Shown: positions 1 through 64,000 of the stretch, piece by piece | How the letters are laid out: the number at the start of each line of letters is the position of its first letter | Numbering within the stretch: the first letter of the stretch is position 1 | DNA from: Candidatus Aminicenantes bacterium | Lineage (GTDB): Bacteria; Acidobacteriota; Aminicenantia; Aminicenantales; JAFGBC01 | Assembly (NCBI GenBank): GCA_963702005.1 | Contig: OY969696.1 | Coordinates: 1,312,001 to 1,376,000 of the forward strand | Reading direction: 5' to 3' | Length of the DNA stretch: 64,000 nucleotides | Made by a program: the position numbers and the translations under genes | Notes under the pieces: model-generated | Database searches by the model: none | What the model was told of the DNA's origin: nothing | The model's input: only the letters and a program-made list of their open reading frames with translations

Positions 1-1734
1 TACCGCTTGACCGGCCGCAAAAAATATCTCGACCTGGCCAAGTTCTTCATCGACGAGCGGGGGAACGCGGCCGGCCACAAGCTCTACGGCGAGTACAACC
101 AGGACCACAAGCCCGTCCTCGAACAGACCGAGGCCGTCGGCCACTCGGTCCGGGCCGCCTACCTTTACTCCGGGATGGCCGACATCGCCGCCCTGACCGG
201 CGACAAACGCTATCTCGACAGCCTGGACCGGATCTGGGAGGACATCGTCTCCAAGAAGCTCTACGTCACGGGCGGCATCGGGGCGGCCGGCGGCATCGAG
301 GGCTTCGGCCCCGCCTACGACCTCCCCAACGCGACCGGCTACGCCGAGACCTGCGCGACGATCGCCTACGCCCTCTGGAACTGGCGGATGTTTCTGTCCC
401 ACGCCGACGCCAAATACATGGACCTCTTTGAGCGGGCCGCCTACAACGCTTTCCTGTCGGGCTCGGGGATGAGCGGAGATCTCTACTTCTACCCGAATCC
501 GCTCGCCTCCTACGGCCAGCACGCCCGCAGCCCCTGGTTCGGCTGCGCCTGCTGTCCGCCCAACATCGCCCGCTTCATCGCCGAGCTGGGCGGGTTCGCC
601 TACGCCGTCGAGGGCGATAAGGTCTTCCTGAACCTTTTCGTCCAGGGCACGGCCAAAATCGCGATCAAGGCCGGAACGCTCGGCCTGGAACAGACGACGG
701 ATTATCCCTGGTCGGGCGATATTAAAGTCCGGGTGGCGGAAACCGTTGCCGGGCCGTGGACCTTGATGGCCCGCATCCCGGGCTGGGCCTTGGGCCGGCC
801 TCTTCCGAGCGACCTCTACCGAGATGCCGAGGAGCCAGCCGAGAAGCCGGTCGTCAAGGTCAATGGACAGGCCGTTCCGCTCGACCTCGATAAGGGCTAT
901 GTCGCCGTCGCCCGGACCTGGGCGGCGGGTGATACCGTCGAGATCAGTCTTCCGATGCCCGTCCGGCGCGTCCTGGCTCATCCCGGAATCAAGGACGACG
1001 TCGGCCGCGTCGCCCTCGAGCGGGGCCCGCTCGTCTACTGCGCGGAGTGGGCGGACAATGAAGGCTACGCGAGCAACCTCGTCCTCGCCGACGGCGCAGC
1101 CCTGACTCCGGTCGCCCGGCCCGACCTCCTGGGCGGGATCACGGTTATCAGCGGCGACGCGACGGCCTTGCGCTACAAGGCCGGAAAGATCGTTGCCGAA
1201 AAGAGAACACTGACCCTCATACCGTACTATTCCTGGGCCCACCGTGGAAAGGGCGAGATGGCCGTCTGGCAGGCCCGCGAGCCCGGCAAGGCCCGAGCCA
1301 TTCCGGAGCCGACCTTGGCCTCCCGCGCCAAGGTTGCCGCTTCCGAGGGGGCGCGGGGCGCCCAGGGCGTCCACGACCAGTTCGAGCCCTCAAGCTCCAA
1401 CGATCACTCCGGAAGTTTCCTCCACTGGTGGCCCCACAAAGGGACCAAGGAATGGGTCGAGTACGATTTCGGCCGTCCCGAGCGGGTTTCCGAGGCCGAA
1501 GTTTACTGGTTTGACGATACGGGAGAAGGGGAGTGCCGGATTCCCGTTTCCTGGGCGCTCTTTTATAAGGATGGGGAGGCTTGGAAGCCCGTCGCCGGTC
1601 CGTCCGGGTACGGCGTCGTCAAGGACAAATACAACAAGGCCGGCTTCCGCCCGGTCCGGACGACGGGACTCAGGCTCGAAGTCCAGCTCCCGGCCGATTA
1701 CTCATCCGGCGTCGAGGAGTGGAAAATAAAATAA
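1..1734 (+). CDS. GH127 beta-L-arabinofuranosidase-like protein with C-terminal F5/8 (discoidin)-like domain; 5' end outside window
   Basis: GHSVRA, YAETCA, CACCPPN and ERGPLVYC motifs of GH127; C-terminal WVEYDF...VYWFDDTGEG module; frame open from base 1. Confidence 0.88.
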   Translation, partial: YRLTGRKKYLDLAKFFIDERGNAAGHKLYGEYNQDHKPVLEQTEAVGHSVRAAYLYSGMADIAALTGDKRYLDSLDRIWEDIVSKKLYVTGGIGAAGGIEGFGPAYDLPNATGYAETCATIAYALWNWRMFLSHADAKYMDLFERAAYNAFLSGSGMSGDLYFYPNPLASYGQHARSPWFGCACCPPNIARFIAELGGFAYAVEGDKVFLNLFVQGTAKIAIKAGTLGLEQTTDYPWSGDIKVRVAETVAGPWTLMARIPGWALGRPLPSDLYRDAEEPAEKPVVKVNGQAVPLDLDKGYVAVARTWAAGDTVEISLPMPVRRVLAHPGIKDDVGRVALERGPLVYCAEWADNEGYASNLVLADGAALTPVARPDLLGGITVISGDATALRYKAGKIVAEKRTLTLIPYYSWAHRGKGEMAVWQAREPGKARAIPEPTLASRAKVAASEGARGAQGVHDQFEPSSSNDHSGSFLHWWPHKGTKEWVEYDFGRPERVSEAEVYWFDDTGEGECRIPVSWALFYKDGEAWKPVAGPSGYGVVKDKYNKAGFRPVRTTGLRLEVQLPADYSSGVEEWKIK

Positions 1735-1752
1735 TAATTTTAGGAGCTGAAC

Positions 1753-3735
1753 ATGAGATCCGTTTCGCTAAAGCTCCCGGGTGCGGCTCTCATCCTCCTC
1801 GGCGCCCTGGCGGTCGTCGGAGGCCAGGGATCGTCCGACTATCCCTTCGAGCCCGTCCCCTTCACCTCGGTCCGGGTCGCCGATACGTTCTGGCTCCCCC
1901 GGATCGAGACGAACCGGACCGTGACCATCCCTTACCTCATGAAGATGAACGAGGAGACGGGTCGGGTCGATAACTTCCGGAAGGCGGCCGGGCTCATGAA
2001 AGGGGCCCACACCGGCAAGCGCTATAACGACTCGGACGTCTTCAAGATCATGGAGGCGGCCTCCTATTCCCTGATGGCCCATCCCGACCCCGCCCTGGAG
2101 AAACGGCTTGACGAGCTCGTCGCGGTCATCGCCAAGGCCCAGGAGCCGGACGGCTATCTCTACACGGCCCGGACGATCGACCCCAAGAATCCGCCGCCGG
2201 GCGCCGGCGCCGAACGCTGGTCGAACCTCCGGGTCAGCCACGAACTCTACGACGTGGGGCACATGTACGAAGCCGCCGTCGCCCATTTTCAGGCGACCGG
2301 AAAACGGTCCTTTCTCGACATCGCGATCAAGAACGCCGACTTCCTCCTCGGGACCTTCGGTCCCGGCAAGCGGCGCGGCTTTCCCGGCCACCAGGAGATC
2401 GAGATCGGGCTGGCCAAGCTCTACCGCGCGACCGGAAACTATGCCTACATCGACCTCGCCAAGTTTTTCCTCGACGAACGCGGGCATTATTATCAAGGCG
2501 AACATTACGCCCCCGACGATCCGTTCGCCATCTACAATTCCGACGTGTATCTCCAGAACCATAAGCCCGTCCTCGAGCAGGATGAGGCCGTCGGGCACGC
2601 CGTCCGGGCCGCCTATATGTATTCGGGGATGGCCGATGTGGCCGCCCTGACCGGGAGCCCCGAATACATCAAGGCCATCGATCGGCTCTGGGACAACGTC
2701 GTTTCGAAGAAGATGTACTTGACGGGGGGGATCGGATCTCAGGATACGACGGAGGCTTTCGGGGACGCCTACGAGCTCCCCAACCGGAGCGCCTATAACG
2801 AGACCTGCGCCGCGGTCGGGAACGCCTTCTGGAACCATCGCCTGTTCCTCCTTCACGGCGACGCGAGATACGCCGACGTCCTGGAGCGGATCATCTACAA
2901 CGGGCTCCTGTCCGGCGTGTCCTTGAGCGGAGACCGCTTTTTCTACCAGAACCCGCTCGAGTCCCCGGGCGGCTACGGCCGGAGCCCCTTCTTCGAAGTC
3001 GCCTGCTGCCCCGCCAACGTGGCCCGCTTTCTGCCTTCCCTGCCCGGCTATATCTATGCCCGGAAAGGCGACGACATCTATATCAACCTATTCATCCCCT
3101 CCGAGGCGGCCCTCCCCCTCAAGGACAAGAAGATCATCGTCAAGCAGGCGACCCGCTATCCCTGGGACGGAGGCGTCAGGATCACGGTCGAACCCGAAGC
3201 GAAGGCCGAGTTCGCCCTCTTCGTCCGGATCCCGGGCTGGGCGCGGAATGTAGCCGTGCCAGGCGACCTCTACCGGTTCCTAGGAGAGCCTTCCGCCCAG
3301 CCGGTCCTCAAGGTCAACGGGAAGGCCGCGGCCCTGAATCTCGAGAACGGCTACGCCGTTGTCCGACGCACCTGGGCCAAGGGGGACGTCGTGGAGCTTT
3401 CGCTTCCGATGGAAATCCGGCGCGTCGTTGCCCGCGAAGAGGTCGTTGACGACCTGGACAAGGTCGCCCTGCAGCGGGGGCCGCTCGTTTATTGCGTCGA
3501 GGGCGTCGACAACGGCGGCAAAGCGCTGGACATCGCCCTCCCGGACGGAGCGGAGCTGACGGCTGAATTCAAGCCGGCGCTTCTGGGCGGAATCGTCATG
3601 ATCTCGGGCAAAGCCTTTCGGACCGGCTCGGGAGAAGGATCGCAGCCCGCCGAAATGGCCTTCCATGCGATTCCTTATTACGTCTGGGCTAACCGCGGCG
3701 CCGGCGAGATGGCCGTCTGGCTTTCCCGGAAATAA
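1753..3735 (+). CDS. Secreted GH127 beta-L-arabinofuranosidase-like protein
   Basis: Signal peptide; DSDVFK, PGHQEIE, GHAVRA, YNETCA, VACCPAN motifs; RBS AGGAG upstream. Confidence 0.92.
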   Translation: MRSVSLKLPGAALILLGALAVVGGQGSSDYPFEPVPFTSVRVADTFWLPRIETNRTVTIPYLMKMNEETGRVDNFRKAAGLMKGAHTGKRYNDSDVFKIMEAASYSLMAHPDPALEKRLDELVAVIAKAQEPDGYLYTARTIDPKNPPPGAGAERWSNLRVSHELYDVGHMYEAAVAHFQATGKRSFLDIAIKNADFLLGTFGPGKRRGFPGHQEIEIGLAKLYRATGNYAYIDLAKFFLDERGHYYQGEHYAPDDPFAIYNSDVYLQNHKPVLEQDEAVGHAVRAAYMYSGMADVAALTGSPEYIKAIDRLWDNVVSKKMYLTGGIGSQDTTEAFGDAYELPNRSAYNETCAAVGNAFWNHRLFLLHGDARYADVLERIIYNGLLSGVSLSGDRFFYQNPLESPGGYGRSPFFEVACCPANVARFLPSLPGYIYARKGDDIYINLFIPSEAALPLKDKKIIVKQATRYPWDGGVRITVEPEAKAEFALFVRIPGWARNVAVPGDLYRFLGEPSAQPVLKVNGKAAALNLENGYAVVRRTWAKGDVVELSLPMEIRRVVAREEVVDDLDKVALQRGPLVYCVEGVDNGGKALDIALPDGAELTAEFKPALLGGIVMISGKAFRTGSGEGSQPAEMAFHAIPYYVWANRGAGEMAVWLSRK

Positions 3736-3791
3736 AGACAAAGGCCGTCGCCGGCTCGGAAGAAGCGGGGAACGCTCGGTTTGGCCGCAAG

Positions 3792-3821
3792 TTGACGAAT
3801 TGTCGGATTTTGGCCTATACT
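3792..3821 (+). promoter_or_regulatory. Putative sigma70 promoter for the sensor/Nfn cluster
   Basis: TTGACG-18 bp-TATACT. Confidence 0.5.
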
Positions 3822-3895
3822 GATTTCTCGAAGCGGGCAGGAAGAGGCGACCGCAAGGCCCGAGCGGCTGGGTCTGAGCCGCGGAAAAAGGATGA

Positions 3896-4615
3896 TTGAC
3901 AGCGACCGAAACGGAGCGAATGATCATGGAGAAGAAGACGGATTCCTTCATCCGGGTCTATTGTCCGGAATTGATGGATACGATCACGCCTGGAGAATGG
4001 ACGGATTGTCCTTTTTATCGCGGCCAGAAGTTCGATCTTTCGAACACGGAAGAGGCGCTCAAACAGATCTTCCGCTGTCACGTTCAGTGCGACTGCAAAA
4101 TCCAGTATCAGTATTACGACCGGGGCAAGCTCGTACAGAAGGTCGAGGAGTCCGTCGAGGACCAGGAGAGCCTCCGGCGAATCCTCTCCTTGGTGATGAA
4201 ACGGGCGAAGAAGCCCGACATCAAAAGGATTAAAAAAGTCCTCATCGTCGATGACGACCTCGATTTCCTGGAGATCCACTCCACCGTCCTGAAGAACAGA
4301 GGCTACGAGGTCACGACGGCCCAGAGCTCAAAAGAATGCCTGGAAAAGCTGGAGAAGGGCCGGCCCGACCTGGTCGTTTTGGACGTCATGATGGAACAGT
4401 TCGACGCCGGATTCGAAGTGAGCAAGAAGATCAAGAAAAAATACCGCGACCTGCCCGTGATGCTTTTAACCTCCATCGGGCTTCAGACGAGCTTGGAATT
4501 CTCGTCCAACGCCGACGTCTTGGAGGCGACCGGGGCCGATCTTCTTCTCGATAAGCCGGTCAGCCCCGAGGTCTTCGTCGCAGAGATCGAGAAATTGACC
4601 GCGGCCAAGGAATAG
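3896..4615 (+). CDS. Response regulator receiver with ~100-aa Cys-rich N-terminal extension (start may be 3920)
   Basis: VLIVDDD, DLVVLDVMM, LTS, DKP receiver motifs; N-terminal region has 5 Cys. Confidence 0.8.
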   Translation: MTATETERMIMEKKTDSFIRVYCPELMDTITPGEWTDCPFYRGQKFDLSNTEEALKQIFRCHVQCDCKIQYQYYDRGKLVQKVEESVEDQESLRRILSLVMKRAKKPDIKRIKKVLIVDDDLDFLEIHSTVLKNRGYEVTTAQSSKECLEKLEKGRPDLVVLDVMMEQFDAGFEVSKKIKKKYRDLPVMLLTSIGLQTSLEFSSNADVLEATGADLLLDKPVSPEVFVAEIEKLTAAKE

Positions 4616-4637
4616 CGGGTAGAGATCCCTGATTTCC

Positions 4638-6725
4638 ATGGACATCCTCAGCATCTCCGACACGAGATGCCGCAAGTGCTATCGTTGCGTCCGGGAGTGT
4701 CCCACCAATGCCCTGAAGATCGACCAGGGGAAGGTCAAGCTCATCTGGAGGCGGTGTATCCTATGCGGGCTCTGTTACCGCCATTGCCCCCATGAGGCGG
4801 TGGATGTCCGGACCGGCATCAACCGGGTCCTGAAACTGCTCGAGGCCGGTGAAAAAGTCGTCGTCTGCCTCGACCCGACGTTCCCCGCCGTCCTGGACAA
4901 GGGAACACCCGCCCAGCTCGTGACGGCGCTCAAGACGCTCGGCTTCTCCGAAGTCTGGGAGTCCGCGGTCGGGGGAGACCTCGTGGCCGGGGACTACCGT
5001 TTCTGGCTCGCCCAGAACACGGAGTCCTCTTGGATCTCCTCGTTCTGCCCGTCGATCGTCTACTATATCGAGAAGTACGTGCCCGATATGGTTGACCGGC
5101 TGGTGCCGGTCGTATCCCCGATGATCGCTTGCGGCCTGGCGGTCAAACGTCTCTGCGGGCCGGAGACGAAGGTCGTCTTTGTCGGTTCCTGCATTTCCAG
5201 GATCTGGGAGCGCATGGGCCGCTTCGGAAAACAGGCCATCGATTATGTCCTGATTTATCACGACATCACGAACCTCCTGGAGGCGAGGGGGATCGACCGC
5301 GAAGCGCAAGAGCCGTCGGAGTTCGACGGACCGGCGAGCAGCCTGGGGCGGATCCTGAGCGTTTCCGGAGGCATGAGCCGCTGCGCCGGTTTCGACCAGG
5401 ACCTCCTGGGCCTGGACCACGTCGTCGAGTCCGGCGCCGAGGAAGCCATCCGGGCCATCGGACAGCTTCGCGAGGGGAAGATCCGCTCCCAGTTCCTAGA
5501 CCTTCTGTTCTGCCGGGGCTGCATCAACGGGCCGGTGACGGACAAAAAAATCTCGGGCCCCAGCCGCAAGCAGATTATCGTGGACTACATTAAGGCCCAG
5601 GAAAAACCGAAATCGTCGAGAGCGAAGGTCGGTCTCAAGGCATTCAAGGGGTTGGATTTCTCCCGGAGCTTCGCGGCGCGGGACGTTTCTGTGCCCACCC
5701 CGGCGGACGCGGAGATCGAAGCCATTCTGGCCCAGATCGGCAAATCCTACCCCAACCAGAATCTGGACTGCGGGGCCTGCGGCTATGGGTCCTGCTGGGA
5801 GAAGGCCAAGGCCGTCGTCCAGGGCCTGGCTGAGACGGAGATGTGCCACCACTACCTCCTGGAGAGCCTCCAGGGTCTTTATTCCCGCCTGGAAAAATCC
5901 CACGCCGAGCTCAAGAGTTCTCATGAGGAGCTGGAGCGGGCCCAGCGGCAGCTCATCCAGACTGAGAAGATGGCCTCCCTGGGGCAGCTGGCGGCCGGCG
6001 TCGCCCATGAGCTCAACAACCCCATCGGGACGATCATGATGTTCAGCCGGGTCATCCAGCGGGAGATGGACAAGGACAATAAATGGCAGAAGGACCTCGG
6101 CCTCGTCGTCCAGGAGGCGGACCGCGCGGCAAAGATCGTCAAGGACCTCCTGAGTTTCGCCAAGGAGACCAAGGTCCGGCCGGGGCTCGTCAACATCAAC
6201 CGGATCATCGAGGAAGCCCTCTCCCTACTCACCAAGCAGGCGCTTTTCCATAATATCGAAGTCGTCACCCGTCTCGACGACGCGCTCCCGACGACCTTCG
6301 CCGACCCGGACCTGCTGAAGCAGGTCTTTTTCAACATCATCCTCAACGGCGCCCAGGCCATGGACGGAAAAGGGGTCCTGACCGTCAGGAGCCTGAAGGC
6401 CGGCGACGGCCGCAAGATCGAGATCCGGATCGAGGATACGGGGAAGGGAATCCCCGAGAAACACATCCCCCGGCTCTTCGACCCGTTCTTCACGACCAAG
6501 GAAAAGGGCACGGGGCTTGGACTGGCCCTGGTCTATAACATCGTCGCCAAACACCAGGGAGCGATCTCCGTGGAGAGCCAGCTGGGACACGGGGCCACGT
6601 TTATCATCCTGCTTCCCGTCCTCGGCCAGGACGAATGGCTGAAGAGCGAAAGCCAAGTCGAAGGGCTGACGAGGGCTCCCGAAGGAAAGAATCATGAAGG
6701 CCAGAGGAAAGATCTTATTGGTTGA
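4638..6725 (+). CDS. [FeFe]-hydrogenase-like (group C/HydS-type) Fe-S sensor histidine kinase
   Basis: N-terminal 2x[4Fe-4S] (CRKCYRCVRECP; CILCGLCYRHCP), degenerate H-cluster motifs, CGACGYGSC FeS motif, AHELNNP H-box, DTGKGI/FFTTK/GTGLGL ATPase boxes. Confidence 0.85.
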   Translation: MDILSISDTRCRKCYRCVRECPTNALKIDQGKVKLIWRRCILCGLCYRHCPHEAVDVRTGINRVLKLLEAGEKVVVCLDPTFPAVLDKGTPAQLVTALKTLGFSEVWESAVGGDLVAGDYRFWLAQNTESSWISSFCPSIVYYIEKYVPDMVDRLVPVVSPMIACGLAVKRLCGPETKVVFVGSCISRIWERMGRFGKQAIDYVLIYHDITNLLEARGIDREAQEPSEFDGPASSLGRILSVSGGMSRCAGFDQDLLGLDHVVESGAEEAIRAIGQLREGKIRSQFLDLLFCRGCINGPVTDKKISGPSRKQIIVDYIKAQEKPKSSRAKVGLKAFKGLDFSRSFAARDVSVPTPADAEIEAILAQIGKSYPNQNLDCGACGYGSCWEKAKAVVQGLAETEMCHHYLLESLQGLYSRLEKSHAELKSSHEELERAQRQLIQTEKMASLGQLAAGVAHELNNPIGTIMMFSRVIQREMDKDNKWQKDLGLVVQEADRAAKIVKDLLSFAKETKVRPGLVNINRIIEEALSLLTKQALFHNIEVVTRLDDALPTTFADPDLLKQVFFNIILNGAQAMDGKGVLTVRSLKAGDGRKIEIRIEDTGKGIPEKHIPRLFDPFFTTKEKGTGLGLALVYNIVAKHQGAISVESQLGHGATFIILLPVLGQDEWLKSESQVEGLTRAPEGKNHEGQRKDLIG

Positions 6726-7101
6726 TGATGACCCCGATTTTTTGGAGATGCACAAGGCCGTCCTGCAGAACCACGGCTACGTCGTGTCCACCGCGATGAG
6801 CGGGCAGGAGGGGCTTGAGCGCGTCCGGGCCGAGATGCCGGACCTCATCATCCTCGACCTCATGATGGAGAAGCATGACGCCGGCTTCTCCTTCAGCAAG
6901 ACGATAAAGACCGACCCCCTGTTCAAGAGAATCCCCATCCTCATGGTGACCTCCGTGGCCGAAGCCACCGGCTACCGCTTCTCATTGGAGGAGGACGGGT
7001 ACTGGATGAAGACCGACGATTTCCTGGATAAGCCCGTCATGCCCGAGGTTCTCCTCGACCGGGTCGGAAAACTCCTGCAAAAGAAAGAAGAAGAATCGTG
7101 A
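6694..7101 (+). CDS. Single-domain response regulator
   Basis: ILLVDDD, DLIILDLMM, VTS, DKP motifs. Confidence 0.9.
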   Translation: MKARGKILLVDDDPDFLEMHKAVLQNHGYVVSTAMSGQEGLERVRAEMPDLIILDLMMEKHDAGFSFSKTIKTDPLFKRIPILMVTSVAEATGYRFSLEEDGYWMKTDDFLDKPVMPEVLLDRVGKLLQKKEEES

Positions 7102-8576
7102 GCACGCCAACGAGCATTTTGGTCGTCGACGATGAGATGGGAATCCGGGAAGGGTGCCGGCGCGTCCTGGCCGAGGATGGATACGTCATCGACTTGGCCG
7201 AGGACGGGATGGCCGGGCTGGCAAAGGTCCAGGAGAAGCCATACGACCTTATTCTGGTCGACCTAATGATGCCGGGCATCGGAGGCCTGGACCTGATCAA
7301 GAAGATCAATGAGATCGACCCCGAGATCATCGTCGTCATCATCACCGGGTACGCGACCATCGAAACGGCCGTAGAGGCGACCAAGCGGGGCGCCTACGAC
7401 TATCTTCCGAAGCCTTTCACGCCCGAGGCTTTATCCGTCCTCGTCAAGCGGGGGCTGGAGAAACGGGAGCTGCGGCTCGAGGCCCAAAGGCTCAGCCACG
7501 AACGCGAGCAGAGGCTTCTCGAGCTGGCCAGCGAAAAGGGCCGGCTGCGAAGCATCATCGGCTGCATGGCCGACGGCGTTCTGGTCACCAACCTGGAACG
7601 TCAATTGGTCCTCTGGAACGCCTCGGCCGTGAGAATGTTGAAGCTCAGGGGCACAGACGAGCCCGGGAAGGCCATGGACCATTACCTCAAGAATCCCGCT
7701 CTCATCGAGTCTCTCGAGCGGATCCTGGATTTCAAGGACGACAGCTTCTCGATGATCAGCCAGGAGATCCGGACCGACGACCAAAGCTCGGTCTTGATGG
7801 CCCAGATGGCCCCCGTCCGGGACGAACAGGGAAGACTCCTGGGGGAGGTCACGGTCATCCGGGACATCACGAAGCTCAAGGAGATCGAGAAGATCAAATC
7901 CCAATTCGTCTCGATGGTCGCCCACGAGCTCCGCTCCCCCCTGGCGGCGATCGAAGGCTGGCTGGGTGTCGTGCTCTCCGGGGAGGCCGGCGGCGACGAG
8001 GAGCAGAGGCGGCAATGGCTGCTGCGGGCAAAGGAGCGGGCCAACTCCCTGCTGGCCCTCGTCCACGACCTCCTGGAGATCAACAAGATCGAGGCCGGGA
8101 AGGTCGCCCAGAAGATGGAATCCGTCCAGGTGACCGACGTCATCGGCAAGATCGTCGAATTCTTCAGGCCCGAAGCCGAACGACAGCATGTCTCGCTCCA
8201 AATGAAGCCGTCCGTCCCGCTGCCGGCCATCCAGGCCGACATCCAGGACATGGAAAAGCTCTTCACGAACCTCGTCAGCAACGCCATCAAATACAACGTG
8301 GAAAACGGTTCCGTCACGATCGAGACGTCCCTGGATGCCCATTTCGTCGGGATCCACATCCGCGATACGGGCATCGGGATTGCCCCGGCCGACCTGGCGC
8401 GGATCTTCGACGATTTCTTCCGCGTCGAGACGAAGAGGACGGACAGGATCAGCGGAACCGGCCTGGGACTGACGATCGCCAAGAAGATCGTGGACTCCCA
8501 CTTCGGGCATATCGAGGTCGAGAGCCGGCCGGATAAAGGAAGCACTTTCTCCGTGTACCTTCCTTACAAGAAATGA
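7098..8576 (+). CDS. Hybrid REC-PAS-histidine kinase
   Basis: N-terminal receiver, PAS-like MADGVLV...WN segment, AHELRSP, NAIKY, DTGIGI, GTGLGL. Confidence 0.92.
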   Translation: MSTPTSILVVDDEMGIREGCRRVLAEDGYVIDLAEDGMAGLAKVQEKPYDLILVDLMMPGIGGLDLIKKINEIDPEIIVVIITGYATIETAVEATKRGAYDYLPKPFTPEALSVLVKRGLEKRELRLEAQRLSHEREQRLLELASEKGRLRSIIGCMADGVLVTNLERQLVLWNASAVRMLKLRGTDEPGKAMDHYLKNPALIESLERILDFKDDSFSMISQEIRTDDQSSVLMAQMAPVRDEQGRLLGEVTVIRDITKLKEIEKIKSQFVSMVAHELRSPLAAIEGWLGVVLSGEAGGDEEQRRQWLLRAKERANSLLALVHDLLEINKIEAGKVAQKMESVQVTDVIGKIVEFFRPEAERQHVSLQMKPSVPLPAIQADIQDMEKLFTNLVSNAIKYNVENGSVTIETSLDAHFVGIHIRDTGIGIAPADLARIFDDFFRVETKRTDRISGTGLGLTIAKKIVDSHFGHIEVESRPDKGSTFSVYLPYKK

Positions 8577-8598
8577 ACTAAAGGCACAAGGAACGGAT

Positions 8599-10863
8599 AT
8601 GACCCCGAGTGCGGAACATGAGTTGAACGAGATCCTCAGAAAGGAACTCCTGGCACCGGGCATCGTGCTTTTCGAGATCTCCGCGCCCCTCATCGCCCGG
8701 ACGGTCCAGGCCGGCCAGTTCGTCGTCGTTCGGGCCGACGATTACGCGGAGCGGATCCCCTTGACGGTGGCCGACCGTCACCTCGAGAAGGAGACGATCA
8801 CCCTGATCGTCCAGATCATCGGCCTCTCCACGCGAAAAATGGAGCAGCTCCAGGTCGGGGACGCGTTCCTCGACGTCGTCGGACCCCTGGGGAGGCCGAC
8901 GGAGGTCCGGAAGGCCGGGACCGTCGTGTGCATCGGGGGGGGCGTCGGCGTCGCGCCCGTCTACCCTATCACCAAGGCCTTCCGCGAGGCCGGGAACCGG
9001 ATCATCTCCATCATCGGCGCCCGGAACAAGGAGATGATCATCCTGGAAAAGGAGATGCGGGCCGTAAGCGACGAGCTTTTTGTGACTACGGACGACGGGA
9101 CGGTCGGACGCCACGGGTTCGTGACGGACGAGCTCCAGCGACTCGTCGCCGACCAGACGCCGATCGACCTCGTGGTCGCCGTCGGTCCCGGGGTCATGAT
9201 GAGGGCCGTATGCGATGTGACCAGGAAAATCGGGATCCCGACGGTCGTCAGCTTGAACTCCCTGATGGTGGACGGGACCGGTATGTGCGGCAGCTGCCGG
9301 ATCACCGTGGGGGACCAGACGAAATTCGTCTGCGTCGACGGTCCCGAGTTCGACGGCCACCGGGTGGATTTCCAGGAGCTCCTCAAGCGGTCGGAAATGT
9401 ACAAGCGCGAGGAGCATCGGGCCATCTGGGACCATGAGTGCCGGCTTTTGGCCGCCGAGAAAATGCTGGAAAAGGCCAACAAGCGGGAGGCCATGCCGAA
9501 GCAGGACCCCAAGCTCCGGGTCCAGAACTTCAACGAGGTCGCCCTGGGCTACACCAAGGAGCGAACCCTGCGCGAAGCCTCGCGCTGCCTCGGCTGCAAG
9601 AAGTCGCCCTGTGTGGCCGGATGCCCCGTCGATATCGACATCCCGGGTTTCATCGCCCTCATCCGAAAGGGTGATTTCATCGGCGCCATCCACAAGATCA
9701 AGGAAAAGAACAGCCTGCCGGCCATCTGCGGACGCGTCTGTCCTCAGGAGGTCCAGTGCGAGACGGCCTGCGTGCTGTCCAAAAAAGGCCAGCCCATCGC
9801 CATCGGCCGGCTGGAACGATTCGTGGCCGACTACGAGTTCCAGCAAGGCGACGTCCGCGTGCCGAAGCGCCCGAGCCCGACCGGGAAAAAGGTCGCCGTC
9901 ATCGGGGCCGGCCCCGCGGGCCTGACGGCGGCCAGCGACCTCATCAAAATGGGGCACGGCGTCACGGTCTTCGAGGCCCTCCACAGGGCGGGGGGTGTCC
10001 TGGTCTATGGGATCCCCGAGTTCCGCCTCCCTAAATGGATCGTCCAACGCGAGAGCGAATATATCGCCAAGCTCGGAGCCGAGATCCGGGTCAGCCAGGT
10101 CGTCGGGAAATCCTTCACCGTCAACGACCTTTTCCGGAACGGGTATGACGCCGTCTTCATCGGAACCGGCGCCGGACTGCCGCACTTCATGAAGATCCCG
10201 GGCGAGAACCTCAACGGGGTTTACTCGGCCAACGAGTTCCTGACTCGGGTGAACCTTATGAAGGCCTATCTTTTTCCCGAATTCCATACGCCCGTCCACT
10301 ATGGTCGGAACATCGCCGTCGTGGGCGGGGGGAACGTGGCCATGGATTCCGCCCGGACCTCGCTCCGCCTGGGGGCGGAGAACGTCTATTTGATCTACCG
10401 CCGGGCGAGAGAGCAGATGCCGGCCCGCGAGGAAGAGATCGAGAATGCCTTTGAGGAGGGCGTCCAGCCGCGTTTGCTGACCGCTCCCGTTCGCATTCTG
10501 GGGAATGAGCGGGGCTGGGTGAAGGGGATCGAGTGCGTCCAGATGGAGCTGGGCGAGCCCGATGAATCGGGCCGCAGGCGGCCTCTCCCCAAAAAAGGCT
10601 CGGAACACGTCATCGATGTCGATATGGTCATCATGGCCATCGGCCAGGGCCCCAATCCCTTGCTGACCTCGACGACACCCGACCTAAAGCTGACCAAGAC
10701 CGGGAATATTGTCGCCGACGAAGCCACGGGAAAGACCTCGAAAAAGGGCGTCTTTGCCGGCGGCGATATCGTCACGGGCGCGGCCACGGTCATCTTGGCC
10801 ATGGGGGCGGGCAAAAAAGCGGCCCAAGCGATCGACGCCTACCTGAAGGATGGACAATGGTGA
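8599..10863 (+). CDS. nfnAB: Fused NfnA-NfnB electron-bifurcating transhydrogenase-like protein (SudB/PyrK-like domain + GltD-like domain)
   Basis: GGGVGVAP, DGTGMCGSCR, CVDGPEF (NfnA); CLGC..CVAGCP, CGRVCPQE, GAGPAG, GGGNVAMD, FAGGD (NfnB). Confidence 0.85.
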   Translation: MTPSAEHELNEILRKELLAPGIVLFEISAPLIARTVQAGQFVVVRADDYAERIPLTVADRHLEKETITLIVQIIGLSTRKMEQLQVGDAFLDVVGPLGRPTEVRKAGTVVCIGGGVGVAPVYPITKAFREAGNRIISIIGARNKEMIILEKEMRAVSDELFVTTDDGTVGRHGFVTDELQRLVADQTPIDLVVAVGPGVMMRAVCDVTRKIGIPTVVSLNSLMVDGTGMCGSCRITVGDQTKFVCVDGPEFDGHRVDFQELLKRSEMYKREEHRAIWDHECRLLAAEKMLEKANKREAMPKQDPKLRVQNFNEVALGYTKERTLREASRCLGCKKSPCVAGCPVDIDIPGFIALIRKGDFIGAIHKIKEKNSLPAICGRVCPQEVQCETACVLSKKGQPIAIGRLERFVADYEFQQGDVRVPKRPSPTGKKVAVIGAGPAGLTAASDLIKMGHGVTVFEALHRAGGVLVYGIPEFRLPKWIVQRESEYIAKLGAEIRVSQVVGKSFTVNDLFRNGYDAVFIGTGAGLPHFMKIPGENLNGVYSANEFLTRVNLMKAYLFPEFHTPVHYGRNIAVVGGGNVAMDSARTSLRLGAENVYLIYRRAREQMPAREEEIENAFEEGVQPRLLTAPVRILGNERGWVKGIECVQMELGEPDESGRRRPLPKKGSEHVIDVDMVIMAIGQGPNPLLTSTTPDLKLTKTGNIVADEATGKTSKKGVFAGGDIVTGAATVILAMGAGKKAAQAIDAYLKDGQW

Positions 10864-11148
10864 CGCCCCCTACTCTGTCATCCCGCCGGATTTCCGCCGC
10901 TTTTGAGCGTCTCTGCGGCCTTTGAGTCCGCCTTCAGCTATTTCGAGCGCAACTTGAAATCTGACGACTCTACGACTTATCATCCCTCTTCGCTCATCCA
11001 GTCAGCGCAGCAGAAAAGGAAATTATTATCCCTCCCGCCGCAAGACAGAAGCTGAAGTGTTCACCCGCCGGCTGGAAGAGGGGCAGGTCAAGGTCTTCGT
11101 AACGTCAAATCGCTGCTGGCTGGAAGAATGAGCTTTATTATTCCCTGT

Positions 11149-11928
11149 TTAGATCTTTTTTCCCGGCGGGTCAGGTTGAGGGCTCAACTGCGTAGGTGTA
11201 AAGATGATCGTAAAAGGAAGCCAGGTGGGTTCATCATCGATGACAACATAATCTGTAGGCGGTAACTTTGAAGCCGCTTCTTTGGTCAGTGTTTTAAGGC
11301 CCTGAAGAATCCCATGCGTGCCGATTATCTTTTCCGGGGGGTCTGGGTTGATGACCTCGATCGAGCCGACCGTGCCCTTGGCTCGGTCGAAGTTTATGAC
11401 TTCCGCGGTCTTTCTATCGGGAAGAAGGAACTTGAAATGGCCTTGGCCAAGCTTTTCTGCTTTCGTTCCTTTGGGCAGGATAAAAGACTGCTTTTCGGGC
11501 AGCTTGGCGCAGGGCTTCAACATAACGGCCAGGGTATTGTCGAGCTCGTTAGACTCCCTTATATAGTTTCCAAAATCCGTTTCAACTTTGACATTGATCG
11601 TTGAGGTTATGAAATAGGGTGCGAGATAGGTGGATGTCCCGCCCGGTTTCTCGATGCCTCCCCCTGTCGAAGAGGCGGCGCTTTTAAGGTCGATGGAATC
11701 GAATAATGTTGCGCTGTTGATCCACACATGCGATTTTCCAAACCATCCCTTCGCTAGAGGAGCATTGCTTGGATTGGCGATCGTAAAAGAGAGCTGGTTT
11801 TTAGGCGGCAGGCATTCTATTTTGGAGACAACGATATTTGGAAGAGGTTGAGCGAAGACGGAGCTCATGGTCACGGAGAACAAGGCGGCAGACGCCAAAG
11901 CCCACAATAAGATCTTATCTTTTTTCAT
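11149..11928 (-). CDS. Secreted hypothetical protein with CARDB-like domain and C-terminal LSPQPDPP motif
   Basis: Signal peptide; PNIVVS...ESNELDN CARDB-like signature; visibly lower GC than flanks. Confidence 0.6.
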   Translation of the reverse strand: MKKDKILLWALASAALFSVTMSSVFAQPLPNIVVSKIECLPPKNQLSFTIANPSNAPLAKGWFGKSHVWINSATLFDSIDLKSAASSTGGGIEKPGGTSTYLAPYFITSTINVKVETDFGNYIRESNELDNTLAVMLKPCAKLPEKQSFILPKGTKAEKLGQGHFKFLLPDRKTAEVINFDRAKGTVGSIEVINPDPPEKIIGTHGILQGLKTLTKEAASKLPPTDYVVIDDEPTWLPFTIIFTPTQLSPQPDPPGKKI

Positions 11929-12043
11929 TTTTCACTCTCCTGAGGCGATAAAACTTATAATAATACCGATTGTTAAATCGGATTTGTGCTCGGATTAAGT
12001 TTCCCCTTCTAAAGCCCTTATCTTCTCTCTGATGGGCATTATC

Positions 12044-12072
12044 AATATAGAACCCGCAAGGGGAAATGTCAA
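12044..12072 (-). promoter_or_regulatory. Putative sigma70 promoter
   Basis: Minus-strand TTGACA-17 bp-TATATT upstream of 11928. Confidence 0.6.
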
Positions 12073-12233
12073 CCGATTGAAGAATAGGAATTTCCATGGT
12101 ATTGGCCTGCCGCCTGAAAAAACCAGGCAAAGATCACGGCGACTTCCTCAGGCTGCTGGTTTAGCATTATGCCCTTTGGCAAGTGACGGATTTATTGATA
12201 ATATTAATAAGAAAATATTTGGGGAGGTGGACT

Positions 12234-13646
12234 ATGAAAATACTGCTTGGACAAGGTTTCAATTGGGGCAAAAAGTTGACTGACAAGCATGGGCCGCAAG
12301 GACATCGGCGCGGGCGGCCTGGCTTGCTGGCGGCTGTTATCATGACGGTGCTGGCGATGTTGGCATCGGGGACAGCCCAGTCAGGCGAAGCGGCCAGCGC
12401 GCAGAAGCCGCTGGTCATGGTGATCAAAGCGGCCCGCCTGATCGACGGGTTATCGGACGGCGTGCGGCAGGGAGTGGCCGTGCTGGTCGAGGGCCAGCGG
12501 ATCAAGGCCGTCGGCCCGGCGGCTGCGATCATAGCCCAGGCGCCCAAGGAGGCCCGTGTCATTGACCTGGCCGGGGCCACACTGTTGCCCGGCTTGATCG
12601 ACAACCACACCCATATCCTGCTGCAGGGCGATCTCACGGCGGCCGACTATGACGACCAGCTCCTCAAGGAGAGCATCCCCTACCGGACGATCCGGGCCAC
12701 CATGGCCGTGCGGGCTTCGCTCCTCAACGGCTTCACTACCCTGCGCGACGTCGAGACCGAGGGGGCCATGTACGCCGACGTGGACATCAAGACCGCCATC
12801 AATAAAGGGGTCATTCCCGGCCCGCGGCTGTTTGTCTCGACACGGGCCATGACCCCCACCGGAATGTATCCGCTCTCGGGCTATTCCTGGGAGCTGAAGG
12901 TGCCCGAGGGCGTGCAGATCGTGGACGGCCCGGACAACATCCGCCGGGCGGTGCGGGAACAGGTGAAGTACGGCGCCGACTGGATCAAGTTCTACGCCGA
13001 CCGCAAATACTTTCTAGGCTCTGACGGCCGGCTGCGCTCCTGGGTGGATTTCACCGATGAGGAGATGCGGGCGCTGGTGGACGAGACGCACCGCTTAGGC
13101 AAGAAGGTCGCAGCCCACACCATCGGCTGGGACGGCATCGATGCGGCGCTGCGCATGGGCGTGGATACCATCGAGCACGGGGACGGCCTCACCGACGACC
13201 TTATCGACCGCGCCGTCAAGCAAAAGGTGTTCTGGTGTCCGACCATTTACGTGGGCGTCTCTGTGGCCGGGCCTCGGGGCGGGATCTGGCCGAAGATGGT
13301 CGAGCTGGAGCGCATTGCCTTCGGCAAGGCGGTGGCCAAGGGGATGCTGATTTCCTTCGGCACCGACGCCGGCGGCTTTCCCTGGACTGAGAATCAGGCC
13401 AAGGAATTTTCCTACATGGTGCGCTACGGCATGACGCCCATGCAGGCGATCAAATCGGCGACTTCGGTCGCGGCGCAGCTGTTGGGCCAGGAGGAGAATC
13501 TCGGCTCGGTGGCGCCGGGCCGGTTGGCCGACCTCGTGGCGGTCGCCGGCGACCCGCTCAAGGACATCACTGAGCTCGAGCGGGTCACCTTCGTCATGAA
13601 GGACGGTCTTGTCTACAAAGGTTCCGGCGCCCGGCCCTGCGATTGA
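12234..13646 (+). CDS. Metal-dependent amidohydrolase (Xaa-Pro dipeptidase-like), probably exported; start uncertain
   Basis: PGLIDNHTH, GFTTLRD, IEHG, FGTDAG, ADLVAV motifs; GGAGGT RBS before 12234. Confidence 0.88.
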   Translation: MKILLGQGFNWGKKLTDKHGPQGHRRGRPGLLAAVIMTVLAMLASGTAQSGEAASAQKPLVMVIKAARLIDGLSDGVRQGVAVLVEGQRIKAVGPAAAIIAQAPKEARVIDLAGATLLPGLIDNHTHILLQGDLTAADYDDQLLKESIPYRTIRATMAVRASLLNGFTTLRDVETEGAMYADVDIKTAINKGVIPGPRLFVSTRAMTPTGMYPLSGYSWELKVPEGVQIVDGPDNIRRAVREQVKYGADWIKFYADRKYFLGSDGRLRSWVDFTDEEMRALVDETHRLGKKVAAHTIGWDGIDAALRMGVDTIEHGDGLTDDLIDRAVKQKVFWCPTIYVGVSVAGPRGGIWPKMVELERIAFGKAVAKGMLISFGTDAGGFPWTENQAKEFSYMVRYGMTPMQAIKSATSVAAQLLGQEENLGSVAPGRLADLVAVAGDPLKDITELERVTFVMKDGLVYKGSGARPCD

Positions 13647-13660
13647 CCAATGGTACCCGG

Positions 13661-13982
13661 GAAGTGAAGAACCCCCGGCGCTGGTGGTGCGCTGGGCAAC
13701 GTGACGCGGCTACGCAACCATCCCTTCCTGGCCCTGTGGTGCGGGAATAACGAGGTCTACATCGGCTGGAAAGACTGGAATTGGCCTCAACAGATGGGCA
13801 TCGAGCACCGGGATAGACTTTGGCAGGCCTACCAGAAAGTTTTCGGCCAGATCCTGCCGGAGGTGGTGGCCGGGCTCGACCCGGCCCGTTTCTTCTGGCC
13901 TTCTTCGCCCAAGCAGGGCTGGGGGTATCCGGTTAACACCGACGGGGATGTCCATTACTGGGGGTCTGGCACGGACAGGAGC
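13661..13982 (+). pseudogene. Collapsed remnant of a GH2 beta-mannosidase
   Basis: VKNPRRWWC abuts RLRNHPFLALWCGNNE...PSSP...GDVHYWG, followed by a frameshifted VWHGQE. Confidence 0.75.
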
Positions 13983-14065
13983 AGGTAGCTAGTTTTTGCT
14001 GAGGGCCTCCGACGTCGATTCCAGTCTTGGATTGCCAGCTTGTTGATAGATGTCCGATAATGGCT

Positions 14066-14186
14066 AAAAGGGCGACTTTGCCGGCGGCGATATCGTCACG
14101 GGCGCGGCCACGGTCATCTTGGCCATGGGGGCGGGCAAAAAAGCGGCCCAAGCGATCGACGCCTACCTGAAGGATGGACAGTGGTG
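14066..14186 (+). repeat. Near-identical direct copy of the 3' end of nfnAB (10742-10862)
   Basis: About 120 bp with 2 mismatches by manual alignment; weaker similarity continues to ~14210. Confidence 0.95.
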
Positions 14187-14232
14187 CCCCCCTCTGTTCG
14201 GCCATCCCGCGTCCTCCTTTGATTTTCCGGAC

Positions 14233-14307
14233 TTCCGCGCCGTTCCCTACTGTGCCTGGGCCAACCGCGGCGCCAGCGAGATGGTCGTTTGGCTCCCGCG
14301 GCAATAA
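14233..14307 (+). pseudogene. Diverged copy of the last 25 codons of the GH127 gene (3661-3735)
   Basis: FRAVPYCAWANRGASEMVVWLPRQ* vs FHAIPYYVWANRGAGEMAVWLSRK*; 58/75 nt identical by manual count, ungapped. Confidence 0.85.
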
Positions 14308-14360
14308 TAAGGAATCCGGATTATTTGACGGTCGTAAAGGCGAGGCCGCCGAAAATTTTC

Positions 14361-14389
14361 TTGACAATTCCCGGCGATCGGCCTATCGT
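14361..14389 (+). promoter_or_regulatory. Putative sigma70 promoter
   Basis: TTGACA-17 bp-TATCGT upstream of GAGGGG RBS and ATG 14409. Confidence 0.55.
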
Positions 14390-14408
14390 CGAAATGGTTC
14401 GAGGGGTC

Positions 14409-15086
14409 ATGGCTTATACGGCTCGGGAGCTGCATCTCGATTATTTTCAAATCTACGATATCGTGAACCTGGAGCTGTCGGGGAGGATCAAGGTCTACGG
14501 TCAGTTCGACAAGGAGGACAGGATCTGTCGAGTTCTGGGGCTGGATTGGTTCGCGAATCCGGTCGTCAAGAACCGGGAACCCTTGTTCGATCGCCAGGCT
14601 CACCTGGCGGGATACAGAATTTATCCCTCTGCGCCCGAACCCACCCGGCGGATCGCCTTCGTCAACCAGTTCGGCGAACAGCGCATCATCATCGGCAACG
14701 CTTTCGCCCTGCTGGCGCCGTCCGAGAAGATCGAGCCGGGAAGCGCGTTCCCCAAGAGCCTCAGCCATTTCATCGTCTACCAAGTCCTGGAAGGGAAGTC
14801 CGTTGAAAAGACGATCGGGCTCAAGGATCAATTCGGCCCGTCCCGAGCCGCGATCATGAGTCCGTCCGGGTTCGCGGTTCCCGTCAGAAAAACGTACGGT
14901 TCCGCCGTCTATCCGGCCGTGAACAACAAAGTCCATCTGGTCCTCTACGGGATCACGCCGCGGACCGTCGAAAAAAGCTGCGTCGCCGGCGATCAGTTCG
15001 AAAAGCGGAAAGTCAGAATCGTGCGGAGCGTCCTGCTGGCCGCGCCGACGCTCAAGCGAAGGTGGAGCGTCAAGGACGGGCTTTAG
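14409..15086 (+). CDS. Hypothetical protein with four internal (D/N/G)QF repeats
   Basis: Repeats GQFD..NPVVK, NQFG..APSEK, DQFG..VPVRK, DQFE..APTLK; the first three are followed by H-x4-Y. Confidence 0.65.
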   Translation: MAYTARELHLDYFQIYDIVNLELSGRIKVYGQFDKEDRICRVLGLDWFANPVVKNREPLFDRQAHLAGYRIYPSAPEPTRRIAFVNQFGEQRIIIGNAFALLAPSEKIEPGSAFPKSLSHFIVYQVLEGKSVEKTIGLKDQFGPSRAAIMSPSGFAVPVRKTYGSAVYPAVNNKVHLVLYGITPRTVEKSCVAGDQFEKRKVRIVRSVLLAAPTLKRRWSVKDGL

Positions 15087-15122
15087 ACGGCCGCGAGGCG
15101 CTGGTTCGGATCCTCTCCCGGC

Positions 15123-16289
15123 TCACTTGGCGTAAAACTTGTGGACGGTTAAGCTTTCGTACTTCTGCCCGGGCCGTAGGATCGTCGACGGAAAAGAGGG
15201 CTGGTTGGGGGAGTCGGGGAAGTGCTGGGTCTCAAGGCAGAACCCAAACTGCTTCTGGTAGACTTTTCCGCCCTTCCCGGTGATCGTGCCGTCCAGGAAG
15301 TTCCCGGCGTAGAACTGGAGGCCCGGCTCGGTCGTCGAGATCTCCATGACGCGGCCGGTCCTCGGCTCGGAGACGCGGGCCGCCAGGGCGAGCCGGCCGC
15401 CGCCGCCGCGGAGGACGAAGTTGTGGTCGTATCCGCCCGGGACCTGGGCGATCCGGGCGCCGATGACCGCGGGCTTCGTGAAATCGAACGGAGTCCCGGC
15501 CACGGGCGCGATCTGGCCGGTCGGGATCAGGCCTTCGTCGACGAGGGTGTAGCTCGGCGCGTCGATCATGAGCTCGTGCCCGAGGATGTCGCCGCTGCCC
15601 TGGCCGGCCAGGTTGAAGTAGCTGTGGTGGGTCAGGTTGACGGGCGTCGCCTTGTCCGCCTCGGCCTGATAACGGATGCTGAGTTCGTCCCCGTCGGTCA
15701 GAAGATAGGTCACGCTGACCCGAAGGTTCCCCGGATAGCCCTCCTCGCCGTCGCGACTCAGGTAGGCGAACTTGACGCCGCGGGCGTCCTGGGCCGAGAC
15801 AGGCTCGGCCGTCCAAAGGGCCTTATCGAATCCCTTGAGGCCGCCGTGGAGGTGATTGGGTCCGTTATTGGCCGCCAGCTTGTATTCCACGCCGTCGAGC
15901 GTGAAGCGGCCCTTGGCGATCCGGTTCCCGTAGCGTCCCACGATGCAGCCGAAGTAAGGAGACGACTTGAGGTACCCGTCGAGCGAGTCGAAACCGAGCA
16001 CGATATCCCCCAGCCGGGCCTTCCGGTCCGGGGTTTCGAGCGAGACGAGGATCCCGCCGTAGTTGATGAGCCGGGCTTTGAGGCCGTTTTTATTCACGAG
16101 CGTATAGACTTCGACCCGGCGGCCATCGGGGAGAGTTCCAAAAGTTCCCTTGAGGACGTCCATGGCGGTGCCTCCTTCCTGTGAGATCGAAATTCGCGCG
16201 GCGCGGTTTCGGCCCTGCCCTGCCCAGGCCGGTATGGCCAGGGCGGCGGCGAGCACGACAAGAAACGCCCTTAATTTCCGCTGTTTCAT
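15123..16289 (-). CDS. galM: Aldose 1-epimerase with signal peptide
   Basis: GRYGNRI, HLHGG, GYPG, HSYFNL, GYDHNF, CLETQHFPD motifs. Confidence 0.93.
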   Translation of the reverse strand: MKQRKLRAFLVVLAAALAIPAWAGQGRNRAARISISQEGGTAMDVLKGTFGTLPDGRRVEVYTLVNKNGLKARLINYGGILVSLETPDRKARLGDIVLGFDSLDGYLKSSPYFGCIVGRYGNRIAKGRFTLDGVEYKLAANNGPNHLHGGLKGFDKALWTAEPVSAQDARGVKFAYLSRDGEEGYPGNLRVSVTYLLTDGDELSIRYQAEADKATPVNLTHHSYFNLAGQGSGDILGHELMIDAPSYTLVDEGLIPTGQIAPVAGTPFDFTKPAVIGARIAQVPGGYDHNFVLRGGGGRLALAARVSEPRTGRVMEISTTEPGLQFYAGNFLDGTITGKGGKVYQKQFGFCLETQHFPDSPNQPSFPSTILRPGQKYESLTVHKFYAK

Positions 16290-16302
16290 CCTGCCCTCCT
16301 TA

Positions 16303-16414
16303 TTGACCCGTTCGCCGACGCCAAGCCCCGCCTTTCAAGGCGGGGATGAGAGCGAGGCTCAGGGTTAATCATGAACAAGCCCCGGCCTTCAGGCCGGGGA
16401 GTCGATGATTTGAC
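16303..16414 (-). mobile_element. Non-autonomous palindromic element, family A copy 1
   Basis: TTGACCCGTTCGCCGACG end, hairpins CCCCGCC-TTTCAA-GGCGGGG and CCCCGGCC-TTCA-GGCCGGGG, terminal TTGAC; related to 40085 and 57991. Confidence 0.7.
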
Positions 16415-16438
16415 TTCACCGTTGATATAGGGTAAAAA
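16410..16438 (+). promoter_or_regulatory. Putative ara operon promoter whose -35 overlaps the element end
   Basis: TTGACT-17 bp-TAAAAT. Confidence 0.55.
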
Positions 16439-16514
16439 TAACAGAGCATGGCCAGGCAGTCAAAACGAAAGGGTTTCGAATTAGCGCGAGGATTTTCGCC
16501 TTGTTTTTTTATCA

Positions 16515-16530
16515 TTTGCGTTAACGTAAA
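16515..16530. promoter_or_regulatory. Candidate operator palindrome upstream of araB
   Basis: TTTGCGTTAACGTAAA, near-perfect 16-bp dyad in an AT-rich intergenic region. Confidence 0.3.
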
Positions 16531-16697
16531 CATCTTTGTATCTCTTTTCAGGGACGATTTCAAGCCCCAAGGATAGATAAGGATGCGATCCCTGCTCGCT
16601 TTTATTATCCCCTTGGGCCGGTATATGATAGGGACCGAAAAGGAAGGATGGATTTCCACCGCTCGGTCAAGGTCGGCCCGATGAGCTTGGAGGCGCG

Positions 16698-18410
16698 ATG
16701 AAAAGAGAGGCACCCCGCTACGGCTTGGGGCTCGATTTCGGGACGAACTCGGTCCGAGCTCTCCTTGTCGAGCTCCGCACCGGCCGGGAAACCGCGACCG
16801 CCGTCCACGCCTATGAGACGGGGCGGGAAGGGATCCTCCTGGACCGGTCCGACCCGAATCTGGCCCGCCAAAACCCGGCCGATTACCTGACCGGCACGAT
16901 CGCCTGCGTCCGGGCCGTGTTGGCCAAGGCCCGCAAAGCGGCCAAGGGTTTCGCCCCGGCCCGTGTTGTCGGGATCGGGATCGATACGACGGGATCGACG
17001 CCGCTTCCGGTGGATAGGGCGGGCGTTCCGCTCGCCTTCCGCAAGGAGTTCAGGCGAAACCCGAACGCCCAGGCCTGGCTCTGGAAGGATCACACCGGGT
17101 ACGCCGAGGCGGCCCAGATCACGGAGCTGGCGGCCCGCGAGCGGCCCGAGTACCTGGCCAAATGCGGCGGGACTTACTCCTCGGAGTGGTTCTTCAGCAA
17201 GATCCTTCACTGCCTTCGGACCGAGCCGCGCGTCTTCGAAGCGGCCTGGAGCTGGGTCGAGTGCTGTGATTATATCCCCGGTGTCCTGACCGGGACCGTA
17301 AAACCCGATGTCCTCAAGCGTGGCCGTTGCGCGGCCGGACACAAAGCCATGTTCAACGACGCCTGGGGGGGGTTGCCCGCCAAGGACTTCCTGTCCAAGC
17401 TCGATCCCCGGCTGGGCGAACTCCGCGACCGCCTCTACGGCAAGACCTACACGGCCGATGTCCCGGCCGGGGCTCTGACCGCGGAATGGGCCGGGAAGCT
17501 CGGCCTGGAAGCCGGGATTCCGGTCGCGGTCGGCGCCTTCGACGCGCATCTCGGAGCCGTCGGCGCCGGCGTCGCGCCGGGAACTCTCGTCAAGATCATC
17601 GGCACCAGCACCTGCGATATCACGGTTTGGCCGGCCGACCGCGCCTTGGCGGACATCCCCGGGCTGTGCGGTATCGTCGACGGGTCCGTCCTCCCCGGAT
17701 GCTTCGGGCTCGAGGCGGGACAGTCGGCCGTCGGCGATATTTTCAACTGGTTCGTGAGCGCCATCGCCCCGGGCGGGAAGAAGGAGGGCTCCCACGAGGC
17801 TCTGTCGCGAAAAGCGGCCCGGCTCAAGCCCGGACAGTCGGGACTGCTGGCCCTCGACTGGAACAACGGCAATCGGACCATCCTGGTTGACCAGCGCCTG
17901 ACCGGACTCCTCATCGGCCAGACCCTCCATACGGCGCCCGAGGAGATCTATCGGGCCTTGGTCGAAGCGACGGCGTTCGGGGCGCTCGCGATCATCAACC
18001 GTTTCGAGGAGTACGGCGTCAAGGTCGACCAGGTCGTCAACTGCGGAGGGATCGCCGAGAAGAATCCCTTCCTCATGCAGCTCTATGCCGACGTCCTCGG
18101 CCGCGAGATGAAGGTCGCCCGCTCGGCCCAAACCTGCGCCCTGGGATCGGCCATCGCCGGGGCGGTCGCGGCCGGGGCGGAGCGGGGCGGTTTCGCCGGC
18201 TTCGTGGAAGGCCAAGCGGCCGTCTGCGGCATCAAGCCTAAGGTCTACCGGCCCGACCCGGGGCGGCACAAGGTCTACCGCGAGCTTTACCGGCTCTATC
18301 GCCAGCTTCACGACGCCCTGGGCACCAAGTCCTGGACCGGGAACCTGCACAACGTCATGAAGGATCTCTTGGCCCTGCGGGACGTCCAGCGGTCGGCGAA
18401 AGGGCACTGA
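16698..18410 (+). CDS. araB: Ribulokinase
   Basis: GLDFGTNSVRA, DTTGSTP, LWKDHT, YSSEWF, GHKAM, DWNNGNR motifs. Confidence 0.93.
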   Translation: MKREAPRYGLGLDFGTNSVRALLVELRTGRETATAVHAYETGREGILLDRSDPNLARQNPADYLTGTIACVRAVLAKARKAAKGFAPARVVGIGIDTTGSTPLPVDRAGVPLAFRKEFRRNPNAQAWLWKDHTGYAEAAQITELAARERPEYLAKCGGTYSSEWFFSKILHCLRTEPRVFEAAWSWVECCDYIPGVLTGTVKPDVLKRGRCAAGHKAMFNDAWGGLPAKDFLSKLDPRLGELRDRLYGKTYTADVPAGALTAEWAGKLGLEAGIPVAVGAFDAHLGAVGAGVAPGTLVKIIGTSTCDITVWPADRALADIPGLCGIVDGSVLPGCFGLEAGQSAVGDIFNWFVSAIAPGGKKEGSHEALSRKAARLKPGQSGLLALDWNNGNRTILVDQRLTGLLIGQTLHTAPEEIYRALVEATAFGALAIINRFEEYGVKVDQVVNCGGIAEKNPFLMQLYADVLGREMKVARSAQTCALGSAIAGAVAAGAERGGFAGFVEGQAAVCGIKPKVYRPDPGRHKVYRELYRLYRQLHDALGTKSWTGNLHNVMKDLLALRDVQRSAKGH

Positions 18411-18411
18411 G

Positions 18412-19116
18412 ATGTACGGGGACCTCAAGGAAATCGTCTGGAAAGCCAACCTCGACCTCGTCCGGAACGGCTTGGTCGTCCTGACCTTCGGGAACGCGAG
18501 CGGAGCGGACCGGGCCAAGGGCGTCATGGCCATCAAGCCGAGCGGCCTGGATTACGCGGTCCTCAGGCCGGCCGACATGGTCGTCGTGGATCTGGACGGC
18601 CGGATCGTCGAGGGCAAACTCCGGCCGTCCTCGGATGCGCCGACCCATCTCGAACTCTACCGGGCCTTTTCCCAGGCGGGAGGCATCGTCCACGCCCACA
18701 GTCTTTACGCGACCATGTTCGCGCAGGCCGGCCGGGCCATCCCTTGCCTGGGAACGACCCACGCCGATTATTTCAACGGGCCGGTGCCCGTCACCCGGAG
18801 CCTGACGGCCCGGGAGGTCGCGAAGGATTACGAGGCGGCGACCGGCCGCGTCATCGCCGAGCGCTTCCGGGGCCTCAAACCCGCCGAGATGCCCGCGGTC
18901 CTGGTGGCCGGCCACGGCCCCTTCGCATGGGGCGCCACGGTCGAGGAGGCCGTTCGGCATGCCCTTATTCTCGAGCGTATCGCGCGGATGGCCTGGGGGA
19001 CGATGGCCTTGACCGGCAAGGCCCGGATGCTTCCCGGTTATCTGCTGCGCCGGCATTTCCACCGAAAGCACGGGCCGGACGCTTACTACGGACAGACGAA
19101 GGAGAAGTCAAGATGA
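18412..19116 (+). CDS. araD: L-ribulose-5-phosphate 4-epimerase
   Basis: TFGNAS, IKPSG, PSSDAPTH, GTTHADYF, HGPFAWG, KHG..AYYGQ. Confidence 0.93.
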   Translation: MYGDLKEIVWKANLDLVRNGLVVLTFGNASGADRAKGVMAIKPSGLDYAVLRPADMVVVDLDGRIVEGKLRPSSDAPTHLELYRAFSQAGGIVHAHSLYATMFAQAGRAIPCLGTTHADYFNGPVPVTRSLTAREVAKDYEAATGRVIAERFRGLKPAEMPAVLVAGHGPFAWGATVEEAVRHALILERIARMAWGTMALTGKARMLPGYLLRRHFHRKHGPDAYYGQTKEKSR

Positions 19117-20597
19117 TGAAGAACGTTCCGACCGTCAACCTGGGGATCGTCGCCGTCAGCCGCGACTGCTTCCCGATCGAGCTCTCCCGGACGCGCCGCA
19201 AGAGAGTCGCGGCCGAATGCCGGGCCAAGCGGGTCCCGGTCGTCGAGATCGAGACCATCGTCGAAAGCGAGAAGGACGTCCTGCGCGCCTTGGCCGAATT
19301 GCGGACGAAGAACGTCAATGCCCTGGTCGTCTTCCTGGGGAATTTCGGGCCGGAGGGGCCGGAGACCCTGCTCGCCCAGAAGTTCGACGGCCCGGTCATG
19401 TTCGCGGCCGCCGCCGAGGAGACCCAGAAGAACCTCATCCAGGGCCGCGGCGACGCGTTCTGCGGAATGCTCAGCGCCTCTTATAATATCGGACTCCGGA
19501 GGCTTCGGCCTTATATCCCCGAATACCCGGTCGGCACGGCGGCCAAGGTCGCCGCCATGATGGCCGCCTTCATCCCGATCGCCCGCGTCCGGCTCGGGCT
19601 CAAGGCGCTCAAGATCTTCGGGTTCGGCCCGCGGCCCCAGGATTTCCTGGCCTGCAACGCCCCCATCAAGCCGCTGTTCGACATCGGGGTGGAGGTCATG
19701 GAGAACAGCGAGCTCGACCTCTACGACATCTTCCTTAATGCCAAGGGACGGCCCGCCGTCAAATCGGTCGCCAAGGAGATGGCCAAGGAGCTGGGCGCCG
19801 GCAACACTTACCCGGGGATTCTCGAAAAGCTGGCCCAGTTCGAAGTCGCCCTGATCGAGTTCATGGAGGCCAATCTGGGAGCGTCGTCTTTCGGCGTCTT
19901 CGCCGACAAATGCTGGCCGTCCTTCGAGCGCTACTTCGGGTTCGTCCCCTGCTATGTCAACGCCCGGATGGCCGCCCGTGGCATCCCGGTCGCCTGCGAA
20001 GTCGACATCTACGGCGCCCTGAGCGAGTACATGGCGACCTGCGCCACGGAGCTGCCGGCGACGCTCCTCGACGTCAACAACACCGTCCCCGACGACATGG
20101 TCAAGGCCGCCAAGGCCAAGCTCAAAGGGTTCGGGCCGCGGGACCTGTTCATGGGCTTCCACTGCGGGAACACGGCCTCCGGCTGCCTGGTCGGGGGCGC
20201 CATCAAGTATCAGCTCATCATGAACCGGCTCATGGAGGGCGGAAAAAAGCCGGAGATCACCCTGGGGACGCTGGAGGGGAGAATTAAGCCCGGCCAAATC
20301 ACGATCTTCCGGCTCCAGTCGACGGCGGCGGGCGAGCTGCGCGCTTACGTCGCGGAGGGCGAGGTCCTGGACATCGACCCCAAGTCCTTCGGCGGCATCG
20401 GGGTCTTCGGAATCCGGGAAATGGGCCGCTTCTACCGCCACGTCCTCATCGAGAAGCGCTTCCCCCATCACACGGCCGTCGCCTTCGCCCACGCCGGGAA
20501 GGCGCTGTTCGCGGCCGTCCGCATGCTGGGCGTCGAGGACGTCGGCTTCAACCGGCCGGCCGGCTCATTCTACCCGGGCGAGAATCCGTTCGGGTGA
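19113..20597 (+). CDS. L-fucose/L-arabinose isomerase-family protein
   Basis: NFGPE, RGDAFCG, KCWP, ACEVD, FHCGN, FPHH motifs; ATGA overlap with araD. Confidence 0.82.
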   Translation: MMKNVPTVNLGIVAVSRDCFPIELSRTRRKRVAAECRAKRVPVVEIETIVESEKDVLRALAELRTKNVNALVVFLGNFGPEGPETLLAQKFDGPVMFAAAAEETQKNLIQGRGDAFCGMLSASYNIGLRRLRPYIPEYPVGTAAKVAAMMAAFIPIARVRLGLKALKIFGFGPRPQDFLACNAPIKPLFDIGVEVMENSELDLYDIFLNAKGRPAVKSVAKEMAKELGAGNTYPGILEKLAQFEVALIEFMEANLGASSFGVFADKCWPSFERYFGFVPCYVNARMAARGIPVACEVDIYGALSEYMATCATELPATLLDVNNTVPDDMVKAAKAKLKGFGPRDLFMGFHCGNTASGCLVGGAIKYQLIMNRLMEGGKKPEITLGTLEGRIKPGQITIFRLQSTAAGELRAYVAEGEVLDIDPKSFGGIGVFGIREMGRFYRHVLIEKRFPHHTAVAFAHAGKALFAAVRMLGVEDVGFNRPAGSFYPGENPFG

Positions 20598-20614
20598 TTT
20601 CCGGAGATACGCGG

Positions 20615-21748
20615 CTAGAGATCTTCCACCCAACCGTTAAGCCTGCCGATATTCCGGTTGAGGAGTTCACAGACGAATTCGTCGGGCTCAATGCAGACTT
20701 CGGGCGGCAGGACGCCGACCCCCTTGACTTTGCCTTCAACGAGCATTTGCGCCCCGACCGAAGCCGGGATGCCGGTCCCCTGGGCAATCCGTCCGGCCGA
20801 TGAATAAAATACGCGGCGGGTTTTGGTTCCCTTTTTTCCTTTGACCGCGACGCGCAAGGCTCCCTGCTTGGAGACACCCGTCAGGCCCAGACATCTTTTA
20901 TGGAAGAGAGCCGCCGCAAAATCCATCGGATCCGCCTCCCCTCCCTGGACCTGGAGCGGGCCTTCGCTGCGGCCGATGCGGCCGAGGGCTACGATCCACT
21001 CGTTGACGACGGCCGGATTAAAGGAGGCTTTGTCATCGACGACTTTGACCCCCGGGAACGACCGGGACAGGGTGATCGGCTCCGGGTGTCCGATATGGAA
21101 GACGTCAAGGGCCCCGACCGGATCGGGAAACTCGATCCGTTCTTTTCCGTCGACGAAGGATTGAACCTCGACGAGCCGGCCGTCCCGAAAGGTGAGCGCG
21201 GTGTGGGACAGCGAATACAATAGATGATAGGAGAGGGCCAGCCCTCCGGGGTCGGAGCCGCTCATGACCCAAGCCGTATGGATTTCCTCGACCTCGTCCA
21301 GTTGATTGGCGGCGGCCCGGACCAGGACATTATTCACGCCGGGGCTCGCGCCCAAACCCAAGATGATCGTAATCCCGGCCCGGCGGGCCGACTCATCCAG
21401 GTCGTACATCTCAAACGTGGTCAGGTAATCATCATTGATGTCGACCAGCGACACGCCGGCCTTGATGGCGGCGCGAGCGACCAGAGTTTCGTATTTATAA
21501 TTCGGGCCCGCGCAATTGACCACGACGTCGAAACCCTTCATGAGTCCGGCCAGATCGCCCGGCTGCCGCAGGTCCAGGGCTAAGGCCGAGGTCTTGGCCG
21601 CCCCCCCTTTCTGCCGCGCCAAGACGGTCTTGGCTTTAGCCAGGCTTCGCGTGGCGACGACAATTTCACCGAATTTTCCCGACCGATAAAGGTCCCGGAT
21701 CGCCTCTTCGCCCATTTCTCCCGAGCCTAAAACCAGCGCACGTTTCAT
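20615..21748 (-). CDS. Saccharopine dehydrogenase-like NAD(P)-dependent oxidoreductase
   Basis: LGSGEMG Rossmann motif, NCAGP, DINDD, GLGASPG, GHPEP. Confidence 0.85.
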   Translation of the reverse strand: MKRALVLGSGEMGEEAIRDLYRSGKFGEIVVATRSLAKAKTVLARQKGGAAKTSALALDLRQPGDLAGLMKGFDVVVNCAGPNYKYETLVARAAIKAGVSLVDINDDYLTTFEMYDLDESARRAGITIILGLGASPGVNNVLVRAAANQLDEVEEIHTAWVMSGSDPGGLALSYHLLYSLSHTALTFRDGRLVEVQSFVDGKERIEFPDPVGALDVFHIGHPEPITLSRSFPGVKVVDDKASFNPAVVNEWIVALGRIGRSEGPLQVQGGEADPMDFAAALFHKRCLGLTGVSKQGALRVAVKGKKGTKTRRVFYSSAGRIAQGTGIPASVGAQMLVEGKVKGVGVLPPEVCIEPDEFVCELLNRNIGRLNGWVEDL

Positions 21749-21766
21749 GATGCCCTCCGATAAATC

Positions 21767-22981
21767 CTAAAGGGCTTCCGGGCCGGCTCTCTTCAAGCGC
21801 GGCTCGATCGGTCCGCCGTAAATCCTGTACTCATCGAGTTGACAGGAACGGATCAGCCGGCCCTTGTAGAGCATCAGATTGAGGCAGCCGTCACATTGGT
21901 TGATCCGCCCAGCGAAGACCTCATTCGGTTGTTGGAGATTGATGCATTGGACGTAAATCTTCTCGAAGAGCGTCCTGGGGTTGCGCAGCGACGCCTTGAG
22001 GAACCGCCCCAGCGCTTTCCGGACTTGTCCGTCGACGAGGGACGGCAAAAAAATTTTCATGCCCGGCGAGGTCTGTTCTTGGAAGGCGCAATAGCGTCCT
22101 CGTCTCAGGTGATGGAAGACCTGGACCAGTTCCGCCGTTTTCGGCCCCAGGGCGCCGTAGACCTGACGCGTCGTGCCGACCGGCAGCATGATGAGAAATT
22201 TAAGGCTTTCGGGGGAGGTCGTCCCGTTCAAGTACGCGCAGGGCCTGACCTCGGGGAATCGGTCCATAAGAAGGTCGGCCATGCGATCCGTCGTCACGCT
22301 CAAATCCTCCGGACGGCGGGTCGTACACTGAAGCCGACTGGTATCGATCGGCCGGCCGTTGACTTCATAGACCCAATCGTCCCGGAGGAGGAGCGATCGG
22401 AAGGCGATCAGAGAGACGTGCTGGACTTTATGGATATTCGCCCTGGACCAGGTGATGATGTCGGGCAGAGAGGCCAGCGTCGAGGGAAAGACGGTGATGT
22501 TATAGCCGCATTGAACTCCGCCGAGATCCCAGAGCATGTCCGCGTATCTTTGGCGGAGGGTGTTCATCTCGCCCTCCGTTTTTCCGACCCAGCCGGGCCG
22601 CTGCTGGCCCGCATCGACATGGATATAGAACAAGACCAGGCCGGCGCGCTTGAGCTCCGCGGCCAGGTCCCGGGTCAGCTTCTCGCCGTTGGTGAGGATC
22701 ATGGGCTTCATCCCGTGCCGGGCGATGAACCGGACGACTTCGACGAGGTCCGGATAGAGCAGCGGCTCTCCGCCGGCGATAGCGATCCGTTCGCAATGAA
22801 GCATCTCCCGGAGGGTGAGGATCTCCTGTTCGAGCTCGGCCAGCGGCCGGTGTCCTTCCAGGGAGTGGCGGAAGCAGCCCGGGCAGTGAAGGTCGCAGGC
22901 GTCGGTCACCTCAATCCAGGCGCCCGGGTTGTCGGTCCTGGACCAGGGAAAACGGTAGAGTGTTTCTCGGGACAGGCTCAT
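21767..22981 (-). CDS. Radical SAM protein, paralog 3
   Basis: CDLHCPGC, GGEP, TNG; C-terminal CxxC-x13-C. Confidence 0.9.
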   Translation of the reverse strand: MSLSRETLYRFPWSRTDNPGAWIEVTDACDLHCPGCFRHSLEGHRPLAELEQEILTLREMLHCERIAIAGGEPLLYPDLVEVVRFIARHGMKPMILTNGEKLTRDLAAELKRAGLVLFYIHVDAGQQRPGWVGKTEGEMNTLRQRYADMLWDLGGVQCGYNITVFPSTLASLPDIITWSRANIHKVQHVSLIAFRSLLLRDDWVYEVNGRPIDTSRLQCTTRRPEDLSVTTDRMADLLMDRFPEVRPCAYLNGTTSPESLKFLIMLPVGTTRQVYGALGPKTAELVQVFHHLRRGRYCAFQEQTSPGMKIFLPSLVDGQVRKALGRFLKASLRNPRTLFEKIYVQCINLQQPNEVFAGRINQCDGCLNLMLYKGRLIRSCQLDEYRIYGGPIEPRLKRAGPEAL

Positions 22982-24183
22982 GGGACCCCCTCCCTGCGTT
23001 TGACGGGACGAATCTCGCCGCCGAACATCCGATATTCATCCAGCCGGCAGGAATTGATCAGCCGTCCTTGATAGTGCATCATGTTGGCGCATCCGTCGCA
23101 AAGATTGACCAGGTCGCCCAGGATCTCGTTGGGCTGCTGGAGGTGGATGCTCTGAACGTAGATTCTATCGAACAGCCGGGCGGGATTCCTCAAGCACGCC
23201 TCAAGGAAGCTCCGGAAGGCCCGCCGGATCTCAGGGTCGAGCGCGGACAGGACAAATATTTTTTTCCCCGCGGGACGCCGGAGGAAGGCGCAATAGCGGT
23301 TCAGCCACAGATGGTAAAAAACCTGGACGATCTCCATGGTTTTAGGGCCCAGGACGCCGTAGATTTTCCGGGTTGAGCCGACAGGGGCGGCGATGAGGTA
23401 TTTCGTGGTCAGGGGATCGGCTGTTCCGCTCAGGTAGGCGCAAGCACGAAGACCGGGAATTTGCTTCTCCAGGACGGCGAACATGTCCTCCGTGGTCAGG
23501 CTGATCTCCTCGGGAGCGGGGACGTTTTCTTGATAGGGAGCCAGGTCCACTTTTTCTCCGTTGACCCGGTAGTCGAGATCCTCATTCCCGGGGATAAGTC
23601 GGAAAGCGATGAGTGAAATGTGCTGGACCTTGTGGATGTTCGACAGGCACCATTCCACGACCCCCGGAAGGTCATTCAAGCTGGACCGATAGACGGTCAG
23701 GTTATAGCCGCATTGCACCCCGCCCAATTCCCAGATTAAATCGGCATATCGCTGCCGGAGGGCGTTCATGCCCAGCTCGCTTCGGCCTTCCCAGCCCGGC
23801 CTGTTTTGTCCGCTGTCGACATGAAAGTGAAATTTGGCCAGCCCGGCCTTCTTGAGGTCCTTGGCCAGAGACCAGTCCAGTTTTTCGCCGTTGGTCAGGA
23901 TGACGGGTTTAATCCCGCGTCTGGCCATAAAATCCACGACCTCGACAATATGGGGATAGATGAGGGGTTCTCCGCCGGCGATGGCCATGCTGTCGCAGCG
24001 GGTCAGCCGATGGCCCTCCAGAATGTCCTTCCGCACGGCTTCGAGCGGCCGATGTCCCTCCAGCCGGTGGCGGTAGCATCCGCGGCACTCCAGGTCGCAT
24101 TCATCCGTGACTTCCACCCAAGCCCCGGGATTATCCGTCTTGGACCAGGGGAATCGATAAAGGCGGTTCCGATCAAGCGCCAT
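22978..24183 (-). CDS. Radical SAM protein, paralog 2
   Basis: CDLECRGC, GGEP, TNG; C-terminal CxxC-x13-C; start chosen by alignment with paralogs and GAGGAG RBS. Confidence 0.9.
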   Translation of the reverse strand: MALDRNRLYRFPWSKTDNPGAWVEVTDECDLECRGCYRHRLEGHRPLEAVRKDILEGHRLTRCDSMAIAGGEPLIYPHIVEVVDFMARRGIKPVILTNGEKLDWSLAKDLKKAGLAKFHFHVDSGQNRPGWEGRSELGMNALRQRYADLIWELGGVQCGYNLTVYRSSLNDLPGVVEWCLSNIHKVQHISLIAFRLIPGNEDLDYRVNGEKVDLAPYQENVPAPEEISLTTEDMFAVLEKQIPGLRACAYLSGTADPLTTKYLIAAPVGSTRKIYGVLGPKTMEIVQVFYHLWLNRYCAFLRRPAGKKIFVLSALDPEIRRAFRSFLEACLRNPARLFDRIYVQSIHLQQPNEILGDLVNLCDGCANMMHYQGRLINSCRLDEYRMFGGEIRPVKRREGVP

Positions 24184-24841
24184 GGGCGGCTCCTCGCGGG
24201 ACGCGTTCCATCCGAATCCCGGTCCGGCTCCAGACGGCATAAAAGGCCAAGGCCAGAACCACGCCCGCGACGACGTCCCAGGCGACGTGCTCTTTTAAGG
24301 TCAGAGTCGACAGGGAGATCAGGACCGTCATGAGAACCAGGCCGGATCGCACCGGTCGCGAAGGCCATACCGAAAAAGCCAGGCAGGTGGGGAAGACGGT
24401 CAAAGCGACATGCATGGAAGGAAGACAGGCAAAAGGATGAAGCCACAACATTCGATGGACTGTTTGTTGAAGGGCGATCATCCGTGTCGGGCAAGGCGAG
24501 GCGGCGGCGAAGACATACTCGAGCCCCGCACCGGTCAAGATCATGAGGACATAGGCGGCAACAGCTCTATGGAACATTCGATGGGGGAGTTTCCAGACGA
24601 TCAGGAAGGCTCCGAGAAGGACGTAGAGATCGCCCAGATAATAAAAGCAGGCCGTCCATCCCCAGTAGGGAATCCAGGCGTCAATGAAGATGCTGTAATC
24701 ATGGATGGTCAGCGGGGCCCATTGGGTCAAAGCATTGACTAAACGGTAGCAGGCGATGTGGAAAAGAGCGACGCCCAGGATCATCACCAGATGTCCCAGC
24801 CGATGGCCGTTCGAAAGCTCGGGAGCTCTTGCCGTATTCAT
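24173..24841 (-). CDS. PAP2-superfamily integral membrane protein (lipid phosphatase/phosphotransferase-like)
   Basis: Multiple hydrophobic segments; LPSMHVA and LKEHVAWDVVAG motifs. Confidence 0.75.
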   Translation of the reverse strand: MNTARAPELSNGHRLGHLVMILGVALFHIACYRLVNALTQWAPLTIHDYSIFIDAWIPYWGWTACFYYLGDLYVLLGAFLIVWKLPHRMFHRAVAAYVLMILTGAGLEYVFAAASPCPTRMIALQQTVHRMLWLHPFACLPSMHVALTVFPTCLAFSVWPSRPVRSGLVLMTVLISLSTLTLKEHVAWDVVAGVVLALAFYAVWSRTGIRMERVPRGAAHGA

Positions 24842-26049
24842 TCCGCTTGTTTTCTTGGGCTTGGGACCGTGGTGATAAGATCGCCGAAAATCCGGTATTC
24901 ATCAAGCTGACAGGGATTGATTAATTTGTCTTGATAGATCATCGGATTCACGCAGCAATCACAAAGATTTTTTTTCCCCTCAATCATCTCGTTGGGCTGC
25001 TGAAAGTTAATACACTGAACATAAATCTTTTCGAATATTCTAATGGGATTCCTAACTACGGCTTTTAAATAGTTGACAAACGTTTTTCTGACTTCTTTGT
25101 CAACAAGGGAAAGAATAAACAATTTCTTCCCGACGACCGGATTCTTAAAAAAAGAACAGTATCTCCCTTTGAATAAATGATAAAAAACTTGAACAAGCTC
25201 GACTGTTTGTCTTCCCAAAAAACCGTATGGTCCTCTTTTGCTCCCCGCAGTGAGAATAACTAAATGTTTGTTCGTTTTGTAGGCCGTTGTCCCATTTATG
25301 TAGGCACAGGGCCGGAAGTCAGAATAGCGATTTTGGAGCATTCCAAACATTTCTTCGGTTGAAATATTAATTTCTTCAAGATTCGAATAGCCGATCGGGA
25401 CCGCGCTTGTGTCGATTTTCCGGCCATTGACCACATAGTCCATTCCCTCGACGATGGGCAGGCCCCGAAAGGCGATAAAAGTAATATGCTGGACTTTATG
25501 GATATTGGCCCGGCACCATTCCACGATCTCGGGAATATATTTTAGGTTTGAGCGAAATACCGTGACGTTATACCCGCATTGAATCCCGCCGACTTCCCAG
25601 AGCAAATCGGCATAATGTTGCCTGGCTTCGTTCAATTCGACTTCATTTTTCCCGGTCAAACCCGGCCTGTTCTGAGCGCTGTCGATATGAAAGTGGATCT
25701 TGCTCAAGCCCGCTTTTTTTAGCGCCAAAGCATAATCCCTGGTTAATTTTTCTCCATTGGTGAAAAGCACGGATTTCATTTTATGCTCGGTAATAAATTT
25801 CACGACTTCTACAAGATGAGGATAAATGAGCGGTTCTCCGCCCGCTATGCACAGACAATCGCAGTTGGTTAATTCCTGCACCGCAACAATATCATTTTTA
25901 ACCTCTTCCAAGGACCTATGCCCCTCCAGCCTGTGTCTGTAACAATCGGGACAGGACAAGTCACAATCGTCCGTTACTTCCACCCATCCGCCCTGATTAT
26001 CCGTCCTTGACCAAGGGAGCTTATAAAAATTTCTCCTCATTTCGTTCAT
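24838..26049 (-). CDS. Radical SAM protein, paralog 1 (low GC)
   Basis: CDLSCPDC, GGEP, TNG; C-terminal CxxC-x13-C. Confidence 0.9.
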   Translation of the reverse strand: MNEMRRNFYKLPWSRTDNQGGWVEVTDDCDLSCPDCYRHRLEGHRSLEEVKNDIVAVQELTNCDCLCIAGGEPLIYPHLVEVVKFITEHKMKSVLFTNGEKLTRDYALALKKAGLSKIHFHIDSAQNRPGLTGKNEVELNEARQHYADLLWEVGGIQCGYNVTVFRSNLKYIPEIVEWCRANIHKVQHITFIAFRGLPIVEGMDYVVNGRKIDTSAVPIGYSNLEEINISTEEMFGMLQNRYSDFRPCAYINGTTAYKTNKHLVILTAGSKRGPYGFLGRQTVELVQVFYHLFKGRYCSFFKNPVVGKKLFILSLVDKEVRKTFVNYLKAVVRNPIRIFEKIYVQCINFQQPNEMIEGKKNLCDCCVNPMIYQDKLINPCQLDEYRIFGDLITTVPSPRKQAE

Positions 26050-26052
26050 GGC

Positions 26053-27690
26053 TTATTCCTCCTTCGGCAGCATTGAACGATTAATAAAGTCCTCCCCGCA
26101 TCTCTCAATATCATTAATCTTTTTGTTTGTCCTATCGATGATGAATCTGGACTGTTTTTGAAAATGCACGAAGAGCACAGCCAGCGTTACGGCCGATTCA
26201 ATCGCCCTTGGATTTCTGAAAAGAACGGTCAACAGCATTTTCCAATAGTACCAGCCTGTTGTTCTATCGAATCCCGCTTTAATGCAGACTTTCGAGAATA
26301 TGTACGCGTTCTTCAGAGTTCCACTAATGCCGGGTCTATATTTGTTGGCGGGGTTTAAATTAAGGCTCGTAGAGGTCACTCTTTGATAATAATGACCCGG
26401 ATCATAGACATATTTTAGGATACGGACAAAGTCTCTTAAAATATCCACCCTGGGCCTGGCGGTCATAAAATTTAGGCCGCTGGACATTTGATCAATTTTA
26501 ATCTCATGATCCGCCGTCGGCGTGCTCTCCTCAAACAACCTTCCTTCTTTTTTTAGGCGTTTAGCCAATTGTGTATTCGGCAATGCGTAGAGTGTTCCTA
26601 TCATGGCCATGCATATCCCCGAATCCTGAATACAGTTAATGATCTTTTCAGCGGTTTGATCGTTTTCATTATCAAAACCGATAATAAAACCCGAATCCAC
26701 TATCATCCCGAACGAATAAATCTTCTTAATAGTTTTGACAATCGGCCTCTGGAGATTTTGTTCCTTGTGGGCCAGCTTCAATACCTCGTCTTCCGGACTT
26801 TCAATGCCGATATTGATAAACCTAAAATCGACATCCTTCATCATCCGCAGAAGATCCTCATCATCCGCGATATTGAAGGGAGCCTCGGTCCCGAAATAGA
26901 AAGGATAATGGTTCGTTTCGGACCATTCTCCGAGCGCGGTCAAAAGCTCTTTGGCGCTCCTTTTATTTCCGATAAAATTATCATCGACAAAAAACACATG
27001 ACCCCGATACCCCAATTCATAAAGGCATTGAATTTCTTCAATGATTTGACCGGCCGTTTTTGTCCGCGCTTTCCTGCCGAATAATTCAATGATATCGCAG
27101 AACTCGCAATGAAAGGGACAACCGCGGGAAAATTGGATTCCGGCCATGAGATAATCTTTGGGCCTGACCAAGTCAAACCTGGGAACCACGGCTTGAGTCA
27201 TATCCGTCATTTCAGTTGATTTGTATTCGCCGCTCCCGCAACCTTTATCCAGGTCTTTTATGAAATTTGGAATGGCAATCTCTCCTTCTCCACATAAAAG
27301 GTAATCCGCCGATTGATACAAGCTGGGCTGAGATGTGGGATCCGGACCGCCAACGACAACCGGACAACCAAAGCGATGGCTTTTATCAATTATCGAAAAT
27401 GTGCCCTCCTGCTGACACAGCATGCCTCCCGTACAAACAATATCCGCCCATTCCAAGTGTTCATCCCGGAGAGGCTTAACATTTTCATCAACCAACTTAA
27501 ATTTCCATTGCTGGGGCAGCAACGCCGCCACCGTCATTAGACCCAACGGCGTGACGGGATATTTTGCTCCCGCTATTTTACATACATCGATATAGTTTAA
27601 ATAACTGAATTCCGAAAATTTCGATTGGACGATGAGACAGTTGGTCCCTTTTTCCAATAAACCATTGACAGGCTTTCCTGAACGGTTCAT
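26053..27690 (-). CDS. Cobalamin-binding radical SAM protein (HpnP/Mss-like architecture, probable C-terminal DUF4070)
   Basis: PLGLMTVAALLP and VVVGGP B12-domain motifs, SRGCPFHCEFC, VDDNFIGN, GFIIGFD, ALPNTQL..RL..EGRL. Confidence 0.88.
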   Translation of the reverse strand: MNRSGKPVNGLLEKGTNCLIVQSKFSEFSYLNYIDVCKIAGAKYPVTPLGLMTVAALLPQQWKFKLVDENVKPLRDEHLEWADIVCTGGMLCQQEGTFSIIDKSHRFGCPVVVGGPDPTSQPSLYQSADYLLCGEGEIAIPNFIKDLDKGCGSGEYKSTEMTDMTQAVVPRFDLVRPKDYLMAGIQFSRGCPFHCEFCDIIELFGRKARTKTAGQIIEEIQCLYELGYRGHVFFVDDNFIGNKRSAKELLTALGEWSETNHYPFYFGTEAPFNIADDEDLLRMMKDVDFRFINIGIESPEDEVLKLAHKEQNLQRPIVKTIKKIYSFGMIVDSGFIIGFDNENDQTAEKIINCIQDSGICMAMIGTLYALPNTQLAKRLKKEGRLFEESTPTADHEIKIDQMSSGLNFMTARPRVDILRDFVRILKYVYDPGHYYQRVTSTSLNLNPANKYRPGISGTLKNAYIFSKVCIKAGFDRTTGWYYWKMLLTVLFRNPRAIESAVTLAVLFVHFQKQSRFIIDRTNKKINDIERCGEDFINRSMLPKEE

Positions 27691-27789
27691 TTTCTTTGAG
27701 ATCAGTAAGATTGATTAAAATTTCGTTTTCTGCTGAGACGGCCCCGGGCGGCCTTTCGCAGCGGAAATCCCTTCTCCCCGTTCAGGAAA

Positions 27790-27818
27790 AGCATAACGCG
27801 AAGCTCACAACATGTCAA
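27790..27818 (-). promoter_or_regulatory. Putative promoter of the radical SAM operon
   Basis: Minus-strand TTGACA-17 bp-TATGCT. Confidence 0.65.
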
Positions 27819-27846
27819 GGGAAGCTGGAGCGAGCGGCTCGGTCGC

Positions 27847-28236
27847 CTAGGGGATCAAGCTTTTAATCTTCTTGAGAAAGGCGGCGGGATCGACCGGCTT
27901 TTCGATAACGGCGTCGGCCTGCGAATCCCTGACGATATGCTTGAGCGCGACTTTTTTGTAGACGGCCGTGATCAGAATGACCTTGGTCCGGGCGAGGTCG
28001 GGATCGCTCTTGATCCGGGCACAGAGGCCGAGGCCGTCCATCCGGGGCAGGACGACGTCGCTGATGACGAGGTCCGGCTTCTCTTTGCGGACGAGCTCCA
28101 GCCCGGCCTGCCCGTCCTTGGCCGAGCGGACCAGGAAGTCGTTTTGGGACAGGATGCCCTCGAGAAGACGGAGCGTCACCGGGTCGTCCTCGATGACGAC
28201 GATTTTTCTGAACATCGCTTGGTACTTTATATTCAT
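27847..28236 (-). CDS. Single-domain response regulator
   Basis: IVVIEDD, DLVISD, DGL, ITA, EKP. Confidence 0.88.
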   Translation of the reverse strand: MNIKYQAMFRKIVVIEDDPVTLRLLEGILSQNDFLVRSAKDGQAGLELVRKEKPDLVISDVVLPRMDGLGLCARIKSDPDLARTKVILITAVYKKVALKHIVRDSQADAVIEKPVDPAAFLKKIKSLIP

Positions 28237-28360
28237 GTTTCTAAGTCCCCGCCTAATTTAGTACGACTATATAGCTCGAGCCGGATTCTTGTCAAGCCTT
28301 CTCCGTCTTGTGCCCCGGCGCGGTTTCCGCTATCCTAAAGTCGAGGAAAGGGAGGCCGCT

Positions 28361-30862
28361 ATGAAGGGTGAAGGAACGATGAATACGTGCGTCTTCAAGC
28401 GCTCGCTCGCGCTCGGTTTGCTCTCGGCGATCCTGGCGGTTTCGTCTTTTGCGGCGTCGGTCCAGACGGCGCGCTCGGCCGCGCCGGATTGGTCTCAGAC
28501 AAAAATCTGGTACCAGCATCCGGCCGCTCGCTGGGAGGAAGCGTTCCCGGTCGGCAACGGGCGGCTGGGCGCCATGGTCTTTGGAAGGACCGACGAGGAG
28601 CGGATCGCCCTCAACGAGGAGACCTACTGGTCGGGCGGGCCCTATTCCCAGACGGTCCCCGGCGCGTCCCAAAGCCTGGCCGAGATCCGGCGGCTCATCT
28701 TCGCCGGCGAGTATATCAAAGCCCACCGGCTGTTCGGCCGGACCATGATGGGCTATCCCGTCGAGCAGCAGAAGTACCAGGCCTTGGGAGATCTCCTTTT
28801 GCGTTTCCCGTCCCCGGAAAGCGGAGAGGCCGTCTATTACCGTCACGAGTTGGACCTTGACCGAGCCCTGGTCGTCACCTCCTACTCTCAGGGCGGCGTC
28901 CGGTTCGTAAGGGAGGTTTTCGCGTCGCCCCTGGACCAGGTCATCGTCGTCCGGCTTACGGCCGACAAGCCCGGTCAGGTCACCTTCCGGGCCGAACTCC
29001 GCGGCGTCAGGAACGAAGCCCACTCCAACTACGCGACGGATTACTTCCGGATGGACGGCTTGGGCGGCGACGGCCTGGTCCTGCGCGGCCGCTCCGCGGA
29101 CTATCTCGGCGTCCCGGGCCGGGTCCGCTACGAAGCCCGCCTCCTGGCCGTCCCCGAGGGAGGGGTGATGGCTGTCGACGACCTCTCACTGGCCGTCAGC
29201 GGGGCCGACGCCGTCACCCTGTTCATAGCCGCGGCCACGAACTTCGTCAGCTTCAAGGACGTCAGCGCCGATCCGGCCGAGAGGGTGAGCACGGCCCTGG
29301 CCGCCGTCCGGAATAAATCCTACACGGACATCAAGGACGCCCACATCCGCGAGCACCAGAGGCTCTTCCGGCGCGTCTGGCTGGACCTGCCCCGGACGGA
29401 GGCGGCCGCCCGGCCCAGCGACGAGCGCATCGCGTCCTACGAAAACGAATCCGACCCGTCGCTGGCGGTCCTCGTTTTCCAGTTCGGCCGCTATCTTCTC
29501 ATCTCCTCGTCGCGGCCCGGAACCCAGCCGGCCAACCTTCAGGGGATCTGGAACGCGTCGATGAACCCGCCCTGGGACTCCAAGTACACGACGAACATCA
29601 ACACCGAGATGAATTACTGGCCGGCCGAAGTCGCCAACTTGAGCGAATGCGCCGAGCCCCTGTTCCGGATGATCAGCGAGCTCAGCGAGCAGGGAAGCGA
29701 GGTCGCCCGCGAGCACTACGGCGCCCGGGGCTGGGTCTTCCATCAAAACACGGATATTTGGCGGGCCGCGGCGCCCATGGACGGGCCGAACTGGGGGACG
29801 TTCTCGACCGGCGGGGCCTGGCTTTGCACTCACCTCTGGGAGCACTACAGGTTCAGCGGCGACCTCGACTTTCTGCGGGAGGTCTATCCCATTCTCAAAG
29901 GGAGCGCCGAGTTCTTCATGGACACCCTTGTCGACGACCCGAGGGGGAATTGGCTCGTTACCAACCCTTCGACCTCGCCCGAAAACTTTCCGCTCCGGCC
30001 GGGGAACGACCCTTTCTTCGACGAGGTCACGGCCGGCATGAGTCCGGGGACGACCCTCTGCGCCGGGTCCACCATCGACCTCCAGATCCTCAACGACCTG
30101 TTCGACGCCGTGACCGAAGCGGCCCGGGTCCTGGACATCGATTGGGACTTCAGAAACAAGGCGGTGGCCGTCTGGCAGAAGCTGGCCCCGATGCAGATCG
30201 GGAAGGACGGCGGCCTCCAGGAATGGCTCGAAGACTGGGGCCAACAGGAGAAGAGCCACCGGCACATCTCGAACCTTTACGGTCTTTTCCCCGGGAACCA
30301 CATCTCGCTCCGCGGGGCCCCCAAGCTGGCCGGCGCCTGCGGGGTCGTTCTCGACCAGCGCGGCCTCGAAGGGAACGGCTGGTCCTCGGCCTGGAAGATG
30401 GCCTGCTGGGCCCGTCTCCGCGATGCGGCCAAGGCCATGGCCAACTTCCGGCATGGGATCCGCAACTACACGCTCCCCAACCTGTTCTCGACCTGCTCCA
30501 AGGCCCTCCAGGTCGACGGGAGCCTGGGGCTTACGGCCGCCATCGCCGAAATGCTCCTCCAATCCCAAGAGAACGAGATCCTGATTCTTCCCGCCCTGCC
30601 CGCGTCCTGGGAACGTGGCGAGGTCCGGGGGCTTTGCGCCAGGGGCGGGTTCGAGGTCGATCTCGTTTGGGAAGGCGGCCGCTGGATTCAAGCCCAAGTC
30701 CGTTCCAAGGCCGGCAAGTTCTGCCGGATCCGGACGGATGTCCCCGTCGATGTGACTTTGGCGGGCCAGAAGGTCAAGCTCTTCCGGCCGGAGGCGACGG
30801 TAGTCGAGTTCCGGACCAAGGCCGGGGATGCCTATCTCGTCCGGCCCAAGATGGGCCGCTGA
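28361..30862 (+). CDS. GH95 alpha-L-fucosidase, secreted
   Basis: PVGNGRLGAM, FGRYLLISSSR, PANLQGIWN, NINTEMNYW, HRHISNLY, QVDG. Confidence 0.93.
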   Translation: MKGEGTMNTCVFKRSLALGLLSAILAVSSFAASVQTARSAAPDWSQTKIWYQHPAARWEEAFPVGNGRLGAMVFGRTDEERIALNEETYWSGGPYSQTVPGASQSLAEIRRLIFAGEYIKAHRLFGRTMMGYPVEQQKYQALGDLLLRFPSPESGEAVYYRHELDLDRALVVTSYSQGGVRFVREVFASPLDQVIVVRLTADKPGQVTFRAELRGVRNEAHSNYATDYFRMDGLGGDGLVLRGRSADYLGVPGRVRYEARLLAVPEGGVMAVDDLSLAVSGADAVTLFIAAATNFVSFKDVSADPAERVSTALAAVRNKSYTDIKDAHIREHQRLFRRVWLDLPRTEAAARPSDERIASYENESDPSLAVLVFQFGRYLLISSSRPGTQPANLQGIWNASMNPPWDSKYTTNINTEMNYWPAEVANLSECAEPLFRMISELSEQGSEVAREHYGARGWVFHQNTDIWRAAAPMDGPNWGTFSTGGAWLCTHLWEHYRFSGDLDFLREVYPILKGSAEFFMDTLVDDPRGNWLVTNPSTSPENFPLRPGNDPFFDEVTAGMSPGTTLCAGSTIDLQILNDLFDAVTEAARVLDIDWDFRNKAVAVWQKLAPMQIGKDGGLQEWLEDWGQQEKSHRHISNLYGLFPGNHISLRGAPKLAGACGVVLDQRGLEGNGWSSAWKMACWARLRDAAKAMANFRHGIRNYTLPNLFSTCSKALQVDGSLGLTAAIAEMLLQSQENEILILPALPASWERGEVRGLCARGGFEVDLVWEGGRWIQAQVRSKAGKFCRIRTDVPVDVTLAGQKVKLFRPEATVVEFRTKAGDAYLVRPKMGR

Positions 30863-30866
30863 TCTC

Positions 30867-31955
30867 TCAGATCGGGTAACGGTGGAGCGTCATGCCCGCG
30901 GCGGGCTCGGCCTGCTCCTTGTAGATGTTCCAGTAGTATTCTCTCGCTTCGCGGAGCTTCGCGTACAGGGGGTGCTGCTCGTCGGGCGTATGGGTCGCGA
31001 TCGCATTGAAGGCCCCGTCGACCAGGATGAGCTTCTGGCAGCGGTTGAGGATCCCGGCCGTGCCGACGCTGGCCGCCGCCACGATCTCGCCGATCTTGGC
31101 GCGACGGAGGAGCTCGCTGTACCTGAACGGCCTCTCCTCGACCCTGACGCCCATCCCCTTGAGGATGGCGACGATGCCTTGGATGGTGACCGAGGGAAGG
31201 ATCAGGGGACTTTCGGGGATCTTGACCACGGTCCCGTCCTTGAGGGCGAACAGGCAGCAGGAGGAATCCCATTCGGTGATTTCGCGCTGCTCGATCGGCC
31301 GGTCCGGCCGGTCGTCGAGGAAAAGGGCGGCGGCGGCGTCCGGGGCGATGCGCTTGGCCTCGTCGATAGCCTTGACGCTGATCAGGTAGTTGATCCCGAG
31401 CTTGAGCCAGCCCGTCTTATTGGCCCCGTGGGCCCTTACCAGATGGGGGATGACGACCCCCGTGAAAGGCTCGCCCAGGTACTGATCATAGCGGCAAGCC
31501 AAGGCGCGGAGGGCGGGCTGGTTGGGGAAGGAGACGCCGATGGATTGCTCCTCATCGACGGTGAAGGGCCGGAGGTAGCCCTGGGCGCCCATCCCGGCCA
31601 TTTCTTCCAGGAAGGGGCGCAGGGCGGGCGCTTTGAAATAGCGGTCGATGAACAGCGATTCCAGGTCGGCGACGCCGGGGACGAGGCCCTGTTGCTCGTG
31701 GCCCAAGTTGAAGGCGATGCCGCGCCGCAGGCGCTCGAGGTTTTTATGCCAGTTGAGGAAGAGGATTTCGAGCCCGCCCGAGGCGGTCTTTTTGCAGAAA
31801 AAACGGATGCCTTCGAAGCACAGGAAGATGGCATAGTTGGTGGACCGGGAGATGGCCGCGATCTTGGCGTCGGCGGCGATGAGCTCGCTCGCTTTCTCGG
31901 GCAGCCCGTAGCGAAGCTGCTGGGAAGCCCACTTGAGCCCCTCGAACTTGGCCAT
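30867..31955 (-). CDS. Class IV (branched-chain amino acid-type) PLP aminotransferase, divergent
   Basis: NYA...FEG, YLRP, KLGINY, ILPSVT, SVGTA. Confidence 0.78.
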   Translation of the reverse strand: MAKFEGLKWASQQLRYGLPEKASELIAADAKIAAISRSTNYAIFLCFEGIRFFCKKTASGGLEILFLNWHKNLERLRRGIAFNLGHEQQGLVPGVADLESLFIDRYFKAPALRPFLEEMAGMGAQGYLRPFTVDEEQSIGVSFPNQPALRALACRYDQYLGEPFTGVVIPHLVRAHGANKTGWLKLGINYLISVKAIDEAKRIAPDAAAALFLDDRPDRPIEQREITEWDSSCCLFALKDGTVVKIPESPLILPSVTIQGIVAILKGMGVRVEERPFRYSELLRRAKIGEIVAAASVGTAGILNRCQKLILVDGAFNAIATHTPDEQHPLYAKLREAREYYWNIYKEQAEPAAGMTLHRYPI

Positions 31956-32028
31956 GGACGACTCCTTGTTGAGGACGTTCTCCGAAGCCGGAAGAGAATC
32001 CTTATATCACAAGAGCCGCGGTTTCAGC

Positions 32029-32151
32029 AATTCTGGGGACACACGACTTAATTCCGGAGGAGGGCCGGCGGCGGGATTCTAATCGAGTTTTTTCGCCCTG
32101 TAATCCCCGTTGATGACGCATCCCGGAATTAAGTCGTGTGTCCCCAGAATT
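32029..32151. repeat. REP/REPIN-like inverted pair, family B
   Basis: AATTCTGGGGACACACGACTTAATTCCGG (32029-32057) and exact reverse complement (32123-32151). Confidence 0.9.
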
Positions 32152-32731
32152 ATTCCCGGGTGATCGAGAGGATTTTAACCGGCGCGGCTAGGTATTGGCT
32201 GGGGCAGGGGATTTGGTGGATCTTGCGCACGACGTCCATCCCGGCCACGACCCGGCCGAAGGCGGCGAAGCCCTGGCCGTCCGGGTTGCGATGCCCCCCG
32301 AAGTCGAGCTCGGGCTGGTCCCCGACGCAGAAAAAGAAGCTCGAGGTCGCTGTGCCCGGCGCCAGCCGGGCCATCGAGATGGCGCCGTCGACGTGACGGA
32401 GGCCGGTCAGCGCCGTCGTCTCGTGGGCGATCGGCGGGAAGCATTTCTCCTCGGCGACATCCCCGCCCTGGACGACTTCGATCTTGACGGGGCTGACGGG
32501 CTGGTTTTGCATGGTCACGACTCGGAAAAATGACGTTCCGTCATAGAGTCCGGCGTCGACATAGCGGAGGAAATTGGCGGCCGTGATGGGAGCCTTGGCA
32601 GCATCAACCTCGACCTCGATCGTCCCCAGCTCGGTCTTTATCAGGACGTGAGGATTCGTCTCCGCTCCCCGGGCCGCCGAAGACGCGGCCAGAAGAACAA
32701 TCAGTCCGGCGACGAAACTTGAATGCTTCAT
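32150..32731 (-). CDS. Cyclophilin-type peptidyl-prolyl cis-trans isomerase, exported
   Basis: APITAANF, FFRVV, VQGG, SMAR, FGRVVAGMDVV; signal peptide. Confidence 0.9.
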   Translation of the reverse strand: MKHSSFVAGLIVLLAASSAARGAETNPHVLIKTELGTIEVEVDAAKAPITAANFLRYVDAGLYDGTSFFRVVTMQNQPVSPVKIEVVQGGDVAEEKCFPPIAHETTALTGLRHVDGAISMARLAPGTATSSFFFCVGDQPELDFGGHRNPDGQGFAAFGRVVAGMDVVRKIHQIPCPSQYLAAPVKILSITRE

Positions 32732-32761
32732 ATCTAACCTCGCGGGCCGAATCCGAAGCGG

Positions 32762-34384
32762 CTATTTGACTTTGATGAAAATCGGGTTCGAATAAAACCA
32801 TAGGTCGCGCCAGGCCTCGGTCGCGCCGTCGATGCCGAGGTTCGCGACCGCCTCATAATCCAGGATCGGATTACCCTTGGCGTCCGTCTCGAACGGCGTT
32901 TCGGGTGGGAGATTGGTCCCCCGCAGCCGCAGGTACTTGTCCTCCTGGACATTCTTGAGGTCGTAGGTCACGGTTTTCCAGCCGTCGGCGTCCGGCGTCC
33001 AGTCCGAGGCGTCGAAAGTCGCTTTGATTCTGGTCGTGGGATTGGTGGCGACGGTGTAGGCGGGATCGCCCGGCCGGACGCGGCCCGTGACCGTTCCGCT
33101 GATGAGGTCGATGTGGTCGATGGCGACGGCCTCGCCGTGGTTGTTGACGGCGGGGCTCTTGAAGCGGATCGTGACCCGCACCGTCTCGCCCTTCCGAACC
33201 CTCAGCGTTTGGCCCATGGCCGCCTCTCCCGAGGCCGCCGAAGCCCGGAAGTCGAGGCCGTCGATAAGGTCGCCCTCGACGATGAACGACGTCCCATTCC
33301 GGAGCCCATCCAGGATCTCTTGAGCGGAATAGACGCCGTTGCCGTTGGCGTCGACGACATACGTCCAGGTCTTGGCGTATTCCCCCGGCCAGAAGCTTTT
33401 CTTGGTCGAATGGAAATCGGAGATCGCTAAGATCCACCAGGTCCGGCCCTCGCCAAGAAGCGCGTCCCAGAGCCCGCCGATCTTGGCCGTGAAGATCCCC
33501 GCTCCGCCGTAGGTCCCATGGCCGACGGTGACGCCGGAGAATCCGATCCGGGCGGTCTTCTGGTTGCCCGGGATTCCCTCGAACCCGAAAGCGACCGAGG
33601 GGGCGGCGTTATTAATATCGCGGAAGTTTTCGACCCGCCACAGGTTCGCCCGCTCCGGATGGCTGGGAAGGAACCAGCTCGCGCCGGGATGATTGGCCTG
33701 GAGCCAGCGAACGGCCTCGATCGCCTTGGCGTGGCCGGTCAGCCGGCTTTTCGTCCAGCCCTGAACGCGGCCGCCGGTCTGATCCCCGTCGTGGTCGTCG
33801 AACATGTATTCGAAAGCGGCCAGGGCGCGGGCGCTGGGAGAGACGCCGAACTGGCCCGTCAGGACGGTGACGGAGGCATGCTCGTGGCCAGGGACGTTCC
33901 ACTCCAACCCTTGGACGATGACCCGCTTTTTATAGACGGAACGAGCGCGCAAGAGGTCGGCGAATTCATAATCGCGAATGGACTGCCAGCGCCACATCTT
34001 GCGGTGGCCGAAGGAGCGGGAGACGTCCCCCAGGATGTTCCCGGGAGGATAGACATTGCGGTCGTCCCAATAACGGGCGTACTTGCCGGTGTCGAAGCCT
34101 TGGGACAGGATAGGGCCATAGCCGTCCTTGGTGAAGCCGCCGCCATGGTCGGAGTTGGCCCACCAGTCGAGCCCGTACTTGTAATTCATGTAGTTGACCG
34201 TCCGGATCGGATTCAGGCCGTCTGAATAGGTTGTGTGCTGGTGGGAGTCGCCGCACATCCAGCGGCCCGGGGAGGAGGCGGAGGAGGCGCGGGAGCGGCC
34301 GGCCCCTGGCCCGATGACCCAGAGAGTCGCGAGGGCGAGCAGCACTGCCGGCAGCGGGGCCGCTTGGAGCTTTCGCCGATTCAT
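32762..34384 (-). CDS. Secreted PHP-domain metallo-phosphoesterase-like protein
   Basis: GDSHQHTTYSDG, SDH, EH, SHP, SDFH metal ligands; C-terminal WFYSNPIF. Confidence 0.75.
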   Translation of the reverse strand: MNRRKLQAAPLPAVLLALATLWVIGPGAGRSRASSASSPGRWMCGDSHQHTTYSDGLNPIRTVNYMNYKYGLDWWANSDHGGGFTKDGYGPILSQGFDTGKYARYWDDRNVYPPGNILGDVSRSFGHRKMWRWQSIRDYEFADLLRARSVYKKRVIVQGLEWNVPGHEHASVTVLTGQFGVSPSARALAAFEYMFDDHDGDQTGGRVQGWTKSRLTGHAKAIEAVRWLQANHPGASWFLPSHPERANLWRVENFRDINNAAPSVAFGFEGIPGNQKTARIGFSGVTVGHGTYGGAGIFTAKIGGLWDALLGEGRTWWILAISDFHSTKKSFWPGEYAKTWTYVVDANGNGVYSAQEILDGLRNGTSFIVEGDLIDGLDFRASAASGEAAMGQTLRVRKGETVRVTIRFKSPAVNNHGEAVAIDHIDLISGTVTGRVRPGDPAYTVATNPTTRIKATFDASDWTPDADGWKTVTYDLKNVQEDKYLRLRGTNLPPETPFETDAKGNPILDYEAVANLGIDGATEAWRDLWFYSNPIFIKVK

Positions 34385-34431
34385 GGAAGTATTATACCAG
34401 ATCGGCTTGAGCGACCTTCATCGCTGCAGCT

Positions 34432-34459
34432 ATTCCGGGGGCCGTATGACCCCCGGAAT
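34432..34459. repeat. Degenerate family B hairpin
   Basis: ATTCCGGGG...CCCCGGAAT directly after the stop codon at 34459. Confidence 0.5.
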
Positions 34460-34875
34460 TATTTTCGGGGGCGCCGGGCGGCGCGCGCTGCGCGTGCGGC
34501 GGCCAACCGCCGGCGATGATCGCAATAAGGTTGAGCGTAGGCCGCAAAATCCGTTTGGGAAAGGGTTTTGGCTAATTCGGGCACTCCGTCCCATATCGAT
34601 TGCGCCCGCTCAAGGTCCGGGCACGGCTCCACGTCGCATTCGGCGCAGCCGGAGAATCCTTTGGCTAGGGAGCAGCGACGCGCCTTGCAGGTGCGGCTCG
34701 TATGGAACACCTCATCGTCCGGCCGCAAGCAGCCTCCGCAGGAGATGCTCTCCGCCTTCGCGCGCAGCCCGTAGATTCTGCGCCAGGCGGCCGCCGTGCG
34801 CTCCTGATGGCCGGCGCCTTTAGCTTTTCCCCGGTAAGCGGCACAGCCTGAGCACAGCACACCGCAGGCCGACAT
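34459..34875 (-). CDS. Cys-rich DUF3795-like protein
   Basis: CGVLCSGC, CGGC, C..RC, CAECD..PC pattern. Confidence 0.78.
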   Translation of the reverse strand: MSACGVLCSGCAAYRGKAKGAGHQERTAAAWRRIYGLRAKAESISCGGCLRPDDEVFHTSRTCKARRCSLAKGFSGCAECDVEPCPDLERAQSIWDGVPELAKTLSQTDFAAYAQPYCDHRRRLAAARAARAARRPRK

Positions 34876-35048
34876 GATCGCGGCTATTGAATCCTCCTTT
34901 TACTACGGGGAGCAGAATAAACATTGCATAATCCTTGCTGCTCCCCGAGTACTAGCCGGGCGATAAGGAAATATGGAGTCAACTATATTTCGCCCGGCTT
35001 AGTAAACGGCGCCGGGGCGTCTCAATGCTCGCTCGCAGATCCCCCAGC

Positions 35049-37451
35049 TTACTCCTCATCGAAATAATTAAAGCGGCGCTGTTTGTCCTTTTCGTTGACT
35101 CCGTTGGCATCCAGGACCCACATCCCGCGCCCATGGGTAGCGATGACGATCATGTTGTCGCGGGGATGAACGATGAGGTTGTGAACGTAGGTCGCGGGAA
35201 GGTTCGCGCCCAGCACCTGCCAGGTCTTGGCGCCGTCCGTCGTCACAAAGACCGCCAGGTCGGTCCCGACATACAAGATGTCCTTTTTAACCGGGTCCTC
35301 GCGGATGACGTTGACCGGGCCGATCGGGATCCCCTTGGAAATATCGATCCAGGTCTTCCCGAAGTCGGTCGACTTCCAGACGTAGGGCGTGAAGTCGTCG
35401 TCGCGCTTCCCGTTCTGGGTCAGGTAGACCGTGCCCATGTCATGCTCCGAGGCCACCAGCCGCGACACCCACTTCTGGACGGGAAGCCCGGCCGTGATCT
35501 CGGCCCAGGCCTTGCCGCCGTCCTTGCTGATCCAGACGCGGCCGTCGTCGGTTCCGGCGTAGATGAGGCCGTACTTGAGGGGCGACTCGGACAGCGCGAA
35601 CAGAGTGTGGTAGGGGATATCGCCCGCTTCCGCGGGCGTGAAGGCCGTGAGGTCGGGGCTGATCTTTTCCCAAGTGTCGCCCCTGTCCAGCGAGCGGAAC
35701 ACGTACTGCATGCCGTGGTAGACGATGGCGGGGTTGTGCGGGGAGAGGATGAAAGGGGCCAGCCACTGGCCGCGCAGACGAGGCTCGTTTTCGTAGGGCT
35801 GGGGGAGGAGGTCCTTGGAGTTCTGCCACCAGCTTCCGCCCTTGGAGTAGTCGGTCCGGCTGATCGTCCCGTAGAAGCCGGCCGAATAGACGAGATTGGG
35901 GTTGTCGGGATCGATGAAGTGGTTCGACCCTTCTCCGCCCGGCGCGTTCTCGAACTCCTGGGTCGGGACCTTGTCGCGGCCCCGGCTCAGGTCGACGGCG
36001 GCCCGGAAACTGCCGTGGTCCTGCATCGAGCCGTAGACCTTGAAGGGCGTCGCCATGTCATAGTTGAGGTTGAAGAACTGGCAGACGGGGAGGTTGTCCT
36101 GGAAATAGCGCCAGTTTTTGCCCTTGTCGTAGCTCACGGCGCAGCCCTGGTCGAACCCCTTAATCATGTAATTGGAGTTATCGGGGTCGATCCACAGGGC
36201 GTGGTGGTCGACGCCCGGGCCGGGCACGCGCTTGAAGGTTTTGCCGCCGTCGGTCGAGACGTTGAGCATCAGGCCCATCGTGTAGATCGTGTTCGCGTCG
36301 TTGGGATCGACGCGGACCTGGCCGAATACCCAGCCGTAGGTGTTGGAGTGACGCATCATGTACTGTTTCTGCTCGTCGGTCAGGCCGCTCGTTTGGGTCC
36401 AATGCTCGCCGGCGTCGTCGGAGCGGAAGACCGAGGCGCCCTTGATGAACCCGGCCGAGGGCAGGCCGTAGGAATCCCGCATCTCCTCTTCGGTCGCGTC
36501 GCGGCCCTTCTCATAATTGTCGACGAAGGCGTAGAGAATGTTGGGCTTGGTCCGGCACAGGTCGATCCCGGTCCGGCCCCGGAAGCGGGCTTCGGGAAGG
36601 CCGGTGTTGATAGGCTTCCAGGTCTTGCCGCCGTCGACCGTCTTATAGATCCCGCTCCCCGTGTAGTCGGGGAAGTTTCGCGGGTCGTTCCACTTCCTGC
36701 GGATGCGCTGCCAGGCCGAAGCGTAAAGGGTGTCGGGGTTCGTCGGGTCCATGACCAGGTCGATGATGCCCGTCTTCTCGTTGATATAGAGGACTTTGTC
36801 CCAGGTCTTCCCGCCGTCGGTCGTCTTGTAGACGCCGCGGTCGGGGTTGTCGGTCCATTCATGGCCCGAGGCCGCCACATAGACGACGTCGGGATTCGCC
36901 GGGTGGACGACGATCCGGGGGATCGTGTAGGTTCCGGCCAAGCCCATATGAGCCCAGGTCTTGCCGGCGTCCACGGATTTGTAGACGCCGATCCCGGCCT
37001 GCGATGAGCGGAAGATGTTGGCTTCGCCCGTCCCGATCCAGACGATGTCCGGGTTCGAGGGGGCGATCGCGATGTCGCCGATGGCCGTGGCCGGAGCCTG
37101 GTCGAAGACGGGCTCGAAGGTCGTGCCTTCGTTCGACGTCTTCCAGACGCCGCCCGAAGCGGCCGCGACGTACATCGTATAGTTGCGTCCCTTGGGAGCG
37201 ACGACCGCGACGTCCGTGACGCGGCCGCTGACGTTCTTGGGGCCCAGGTACTGCCACTTGAGGTCCTTGAACTTGGAGGTCTGCTTCATATCCAGGAACT
37301 GGGCGTATCCCTTGAGCCGGAGCTCGGGGTCGGTCGATTGGACGCGCTGGATTTTCTTGGCGGGTTGGGCGATCAGGATGAGGGCGGGGGCGAGGATGAG
37401 GAAAGCCAGGAGGGCGGCGCGAAACCGCGGCTTGCCGTGAAGGATGCTCAT
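35049..37451 (-). CDS. Secreted VPS10/BNR-repeat glycosyl hydrolase-like beta-propeller protein
   Basis: Many S/TxDxGxTW Asp-boxes, SGRVTD, ATHGRG; signal peptide. Confidence 0.88.
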   Translation of the reverse strand: MSILHGKPRFRAALLAFLILAPALILIAQPAKKIQRVQSTDPELRLKGYAQFLDMKQTSKFKDLKWQYLGPKNVSGRVTDVAVVAPKGRNYTMYVAAASGGVWKTSNEGTTFEPVFDQAPATAIGDIAIAPSNPDIVWIGTGEANIFRSSQAGIGVYKSVDAGKTWAHMGLAGTYTIPRIVVHPANPDVVYVAASGHEWTDNPDRGVYKTTDGGKTWDKVLYINEKTGIIDLVMDPTNPDTLYASAWQRIRRKWNDPRNFPDYTGSGIYKTVDGGKTWKPINTGLPEARFRGRTGIDLCRTKPNILYAFVDNYEKGRDATEEEMRDSYGLPSAGFIKGASVFRSDDAGEHWTQTSGLTDEQKQYMMRHSNTYGWVFGQVRVDPNDANTIYTMGLMLNVSTDGGKTFKRVPGPGVDHHALWIDPDNSNYMIKGFDQGCAVSYDKGKNWRYFQDNLPVCQFFNLNYDMATPFKVYGSMQDHGSFRAAVDLSRGRDKVPTQEFENAPGGEGSNHFIDPDNPNLVYSAGFYGTISRTDYSKGGSWWQNSKDLLPQPYENEPRLRGQWLAPFILSPHNPAIVYHGMQYVFRSLDRGDTWEKISPDLTAFTPAEAGDIPYHTLFALSESPLKYGLIYAGTDDGRVWISKDGGKAWAEITAGLPVQKWVSRLVASEHDMGTVYLTQNGKRDDDFTPYVWKSTDFGKTWIDISKGIPIGPVNVIREDPVKKDILYVGTDLAVFVTTDGAKTWQVLGANLPATYVHNLIVHPRDNMIVIATHGRGMWVLDANGVNEKDKQRRFNYFDEE

Positions 37452-37544
37452 TAAAAACCTCCTTCGAGACCGAGATTTGATATCACAAATATCAGACGAT
37501 TATTGTACTCGAAAATCCGCCGCGGCGAGAAATTTTTTAAATTG

Positions 37545-39219
37545 CTAGCCCTGTTTGGCGGGCGTCCGGGCGAGCACGAAGCGGCAGGGTTTCCCGGGAG
37601 GAGTCCCGGGCAAGGTCACGAAGATCAGCCCATCCTCCTCGGCGGCCTTAGCGAGTTCATCGTCGATGAGCGCGCGAACTTTCATTCCCGCGGCCGCGGG
37701 CGGCAGGCGCACTCCCAGCTTCTGCGGGCCTTCGCCTTCGTAAGTTCCCGACACGCGATCGGCATTCATCTCATAGGCCAGCTCCCGGCCGCGCCAGCGG
37801 AGCGTTTGGCCGAATCCCTCCTTCCAGAATTCGTCCGTGACGGTGGGCGCGAGGACGATCGAGCCGTCGAGTCGCATATCCACGCCGAGCAGGAAGCGCT
37901 GGACGATGCGGATCAGGTTGGCCGGATACTCACAGTAGGTGTTGGGTCCGGCCGCGACGACCCCTCCCTTGCCGTCGGGCTGGTATCTTTCGCGCCAATA
38001 GTAGCCGTTTACGCGGCCCGCCTCACTGACCTTCCGGATGCCGTCGAGAAGTCCTGCGGCGTCGCCCATCCTCGCTCGCGCCTGGGCATCCAGGTACCAG
38101 AACGCGCCCCATCGCGGCCAGGTCGTGCCGCCTGGGATGGCTGAATTCCCAATCCTCATAAGTCTCCGGCAGCGTCGCGATGCCCGTGGGCATCCCGCCG
38201 TAGTAGAAGCGCCGCTCCCCGATGAGCTTCGGCCAGAGGATATCACGCTGTTCGGGCGTCGCCGCCTCCAGGGCGATCGAGGCCCAGTCCACGTCGGTCA
38301 GACCGTGGCTCGAAATGAATCCCCGCTGGGGGTGAAAGTATTCGGCGAAATGCCCCTTGTCGGCGACCCAGAACCGGGTGACGAAAAATTGCCGGATCCG
38401 CCCGGCCAGCGTTTCGTATTGTTCGGCCTCACGGATGTCGCCCACCAGGCGGTTGAGGGCCGCCACGCGGCGGAAGGCGTCGAACGCATGGCACTGGGCC
38501 ACGCCGTCCGATTCGATCCGGGCCGGCATCTCGATGTAGTAACCCGCGCCCTTGACTCTGCCCTGATCATCGACGAGCGAAGCGAGATGGTCCGCCGCCC
38601 GGTTGACCGAAGGAAGCTGGGCCTCAAGCCATTCCCGGTCGAGCGTCGCCCGGAAAATATCGTCGGCGTTCTGGATGTAGGTCGGGTCGGCCAGCGCCTC
38701 CAAGGGATTGCCGGGGATCCAATGCCGGTACAACCCGCCGTTGGCCTCCACGGTAGCGAGATGATCCCCTTCGCCGGCCTGCTTGCTGGCCAGGTCCGGC
38801 AGGATGGCGATCGGCAGAGAGCCGTCCGGCCGTTGGAAGGAACGGACATAATCCCAGTTGGCCTTGACGACATCGACCCGGCCGAGCCGGAGGAGCGCGT
38901 CGCTCAGCTGATGGCCGTCGAGCGAAGGATAGGTGTAGCCGTAGCCGAACCCTTGGCCGTCAGCGCAGACCGACCAATAGCCGAAGAAGACCTTCGGGTT
39001 GACCGCCGCGAGGACATTTTGCGCGGCCGCCCGTTCGTAGGCCCGGACGATTCCGTCATCCGGAATACGGGGCAAGGGCGGTTCCCTTTGGGGGCCGCCG
39101 TCCAACGCCCCCGGCGCGCAGGCGATTGCGATGACGAGGACCGAACACACGCCCAACGTTTTTGCTTTTGGGGGGGCCTTGATCGCAGAGGGAAGAATTT
39201 CCGGGATCCCGTTCGTCAT
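37545..39219 (-). pseudogene. Frameshifted putative (alpha/alpha)6 glycoside hydrolase-like protein
   Basis: ORF 38023-39219 (..HDLAAMGRV) continues in another frame (WYLDAQARARMGD..) across one extra base near 38101; fold assignment is inference. Confidence 0.6.
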
Positions 39220-39361
39220 GGCTGTCTCCGCGGCCGCTAAGTCGCCTAACCGTTACAAGACTATTTCGCAATTCTCCGGAAGTCAAGGCAAGAAGCCGGG
39301 GGATCTTCCCGGAAAGGGACAAGGAGCGGAGGAGGGGCGGCCGGGCTCAGCGGTGAGGTTA

Positions 39362-39390
39362 TTGACTAAAATCTGCGACGGTTCTATCCT
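39362..39390 (+). promoter_or_regulatory. Putative sigma70 promoter
   Basis: TTGACT-17 bp-TATCCT. Confidence 0.55.
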
Positions 39391-39411
39391 TTGCTCGAAA
39401 ACAGGACGTTC

Positions 39412-39951
39412 ATGCTGATGATTCGGACCGAGCGCCTCGACCTTGTCGCCGCGTCCATCGATTATCTCGATGCCGAGCTCGAATCGCCCTTGCGGCTCGC
39501 GGCTCTACTTGGCGCGCGAGTTCCTGAAGGCTGGCCGCCCGGCGAATACGATCGGCCGGCCATCGAGTTCTTCCGCGCCCGTCTTGCCGAGAATCCCGAG
39601 GCGGTAGGATGGTACGGCTGGTATGCGGTCGAGCGCGGGGGCGAAGGCCGGCCGGCCACGTTATTGGGAGCGGGCGGCTATTATGGACCGCCGAGCGCCG
39701 ACGGAACAGTCGAGGTCGGCTATTCCATCCTGCCCGTCTTCCAGGGTCGGGGGTTCGCGACCGAACTCGTCCGTGCTCTGGTCGCAAGGGCTTTTTCGAC
39801 CACCGGCGTCGCGCGCGTCATCGCCCACACCTTTCCCGGGAATGCCGGTTCGGTCAAGGTCCTTGAGCGGTCCGGCTTCGTCCCGGTCGGCCCGGGCCGA
39901 GAACCGGGCACCGTGCAATACGCGTTGACTTTTTCGGCTAAGGTCCAATAA
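39412..39951 (+). CDS. GNAT acetyltransferase (RimJ/RimL type)
   Basis: IRTERL, EVGYSI...QGRGFATE, NAGSVKVLERSGF. Confidence 0.9.
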   Translation: MLMIRTERLDLVAASIDYLDAELESPLRLAALLGARVPEGWPPGEYDRPAIEFFRARLAENPEAVGWYGWYAVERGGEGRPATLLGAGGYYGPPSADGTVEVGYSILPVFQGRGFATELVRALVARAFSTTGVARVIAHTFPGNAGSVKVLERSGFVPVGPGREPGTVQYALTFSAKVQ

Positions 39952-40084
39952 ATCGTATTCGCCAACCGGACGCCGGGTTGATAAGTACACCATCTATCGC
40001 CCGGCCGAAACCGGCCAAGGCGCGTTGAGGATATCCCGGCCGAAAGCTGTTTCTTCGCCTCTCCGGCTATTCTCTTATGATCAT

Positions 40085-40309
40085 TTGACCCGTTCGCCGA
40101 CGATAAGCCCCGCCTTTCAACACTCACTCGCCGGAAGCGGCTCATGAGTGCACTTCGGGGCGGGGACGAGAAGCGACACTTTTGTACTCAGCCCCTTTAG
40201 AGGAGATGGGGCTGAGTGGGCTCAGGGCAGAAGCTCCACGGATGAAAGCCTGTGGAGCTTCTGCCCCGAACAAGCCCCGGCATTCATGCCGGGGAGTCCA
40301 TGGGTTGAC
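40085..40309 (-). mobile_element. Non-autonomous palindromic element, family A copy 2 (with internal hairpin insertions)
   Basis: Same ends as 16303; shares an identical 49-bp internal segment with the copy at 57991. Confidence 0.75.
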
Positions 40310-40361
40310 AACGTTTTTAGCCGTATACTATTCTTAAAGAGTTCATAAGGAGGGAATCATC

Positions 40362-40865
40362 ATGCGAAGCTTCTCTAAAATCCTTGGTCTTCTTGCGATC
40401 CCGATGGTTTTGCTGGCCGTCGCGCTCCCGGTCCGGGCCGATTGGTTCTTTGCCCATGGAAACGCGGCCACCGTCCAGGAGGATGGCGTGGCCAATTGCG
40501 TTTCGATCGCGCACCTGGGCTGGGGTTTGGACCTCAAGCTCAAGTACGGGAAGACGGCCTGGGTCCAATTCCCGATCCCTACGGTGGCTCTGGAAAACCG
40601 CTCCCTCAGCGCCATCCAGCTCGTCTTCGATATGGTGGAAAGCAATAGCGTCGTCATCGTCGAGGCCGATCTCTGGGATGGCGGCGTTTTCCTCAAAGCC
40701 ATCAAGGGCACTTGGACCGGCCGCTGGAAAGCCATTACGCTCAACCTCGATAAGAAAATTAAAATCTACCGGGGGCTTAATATATCCGTCCTGCTGAAGA
40801 ACGTAAGCAAAGCTAAGGACCTCAGGATCGTCCTCCAGAGTGTCGGCGCCCATATAACCAACTAG
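40362..40865 (+). CDS. Secreted hypothetical protein (DUF6623-like)
   Basis: Signal peptide; HGNA..GWG..WVQFPIPT..LWDG pattern; AAGGAGG RBS. Confidence 0.6.
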   Translation: MRSFSKILGLLAIPMVLLAVALPVRADWFFAHGNAATVQEDGVANCVSIAHLGWGLDLKLKYGKTAWVQFPIPTVALENRSLSAIQLVFDMVESNSVVIVEADLWDGGVFLKAIKGTWTGRWKAITLNLDKKIKIYRGLNISVLLKNVSKAKDLRIVLQSVGAHITN

Positions 40866-40912
40866 CCCATCCCGATTAAATCGGCCTGGCCCCGGCTTCG
40901 TCCGAACTCCCG

Positions 40913-40969
40913 GACCCCCAGGCCGCGCTTGTGCAGGAGCGGTTCGATCTTGGGCTCGGCCCCGCGGAA
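40913..40969 (-). pseudogene. Diverged copy of the 3' end of the M3 peptidase gene (48185-48241)
   Basis: FRGAEPKIEPLLHKRGL vs FRGAEPKIEPLLRKRGL; 51/57 nt identical by manual count. Confidence 0.85.
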
Positions 40970-40976
40970 GGCGCCC

Positions 40977-42080
40977 TGTACTCGTTCAGATACATAGGTG
41001 ACACTATGGGCTATGATAGGAATCGCCATGAAAGTGAAGCCCGCCACGAGTTATGGGTCGATAATACCCGGCTCGGAGTACATCCGATCCCTTATCCGCC
41101 AGGGGACAATCTCCCCTGAAGCCGCCAAGCGGCTGCGCTGGTTCGAGTATTACAGGCGGTGCGAAAATGCCCGTCGGACCTGCCGTTACTTCGGGATCTC
41201 ACCCCAGACGTTCTACCGCTGGCAGCACCGCTTCGATCCCTATGACCTGACGACCCTGGAGGCGGAGAGCCGGCGGCCCATCCATGTTCGGTCGCCCCTG
41301 ACCCCGGCGCCGGTCGTCGACCGGATCCTGGCGCTCAGGCAAAAGTATCCCCGCTGGGGGAAGGATAAGCTCGTCGTCCTGCTGAAACGGGATGGGCTTC
41401 AGGTCTCGACGTCGACGGTGGGCCGGGTCCTCAAGCGGCTTAAGGACCGAGGCGTACTGGTTGAGCCGCTCAACATCCGTCAAGCCCGGGAGGCTCGAAA
41501 ACGTCGGCGCAAGCCGCGGTATGCGATCCGTAAGCCTCAGGGGTATCGCGTCACCGCCCCGGGGGATCTTGTCCAGCTGGACACCCTCCAGATCAGGCTT
41601 CAGAGTGACGACCGTCGCTGGCAGTTCAGCAGTCGAGACCTGATCTCGCGCTGGGACGTCGCTCGATCCTATCGCCGGGCCACCAGCTTCACCGCCAGTC
41701 AGTTCTTGGAATACATGGAGCGCAAGTTCCCCTTCCCCGTTCGGGCGATCCAGATCGACGGCGGCTCGGAGTTTAAAAAGCACTTCGAGGAGGCCTGTCA
41801 GGCTCATGGGATCCGCTTGTTCGTAACCCCGCCTCGATCGCCGAAGCTCCAGGCCTATGTCGAGCGGTCGAACCGGACGCACCGGGAGGAGTTTTATGAG
41901 GTTGAAGATATCGCCCTCGGACTGGAGGATCATAACCGTCAGCTGGAAAAGTGGGAGGAGATCTATAACTATATCCGGCCTCACCAATCCCTTGATTACC
42001 TGACCCCGCATGAATACTATCAGAACTGGCTGAAAGCCTCTGCTCAGCCCCGCGCGTCACTAATGTAGTGGACGAGTTCA
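40977..42080 (+). mobile_element. IS481-family insertion sequence
   Basis: Imperfect terminal IRs TGTACTCGTTCAGATACATAGGTGAC / TGAACTCGTCCACTACATTAGTGAC (rc); flanks GCGCCC and GCGCTT. Confidence 0.8.
41028..42068 (+). CDS. IS481-family DDE transposase
   Basis: N-terminal HTH, PRWG, QLDT, IDGGSEF, VERSNRT, YN..RPHQSL. Confidence 0.9.
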   Translation: MKVKPATSYGSIIPGSEYIRSLIRQGTISPEAAKRLRWFEYYRRCENARRTCRYFGISPQTFYRWQHRFDPYDLTTLEAESRRPIHVRSPLTPAPVVDRILALRQKYPRWGKDKLVVLLKRDGLQVSTSTVGRVLKRLKDRGVLVEPLNIRQAREARKRRRKPRYAIRKPQGYRVTAPGDLVQLDTLQIRLQSDDRRWQFSSRDLISRWDVARSYRRATSFTASQFLEYMERKFPFPVRAIQIDGGSEFKKHFEEACQAHGIRLFVTPPRSPKLQAYVERSNRTHREEFYEVEDIALGLEDHNRQLEKWEEIYNYIRPHQSLDYLTPHEYYQNWLKASAQPRASLM

Positions 42081-42191
42081 GCGCTTGACAGAAATCCTGC
42101 CATGAACAATAATGAGGCACAACCGCCGAGGTCCCATGGTCAACAGACGTAAGCGGGAAGCCCATCCGAATTTTCCGCCGGGAGCTTCGCT

Positions 42192-42998
42192 ATGCAAAAA
42201 CAGATACCCTATTTTATTTTCTTAATGGGAGCCTGTCTCGTCCTATCGGGTCGCGCTCCGGCCCGCGCCCCCTTCCCTTGGCCCGAAGCCAAACGGGCGG
42301 CCGTCAGCCTGACCTTCGATGACGCGCGCCTCAGCCAGGTCGACAACGGCCTGCCGCTCCTCGACGGCTATAAGATCAAGGCGACTTTCTACGTCTCGCC
42401 CGACAATGTCAAGGAACGTCTCGAAGGATGGAGGCGGGCCGTCAAAGACGGGCATGAGATCGGGAACCATACCCTGACGCACCCCTGCACCGGGAACTAC
42501 GCCTTTTCCAGGGAGAACGCGCTCGAGGACCTGACGCTCGGTCGAATGGAGCGGGACATCGACGATGCCTCGTTGGTCATCGAGAAGCTGCTGGCCGTGA
42601 AGCCCGTAAGCTTCGCCTATCCGTGCTGCCAGACGTTTGTGGGGCGCGGCCAAGCCGTGAAGAGCTACGTCCCCCTGGTGGCCAAAAGGTTTCTCACCGG
42701 TCGTCTCGGGCTCAACGAAGCCGCCAACGATCCCGGGATCTGCGACCTCAGCCAGCTGCTCGCCCAGGGCAGCGACGGGGCGACCTTCGATGAGCTTAAG
42801 GTCCTCATTGACCAAGCCGTCGCGGAAGGACGTTGGCTGATTCTCGCCGGTCATGAGATCGGCGCTGGCGGCTACCAGACGACCTCGATCAAAACGCTGG
42901 ACGAGCTTTGCCGCTACGCGATCGACCCGGCCAACGGCCTCTGGATCGAGACCGTCGGCCGCATCGGACAATACGTCATCGATACGCGAAACAAATAG
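42192..42998 (+). CDS. Polysaccharide deacetylase (CE4/NodB), exported
   Basis: LTFDD, ATF, HEIGNHT..H, FAYP motifs. Confidence 0.87.
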   Translation: MQKQIPYFIFLMGACLVLSGRAPARAPFPWPEAKRAAVSLTFDDARLSQVDNGLPLLDGYKIKATFYVSPDNVKERLEGWRRAVKDGHEIGNHTLTHPCTGNYAFSRENALEDLTLGRMERDIDDASLVIEKLLAVKPVSFAYPCCQTFVGRGQAVKSYVPLVAKRFLTGRLGLNEAANDPGICDLSQLLAQGSDGATFDELKVLIDQAVAEGRWLILAGHEIGAGGYQTTSIKTLDELCRYAIDPANGLWIETVGRIGQYVIDTRNK

Positions 42999-43011
42999 GA
43001 ATCCGACGATC

Positions 43012-45363
43012 ATGAAAAAAGCCCTGGCCGTTTTCATCCTTCTCGTCATGTCTTTTTTTTGCGGTCATGCTTCCGTCCGGGAGGAAAAGGCGATAGCGGG
43101 AAAAGCGCTCTATCTGAATCCATCCCTGCCTCTGGAAAAGAGGGTCGAGGACCTGCTCGGCCGGATGACCCTGGAGGAAAAAGTCGGGCAGATGAACATG
43201 CCCTGCGTCTACGAGGCCGGCCTTGGAAACACCGCTCCGGAAAAGATGGCGGCCTGCAGGAAATTCGCGGAAGGGACCTACCTGAAGGGTTTCGGCCCGG
43301 GCGGCGGCTTTTTCACACTGCCCAACACGATCCTTCCCGAAGGCCCCCGGCGGCAGGCCGAATTCCTGAACGAGATCCAGCGGATCGCCGTCAATAAAAC
43401 GCGCCTGGGAATCCCCCTTCTGCTGACGGAGGAAGGCACCCACGGATTGATGTGTTCCGGAGCGACCATCTTTCCGGAAGGCCCGGCTCTGGGCAGCGCT
43501 TGGAATCCGGAGCTGATATCGAGAATCTACGCGGCGGCGGCCGAAGAAGCCCGTTCCATCGGCATCCATCAGATTTTCACGCTCGTTGTCGAACCCATCC
43601 GCGACCCCAGGCTGGGCCGGAACGAAGAAGCCTACAGCGAAGATCCTTACCTTTGCGCCCGGTACGCCGGGACGATCGTCCAGGCGGTTCAGGGCGGGAA
43701 TGTCGCGGCCCCGGACAAGTGCGTGGCCGGGCTCTGCCATTACCCCGGCCAGAGCCAGCCGGTGAGCGGACTGGAGCGCGGGGCGATGGAAATATCCGAA
43801 CGAACGCTGCGGGAAACCTTTCTTCCCCCCTGGGAGGCTGGGATCAAGAAGAACGGAGCCCTGGGCGTCATGGCGACCTACCCGGCCGTCGACGGCGTCC
43901 CCGTCCACGCTTCCGAAAGAATCCTCACCGGCATCCTGCGCGGGGAATTGGGCTTCCAGGGTCTCGTCCTGTCCGAAGGCGGGGGCATCGGGACCCTGGT
44001 CTACGAAGGGCTGGCGCCCGATCAAAAACGGGCCGGGCAGCTGGCCCTCAAGGCGGGAGTGGATGTGGGCATCTCCTTCGAGTCCGGCTACATGAAGGAC
44101 ATGATCGATTCCGTCCGCGAGGGACAAATCGAGATGGCTCTCATCGACAGGGCCGTCCGGAGGATCCTCCTCCAGAAAATGAGACTGGGGCTATTCGAGA
44201 ATCCGCTGGTGGACCCGGCCGGGGCGGTCAAGGTCGTTCACAATAGGGAACACGAGGACTTGGCTCTTCAGGCCGCGCGCGAAGGGATCGTCCTCCTTAA
44301 AAACGAACGGAGCCTTCTGCCGCTGCGAAAAGACCTTAAGGCCATTGCGGTCATCGGTCCGAACGCGGACGACCCCCTCAACCAGCTCGGAGACTACGTC
44401 GCTACGAGCGTGATCCAGGAGGTCACGACGGTCCTCGACGGCATCCGGGGGATCGTTTCGCCTCAGACGAAGGTTTCCTACATCAAGGGCTGCGGCGTCA
44501 CCGGGACGGCGGAGAACGAGATCGACAAGGCCCGGGAGGCGGCGGCTCAGGCCGACGCGGCGGTCATCGTCGTCGGCGAAAACGAATGGCAGAAGAATGA
44601 CAGGCAAGGGACAAGCGGCGAAGGCTACGACGCGGCCACCCTCGAACTGACCGGCCTCCAGGAGGATCTTATCGAAGCGGTCGCGGGGACGGGAACGCCG
44701 ACGGTCGTGGTCCTCATCAACGGCCGGCCTCTCGCGATCCGGTCGGCGGCCGCGCACGTTCCTGCCATCCTGGAGGCGTGGGTCTGCGGGGAAAAGGGCG
44801 GCCGGGCCGTTGCCGAAGTTTTATTCGGCGACTGCAACCCGTCCGGAAAGCTGCCGGTCACGATCCCCCGGCACGTTGGTCAGCTTCCGGTCTATTACAA
44901 CGCCAAGAAATCGAAGGCCTACTGGATCGAACAGGGCTGGGGAAAGCCCTATGTGGACATGGACCCGAGGCCTCTTTTCCCCTTCGGCCACGGCCTGAGC
45001 TATACCCGGTTTGAATACAGCAATCTCCGTACGAGCGCCCTAAAAATCGGCCCGGCGGGCACCGTGATCGTCAGCGCGGACATCAAGAACACGGGAAGCC
45101 GCGCCGGCGACGAGGTCGTTCAGCTCTATCTCCAGGATGTCATCAGCACGGTCGCGACGCCCGTCAAGGAGCTCAGGGGGTTTGCCCGAGTCCGGCTCGC
45201 GCCCGGACAGAAAACGACCGTCAAGTTCGAGCTCACCCCCGACGCTCTGGCGCTTCTCGACCAGGACCTGAAGCGGGTCGTCGAGCCCGGCGAGTTCAGG
45301 GTCTTTATCGGCAGTTCCTCCGAGGATATCCGTTTCAGGGGACATTTCTTCGTGACGGACTGA
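43012..45363 (+). CDS. GH3 beta-glycosidase, secreted
   Basis: MTLEEKVGQ, RLGIP, DPRLGRNEE, VLLKN, NPSGKLP, FGHGLSYT, Fn3-like tail. Confidence 0.92.
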   Translation: MKKALAVFILLVMSFFCGHASVREEKAIAGKALYLNPSLPLEKRVEDLLGRMTLEEKVGQMNMPCVYEAGLGNTAPEKMAACRKFAEGTYLKGFGPGGGFFTLPNTILPEGPRRQAEFLNEIQRIAVNKTRLGIPLLLTEEGTHGLMCSGATIFPEGPALGSAWNPELISRIYAAAAEEARSIGIHQIFTLVVEPIRDPRLGRNEEAYSEDPYLCARYAGTIVQAVQGGNVAAPDKCVAGLCHYPGQSQPVSGLERGAMEISERTLRETFLPPWEAGIKKNGALGVMATYPAVDGVPVHASERILTGILRGELGFQGLVLSEGGGIGTLVYEGLAPDQKRAGQLALKAGVDVGISFESGYMKDMIDSVREGQIEMALIDRAVRRILLQKMRLGLFENPLVDPAGAVKVVHNREHEDLALQAAREGIVLLKNERSLLPLRKDLKAIAVIGPNADDPLNQLGDYVATSVIQEVTTVLDGIRGIVSPQTKVSYIKGCGVTGTAENEIDKAREAAAQADAAVIVVGENEWQKNDRQGTSGEGYDAATLELTGLQEDLIEAVAGTGTPTVVVLINGRPLAIRSAAAHVPAILEAWVCGEKGGRAVAEVLFGDCNPSGKLPVTIPRHVGQLPVYYNAKKSKAYWIEQGWGKPYVDMDPRPLFPFGHGLSYTRFEYSNLRTSALKIGPAGTVIVSADIKNTGSRAGDEVVQLYLQDVISTVATPVKELRGFARVRLAPGQKTTVKFELTPDALALLDQDLKRVVEPGEFRVFIGSSSEDIRFRGHFFVTD

Positions 45364-45388
45364 TCGGCCGGAGGGAAGGGGCGATATC

Positions 45389-46966
45389 GTGAGCCTGAAC
45401 GTCTTCGAAATCGGCACCTTCGTCGCTTATCTTATCGCCGTCGTCGTTATCGGGTTCGTTTCGGGCCGGAAAAAGGAAGACAGCACGGCGAACTTTTTCC
45501 TGGCCGGGCGGGGACTTCCCTGGTACGTCATCGGATTTTCCCTGATCGCCGCCAGCATCAGCTCGGAGCAGTTCATCGGCGAGGTCGGCTGGGGTTATAA
45601 GTACGGGATGGCCGTCGCCAACTGGGAGTGGCTCGTCTGGCCGGCCCAGGGCATTCTGCTGCTTTTCTTCCTTCCCATCTACCTGAAGAACAGAATATTC
45701 ACGATCCCCGAGTATCTCACCAGAAGATTCGGGCGGGCGGTCGGGTCCGCTTTCTCCATCGTCTGCATGATCCAGTATCTCGTGATCAACCTGCCTCTTG
45801 TCCTCTATTCCGGCGGATTCCTGATAAACCGGATTTTCGGACTGAACCTCTATCTGGCCGTCTGGCTGCTGGTCATCATAGCGGGTTCCTACACGATTTT
45901 CGGCGGGCTGAGCTCGGCCGCCTGGGTCGACCTTTTCAACGGCGCTTTGCTCGTAGCCGGAGGACTCCTGGTCTTTGCTCTCGGCCTCCATGCCGTTCCC
46001 GGAGGCCTGCGGGCCGTGGTTGGGACCGGCGCGAGGGCCCACCTGATTCTGCCCGCCTCTCATCCGGACCTGCCCTGGACGGGTATTCTGGCCGTGGCCA
46101 TCGTCATGAGCGGTTATTATTATTCGACTAACCAGTACATCACCCAGCGCTGCTTGGGAGCCAAGTCCCAATGGAACGGAAAGATGGGCATTGTCCTGGC
46201 GGCCTTTCTAGCCATCCCCCTCGGCCTCGGCGTCGCTTGGCCGGGGATGATCGCCCATGCTTTGAACCCCGGCCTGCCCCACCCCGACGGGGCCTATCCC
46301 TTCCTCATCAGCCGTATCGTTCCGATCGGCCTGCGGGGCGCCATCTTCGCGGTCCTATTCGGGGCCATCATTTCCACGGTGGATTCGCTCATCAATTCCA
46401 CATCCTCCCTTCTCACTCTGGACATTTATAAGGGATTGATCAAGAGAGATGCCACGGACCGGCATCTCGTCAAATTCGCCCGCTGGACGGGAACGCTCTT
46501 TCTCGTCTTTGGAGCGCTCTGGTCGCCGATGGTCGGAAGGTTCGGCTCCATCTTTTCCTATGCCCAAAACTCATGGGCCCTCATGCTGGCCCCGATCATG
46601 GCGGTCTTCATCCTGGCCATCTTCTGGAAGAGGATGACGAAATCCGCCGCCATCCTCGCGCTGCTGTTGGCCCCGCCGATGCTCGGGCTCGTATACCTGC
46701 GGCAGTTCTATGGGGTGCTCGCCCATTTCAATATTTTCAACCTGTCGGGAATCATTTTCGTCCTGTCGCTGGCCGTGATTGTCGTCGTCAGCCTGTTCAC
46801 GTCGCCGTCCGTGACCGAAGATCTCAGGTCAACGCTCTGGCGCCCCGGGCTGGTCCGCCTTCCCGAGGAAGAGACAAGCCGGGGATATCCGTGGCGGAAG
46901 CGGGTCAGCGTTTGGTTCGCCATCGTCGTAATTATTTTCATCATTATCTATGCCCTATTTTGGTAA
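45389..46966 (+). CDS. Sodium:solute symporter (SGLT-like)
   Basis: FFLAGR, ISSEQFIG, TIPEYL..RF, NQYITQRCLGAK. Confidence 0.93.
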   Translation: MSLNVFEIGTFVAYLIAVVVIGFVSGRKKEDSTANFFLAGRGLPWYVIGFSLIAASISSEQFIGEVGWGYKYGMAVANWEWLVWPAQGILLLFFLPIYLKNRIFTIPEYLTRRFGRAVGSAFSIVCMIQYLVINLPLVLYSGGFLINRIFGLNLYLAVWLLVIIAGSYTIFGGLSSAAWVDLFNGALLVAGGLLVFALGLHAVPGGLRAVVGTGARAHLILPASHPDLPWTGILAVAIVMSGYYYSTNQYITQRCLGAKSQWNGKMGIVLAAFLAIPLGLGVAWPGMIAHALNPGLPHPDGAYPFLISRIVPIGLRGAIFAVLFGAIISTVDSLINSTSSLLTLDIYKGLIKRDATDRHLVKFARWTGTLFLVFGALWSPMVGRFGSIFSYAQNSWALMLAPIMAVFILAIFWKRMTKSAAILALLLAPPMLGLVYLRQFYGVLAHFNIFNLSGIIFVLSLAVIVVVSLFTSPSVTEDLRSTLWRPGLVRLPEEETSRGYPWRKRVSVWFAIVVIIFIIIYALFW

Positions 46967-46978
46967 GGAGGAGCGAAC

Positions 46979-48166
46979 ATGCCGGGACCGGGAAGTCAAT
47001 GGATCGGCCGCGAGGAAATCGAGGAAGTCCTGGACGTCATGGAATCCGGGTATCTTTTCCGCTACGGAAGCCTCGAGGACCCGAAATACAAGCACAAGGT
47101 CTACAGCCTCGAGAAGGAATTCGCCGCTTATTGCGGCGTCCGCCATGCCCTGGCTTTGAGTTCAGGCTCCGGCGCCCTGATCTGCGCCTTGAAGGCCCTC
47201 GGCATCGGGCCGGGGGATGAAGTCATTGTTCCAGCCTATACGTTCATTGCCAGCTTCAGCTCGGTCATCTATGCCGGGGGAATCCCCGTGCTGACGGAGA
47301 TCGACGAGAGCCTGAATATCGACCCCGCCGACATCGAGCGGCGCTTGACCAAGAAAACCAAGGCGATCATGGCCGTCCACATGCTGGGGAACGCCTGCGA
47401 TCTGGATGCGGTGATGAGCCTGGCGCAAAAGCACGGCCTTCTGGTTATTGAAGACGCCTGCCAGGCCAACGGCGGCTCCTACAAGGGTCGCAAGCTGGGG
47501 ACCATCGGCCGGATCGGCGCCTTTTCCCTCAATATCTTCAAGACCGTGACCGCGGGGGACGGGGGGATTATCGTTACCGATGACGAGGAACTCTACAAAC
47601 TGGCCTTCGGATTCCACGACCAGGGCCATTCTCCCCTCCGGGCCGGCGTCGAGGTCGGAAAGCGGAGCGTTCTCGGAATGAATTTCCGGATGAATGAGCT
47701 GACCGGCGCGGTGGCCCTCGCCCAGTTGCGAAAAATGCCTAAAATCATCGCCGTCCTCCGCGAAAAGAAGAAAAAATTCAAGGAATCCATCGCCGGGATC
47801 CCGGGCATGAGTTTCCGCCGTCTGACCGACCCGGCCGGCGAGTGCGCGACTCTCCTGACCGTTTTATTCAAGAACGCAGGACAAGCCGCCCGAATCTGCA
47901 AGAGGCTGGGCACGGCGACCCTCGATCACAGCGGATGGCACGTCTACGCCAACATGGAACATCTCAACCGCTATCTCAAGGACGCCGGCCTGCCGCACGG
48001 CTGCGGGGCCTACCCCAGGACCGATGACATCCTGAGCCGCGCCCTCAATCTCAGCGTGGGCGTCGTCGACGCCGGGCTCGGCGCGGGATTCGGCATCAAC
48101 ATCGACTCGTCCCAGGAGGATATCCAGAAAGCCGCGGCCGCGTTCCGTGCGGCCTGTCGTGATTAG
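46979..48166 (+). CDS. DegT/DnrJ/EryC1/StrS-family sugar aminotransferase
   Basis: GDEVIVP, VHMLG, IEDACQA, FSLN.FK, GDGG, NFRMNE. Confidence 0.9.
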   Translation: MPGPGSQWIGREEIEEVLDVMESGYLFRYGSLEDPKYKHKVYSLEKEFAAYCGVRHALALSSGSGALICALKALGIGPGDEVIVPAYTFIASFSSVIYAGGIPVLTEIDESLNIDPADIERRLTKKTKAIMAVHMLGNACDLDAVMSLAQKHGLLVIEDACQANGGSYKGRKLGTIGRIGAFSLNIFKTVTAGDGGIIVTDDEELYKLAFGFHDQGHSPLRAGVEVGKRSVLGMNFRMNELTGAVALAQLRKMPKIIAVLREKKKKFKESIAGIPGMSFRRLTDPAGECATLLTVLFKNAGQAARICKRLGTATLDHSGWHVYANMEHLNRYLKDAGLPHGCGAYPRTDDILSRALNLSVGVVDAGLGAGFGINIDSSQEDIQKAAAAFRAACRD

Positions 48167-48175
48167 CCGCGCCCC

Positions 48176-50317
48176 CTACTTCTTGACCTCCAGCCCGCGC
48201 TTGCGGAGGAGCGGCTCGATCTTGGGCTCGGCGCCGCGGAATCTCACGTACTGCGTCATCGGGTCCTCGGTGCCGAACGGCTCCAGGATGTTCTTCCGGA
48301 AGGAAAGGGCCGTCGCCCGGTCGAAGATCCCCTTTTCCTTGAAGGCCTCGTAGGCGTCGCAGTCGAGGACTTCGGACCAGATGTAAGCGTAGTAACCGGC
48401 CGAGTAGCCGCCGCTGAAGATGTGGCTGAAATAAGTGCTGCGGTAGCGTGGCACGATCGCGGGGATGAGGCCGATCCCGGACATGACCGAGTTTTCGTAC
48501 TGGCGCACGTCGATCCCGGCCGAGTCGGGCAGGGTGTGCCAGGCCATGTCCAGGATGGAAGCTGCCAGGTATTCGGCGGTGATGAACCCCTGGTTGAACA
48601 GGCTGCTTTTCTCGATCTTATCGACCAGGCCGGCGGGGATGACCTGGCCGGTTTGATAGTGCTTGGCGTAGAGGGCGAGCAGCTCCGGCTCGAACGCCCA
48701 GTGCTCCATGATTTGCGAGGGAAGCTCGACCGAATCCCGGGCCACGGTCCGGTTGCGGTAGCGCCCTTGGGAGAAAAGCGTGGCCAGGGAGTGGCCGAAT
48801 TCGTGGAAGAATGTTTCCACTTCGTCGGTCGAGAGCAAGGAAGGGGCGTCGGCCGTGGGGCGCGTGAAGTTGCAGACGATGCTGGACACGGGGGGAACTC
48901 GCAGGCCTTTTTCGGTGTAGGCCCTCCGGAATGCGCCCGACCAGGCGCCGGCCCGCTTGCTGTCGCGCGGATGGAAGTCCATGTAGAGAACGCCCAGGTG
49001 CCGGCCGTCGGCCTCCTGGACTTCATAAACTTGAACATCCGGATGGTAGCGGGGAAGGTCGGGCAGCTCGATGAATTTCAGCCCATAGAGCTTGCCGCAT
49101 AGAGCGAAGATGCCTTGGCGGACGTTGTCCAGCTTGAAGTAGGGCCGAAGAGCGGAATCGTCCAGAGCGTATTTTTCCTGACGCAGCTTTTCGGTGTAGA
49201 ACCACCAATCCCAGGACGCCAGCTTGAACCCGCCGTTTTGACGGTCGATCATGGCTTGAAGCTCGGCGGCCTCCTGCTCGGCCTTGACCAGCGTCGGCTC
49301 CCAAAGCTGTTTCAGGAACGCGTTGACCCGGTCCGGCGTCTTGGCCATGTTTTCTTCCAGGACAAAAGCGGCGTGGCTGGCGTAGCCCAGAAGCCGGGCC
49401 CTCTCCTGGCGGAGGGCTATGATCCTCTTGACGTTTTCCTTGTTGTCGAATTCGTTGTCGTGGTTGCCCTTCATGAAGTAAGCGCGATGGAGCTTCTCGC
49501 GAAGGTCCCGCTTCTCCCCATATTGAAGGAACGGCGTCATGCTGGGGACTTGGATGGTGAACGCCCATTTTCCGTCGAGGCCGGTCTGTTTGGCCGTTTC
49601 CGCGGCCATGGCCACGACCGAGGGCGGAAGCCCGGCCAGGTCGGCGCGGTCCTCGATCACGAGCTTGAAGGCGTTGGTCTCGGCCAGGACGTTCTCGCCG
49701 AACTTCACGGTCAGCAGGGAGAGCTCCTGGTTGAGCTCCCGGAGCCGGGCCTTCTGTTTTTCGTCGAGCAGGGCGCCGCCCCGGACGAAATCGCGGTAGG
49801 AGTTTTCCAGAAGGAAGAGCTCGTCCCGGTCCAGCTTCAGCGCGCCGCGATTGTCGTAGACCGCCTTGACGCGCTTGAAGAGTTTTTCGTCGAGCCCGAT
49901 GTTGTCCCGGTGGCCGGCCAGCAGGGGGGCGGTCTTCCGGGCCAAGGCCTGAAGCTCCTTGTTGGTGTTGGCGCCCTGGAGGGCGCCGTAGACGGCGTTC
50001 ACTTCGGAGAGGAAGATCCCGGCGTGGTCGAGGGCGGCGATCGTGTTTTCAAAGGTGGGCGGTTCGGGGTTGGCGACGATGGCATCGACTTCGGCCTGCT
50101 CGCGCTTGATCCCCTCCTCGATGGCCGGCAGGAAATGCTCGTTCTTGATGAGGTTGAAAGGCGGGACGTTGAAGGGCGTCCCGTAGGGCTTGAAGAACGG
50201 GTTGTCGCTCGGGGCCTGCTGGGGCGGGGGAGTCGCTGGCTGATCTGCGCCGGATGTGGATATAACGGAAGCGAGGGATAAACATAGGAGAAAAATGAAG
50301 GCTGCAAATATTCTCAT
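48176..50317 (-). CDS. dcp: M3 metallopeptidase (peptidyl-dipeptidase Dcp), exported
   Basis: FHEFGH, VELPSQIMEHW, HIFSGGYSAGYY. Confidence 0.9.
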   Translation of the reverse strand: MRIFAAFIFLLCLSLASVISTSGADQPATPPPQQAPSDNPFFKPYGTPFNVPPFNLIKNEHFLPAIEEGIKREQAEVDAIVANPEPPTFENTIAALDHAGIFLSEVNAVYGALQGANTNKELQALARKTAPLLAGHRDNIGLDEKLFKRVKAVYDNRGALKLDRDELFLLENSYRDFVRGGALLDEKQKARLRELNQELSLLTVKFGENVLAETNAFKLVIEDRADLAGLPPSVVAMAAETAKQTGLDGKWAFTIQVPSMTPFLQYGEKRDLREKLHRAYFMKGNHDNEFDNKENVKRIIALRQERARLLGYASHAAFVLEENMAKTPDRVNAFLKQLWEPTLVKAEQEAAELQAMIDRQNGGFKLASWDWWFYTEKLRQEKYALDDSALRPYFKLDNVRQGIFALCGKLYGLKFIELPDLPRYHPDVQVYEVQEADGRHLGVLYMDFHPRDSKRAGAWSGAFRRAYTEKGLRVPPVSSIVCNFTRPTADAPSLLSTDEVETFFHEFGHSLATLFSQGRYRNRTVARDSVELPSQIMEHWAFEPELLALYAKHYQTGQVIPAGLVDKIEKSSLFNQGFITAEYLAASILDMAWHTLPDSAGIDVRQYENSVMSGIGLIPAIVPRYRSTYFSHIFSGGYSAGYYAYIWSEVLDCDAYEAFKEKGIFDRATALSFRKNILEPFGTEDPMTQYVRFRGAEPKIEPLLRKRGLEVKK

Positions 50318-50362
50318 GGCCGATCACACCTCCTCGTCCAAATGAAAATCTTATTATACAAG

Positions 50363-50388
50363 AATTCCGGGGACACACGACTTAATTC
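50363..50388 (+). repeat. Single family B REP-like unit
   Basis: AATTCCGGGGACACACGACTTAATTC. Confidence 0.85.
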
Positions 50389-50407
50389 CATATGTTACAA
50401 TACCGCC

Positions 50408-51472
50408 ATGACGTCGCGCGAGCGGGTGCGGGCCGTCTTTTCCCACGAGATCCCGGACCGGGTGCCCGCCTGGCTCGGGGCCTCGCCCGAATTCAAAGCG
50501 CTGGCCAGGAAGAGAGCCGGACTGACGAGCGACGAGGACCTGGCCCTCTTCGTGGGCGATGACTTCAGACGGGTTTATGCCCGCTATGCCGGCCCTCCCG
50601 AGTTCAGCCCCGATTCCGCCCTGAACCACCCCGCCGCCACCTCCCGGACTCCCTTCGGCGTCGAGCGTCTGGGCTACGGCTACGGCCAACCCGCCGATCA
50701 TCCCTTGGCCGGGATTCGCTCGATCGCCAACATCGAGGCTTTTGCCTGGCCCGATCCGGGCTGGATGGACGTCTCGCACGTCCGCGCCGACGCGGAGGCT
50801 TGGGGCGGCCGCTTCGCCGTCCTGGGAGGCGATTGGTCTCCTTTCTATCACGACGCCATCGACCTGGTGGGCATGGAAACCTTCATGATCATGCTCGTCG
50901 AGAACCCGGTCCTGGCGGATGTCCTCCTCCGCCGCATCGTCGATTACTACTTCCGGGTCAGCGTCAGGATTTTTCAGGCCGCGGCCGACGTCATCGATAT
51001 CTTCTTCATCGGCAACGACTTCGGCACCCAGAACGGCCCGGTGGTCGGCGAGGCGCTTTTCAGGCGGTTCTTCCTTCCCCATCTCGCGCGGCTCGCATCT
51101 TTGGGGCACGATTTCGGCCTCAAAGTCATGCTCCACTGCTGCGGCGGGTTTTTCCCTCTCATCCCGGCCTTGATCGATGCCGGCATAGACGCCCTGCAAT
51201 CGCTCCAGCCGGACGCCCGCGACATGGCTCCGGCCCGCCTCAAGTCCGCGTTCGGCGGACGGGTCGTTTTCAACGGCTGCATCGACACCCACCATTGGCT
51301 CATCGACGGAACGCCGGACTTGGTCAGGGCGAAAACGCGGGAGACCCTCGAGATCATGAAGCCGGGAGGAGGCTATATAGCCTCGCCCAGCCACGATTTT
51401 CTCCTTCCCGAGACGCCCGTCGAGAACGTCTTCGCCCTTTATGAGACAGTCAGGGAATTTGGCGGCTATTGA
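50408..51472 (+). CDS. Uroporphyrinogen decarboxylase/MtbA-CmuA superfamily protein
   Basis: MTSRERV..PDRVP, NDFGTQ, LHCCG, GCID, GGGYI.SPSH...TPVEN. Confidence 0.85.
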   Translation: MTSRERVRAVFSHEIPDRVPAWLGASPEFKALARKRAGLTSDEDLALFVGDDFRRVYARYAGPPEFSPDSALNHPAATSRTPFGVERLGYGYGQPADHPLAGIRSIANIEAFAWPDPGWMDVSHVRADAEAWGGRFAVLGGDWSPFYHDAIDLVGMETFMIMLVENPVLADVLLRRIVDYYFRVSVRIFQAAADVIDIFFIGNDFGTQNGPVVGEALFRRFFLPHLARLASLGHDFGLKVMLHCCGGFFPLIPALIDAGIDALQSLQPDARDMAPARLKSAFGGRVVFNGCIDTHHWLIDGTPDLVRAKTRETLEIMKPGGGYIASPSHDFLLPETPVENVFALYETVREFGGY

Positions 51473-51497
51473 ACAATAAAAAAGCAAGGAGGCAAGC

Positions 51498-52937
51498 ATG
51501 AGAATTCCGGCTTATCATCGCTCCCCAGGGACCGTCATCTTTTTATTTTTAGCCGCCGTCTTTTTGATCGGCGGGCTGGCCGGCTGCTCGGGGAAGGCTC
51601 CGGAAGCGCCGAAAGCGCAGAAGGCTCCGGTTCCGCTTCTCCCCGAAGACGGCGTCCGCCTGTCCAACGATCCGCAAAAGGCCGAAACCTTCCGCGACGC
51701 GGGCCTCGGCCTGTTCATCCACTGGGGGCCGAACTCCCAGCTGGGGACGGAGATTTCCTGGCCGCTCTTCAACGCCTCGGAAGATTACATCAAGAAGTAT
51801 TATGCCCTGGCCGAGACCTTCAACCCGGCGGCCTTCGACCCCGCGGCCTGGGCAAGGTTGGCCCGGCTGGCCGGCATGGAGTACGTCGTGTTCACGGCCA
51901 AGCACCACGACGGTTTCTGCATGTTCGACACGGACCTGAGCGACTTCAAGATCACCCGGACGCCCTACGGCCGGGACATCGCGGCCATGGTCGCCGACGC
52001 CTTCCGCAGGGAAGGGTTTCTGGTCGGCTTCTACTATTCGCCGGGCGATTTCCGCTATCAATGGGAGACGGGCGAGAGGACCGGGCACATCTACGAGCCG
52101 AATTTCGCGAGCCCGGCCTTGTTCGGACCGCTGCGGAAAACATTCGTCGACTACGAGCGCGGCCAGGTCGAAGAGCTCCTGACCCGCTACGGCGACATCT
52201 TCATGCTCTGGTTCGACGGCAAGTGCGAGCCGCTCAAGAAACACGCCTGGCGGGTCCGTCAGGACGTGTTCATCGGACGCGGCGAGATCCCCACGCCCGA
52301 GCAGGAGATCCCGGGTCAGCCTGCCGATCACGCCTGGGAGAGCTGCCTGACCACGAGCTACCAGTGGTCCTTCCTTCCCGGCGCCGAAGTCCGTTCCTCG
52401 GCTGAGATCATCGACAACCTGATCCACATTCGGGCTCGCGGCGGCAACATGCTCCTCAACATCGGGCCCCGTCCGGACGGACGGATCGCCCCGGCCGATG
52501 AGGACCGGCTCCGCGACCTGGGCTTATGGATGATGCTTTACGGCGAGGCCGTCCGCGGCGTGCGGCCCTGGATAGTCACCAACGAAGGCGGGGTCTGGTT
52601 CACCCATAGGCGCTCGGACGGGACGGTCTATGCCCTGACCGGACTCGAACGGAACGCCCGGACTCTTCTCGTCCGCTCCGTCGCGGCTTCGCCGGACACG
52701 CGCGTCAGCCTTCTCAGCCAGGAGGGGGATTTAAAATGGGAGCAGACCGCGGCCGGACTCAAGATCTACATCCAGCGGAAACAGACCATCCGGCTCGTCC
52801 GGGCGTTAGCCGCTCCGGGCGGGAAGACGGCCGATCCGGACAGACAGGAGCTGACCTGGGGGCCGGACTGGCCGGTGGCCGTCAAGATCACGAAGGCCAA
52901 GCCCGCGGAAAGCTTCGGGAAAGAGGCCGTCCGATGA
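51498..52937 (+). CDS. GH29 alpha-L-fucosidase, lipoprotein
   Basis: GLFIHWG, TAKHHDGF, LWFDG, GGNMLLNIGP; lipobox LAGC. Confidence 0.9.
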   Translation: MRIPAYHRSPGTVIFLFLAAVFLIGGLAGCSGKAPEAPKAQKAPVPLLPEDGVRLSNDPQKAETFRDAGLGLFIHWGPNSQLGTEISWPLFNASEDYIKKYYALAETFNPAAFDPAAWARLARLAGMEYVVFTAKHHDGFCMFDTDLSDFKITRTPYGRDIAAMVADAFRREGFLVGFYYSPGDFRYQWETGERTGHIYEPNFASPALFGPLRKTFVDYERGQVEELLTRYGDIFMLWFDGKCEPLKKHAWRVRQDVFIGRGEIPTPEQEIPGQPADHAWESCLTTSYQWSFLPGAEVRSSAEIIDNLIHIRARGGNMLLNIGPRPDGRIAPADEDRLRDLGLWMMLYGEAVRGVRPWIVTNEGGVWFTHRRSDGTVYALTGLERNARTLLVRSVAASPDTRVSLLSQEGDLKWEQTAAGLKIYIQRKQTIRLVRALAAPGGKTADPDRQELTWGPDWPVAVKITKAKPAESFGKEAVR

Positions 52938-53374
52938 GCGTGAAAGCCGCCCTCCGCACCGCCGTCTTCGTGCTCGCCGCCGTCGTCGGCGCCTTTGTCC
53001 TTTTCCGGGAGGTTTCCGGAAAAACTCCCGAGCGCGTCGAACGCTACGGCATGGTCATCGGCGTCAAGCCGGAGAAAATCGAGTATTACAAGGCGCTTCA
53101 TGCCGCCGCCTGGCCGGGTGTCCTGGCTAAGATCAAGGAGTGCAACATCCGCAACTATTCGATCTACCTCAAGGAAGTGGACAAGGGGACGTTCTACCTG
53201 TTCTCCTATTTCGAGTACACCGGCCGCGACTTTCAAGCCGACATGGCCAAGATGGCCGCCGACCCGACGACTCAGCGCTGGTGGAAGGAAACCGATCCCT
53301 GCCAAATCCCGATCCCGGCGCGCGGCGAGAAGGAATTTTGGAGCCGGATGGAAGAGGTCTTCCACACGGATTGA
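52934..53374 (+). CDS. rhaM: L-rhamnose mutarotase with N-terminal signal/anchor
   Basis: Y..LH...WP, IRNYSIY, LFSYFEY, WW, MEEVFH. Confidence 0.85.
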   Translation: MSVKAALRTAVFVLAAVVGAFVLFREVSGKTPERVERYGMVIGVKPEKIEYYKALHAAAWPGVLAKIKECNIRNYSIYLKEVDKGTFYLFSYFEYTGRDFQADMAKMAADPTTQRWWKETDPCQIPIPARGEKEFWSRMEEVFHTD

Positions 53375-53395
53375 ACCGAGGGACCGAGAAAACCG

Positions 53396-55012
53396 ATGGG
53401 CCACGCCGGCCGGCTCGCCTTTTCGGCCTTGGACCTCCTGGCGCTCCTCGTCTATCTCGTCGGAATCGTCGGCTTGGGACTCTGGTCCTGGGCGAAGAGA
53501 AAACGGAAAGAAGCCTCGAGCGCCGAGTACTTCCTGGCCGGAAACACCCTCCGCTGGCCGGTCATCGGGCTCGCTCTGTTCTCAACCAACATCTCGACCA
53601 TCCACCTCGTCAGCCTGGCCCAGGAGGGCTACGTCAACGGGCTGGCTTACGGAAATTTCGAATGGATGGCCGCTTTTCTCCTCATCATCCTGGCGCTTTT
53701 TTTCGCCCCGTTTTACATCCGGGCCCGGGTGGCGACGCTGCCCGATTTCCTGGAGAAGCGCTATTCCCGGGCCGCCCGCGACTGGCTGGCCGGCCTGTCC
53801 ATCGTCTCGGCGGTCTTCATCCACATCGGCTTTTCCCTCTACACCGGCGCCGTCGTGCTCAAGGGGCTGTTCGGGATCGACATCACCACCAGCATCCTGG
53901 TCACGGCCCTGCTGACCGGGCTGTATACGATCGTCGGCGGCCTGCTGGCCGTGGTCATGACGGAGTCGGCCCAGACCATCGTCCTCATCCTCGGCTCGGC
54001 CTGCGTACTCGGCTTCGGCCTGGCGAAGATCGGAGGCTGGGGAGGGCTCGTTGCTTCGGTCGAGCCGGTGAAAATGACGATCCTGAGGAGCGCCGCCGAA
54101 ACGCCGACCCTTCCCTGGTATTCCGTCTTTCTGGGCTATCCGGTTATCGGCCTTTGGTACTGGTGCGCCGACCAGACAATCGTCCAGCGCGTCCTGGGGG
54201 CCCGCGATGAACGGAACGCCCGGCTGGGCCCATTGTTCACGGGTTTCATCAAGATCCTTCCGGTCTTTCTGTTCGTCCTCCCCGGACTCATCGCCTACGG
54301 GCTGGTCGGACAGGGTAAACTCCCGGCGCCCGAAAGCTCGGCCGACGTCTATTCCCTTCTCGTCAACAACCTGCTTCCGGTCGGCCTGAAGGGCGTCGTG
54401 GCGGCCGCGCTGCTGGCGGCGCTGATGAGCACGGTCTCGGGCGCGCTCAACTCCATCGCCACGCTTTTCACCATCGACATCTACAAGCGTTGGCGTCCCG
54501 AAGCGCCGGAGAAGCGTCTGACCCTGGTCGGCCGCCTGGTGACGCTCGTTGCGATGGCGGTAGCCATCCTCTGGTCCCCGTTGATCGGCCACTTCGGGAG
54601 CCTGTTTCAAGGGATCACGGCCGTCATCTGCTACATCGCGCCGCCCATCACGGCGGTCTTCATCTGGGGGGTCCTGTGGCGGAAGGCTTCGGCAGCCGCG
54701 GCCCGGGTCACGCTTATGACCGGCTCAGGCCTGGGGCTGGCCGTGTTCTTCCTCGACTGGTTCAAGGACAGGACGGGATGGAACGTCCCCTCGATGATGG
54801 CCACTTTCTATCTCTTCCTGGTCTGTTCCGCCGTCCTCGTCGGAATCTCTCTCTTCAAACCCCATGTCCACACCCAGGAGAGCGAGAAGCTTGTCTGGGC
54901 GCGTCCCGGCGACGCCCTCAGGGGCGCTTGGGGGCCCGGCTGGCTGGATTACCGCCTAGCGGCCATCGTCTTATTCCTGGTCATGGTTGCGCTCTATATC
55001 CTGTTCGCTTGA
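53396..55012 (+). CDS. Sodium:solute symporter
   Basis: YFLAG, NIST, TLPDFLEKRY, WYWCADQTIVQRVLGA. Confidence 0.93.
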   Translation: MGHAGRLAFSALDLLALLVYLVGIVGLGLWSWAKRKRKEASSAEYFLAGNTLRWPVIGLALFSTNISTIHLVSLAQEGYVNGLAYGNFEWMAAFLLIILALFFAPFYIRARVATLPDFLEKRYSRAARDWLAGLSIVSAVFIHIGFSLYTGAVVLKGLFGIDITTSILVTALLTGLYTIVGGLLAVVMTESAQTIVLILGSACVLGFGLAKIGGWGGLVASVEPVKMTILRSAAETPTLPWYSVFLGYPVIGLWYWCADQTIVQRVLGARDERNARLGPLFTGFIKILPVFLFVLPGLIAYGLVGQGKLPAPESSADVYSLLVNNLLPVGLKGVVAAALLAALMSTVSGALNSIATLFTIDIYKRWRPEAPEKRLTLVGRLVTLVAMAVAILWSPLIGHFGSLFQGITAVICYIAPPITAVFIWGVLWRKASAAAARVTLMTGSGLGLAVFFLDWFKDRTGWNVPSMMATFYLFLVCSAVLVGISLFKPHVHTQESEKLVWARPGDALRGAWGPGWLDYRLAAIVLFLVMVALYILFA

Positions 55013-55153
55013 GAATTCCGGGGATTCGATAGCGCAGGAACAATCCGTTTCGTATCCCGGGAAGGACCGGGCTTTTCTGATAGGCCGGCCGGCGCGGGCG
55101 CGTTCCTTGACACCGATCGCCGGCCGGAGATATCATTTCATCAACTCAAAACC

Positions 55154-57943
55154 ATGCTCTCGGCCGGGGACAGGATTAAACACTACGAAATCATTCGCCT
55201 TATCGGCGAGGGGGGGATGGGCGCGGTTTATCTCGCCCTGGATTCCGTCCTGGACCGCAAGGTCGCCATCAAGTTTCTTTCCGAGGAGCTTGAGGGCGAT
55301 CCCCGATTCAGGGATAGGTTCGTTCACGAAGCCAAGTCGGCCGCAGCCCTGGATCATCCCTTCATCTGCCAAATCCACGAAACCGGCGAGGTCGACGGGA
55401 AAGCCTATATCGTGATGGAATATGTCGAGGGGGTGACTCTCAGGAAGAGAATGGAGGACAGAGCGGTTTCCCTCCCGGAGGCCCTCCGGATCGCCCTGGA
55501 AATCGCCGAGGCCCTGGAAGTCGCCCACGCCAAAGGCATCGTCCATCGCGACCTGAAACCCGCCAACATCATGCTGACCCCTCAGGGGCACGCCAAGGTC
55601 ATGGACTTCGGATTGGCCAAGCGTTTTCTGCCCGGCGGAGCCGATCTTACCCGGACGCTCACCCAGGTGGGTTCGGAAGAGGGGGCGATCGTCGGCACGC
55701 TGGCTTATATGTCGCCCGAACAGGCTCGCGGGGAAACGCTCGACGGCCGGAGCGATATTTTTTCCTTGGGCATCATTCTGGACGAAATGATTTCCGGAAA
55801 ACACCCTTTTTCCAAGCCCACTCCGATGGAAACCCTCACCTCCGTCCTTAGGGACGCCCCCCCTCCGGTCAGAGTCAGCCCCAGGAGCGCGGACGCGTCC
55901 GTTTCCCAAATAGTGCTGAAAGCCCTGGCCAAGGATCTCCCCGGACGATATCAAAAAATCGCCGAGCTGGCCGGAGATATTCGAAAATTGAGCGGCGAGC
56001 TGGCGACCGCGGGGGGGAGTTTACGAAGATGGGCTAAAGTCGCCGGCAGCCTGCTCTTGGCCGTAGCCGTCTTTGTCGTCTTGTGGCGGTTTGTTCTCCG
56101 GCCCGAGCGAGGGGGGGCTCCGGTTCCCCACCAAACGATAACGGTGCTCGTGGCCGATTTCCAGAACCTGACGGGCGACCCGGATTTTGATGGGACGCTG
56201 GAACAGCCGATGGGCATCAGCCTTGAAGAATCCCCGTTCATATCGGTTTACAAGCACCCCCAGGCCCACGCGGTGGCCCGGCAGCTTTCCTCCTCTGCCG
56301 ACGATCGGCTGGACGCCGATAGGGCGCTGCTCGTCAGCCGCAGAGAGGGCATCAATGCCGTCGTCGCCGCATCCGTATCACTAAGCAATAGAGTGTACGC
56401 CGTCAGCGCCCGGGCGGTGGACCCTGCCAGCGGGAAGCTGCTTGTCCGGGCCGACCAAGCCAGCAAGACCAAGGCCGGTGTCCTCCAAGCGACGCACGAT
56501 TTGGCGGTTGGGATCGGCGCGAAACTCAGCAGGAGTTCCCCCCAGTCCGTCGCGGCATTAAGTCGGGAGACTTTTTCCGCCTCCTCGTTGGAAGCTATGC
56601 AGGCCTATTCGAAGGGACAGGACTTGGCGCAGCAGGGGAGGGACGAGGAGGCCATTCTTGAGTATCAAGCGGCTATTGCCGCCGACCCGAAGATGGGACG
56701 CGCCTATTCCGGCTTGGCAACCGCCTATTGGAATACGGGCCTTGTTCGGGACGCCGAGAGGTACTTCCAATTGGCCATGGTCAATATCGACCGGATGACG
56801 GAGCGGGAAAAATATCGAACCAGCGGGGCTTATTATCTTTTCAAACAGGATTATCAAAAAGCCATTGAAAAATACGGAGCGCTCATTGACAAATATCCCG
56901 CTGACGGAGCGGGCTTGCCGAATCTGGCCATTGCCTATTTCGGGGCGAGACGAATGGCTGATGCCCTGGTGTCCGGGCAAAAGGCGCTGGACGCCGATCC
57001 CAAGGATACCACCAACCGCTATAATCTGGGCTGGTATGCCATGGGATCGGGCAACTTCGAATTGGCCCGAACGAGCGAGCTCGAAGTCATCAAGGAGAAT
57101 CCCGGTTTTGCGGAGGCCTATCTTGTAATTGGCCTTGCTGAATTGGCGCTGGGCCACCGCTCCGAAGCGGCTGAGGAGTACCTTAAACTGGAGGCCATCG
57201 GCGCCGGGGGGACCTCTCTCGCTTCAACGGCATCCGCCGACCTGGCCATTTATGAGGGGAGACTGGATCAGGCCGTGTCCATTCTGAACGCGGGAATTTC
57301 CGCGGACGTTAAAAACGGCCGGGGGGATGACGCTGCGGACAAACTCGTCATGCTGGCCGACGTGCTCATGGAGGAAAAGCTGAGAGCCCAAGCCGTCGAG
57401 TGCGCCGACAGAGCGTTGGCGGCCGGAAAAAGCGAGAGCGTGATGTTCGCGGCGGGGCGCGTTTACCTGCAGGCCGGGAAGGAAATCAAGGCCCGGGCGA
57501 TCCAGGCCGAGCTCGGGACGAGGGTCCAGCCCATCAATCAAGTCTATGCCAAGCTCCTTGAGGGCGAGTTGAGGTTGAGAACGGGCGATGCGCCCGGGGC
57601 GATCCGGCTTTACCGGGAAGCCGAAGCGATCCTCGACACTTGGCTGGGGCGCCTCTTGCTGGGAGCGGCCTCTATTGAAATGGGGGCTTTTACCGAAGCT
57701 TACCTGGAATTCGATCTCTGCCTGAAACGCCGCGGCGAAGCGGCCTCGGTCTTTATGAACGACCTCCCCTCTTTTCGTTATCTTCCCCAAGTCTATTACT
57801 ATCTGGGCCGGGCCCAAGAAGGATTAGGGAGTCCGGCCGCCGCGCAATCTTACCGGGCTTTCCTTGAAATCAAGGACAAATCATCGGGCCTCCCGCTCGT
57901 TGAGGATGCCAAAAAAAGGCTGGCCGGCCTGAAGGGCGGATGA
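55154..57943 (+). CDS. Membrane Hanks-type Ser/Thr protein kinase with extracytoplasmic TPR region
   Basis: GEGGMG, VAIK, HRDLKPAN, DFG, YMSPEQ; TM segment; TPR-like helical repeats. Confidence 0.93.
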   Translation: MLSAGDRIKHYEIIRLIGEGGMGAVYLALDSVLDRKVAIKFLSEELEGDPRFRDRFVHEAKSAAALDHPFICQIHETGEVDGKAYIVMEYVEGVTLRKRMEDRAVSLPEALRIALEIAEALEVAHAKGIVHRDLKPANIMLTPQGHAKVMDFGLAKRFLPGGADLTRTLTQVGSEEGAIVGTLAYMSPEQARGETLDGRSDIFSLGIILDEMISGKHPFSKPTPMETLTSVLRDAPPPVRVSPRSADASVSQIVLKALAKDLPGRYQKIAELAGDIRKLSGELATAGGSLRRWAKVAGSLLLAVAVFVVLWRFVLRPERGGAPVPHQTITVLVADFQNLTGDPDFDGTLEQPMGISLEESPFISVYKHPQAHAVARQLSSSADDRLDADRALLVSRREGINAVVAASVSLSNRVYAVSARAVDPASGKLLVRADQASKTKAGVLQATHDLAVGIGAKLSRSSPQSVAALSRETFSASSLEAMQAYSKGQDLAQQGRDEEAILEYQAAIAADPKMGRAYSGLATAYWNTGLVRDAERYFQLAMVNIDRMTEREKYRTSGAYYLFKQDYQKAIEKYGALIDKYPADGAGLPNLAIAYFGARRMADALVSGQKALDADPKDTTNRYNLGWYAMGSGNFELARTSELEVIKENPGFAEAYLVIGLAELALGHRSEAAEEYLKLEAIGAGGTSLASTASADLAIYEGRLDQAVSILNAGISADVKNGRGDDAADKLVMLADVLMEEKLRAQAVECADRALAAGKSESVMFAAGRVYLQAGKEIKARAIQAELGTRVQPINQVYAKLLEGELRLRTGDAPGAIRLYREAEAILDTWLGRLLLGAASIEMGAFTEAYLEFDLCLKRRGEAASVFMNDLPSFRYLPQVYYYLGRAQEGLGSPAAAQSYRAFLEIKDKSSGLPLVEDAKKRLAGLKGG

Positions 57944-57990
57944 AGGCGCTGCCCTGTCACCGGAGCTCATGGGGCTCGTTGCCGAATTCA

Positions 57991-58176
57991 GTCAACCCCT
58001 CGACTCCCCGGCATGAATGCCGGGGCTTATTCGGGGTTAACCCTGAGCCTACTCAGCCCCATCTCCTCTAAAGGGGCTGAGTACAAAAGTGTCGCTTCTT
58101 GTTCCCGCCTTGAAAGGCGGGGCTCCGATTTTAAGCCCCGCCTTTCAGGGCGGGGTAGCGTCGGCGAACGGGTCAA
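57991..58176 (+). mobile_element. Non-autonomous palindromic element, family A copy 3
   Basis: GTCAA..CCCCGGCATGAATGCCGGGG..CGTCGGCGAACGGGTCAA; reverse orientation of the 16303 and 40085 copies. Confidence 0.75.
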
Positions 58177-58199
58177 TCGGTTCAGTCCCGGAGATTCCG

Positions 58200-59786
58200 T
58201 CAGCGGGCGGCCTTTGCGAAGATCTTGCTTTCCATCGCCGCCCGGAACACCAACAACTGGGGGATACTGGGGCGGAGCAGGTTGGAGGCGCCGTCAACCT
58301 CATCATCCATCATGTGCATCAGGATGACGGCCGAGGGCTTGATCCGATCAAGGACGATCCGCTTGGCCTCTTCGTTCTGGAAAAATGACGGGCTGAGAAA
58401 GACGATATCAATCTTCATTTTTTCCCAGGGGACGGGGGCCAGAAACGGCATACTGGATGTGGGATCGACGTCGCCCTGATGGTAGATCTTAAACCCGCCC
58501 ATTTCCATGATGTAGCCCAGCGTCAGGTAGGGCCGATCCGCGCTGCCGTGGTTGACCCCGATCATGGTCAAGGGGATACCGGCGACGGGCAGAGACGTCC
58601 GCTCGCCCATTTTGATATCCGCGGTCTTGATGCGGGAGTCGAGCGTCTTGAAGGCGTCCGGGCCGGCCGTTTTGAGTTCATTCGTGACGAGACCGTCCCC
58701 TACCAGGACGGCTTGGGGTTGGGCGGAGAGAACATCGAGGGCCATGGCAGGCTCGAAATGATCGCGGTGGGCGTGGGAAAAGAGAAGGAGGTCGATCCGC
58801 TCGAAGGGGGCCTGGGCGGCCTTCATCAAGGCCAGCGCCCGCTCCGGGGTATTGACGTATCCCCAGGGATTTCGGACCAGGCCGTCGACGAGCACGGCCT
58901 TGGAGCCGGCCTCGATCAAGAAGACGTCGTTTCCGATATAGCGGATGACAGCGGTTTGGACTTGGGCGCCGCCCGGACTGTCGACGATTTCGAACGAGCC
59001 GCCCTTGAGAAGATAGACTTTGGACGGAGTCGGCCGGGCACCCTTCGCCGTCAGAAGCGCGGCCAGGGACTGGTAGCCCCAATCCCGGGCGATATCCAGG
59101 GCGGTTAACCCGTTCTTGTCGGCCGCGTTGGGGTCCGCGCCCTTGTCGAGCAGCGTCTTGACCAAGGCCTCGTTTCCCAGTGAAGCGGCAGTGTGGAGGA
59201 TCATCGATCCCTCCGGCGTCTTGGCGTCGAAGGAGATCAGCCTCATCAGAGTTTCGACGACGGCCGTCTTGTTCCGCAGGACGGCGTACTCCAGGGGAGT
59301 CCGGTTCTGGCTATCTCTCAGGGACGGATTCGCGCCGTTTTTGGCCAGGACTTCGACGAGCTCGGGATGCCCTTCGCGAGCGGCGTAATGGAGCGGAGAT
59401 CGCCCGTTGGTATCCTGATATTGGACGGCGGCGCCTTTCGAGATGAAGAGCTCGACGACTTGCTTGAATCCCGCGTAGGAAGCATAGAGGAGAGGGGTTT
59501 GGCTGCTCAGGTTCCGGGCGTCTAGGGCCGCCCCGTTCTCCAGGAGCAGGCGCGCGATTTCGAGCGCGGCCGGTTCGCCGCGGCGGCATCCGGCCGCCGC
59601 GTGAAGGGCCGTATCGCCGTCCGCGTTTTTCGCCTCGACGAGCTTGGGGTCTGTTTTAAGGAGCCGAGCCATGGCCTCGAGGTCTCCGTTTGCGGCGGCC
59701 TCGAAGATAGTCTGTGCGGACGCGCTTGCCGTGGCCGCGAGGATGAAGGCGAGAGCGATTAAAAAACAGCAGGACCGATTCTTCAT
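58200..59786 (-). CDS. Exported ankyrin-repeat / metallo-beta-lactamase-fold fusion protein
   Basis: Repeated TALH/TPL/SPLH ankyrin motifs; HAHRDH metal motif; signal peptide. Confidence 0.85.
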   Translation of the reverse strand: MKNRSCCFLIALAFILAATASASAQTIFEAAANGDLEAMARLLKTDPKLVEAKNADGDTALHAAAGCRRGEPAALEIARLLLENGAALDARNLSSQTPLLYASYAGFKQVVELFISKGAAVQYQDTNGRSPLHYAAREGHPELVEVLAKNGANPSLRDSQNRTPLEYAVLRNKTAVVETLMRLISFDAKTPEGSMILHTAASLGNEALVKTLLDKGADPNAADKNGLTALDIARDWGYQSLAALLTAKGARPTPSKVYLLKGGSFEIVDSPGGAQVQTAVIRYIGNDVFLIEAGSKAVLVDGLVRNPWGYVNTPERALALMKAAQAPFERIDLLLFSHAHRDHFEPAMALDVLSAQPQAVLVGDGLVTNELKTAGPDAFKTLDSRIKTADIKMGERTSLPVAGIPLTMIGVNHGSADRPYLTLGYIMEMGGFKIYHQGDVDPTSSMPFLAPVPWEKMKIDIVFLSPSFFQNEEAKRIVLDRIKPSAVILMHMMDDEVDGASNLLRPSIPQLLVFRAAMESKIFAKAAR

Positions 59787-60047
59787 GCGTAAGCTCCTTT
59801 GCCGTCGTGTAAAGAAATTTTGCAGCGGGCGTCGCTGAAAAGTGAAGGGACCCCCTTTCTTTGATCCATCTCCTTGATTATAGGCGAATCTCATGCCATC
59901 CTTCGGAAAAATTTCGGGATCACGCAATTAAGGGGATTCCGGAATTTTCTGTACCGGCACGAGCATCTTCCCGGAGCTTGAACCGGCCGGGCCCGCGGCT
60001 TATACTTGAAATTGCGATAGGACGACACGGCCGATAAGGAGGGAACC

Positions 60048-60506
60048 ATGGCTATGACCATTGTAAGTCCGGCTTTCACGGCAGGGGGGATGATCCCGGC
60101 GGAATTCACCTGCGACGGCCCGAACGTCTCGCCGCCGCTCGTCTTCGCAAACGTGCCCGCGGAGGCGAAGAGTCTGGCCCTCATCATGGACGATCCGGAC
60201 GCTCCGGCCGGCACTTGGGTTCATTGGGTCGCCTACGCCATCCCGCCCGTGACGAAGGAACTGGCCAGGAATATTCCACCCCAGAAGGATCTCCCCAACG
60301 TGATGCGCCAGGGGACGAACGACTTCCGCAGAATAGGCTACGGCGGTCCCTGCCCACCGGGCGGGACGCATCGGTATTATTTCAAGCTCTACGCCCTGGA
60401 TATCGTCCCTAATCTCGCGGCCGGCGCGACCAAGGCGCAGCTCCTTGAAGCCATGAAGGGCCACATCCTCGCCCAGGCTGAATTTATGGGCAAGTACCGG
60501 AGATAA
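60048..60506 (+). CDS. YbhB/YbcL (PEBP, Raf kinase inhibitor-like) protein
   Basis: DPDAP..WVHW, YGGPCPP..HRYYF. Confidence 0.93.
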   Translation: MAMTIVSPAFTAGGMIPAEFTCDGPNVSPPLVFANVPAEAKSLALIMDDPDAPAGTWVHWVAYAIPPVTKELARNIPPQKDLPNVMRQGTNDFRRIGYGGPCPPGGTHRYYFKLYALDIVPNLAAGATKAQLLEAMKGHILAQAEFMGKYRR

Positions 60507-60530
60507 AGGCCGTCGGGCGTATTCGAATGC

Positions 60531-60606
60531 AATTCTGGGGACACACGACTTAATTCACAAGACCAAAGGTCATGAGTTCGGAATTAAGTCGTGTGTCCCC
60601 AGAATT
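60531..60606. repeat. REP/REPIN-like inverted pair, family B
   Basis: 26-bp perfect inverted arms (60531-60556, 60581-60606) between convergent genes. Confidence 0.9.
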
Positions 60607-60637
60607 ATTTTTTCTTGGATTCCTGTCCTGTTCCGGT

Positions 60638-61069
60638 TTAAAGCCCGGCCGACCGGTTAAACAGGAATTGATCAAGCCGCTCGCGGATTTTCTCAGCGGC
60701 CGCGAAATAGGCCTCGACGCCCCGACCGAGGGGGTCTTCGATGTCCCAAGCATAGAGCTTGTCTTCGGGTACGACGGCAGCGTCCTTGACCCGCTCGTAG
60801 ACATGGAGGTCCATGGCGATGACGAAGTCGAACGCCTCCGGTCCGGCCTCGGCGACTGAACGGGGCTTGTGGTCGCGTATGTCGATTCCGTACAGGGTCC
60901 GGACGACGATGACGGACTCTTCGCTGGGGCGGTCGCCGACCGGGGCGATCCCGGCGCTCGCGGCCGAAACCGCGTCGCCGTGGAGGGCGCGGGCGACGCC
61001 GACGGCCATCGGGCTGCGGCAGATGTTGCCGTAGCACACGAACAGGATCTTAAGAGGGTTTGAAGTCAT
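60638..61069 (-). CDS. Low-molecular-weight protein tyrosine phosphatase family protein
   Basis: VCYGNICRSPMA P-loop, SAG, IEDP. Confidence 0.9.
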   Translation of the reverse strand: MTSNPLKILFVCYGNICRSPMAVGVARALHGDAVSAASAGIAPVGDRPSEESVIVVRTLYGIDIRDHKPRSVAEAGPEAFDFVIAMDLHVYERVKDAAVVPEDKLYAWDIEDPLGRGVEAYFAAAEKIRERLDQFLFNRSAGL

Positions 61070-61089
61070 CCTGGGGAGCCGGCCTCGGC

Positions 61090-62070
61090 TCAGGCCATCA
61101 AGCTGCAGATGGCCGCCACGTTGACGATGTCGTCGACCGAGCAGCCGCGGGACAGGTCGCAGTAGGGTTTGCGCAGCCCCTGGACGATGGGCCCGACGGC
61201 CTCGGCCCCGGCCAGGCGTTCGGTCAGCTTGTAGCCGATGTTCCCGGCGTCGAGGTCGGGGAAGATGAGGACGTTGGCCTTGCCGGCGACCGGGCTTCCC
61301 TTGCTCTTGCGCTCGCCGACCGAGGCGACCAGGGCCGCGTCGGCCTGCAGTTCGCCGTCGATGAGGAGGTCGGGAGCCTTGTCCTTGGCCAGCTTGGTGG
61401 CGCGGATGACTTTGTCGACGTCCTCGTGCTGGGCCGAGCCCTTGGTAGAGAAGGACAGCATGGCGACTCGGGGCGATTCGCCGGTCACGGCCTGGAAGTT
61501 GCGGGCCGAGGTCAGGGCGATGTCGGCGAGCTGGGCATCGGTCGGGTTGGGGACGACGGCGCAGTCGGCGTAGCAGAGGAGCTTGTCGGGGAAGACCATG
61601 ATGAAGTAGCTCGAGACGGTCTGGATGCCGGGGGCCGTGCCGACTGTGTGGATGGCGGCCCTGATGACGTCGCCGGTCGCGGAGACGTTGCCCCCGACCA
61701 CGGCGTCGATCTTGTCGGTCGCCAACATCATGCCCGCGAAGTAGAGGGAGCTCTTGAGGGCTTCGGCGGCCTGGTCCTTGGTCCAGCCCTTGGCTTTACG
61801 CTTCTCGAAAAGCTGGTCGCCGAACGCGGCCTTGAGGGGCGAGGTCGCCGGGTCGACGATCTCAACGCCGCCCAGGCTGAGTCCATTCTCGGCAGCGATT
61901 TTAGGGATGGCGTCCGCGTTTCCGACCAGGAGGGGGATGCCGATCTTCTCGGCGGCCAGGGCCAGGGCGGCTTTGTGGGTCCGGACATCCTCGGCGTCGG
62001 GGAAGGCGATCCGCAGCTTTTTCTTAGCGGCCCTGGCGCGGATGTCCTTGATGAAAGTGTTTCCGCTCAT
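61090..62070 (-). CDS. pta: Phosphate acetyltransferase
   Basis: ADCAV, MLSFSTKGS, DGELQADAA, GNIGYK, DLSRGC. Confidence 0.93.
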   Translation of the reverse strand: MSGNTFIKDIRARAAKKKLRIAFPDAEDVRTHKAALALAAEKIGIPLLVGNADAIPKIAAENGLSLGGVEIVDPATSPLKAAFGDQLFEKRKAKGWTKDQAAEALKSSLYFAGMMLATDKIDAVVGGNVSATGDVIRAAIHTVGTAPGIQTVSSYFIMVFPDKLLCYADCAVVPNPTDAQLADIALTSARNFQAVTGESPRVAMLSFSTKGSAQHEDVDKVIRATKLAKDKAPDLLIDGELQADAALVASVGERKSKGSPVAGKANVLIFPDLDAGNIGYKLTERLAGAEAVGPIVQGLRKPYCDLSRGCSVDDIVNVAAICSLMA

Positions 62071-62177
62071 CGCTCGCTCCTATCTTGAACTGAAGTCGAT
62101 CTCATCATTTCCGGGGGACGTCCCGGACGGCTTGACGGGAATAAAAGATTTATTTTAGCCAATTCGGCTTCCGTAAT

Positions 62178-62642
62178 TCAGCACCCGCGGCCTCGGGCCC
62201 GGCGAGACGACGAGGCCGGCCGAGGCCGGGCCGCTTTCGTCGCCTTCGGCTTTCCGGCCAGGGCCGTCCGGATCGCCCGGAGAAGTTCTTCGTCGATCAG
62301 GGGCTTGCTGAGCCAGACGAAGGAATCCTTAGACTTCCGGGGGCGCCTGAGGCCGGGACTGACGAAGGCCGTGATGAAGATGACGGGGATCCGGTAGCGG
62401 GCCTGGAGGCGTCGGGCCGTTTCGATGCCGTCGATCTCCCCTTTGATCGTGATGTCCATGAGGACGAGGTCGGGGCGGTCGACCTCGGCCGCGGCCAGGG
62501 CCTCGGCCCCGGAGGTCACCAGTCCGGAGACCCGCCAGCCCAGGGCTATGAGTTTTTCCCTGATCTCCATGGCGACGATGACCTCGTCCTCGACGATGAG
62601 GATGGAGGCCTTCTTCGACCGGCTCGGTTTCTTGGCGGCCAT
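62178..62642 (-). CDS. Single-domain response regulator
   Basis: ILIVEDE, DLVLMD, DGIE, ITA, KP. Confidence 0.87.
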   Translation of the reverse strand: MAAKKPSRSKKASILIVEDEVIVAMEIREKLIALGWRVSGLVTSGAEALAAAEVDRPDLVLMDITIKGEIDGIETARRLQARYRIPVIFITAFVSPGLRRPRKSKDSFVWLSKPLIDEELLRAIRTALAGKPKATKAARPRPASSSRRARGRGC

Positions 62643-62726
62643 CTCCGCTGCGATCCTCTCTGATAACGCCCTTGATCCTTGAAATAAAGGGGAATTATAC
62701 GTTTTTTCGGATTCCGCTTCAATCAC

Positions 62727-62781
62727 AATTCTGGGGACACACGACTTAATTCGGCGAATTAAGTCGTGTGTCCCCAGAATT
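62727..62781. repeat. Family B perfect hairpin
   Basis: AATTCTGGGGACACACGACTTAATTC-GGC-GAATTAAGTCGTGTGTCCCCAGAATT. Confidence 0.92.
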
Positions 62782-62783
62782 TT

Positions 62784-64000
62784 TTAAAGGATGCGGAAGG
62801 GGCGGCTGCGGACTTCGACCCGGCCCGTCAGGACTCCGGTCGTGGCCGCGTCGGCCCGGCCCGTAAAACCGGGCTGCTTGCCGCCGACAGCGATCTCGAA
62901 CAGGCCCGGCTCGACGACGCGCGCGCCGTCCTTGTCGATGAGCGACAGCTGGCGCGGCGTCACCGTGAACCGGACGGTTCGCCTCTCGCCCGGCTGGAGA
63001 TGGATGCGCCGGTACCCTTGGAGGGAACGGATCGGGACCGGAACCGAGGCCTCGAGGTCGCTTACGTAGAGCTGGACGACCTCGTCCCCGACCCGAAAGC
63101 CGGCGTTCTTGACGTCGACCGTCACGGCCAGGTCGGCCCCGGCTTCGACGGATTCGGGAAGCTTGAGGTTCGAATACTCGAAGGTCGTGTAGCTCAGGCC
63201 GTAGCCGAAGGGATAGAGCGGCTCCCCTTTGAAATAGCGGTAGGTCTGTCCGACCATCCTGTATTCCGTGAAGGGGGGGAGGTCGGCCGCCGCTTTGTAG
63301 AAGGTCACGGGGAGCCTTCCGGAGGGATTCGCGTCTCCGAACAGGACGTCGGCCAGCGCGGTCCCGGCCGCCTGCCCCGGATACCAGGCCTCGACGACGG
63401 CCGGCACGTTGTCGGCGGCCCAGTTGACGGCCAGCGCGCTCCCGTTGAGGAGGACGAGTACGACGGGCTTTCCGGCGGCCTGGATTTTCTGGAGGAGGTC
63501 CTCCTGGAGCCTGGGGAGGTCGAGCGTGATCCTATCCCCGCCGGCGAAGCCTTCGACCGGCACCTCCATCTCCTCGCCTTCAAGCCGAGGAGAGAGGCCG
63601 AGGACGACGATGACGGCGTCGGCCTTGCGGGCCGCCTCAACCGCCTCCAGCGCCGGATCGGGCCCGGGGACGGCCCACAGGAGCCTCATGAAGGCATCGC
63701 TCGACCGGTGGAAAAAATCGACCTGGAGCTTGGCGAGCCGATGCGCCTCGAGCTTGACCGGGCCGCAGCGCTTCTCGGATTGGTGAGAGCCGTCGAACTC
63801 GGCGACGAGCTTGTCGTCGAGCCGGATCCGGAAGCCGTTGAACCCTTCGCCGCCCAGCCAATAGGTCCCGCTCACGGGCGGGACGAGGTATCCCGTCCAG
63901 CGGACGCTGAAGTCGTCGTCGTCGAGGCCGGATTGGGGCGCCCTATCCCACCAGTTGAAATCGACCTTGGGGTCGATCCTGGCCAGAACGGGCGCGCCCT
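62784..64000 (-). CDS. GH3 beta-glycosidase with PA14 insert; 5' part outside window
   Basis: VDFNW..FSVRWTG (PA14), LEGEE, GDR, AWYPGQ, PFGYGLSYT, Fn3-like tail; frame open to window end. Confidence 0.9.
   Translation of the reverse strand, partial: GAPVLARIDPKVDFNWWDRAPQSGLDDDDFSVRWTGYLVPPVSGTYWLGGEGFNGFRIRLDDKLVAEFDGSHQSEKRCGPVKLEAHRLAKLQVDFFHRSSDAFMRLLWAVPGPDPALEAVEAARKADAVIVVLGLSPRLEGEEMEVPVEGFAGGDRITLDLPRLQEDLLQKIQAAGKPVVLVLLNGSALAVNWAADNVPAVVEAWYPGQAAGTALADVLFGDANPSGRLPVTFYKAAADLPPFTEYRMVGQTYRYFKGEPLYPFGYGLSYTTFEYSNLKLPESVEAGADLAVTVDVKNAGFRVGDEVVQLYVSDLEASVPVPIRSLQGYRRIHLQPGERRTVRFTVTPRQLSLIDKDGARVVEPGLFEIAVGGKQPGFTGRADAATTGVLTGRVEVRSRPFRIL

Follow-up and report, generated by a model that had tools for sequence, protein, structure and literature searches.

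What does a six-gene operon do that encodes four radical SAM (rSAM) enzymes, a PAP2-like membrane protein and a reductase? The operon lies in the window, which is the whole stretch of 64,000 nucleotides analysed here. Six co-directional open reading frames (ORFs), all on the minus strand, are present where a sequence-only reading had placed them, with the following Pfam domains in operon order: B12-binding, Radical_SAM and DUF4070; Radical_SAM; PAP2_3/PAP2; Radical_SAM; Radical_SAM; and Sacchrp_dh_NADP with Sacchrp_dh_C. A gap of 3 nt lies between B12-rSAM and rSAM1; rSAM1 and PAP2_3 overlap by 4 nt, PAP2_3 and rSAM2 by 68 nt, and rSAM2 and rSAM3 by 4 nt; 18 nt separate rSAM3 from the saccharopine-dehydrogenase-like (SDH-like) gene. 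The longest of these overlaps falls to 11 nt with the second ATG of rSAM2 (24183) as its start, which the paralogue alignment favours. The single promoter that had been proposed is also present (Table 1); a scan of the region gave 12 promoter-like sites against 5.2 expected, and therefore the match by itself is weak evidence. Nothing significant was found in Rfam across 19500-29500.

Table 1. Coordinates of the operon, its surroundings and related core genes (window positions, or positions on C1 where so marked).
Feature	Position	Strand	Remarks
Island (operon and promoter), 7,250 bp	20600..27849		96-bp or 36-bp spacer instead in two same-genus genomes
SDH-like NAD(P)-dependent oxidoreductase, 377 aa	20615..21748	-	GSGEMG close to N-terminus
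rSAM3, 404 aa	21767..22981	-	Radical_SAM; second orthogroup; protein used for structure model
rSAM2, 420 aa	22978..24240	-	Radical_SAM; probable start 24183; orthologue of L004:10001, tree support 100/99
PAP2_3 membrane protein, 222 aa	24173..24841	-	5 hydrophobic segments
rSAM1, 403 aa	24838..26049	-	Radical_SAM; GC3 0.498; on low-GC patch
Low-GC patch	24850..27750		GC about 0.35-0.49, flanks about 0.60; spans B12-rSAM and rSAM1
B12-rSAM with DUF4070, 545 aa	26053..27690	-	CxxxCxxC at C191/C195/C198; GC3 0.495
Sigma-70-like promoter TTGACA-17-TATGCT	27790..27818	-	Within island; 10/12 consensus positions
Receiver-only response regulator	27847..28236	-	Directly upstream; own promoter 28295-28266; GC3 0.83
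Tandem-GNAT acyltransferase	C1:491097-492254		Core gene outside island
Spt-like alpha-oxoamine synthase	C1:1437853-1439079		Core gene outside island
Second Spt-like alpha-oxoamine synthase	C1:2396082-2397233		Core gene outside island

The operon forms an accessory island, probably gained by horizontal transfer. It is absent at the matching site in two genomes (L159 in G001 and L164 in G002), where the flanks are 78-89% identical to those of the window by blastn, and the upstream response regulator is native flank outside the island. The patch holding the B12-rSAM and rSAM1 genes is foreign; in the genome as a whole, 129 of 2872 segments of 1.5 kb have a GC content below 0.47. The host of this 7-kb gene island is an uncultured sediment or wetland bacterium.

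The three rSAM proteins other than the B12-rSAM are paralogues, mutually 53-55% identical. This paralogy is absent from the sequence-only reading. In the tree, rSAM1 falls in a clade of Aminicenantes and Bacteroidales sequences (9 rows, support 100/98). None of the curated NCBIfam cut-offs is reached by the three paralogues, and the family to which they belong is large, unnamed and so far unstudied. Its invariant motifs are CxxxCxxC, GGEP and CX2CX13C, the last of which is retained even in distant fused members; only three C-terminal cysteines are invariant, and SPASM gave no Pfam match in the paralogues. With the model for Tes (NF045702) they score 37-52 bits (cut-off 450), about equal to the scores of unrelated SPASM rSAMs in the same genome, and a search of the genome with this model returned nothing above the cut-off.

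The closest resemblance is to Tes, or GDGT-MAS (PDB 7tol and 7tom), an archaeal rSAM enzyme that couples lipid tails and attacks unactivated carbons in them. The family sequence profile has 7tol as its top match in the PDB (E 7.8e-15). The rSAM3 model (pLDDT 91.9, pTM 0.91), compared with 48,161 chains, aligns best with GDGT-MAS 7tom_A (Z 23.9, rmsd 4.2 A) over 321 residues spanning positions 1-390 of the model, whereas the runners-up are viperin (Z 17.9 over 232 residues) and MoaA (Z 17.5 over 261). With Foldseek, 7tol and 7tom rank first as well, with 436 alignment columns versus about 240-320 for the others. By this model, the paralogues appear to share a Tes-like fold over their full length, which leaves their chemistry unfixed. 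They differ from Tes in being only 17% identical and about 100 residues shorter, and in being bacterial and accompanied by sphingolipid-type rather than archaeal ether-lipid genes. GDGT-MAS also has, according to a review, a SPASM domain with extra clusters, in contrast to the three C-terminal cysteines of the present family.

Related loci (31 distinct ones in at least five phyla; 10 are under 6 kb long) point to the pathway in which the family may act. The partners, with confirmation from Pfam, are a tandem-GNAT acyltransferase (12 loci), PAP2_3 (11), an SDH-like reductase (10), a serine-palmitoyltransferase-like (Spt-like) alpha-oxoamine synthase (4), a sulfotransferase (4) and a CDP-alcohol transferase (3). 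At least one of these is found in 23 of the 31 loci, and two or more rSAM paralogues in 19. The other eight loci have no partner gene; they include four of the five distant ones (32-38% identical; Bdellovibrionota, Myxococcota and Bathyarchaeia), among them L024, where genes for a PlsC-like acyltransferase and for an acyl-CoA dehydrogenase lie close by instead. Two fusions add to this picture. In P0249, a single sequence, a PAP2_3 part (36% identical to the PAP2 protein of the window, E 1e-29) is joined to an rSAM part (39% identical to rSAM2, E 2e-94). In P0391, found on 38 contigs, a PlsC-type acyltransferase (PF01553) is joined to the rSAM domain of the family, which suggests glycerolipids or other acyl lipids equally with sphingolipids. 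Judged by their sequences, the recurrent partners are of sphingolipid type. Conservation of the neighbourhood was thus borne out for the lipid-gene partners but not for the full six-gene set.

The B12-rSAM of the window type has a close orthologue in none of the 31 loci (other B12 types occur in four). No close orthologue is found among 60 relatives, the best match being 41% identical, whereas homologues in other phyla are 62-82% identical; most of the close homologues, spread over many anaerobic phyla, are genes that stand alone, and the paralogue family is present in none of 80 metagenome loci that hold B12-rSAM relatives. The B12-rSAM is a foreign low-GC gene and no conserved partner of the cluster. 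In architecture (B12-binding and rSAM, with or without DUF4070) it resembles the class B enzymes HpnP/HpnR, Gmm and the ladderane protein TIGR04072, but its scores against the HpnR, HpnJ and TIGR04072 models are 50.5, 59.6 and 78.9 bits against cut-offs of 650, 577.6 and 360. Mss had also been counted among such B12-rSAMs; this is not borne out by section 2.2 of a 2026 review, where Mss is described as a bacterial rSAM and Tes homologue that couples fatty-acyl tails, nor by the Mss paper, in which 'B12' occurs four times and the two passages inspected are entries of the reference list.

The PAP2 protein, best matched by PAP2_3 and PAP2 in Pfam and weakly by PAP2_C, retains PSxH and HxxxD, whereas KxxxxxxRP, the first phosphatase motif, is missing. 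It therefore resembles a phospho-head-group transferase more than a lipid-phosphate phosphatase, and we propose the former function for it. By its motif pattern it may be SMS/IPC-synthase-like. It shares with IPC and sphingomyelin synthase-type PAP2 proteins the Pfam family, the multi-pass membrane character, the His and His/Asp motifs and the absence of KxxxxxxRP, but with the phosphoinositol dihydroceramide synthase model it reaches 15.5 bits (cut-off 480). The nearest solved relatives of the SDH-like protein are saccharopine and carboxyspermidine dehydrogenases.

Seven of 61 genomes of the order have the rSAM family, three the SDH-like gene (one just 32% identical) and two PAP2; in G055 all three are on a single contig. 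The GNAT-like gene is present in 61 of 61 and an Spt-like synthase in 59, none of the latter above the NCBI cut-off of 640. Since the synthase and GNAT genes lie outside the island and are present in 54 relatives without the rSAM family, their tie to the island is indirect. The synthase of the related clusters scores higher with the serine palmitoyltransferase model NF047600 (493 bits) than with BioF (394) or Kbl (363). Like the Spt-bCerS-CerR ceramide pathway, the related clusters combine an Spt-like synthase with a protein of N-acyltransferase fold and with Rossmann reductases, in a parallel logic of condensation, N-acylation and keto-reduction. In contrast to that pathway, the synthase is under the NCBIfam Spt cut-offs, the acyltransferase, a tandem GNAT of 390 aa, has no family name, the reductase is saccharopine-dehydrogenase-like, and there are two to four rSAM genes besides. 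In the 2026 review on lipid rSAMs, sphingolipids appear only in the general introduction and no sphingolipid rSAM enzyme is included.

The full-length fold match of rSAM3 to GDGT-MAS, the PlsC fusion and a PlsC-like gene close to a distant Bdellovibrionales member are also compatible with glycerolipid chemistry. The paralogues would then be Mss/Tes-type enzymes that join or cyclise fatty-acyl tails (diabolic-acid, iso-diabolic-acid or brGDGT type), with methyl branches added by the B12-rSAM and a phosphate head group edited by PAP2. The related loci bear the label Aminicenantes, a lineage grouped with Acidobacteria, which would also fit. Cultured Acidobacteria make iso-diabolic acid, to judge from the titles of references. 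This explanation is unlikely, however: the recurrent neighbours are Spt-like synthase, tandem GNAT, reductases, PAP2_3 and sulfotransferases, with no glycerolipid-synthesis gene recurring among them; all family members stay under the Tes cut-off, no Tes orthologue was found in the genome, and the SPASM cysteine set is missing from the family. The brGDGT product offered earlier as an example finds no support. Mss, compared by description only, is alike in proposed reaction type, but it acts on glycerolipid fatty acids, in contrast to the Spt-like, GNAT and PAP2_3 context here.

More doubtful is a specialised amino-lipid natural product, secreted or serving as a signal or antibiotic rather than as a bulk membrane lipid, in which an amino ketone from an alpha-oxoamine synthase would undergo rSAM tailoring, reductive amination by the SDH-like enzyme and N-acylation. 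A patchy accessory distribution and an island are typical of specialised metabolism, SDH-like enzymes carry out reductive amine-carbonyl condensation, and alpha-oxoamine synthases also make autoinducers (217-224 bits with the CqsA-type model). Such a product is disfavoured by the recurring membrane head-group enzymes (PAP2_3, and a CDP-alcohol phosphatidyltransferase accompanied by a nucleotidyltransferase), by the fusion of rSAM to membrane PAP2_3 and by the lack of exporter, NRPS and PKS genes in the operon of the window.

The spacing of CX2CX13C is also that of MoaA. In MoaA, three Cys residues and the substrate serve as ligands of the auxiliary cluster. Maturation of a peptide (RiPP), against which the sequence-only reading had argued, or of a nucleotide or tetrapyrrole cofactor is nevertheless very improbable: apart from this MoaA-like motif, weak matches to the AhbC, NirJ, MoaA, PqqE and RiPP-maturase models of NCBIfam speak for it, all confined to the rSAM core and far under the cut-offs (MoaA 46.9 bits, cut-off 325), while the operon has no space for a precursor ORF and no SPASM, RRE or protease domain in Pfam, GTP-binding context is lacking, neighbours and fusion partners are lipid enzymes, and the structure model is matched best by a lipid enzyme, GDGT-MAS, which aligns over 60 residues more than MoaA does and takes in the extra domain, to which MoaA does not align.

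The explanation that we prefer, at about an even chance, is that the operon was acquired horizontally and serves as an accessory module for the oxygen-independent tailoring of a sphingolipid-like (amino-alcohol or ceramide-type) membrane lipid. The lipid-gene neighbourhood, the PAP2_3 and PlsC fusions and the full-length GDGT-MAS fold match together uphold the earlier view of a probably anaerobic lipid-tailoring system. The lipid backbone would be supplied from elsewhere by the core Spt-like synthases and tandem-GNAT acyltransferase. Each Tes-like rSAM would convert SAM to a 5'-deoxyadenosyl radical, which would take a hydrogen off an unactivated alkyl-chain carbon, and the paralogues would each form a bond at a different position, assisted by the C-terminal CX2CX13C auxiliary cluster. 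By analogy with GDGT-MAS, this bond would most likely be C-C (tail-to-tail coupling, cross-link or ring closure), in agreement with the earlier idea of cross-linking or cyclisation; desaturation or oxidation would be the fall-back reactions. The B12-rSAM may add a methyl branch and the SDH-like enzyme may reduce a keto or imine group, and PAP2_3 would place a phospho-head group on a free hydroxyl of the lipid, in the manner of IPC and sphingomyelin synthases.

The six minus-strand genes described by the sequence-only reading were recovered by ORF calling and Pfam searches, and the promoter that it had placed before them was found as described (see the table). The junctions of the operon are tight, with intergenic gaps of at most 18 nt. 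The earlier argument against a RiPP pathway also holds, because the cluster contains no precursor ORF and no RRE or protease domain detectable with Pfam. None of the six proteins reaches a curated NCBIfam cut-off. No riboswitch or other Rfam family was found near the operon, nothing in the whole window attains an Rfam gathering score, and the window contains no tRNA genes. On the whole, what had been observed in the DNA was confirmed, while its interpretation as a lipid-tailoring system stood only in part.

Coordinates of the operon and of related features (G000, genome of the window; C1, its chromosome; G001, same-genus genome without the island; L numbers, loci of related genes; rSAM, radical SAM)
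Feature	Location	Strand	Description
Operon	window 20615-27690	minus	six genes
Gene 1, B12-rSAM		minus	Pfam B12-binding, Radical_SAM, DUF4070
Genes 2, 4 and 5, rSAM1, rSAM2 and rSAM3		minus	Pfam Radical_SAM
Gene 3, PAP2 protein		minus	Pfam PAP2_3/PAP2
Gene 6, SDH-like reductase		minus	both Pfam saccharopine-dehydrogenase domains
Promoter	window 27818-27790		TTGACA-17-TATGCT
Island flanks	window 17260-20599 and 27850-28191		adjoining in G001
Low-GC part of island	window, about 24,777-26,700
Sugar-utilisation genes	window 15123-20597 and 28289-30862		setting of the island
Spacer in G001	L159:3357-3452 (= window 20600/27849)		inverted repeat
Backbone genes of G000	C1:491097, C1:1437853, C1:2396082
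Tandem-GNAT gene of G000	C1:491097-492254 (L035:7095-8255)		386 aa
Spt-like synthase and following genes	L034 (G000:C1:1428000-1447999), 9824-16222
Second B12-rSAM of G000	C1:1306113-1307462
Gemmatimonadales ORFs	L016:5359-8103, L020:11306-14128		914-940 aa
Sulfotransfer_3 genes	L053:4310-5398, L057:11880-12878		adjoining family members
SPASM-type rSAM gene and ~560-aa protein	L005:4110-7058, L011:2261-5408, L055:12277-15416		second module

The three rSAM paralogues are 53-55% identical to one another and have in common the motifs CxxxCxxC, GGEPL and a C-terminal CX2CX13C. Their family has 644 matches, with uninformative names, among the candidates scored in a set of 5.8 billion proteins, and forms 319 clusters (representatives at 50% identity, E ≤ 1e-30). 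Seventeen of 18 remote full-length members have no NCBIfam match at E ≤ 1e-20, and the matches of the eighteenth (P0378) all lie below the cut-offs. Several orthogroups are resolved in a tree of 49 members: rSAM2 pairs with the member at L004:10001 (support 100/99), rSAM3 clusters with members from L003 and L004 (100/100), and rSAM1 falls inside a clade of Aminicenantes and Bacteroidales (100/98), which is consistent with a low-GC donor. A divergent 'D' group occurs in 12 loci and is missing from the window.

Judged from sequence scores, the likeness of the family to Tes (GDGT-MAS), the archaeal lipid tail coupler, is confined to the rSAM core and does not exceed that of unrelated rSAMs of the same genome. 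Against the Tes model NF045702 (cut-off 450 bits), rSAM1, rSAM2 and rSAM3 score 52.0, 37.1 and 50.7 bits, over the core alone; no protein of G000 exceeds the cut-off, and its other rSAMs reach 53 bits. Homologues of Mss, the bacterial membrane-spanning lipid synthase, have been defined by E ≤ 1e-50 and at least 30% identity to two verified Mss proteins (Sahonero-Canavesi et al. 2022, PMC13159169).

The structure of rSAM3 was modelled with AlphaFold, and its comparison with known structures favours a lipid enzyme. The model is confident (pLDDT 91.9), and in an all-against-representatives search its first-ranked match is GDGT-MAS rather than a cofactor or peptide rSAM (Z 23.9, rmsd 4.2 Å over 321 residues, model residues 1-390 against chain residues 47-481). 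The next match has Z 17.9, and GDGT-MAS leads viperin, MoaA (reviewed in PMC9026282) and SuiB by six Z units and at least 60 aligned residues. Foldseek likewise ranks GDGT-MAS first (TM 0.56, normalised to the query). The predicted structure of rSAM3 has the overall fold of GDGT-MAS, including its C-terminal half. The cysteine set of the family is different and smaller: the SPASM-type cysteines for two auxiliary clusters are lacking, SPASM PF13186 has no match in the three paralogues at E ≤ 0.01, and the only invariant C-terminal cysteines are C363, C366 and C380, with C63 and C158 nearly invariant. By the full-length match of the model, the family is a shortened structural relative of a lipid-tail-joining enzyme. 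A complex prediction for rSAM2 and the PAP2 protein (score 0.00) gave no answer and counts neither for nor against an association.

The conservation of the gene neighbourhood, which had been suggested as a check, was assessed across 31 distinct loci; Aminicenantes, Gemmatimonadota, Bacteroidota, Ignavibacteriota, Bdellovibrionota and Myxococcota are among the lineages represented. Lipid-gene partners recur beside the family, whereas the window-type B12-rSAM does not. The partners, supported by Pfam matches, are a 390-aa tandem-GNAT protein (12 loci), PAP2_3 (11), the SDH-like reductase (10), alpha-oxoamine synthase (4), sulfotransferases (4) and CDP-alcohol phosphatidyltransferases (3); since 10 of the 31 loci are shorter than 6 kb, these counts are lower bounds. 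Eight loci contain none of these partners. Further neighbours are SDR and epimerase-type reductases, FabH, GT2, a PlsC-like acyltransferase and acyl-CoA dehydrogenase. Sulfotransferases adjoining family members include two Sulfotransfer_3 genes, one of them in a locus (L057) that also has a GT2 gene. Beside three of the clusters lies a second module, in which a SPASM-type rSAM gene accompanies a protein of about 560 aa that has no Pfam match and is 26-29% identical between the loci.

Two natural fusions connect the rSAM family with lipid enzymes. One, PAP2_3::rSAM (P0249), is represented by a single sequence; the other, PF01553 acyltransferase::rSAM (P0391), occurs on 38 contigs. The latter, of 561 aa, combines a PlsC-type domain with a distant family member that is 26% identical to rSAM3 and retains CX2CX13C; one of its source labels reads 'archaeon'. 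Two proteins recovered when larger fused forms (803-2290 aa) were sought align over at most one third of the query and are uninformative.

For the cluster synthase, the serine palmitoyltransferase (Spt) model scores best among the alpha-oxoamine-synthase models, although below its cut-off. The L004 cluster is fuller than the island and comprises the synthase, PAP2, three rSAMs, GNAT and SDH; its synthase scores 493 bits and the two copies in G000 score 479 and 510, so that neither the cluster synthase nor those of the genome itself attain the NCBIfam cut-off of 640 bits for Spt of the bacterial sphingolipid pathway (Spt, bCerS and CerR). The 390-aa partner has a weak Pfam GNAT match in all seven members, and its model is of low confidence (pLDDT 63.7), its Foldseek matches being used only for the putative tandem-GNAT assignment. 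The tandem-GNAT gene is present in all 61 genomes of the order and the Spt-like synthase in 59; therefore these backbone genes are core genes, and the island contributes tailoring functions only. Sphingolipid-like lipids may be made throughout the order.

The tandem-GNAT gene of G000 carries no family name, and its copies in the order are 61-87% identical; the cluster-linked copies are paralogues, about 52-56% identical. Next after the Spt-like synthase of G000 at L034 come genes for a FadL/TodX-type outer-membrane transporter, a nucleotidyltransferase, an amino-acid permease and a B12-rSAM that resembles BchE and HpnJ (234 and 227 bits, both under the cut-offs).

The PAP2 protein, with its five hydrophobic segments, exceeds the gathering scores of PF14378 (PAP2_3; 38.6 bits, cut-off 27) and PF01569 (30.9, cut-off 27.2). 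PAP2 lipid-phosphate phosphatases carry the motifs KX6RP, PSGH and SRX5HX3D. In seven aligned homologues, PSxH and HxxxD are invariant and no conserved K/R...RP block was found, and a phosphatase with all three motifs was rejected, the first being absent. Sphingomyelin and inositol phosphorylceramide (IPC) synthases, which move phospho-head groups onto ceramide, have PSxH and HxxxD without the first motif. The protein is distant from phosphoinositol dihydroceramide synthase (NF052609; 15.5 bits against a cut-off of 480).

The SDH-like protein belongs to the saccharopine-dehydrogenase superfamily by its two Pfam domains (68.6 bits, cut-off 25.1; 40.8 bits, cut-off 31), and its dinucleotide-binding motif GxGxxG reads GSGEMG at residues 8-13. 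Among solved structures, those closest to it are saccharopine and carboxyspermidine dehydrogenases (PDB 4rl6, 4ina and 8deb), and it is far from carboxynorspermidine synthase (NF043000; 33.2 bits against 800). The group that it reduces may be a ketone or an imine.

The B12-rSAM matches PF04055 (66.1 bits) and DUF4070 (103.9), and falls slightly below the cut-off of PF02310 (31.8 against 32.1). It has the B12-binding and Radical_SAM architecture of the Class B rSAM lipid methylases, but scores far below the curated cut-offs of HpnR (50.5 against 650), HpnJ (59.6 against 577.6) and TIGR04072 (78.9 against 360). Its close homologues (62-82% identical) occur in KSB1, Cloacimonetes, Spirochaetes, Ignavibacteria, Bacteroidales and others, and its best match among 60 relatives in the order is 41% identical.

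The B12-rSAM is not a conserved cluster partner, and the earlier expectation that the six genes would be conserved together is not borne out. The window type is found in none of the 31 loci, four of which have B12-rSAMs of other types, and no family member occurs in 80 metagenome loci that hold B12-rSAM relatives; the two closest of these (67-68% identical) are on short contigs of 3-5 kb. A close orthologue is absent from the genomes behind L001, L004, L005, L008 and L009, only one of which has any match (39% identical). The equal length of the contigs, 6836 bp, that carry P0156 (a B12-rSAM, 68% identical) and the proteins P0008 and P0118 hints at one further possible linkage. A second B12-rSAM, located some 4.5 kb before the window begins, is 34% identical to the window copy, and its relatives (37-41% identical to the window copy) occur in 13 of the 60 relatives. 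Two Gemmatimonadales loci have, where B12-rSAMs stand elsewhere, a long ORF with a weak B12-binding match only; this ORF may have been called too long or may represent a fused protein.

The operon is a mobile, mosaic island of mixed origin. The genome is closed (4.31 Mb, 60.4% GC). By blastn, the flanks of the operon adjoin in G001 with 96 bp between them and are 36 bp apart in another same-genus genome (G002), and at that site G000 holds 7,250 bp comprising the entire operon and its promoter. The spacer in G001 is a single long inverted repeat with arms of about 25 nt between convergent fucose-isomerase-like and response-regulator genes, and is probably a bidirectional terminator. It has been replaced by the island, with no target-site repeats left: no direct or inverted repeats flank the island ends, and the repeats detected merely mirror the three paralogous genes. 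The GC3 is 0.495 in the B12-rSAM and 0.498 in rSAM1, 0.67-0.78 in the other four island genes, and 0.83 in the flanking response regulator. The surrounding sugar-utilisation genes (aldose 1-epimerase, FGGY kinase, class II aldolase, fucose-isomerase-like protein and GH95 fucosidase) are unrelated to the function of the island.

Within the order, the rSAM family is found in seven of 61 genomes (G000 included), the SDH-like gene in three (one just 32% identical) and the PAP2 gene in two; in a relative (G055) these three lie together on a single contig (L003/L052). In one wetland run, a 538-nt contig with 25 differences crosses the right island junction, and contigs 92-96% identical span SDH to PAP2; thus related populations carry at least this part. 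The low-GC part has nearly no coverage in four read sets, an observation given no weight here, and no read record covers the left junction with 31 nt on either side.

The best-supported reading treats the operon as an accessory module that tailors a sphingolipid-like lipid independently of oxygen, both the chemistry and the substrate class being inferred. The Tes-like rSAMs would functionalise unactivated chain carbons, most likely via C-C bond formation, the B12-rSAM would add a methyl group, and the reductase and the PAP2_3 transferase would complete the backbone and head group. The main rival is the example given in the sequence-only reading, coupling of glycerolipids to diabolic-acid or brGDGT-type products; it draws on the same Tes-like fold and is favoured by the PlsC fusion, but does not account for the recurrence of Spt-like, GNAT and sulfotransferase genes beside the family.

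A more specific form of the sphingolipid reading, doubtful at present, is that the paralogues are the first sphingolipid rSAM enzymes, acting as anoxic Tes-like C-C couplers of ceramide alkyl chains that make very long or membrane-spanning ('bola') sphingolipids. From the euxinic Black Sea, Ding et al. 2024 (PMC11334938) describe 1-deoxyceramides whose acyl chains are C32-C39 long and carry sulfate or sulfono groups. If true, ceramide coupling would explain these chains, and it is consistent with the sulfotransferases beside family members. The same source reports diverse sphingolipids in anoxic water, with bCerS and CerR often absent near Spt-like genes, raises the possibility that non-homologous enzymes replace these two, and shows by linking metagenomes with lipidomics that anaerobic bacteria of many phyla produce sphingolipids of odd structure that have no known tailoring enzymes. 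The lipid rSAMs known so far work on archaeal ethers, hopanoids, ladderanes, bacterial diacids and one polyketide. The accessible text of a 2026 review (PMC13459092) treats Tes, Mss, Gms, GrsA/B, Gmm, Cds, HpnH/J/P/R, Jaw5 and the ladderane enzymes, and no sphingolipid enzyme. Full-text literature searches turned up no description of the gene set; genes next to Spt-like scaffolds may be listed in the supplement of PMC11334938, which could affect novelty. What is new here is the family, its lipid context and the mobile mosaic operon; rSAM lipid tailoring is of an already known kind.

By virtue of its 319 clusters, the Tes-like fold of the model and the repeated co-encoding or fusion with lipid enzymes, the rSAM family is a concrete candidate for the oxygen-independent tailoring of the odd sphingolipids of anaerobes. 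The island illustrates how such modules cross phyla and are reassembled from parts of differing origin, and the family could be a source of new enzymes that form biomarkers for anoxic sediments and wetlands.
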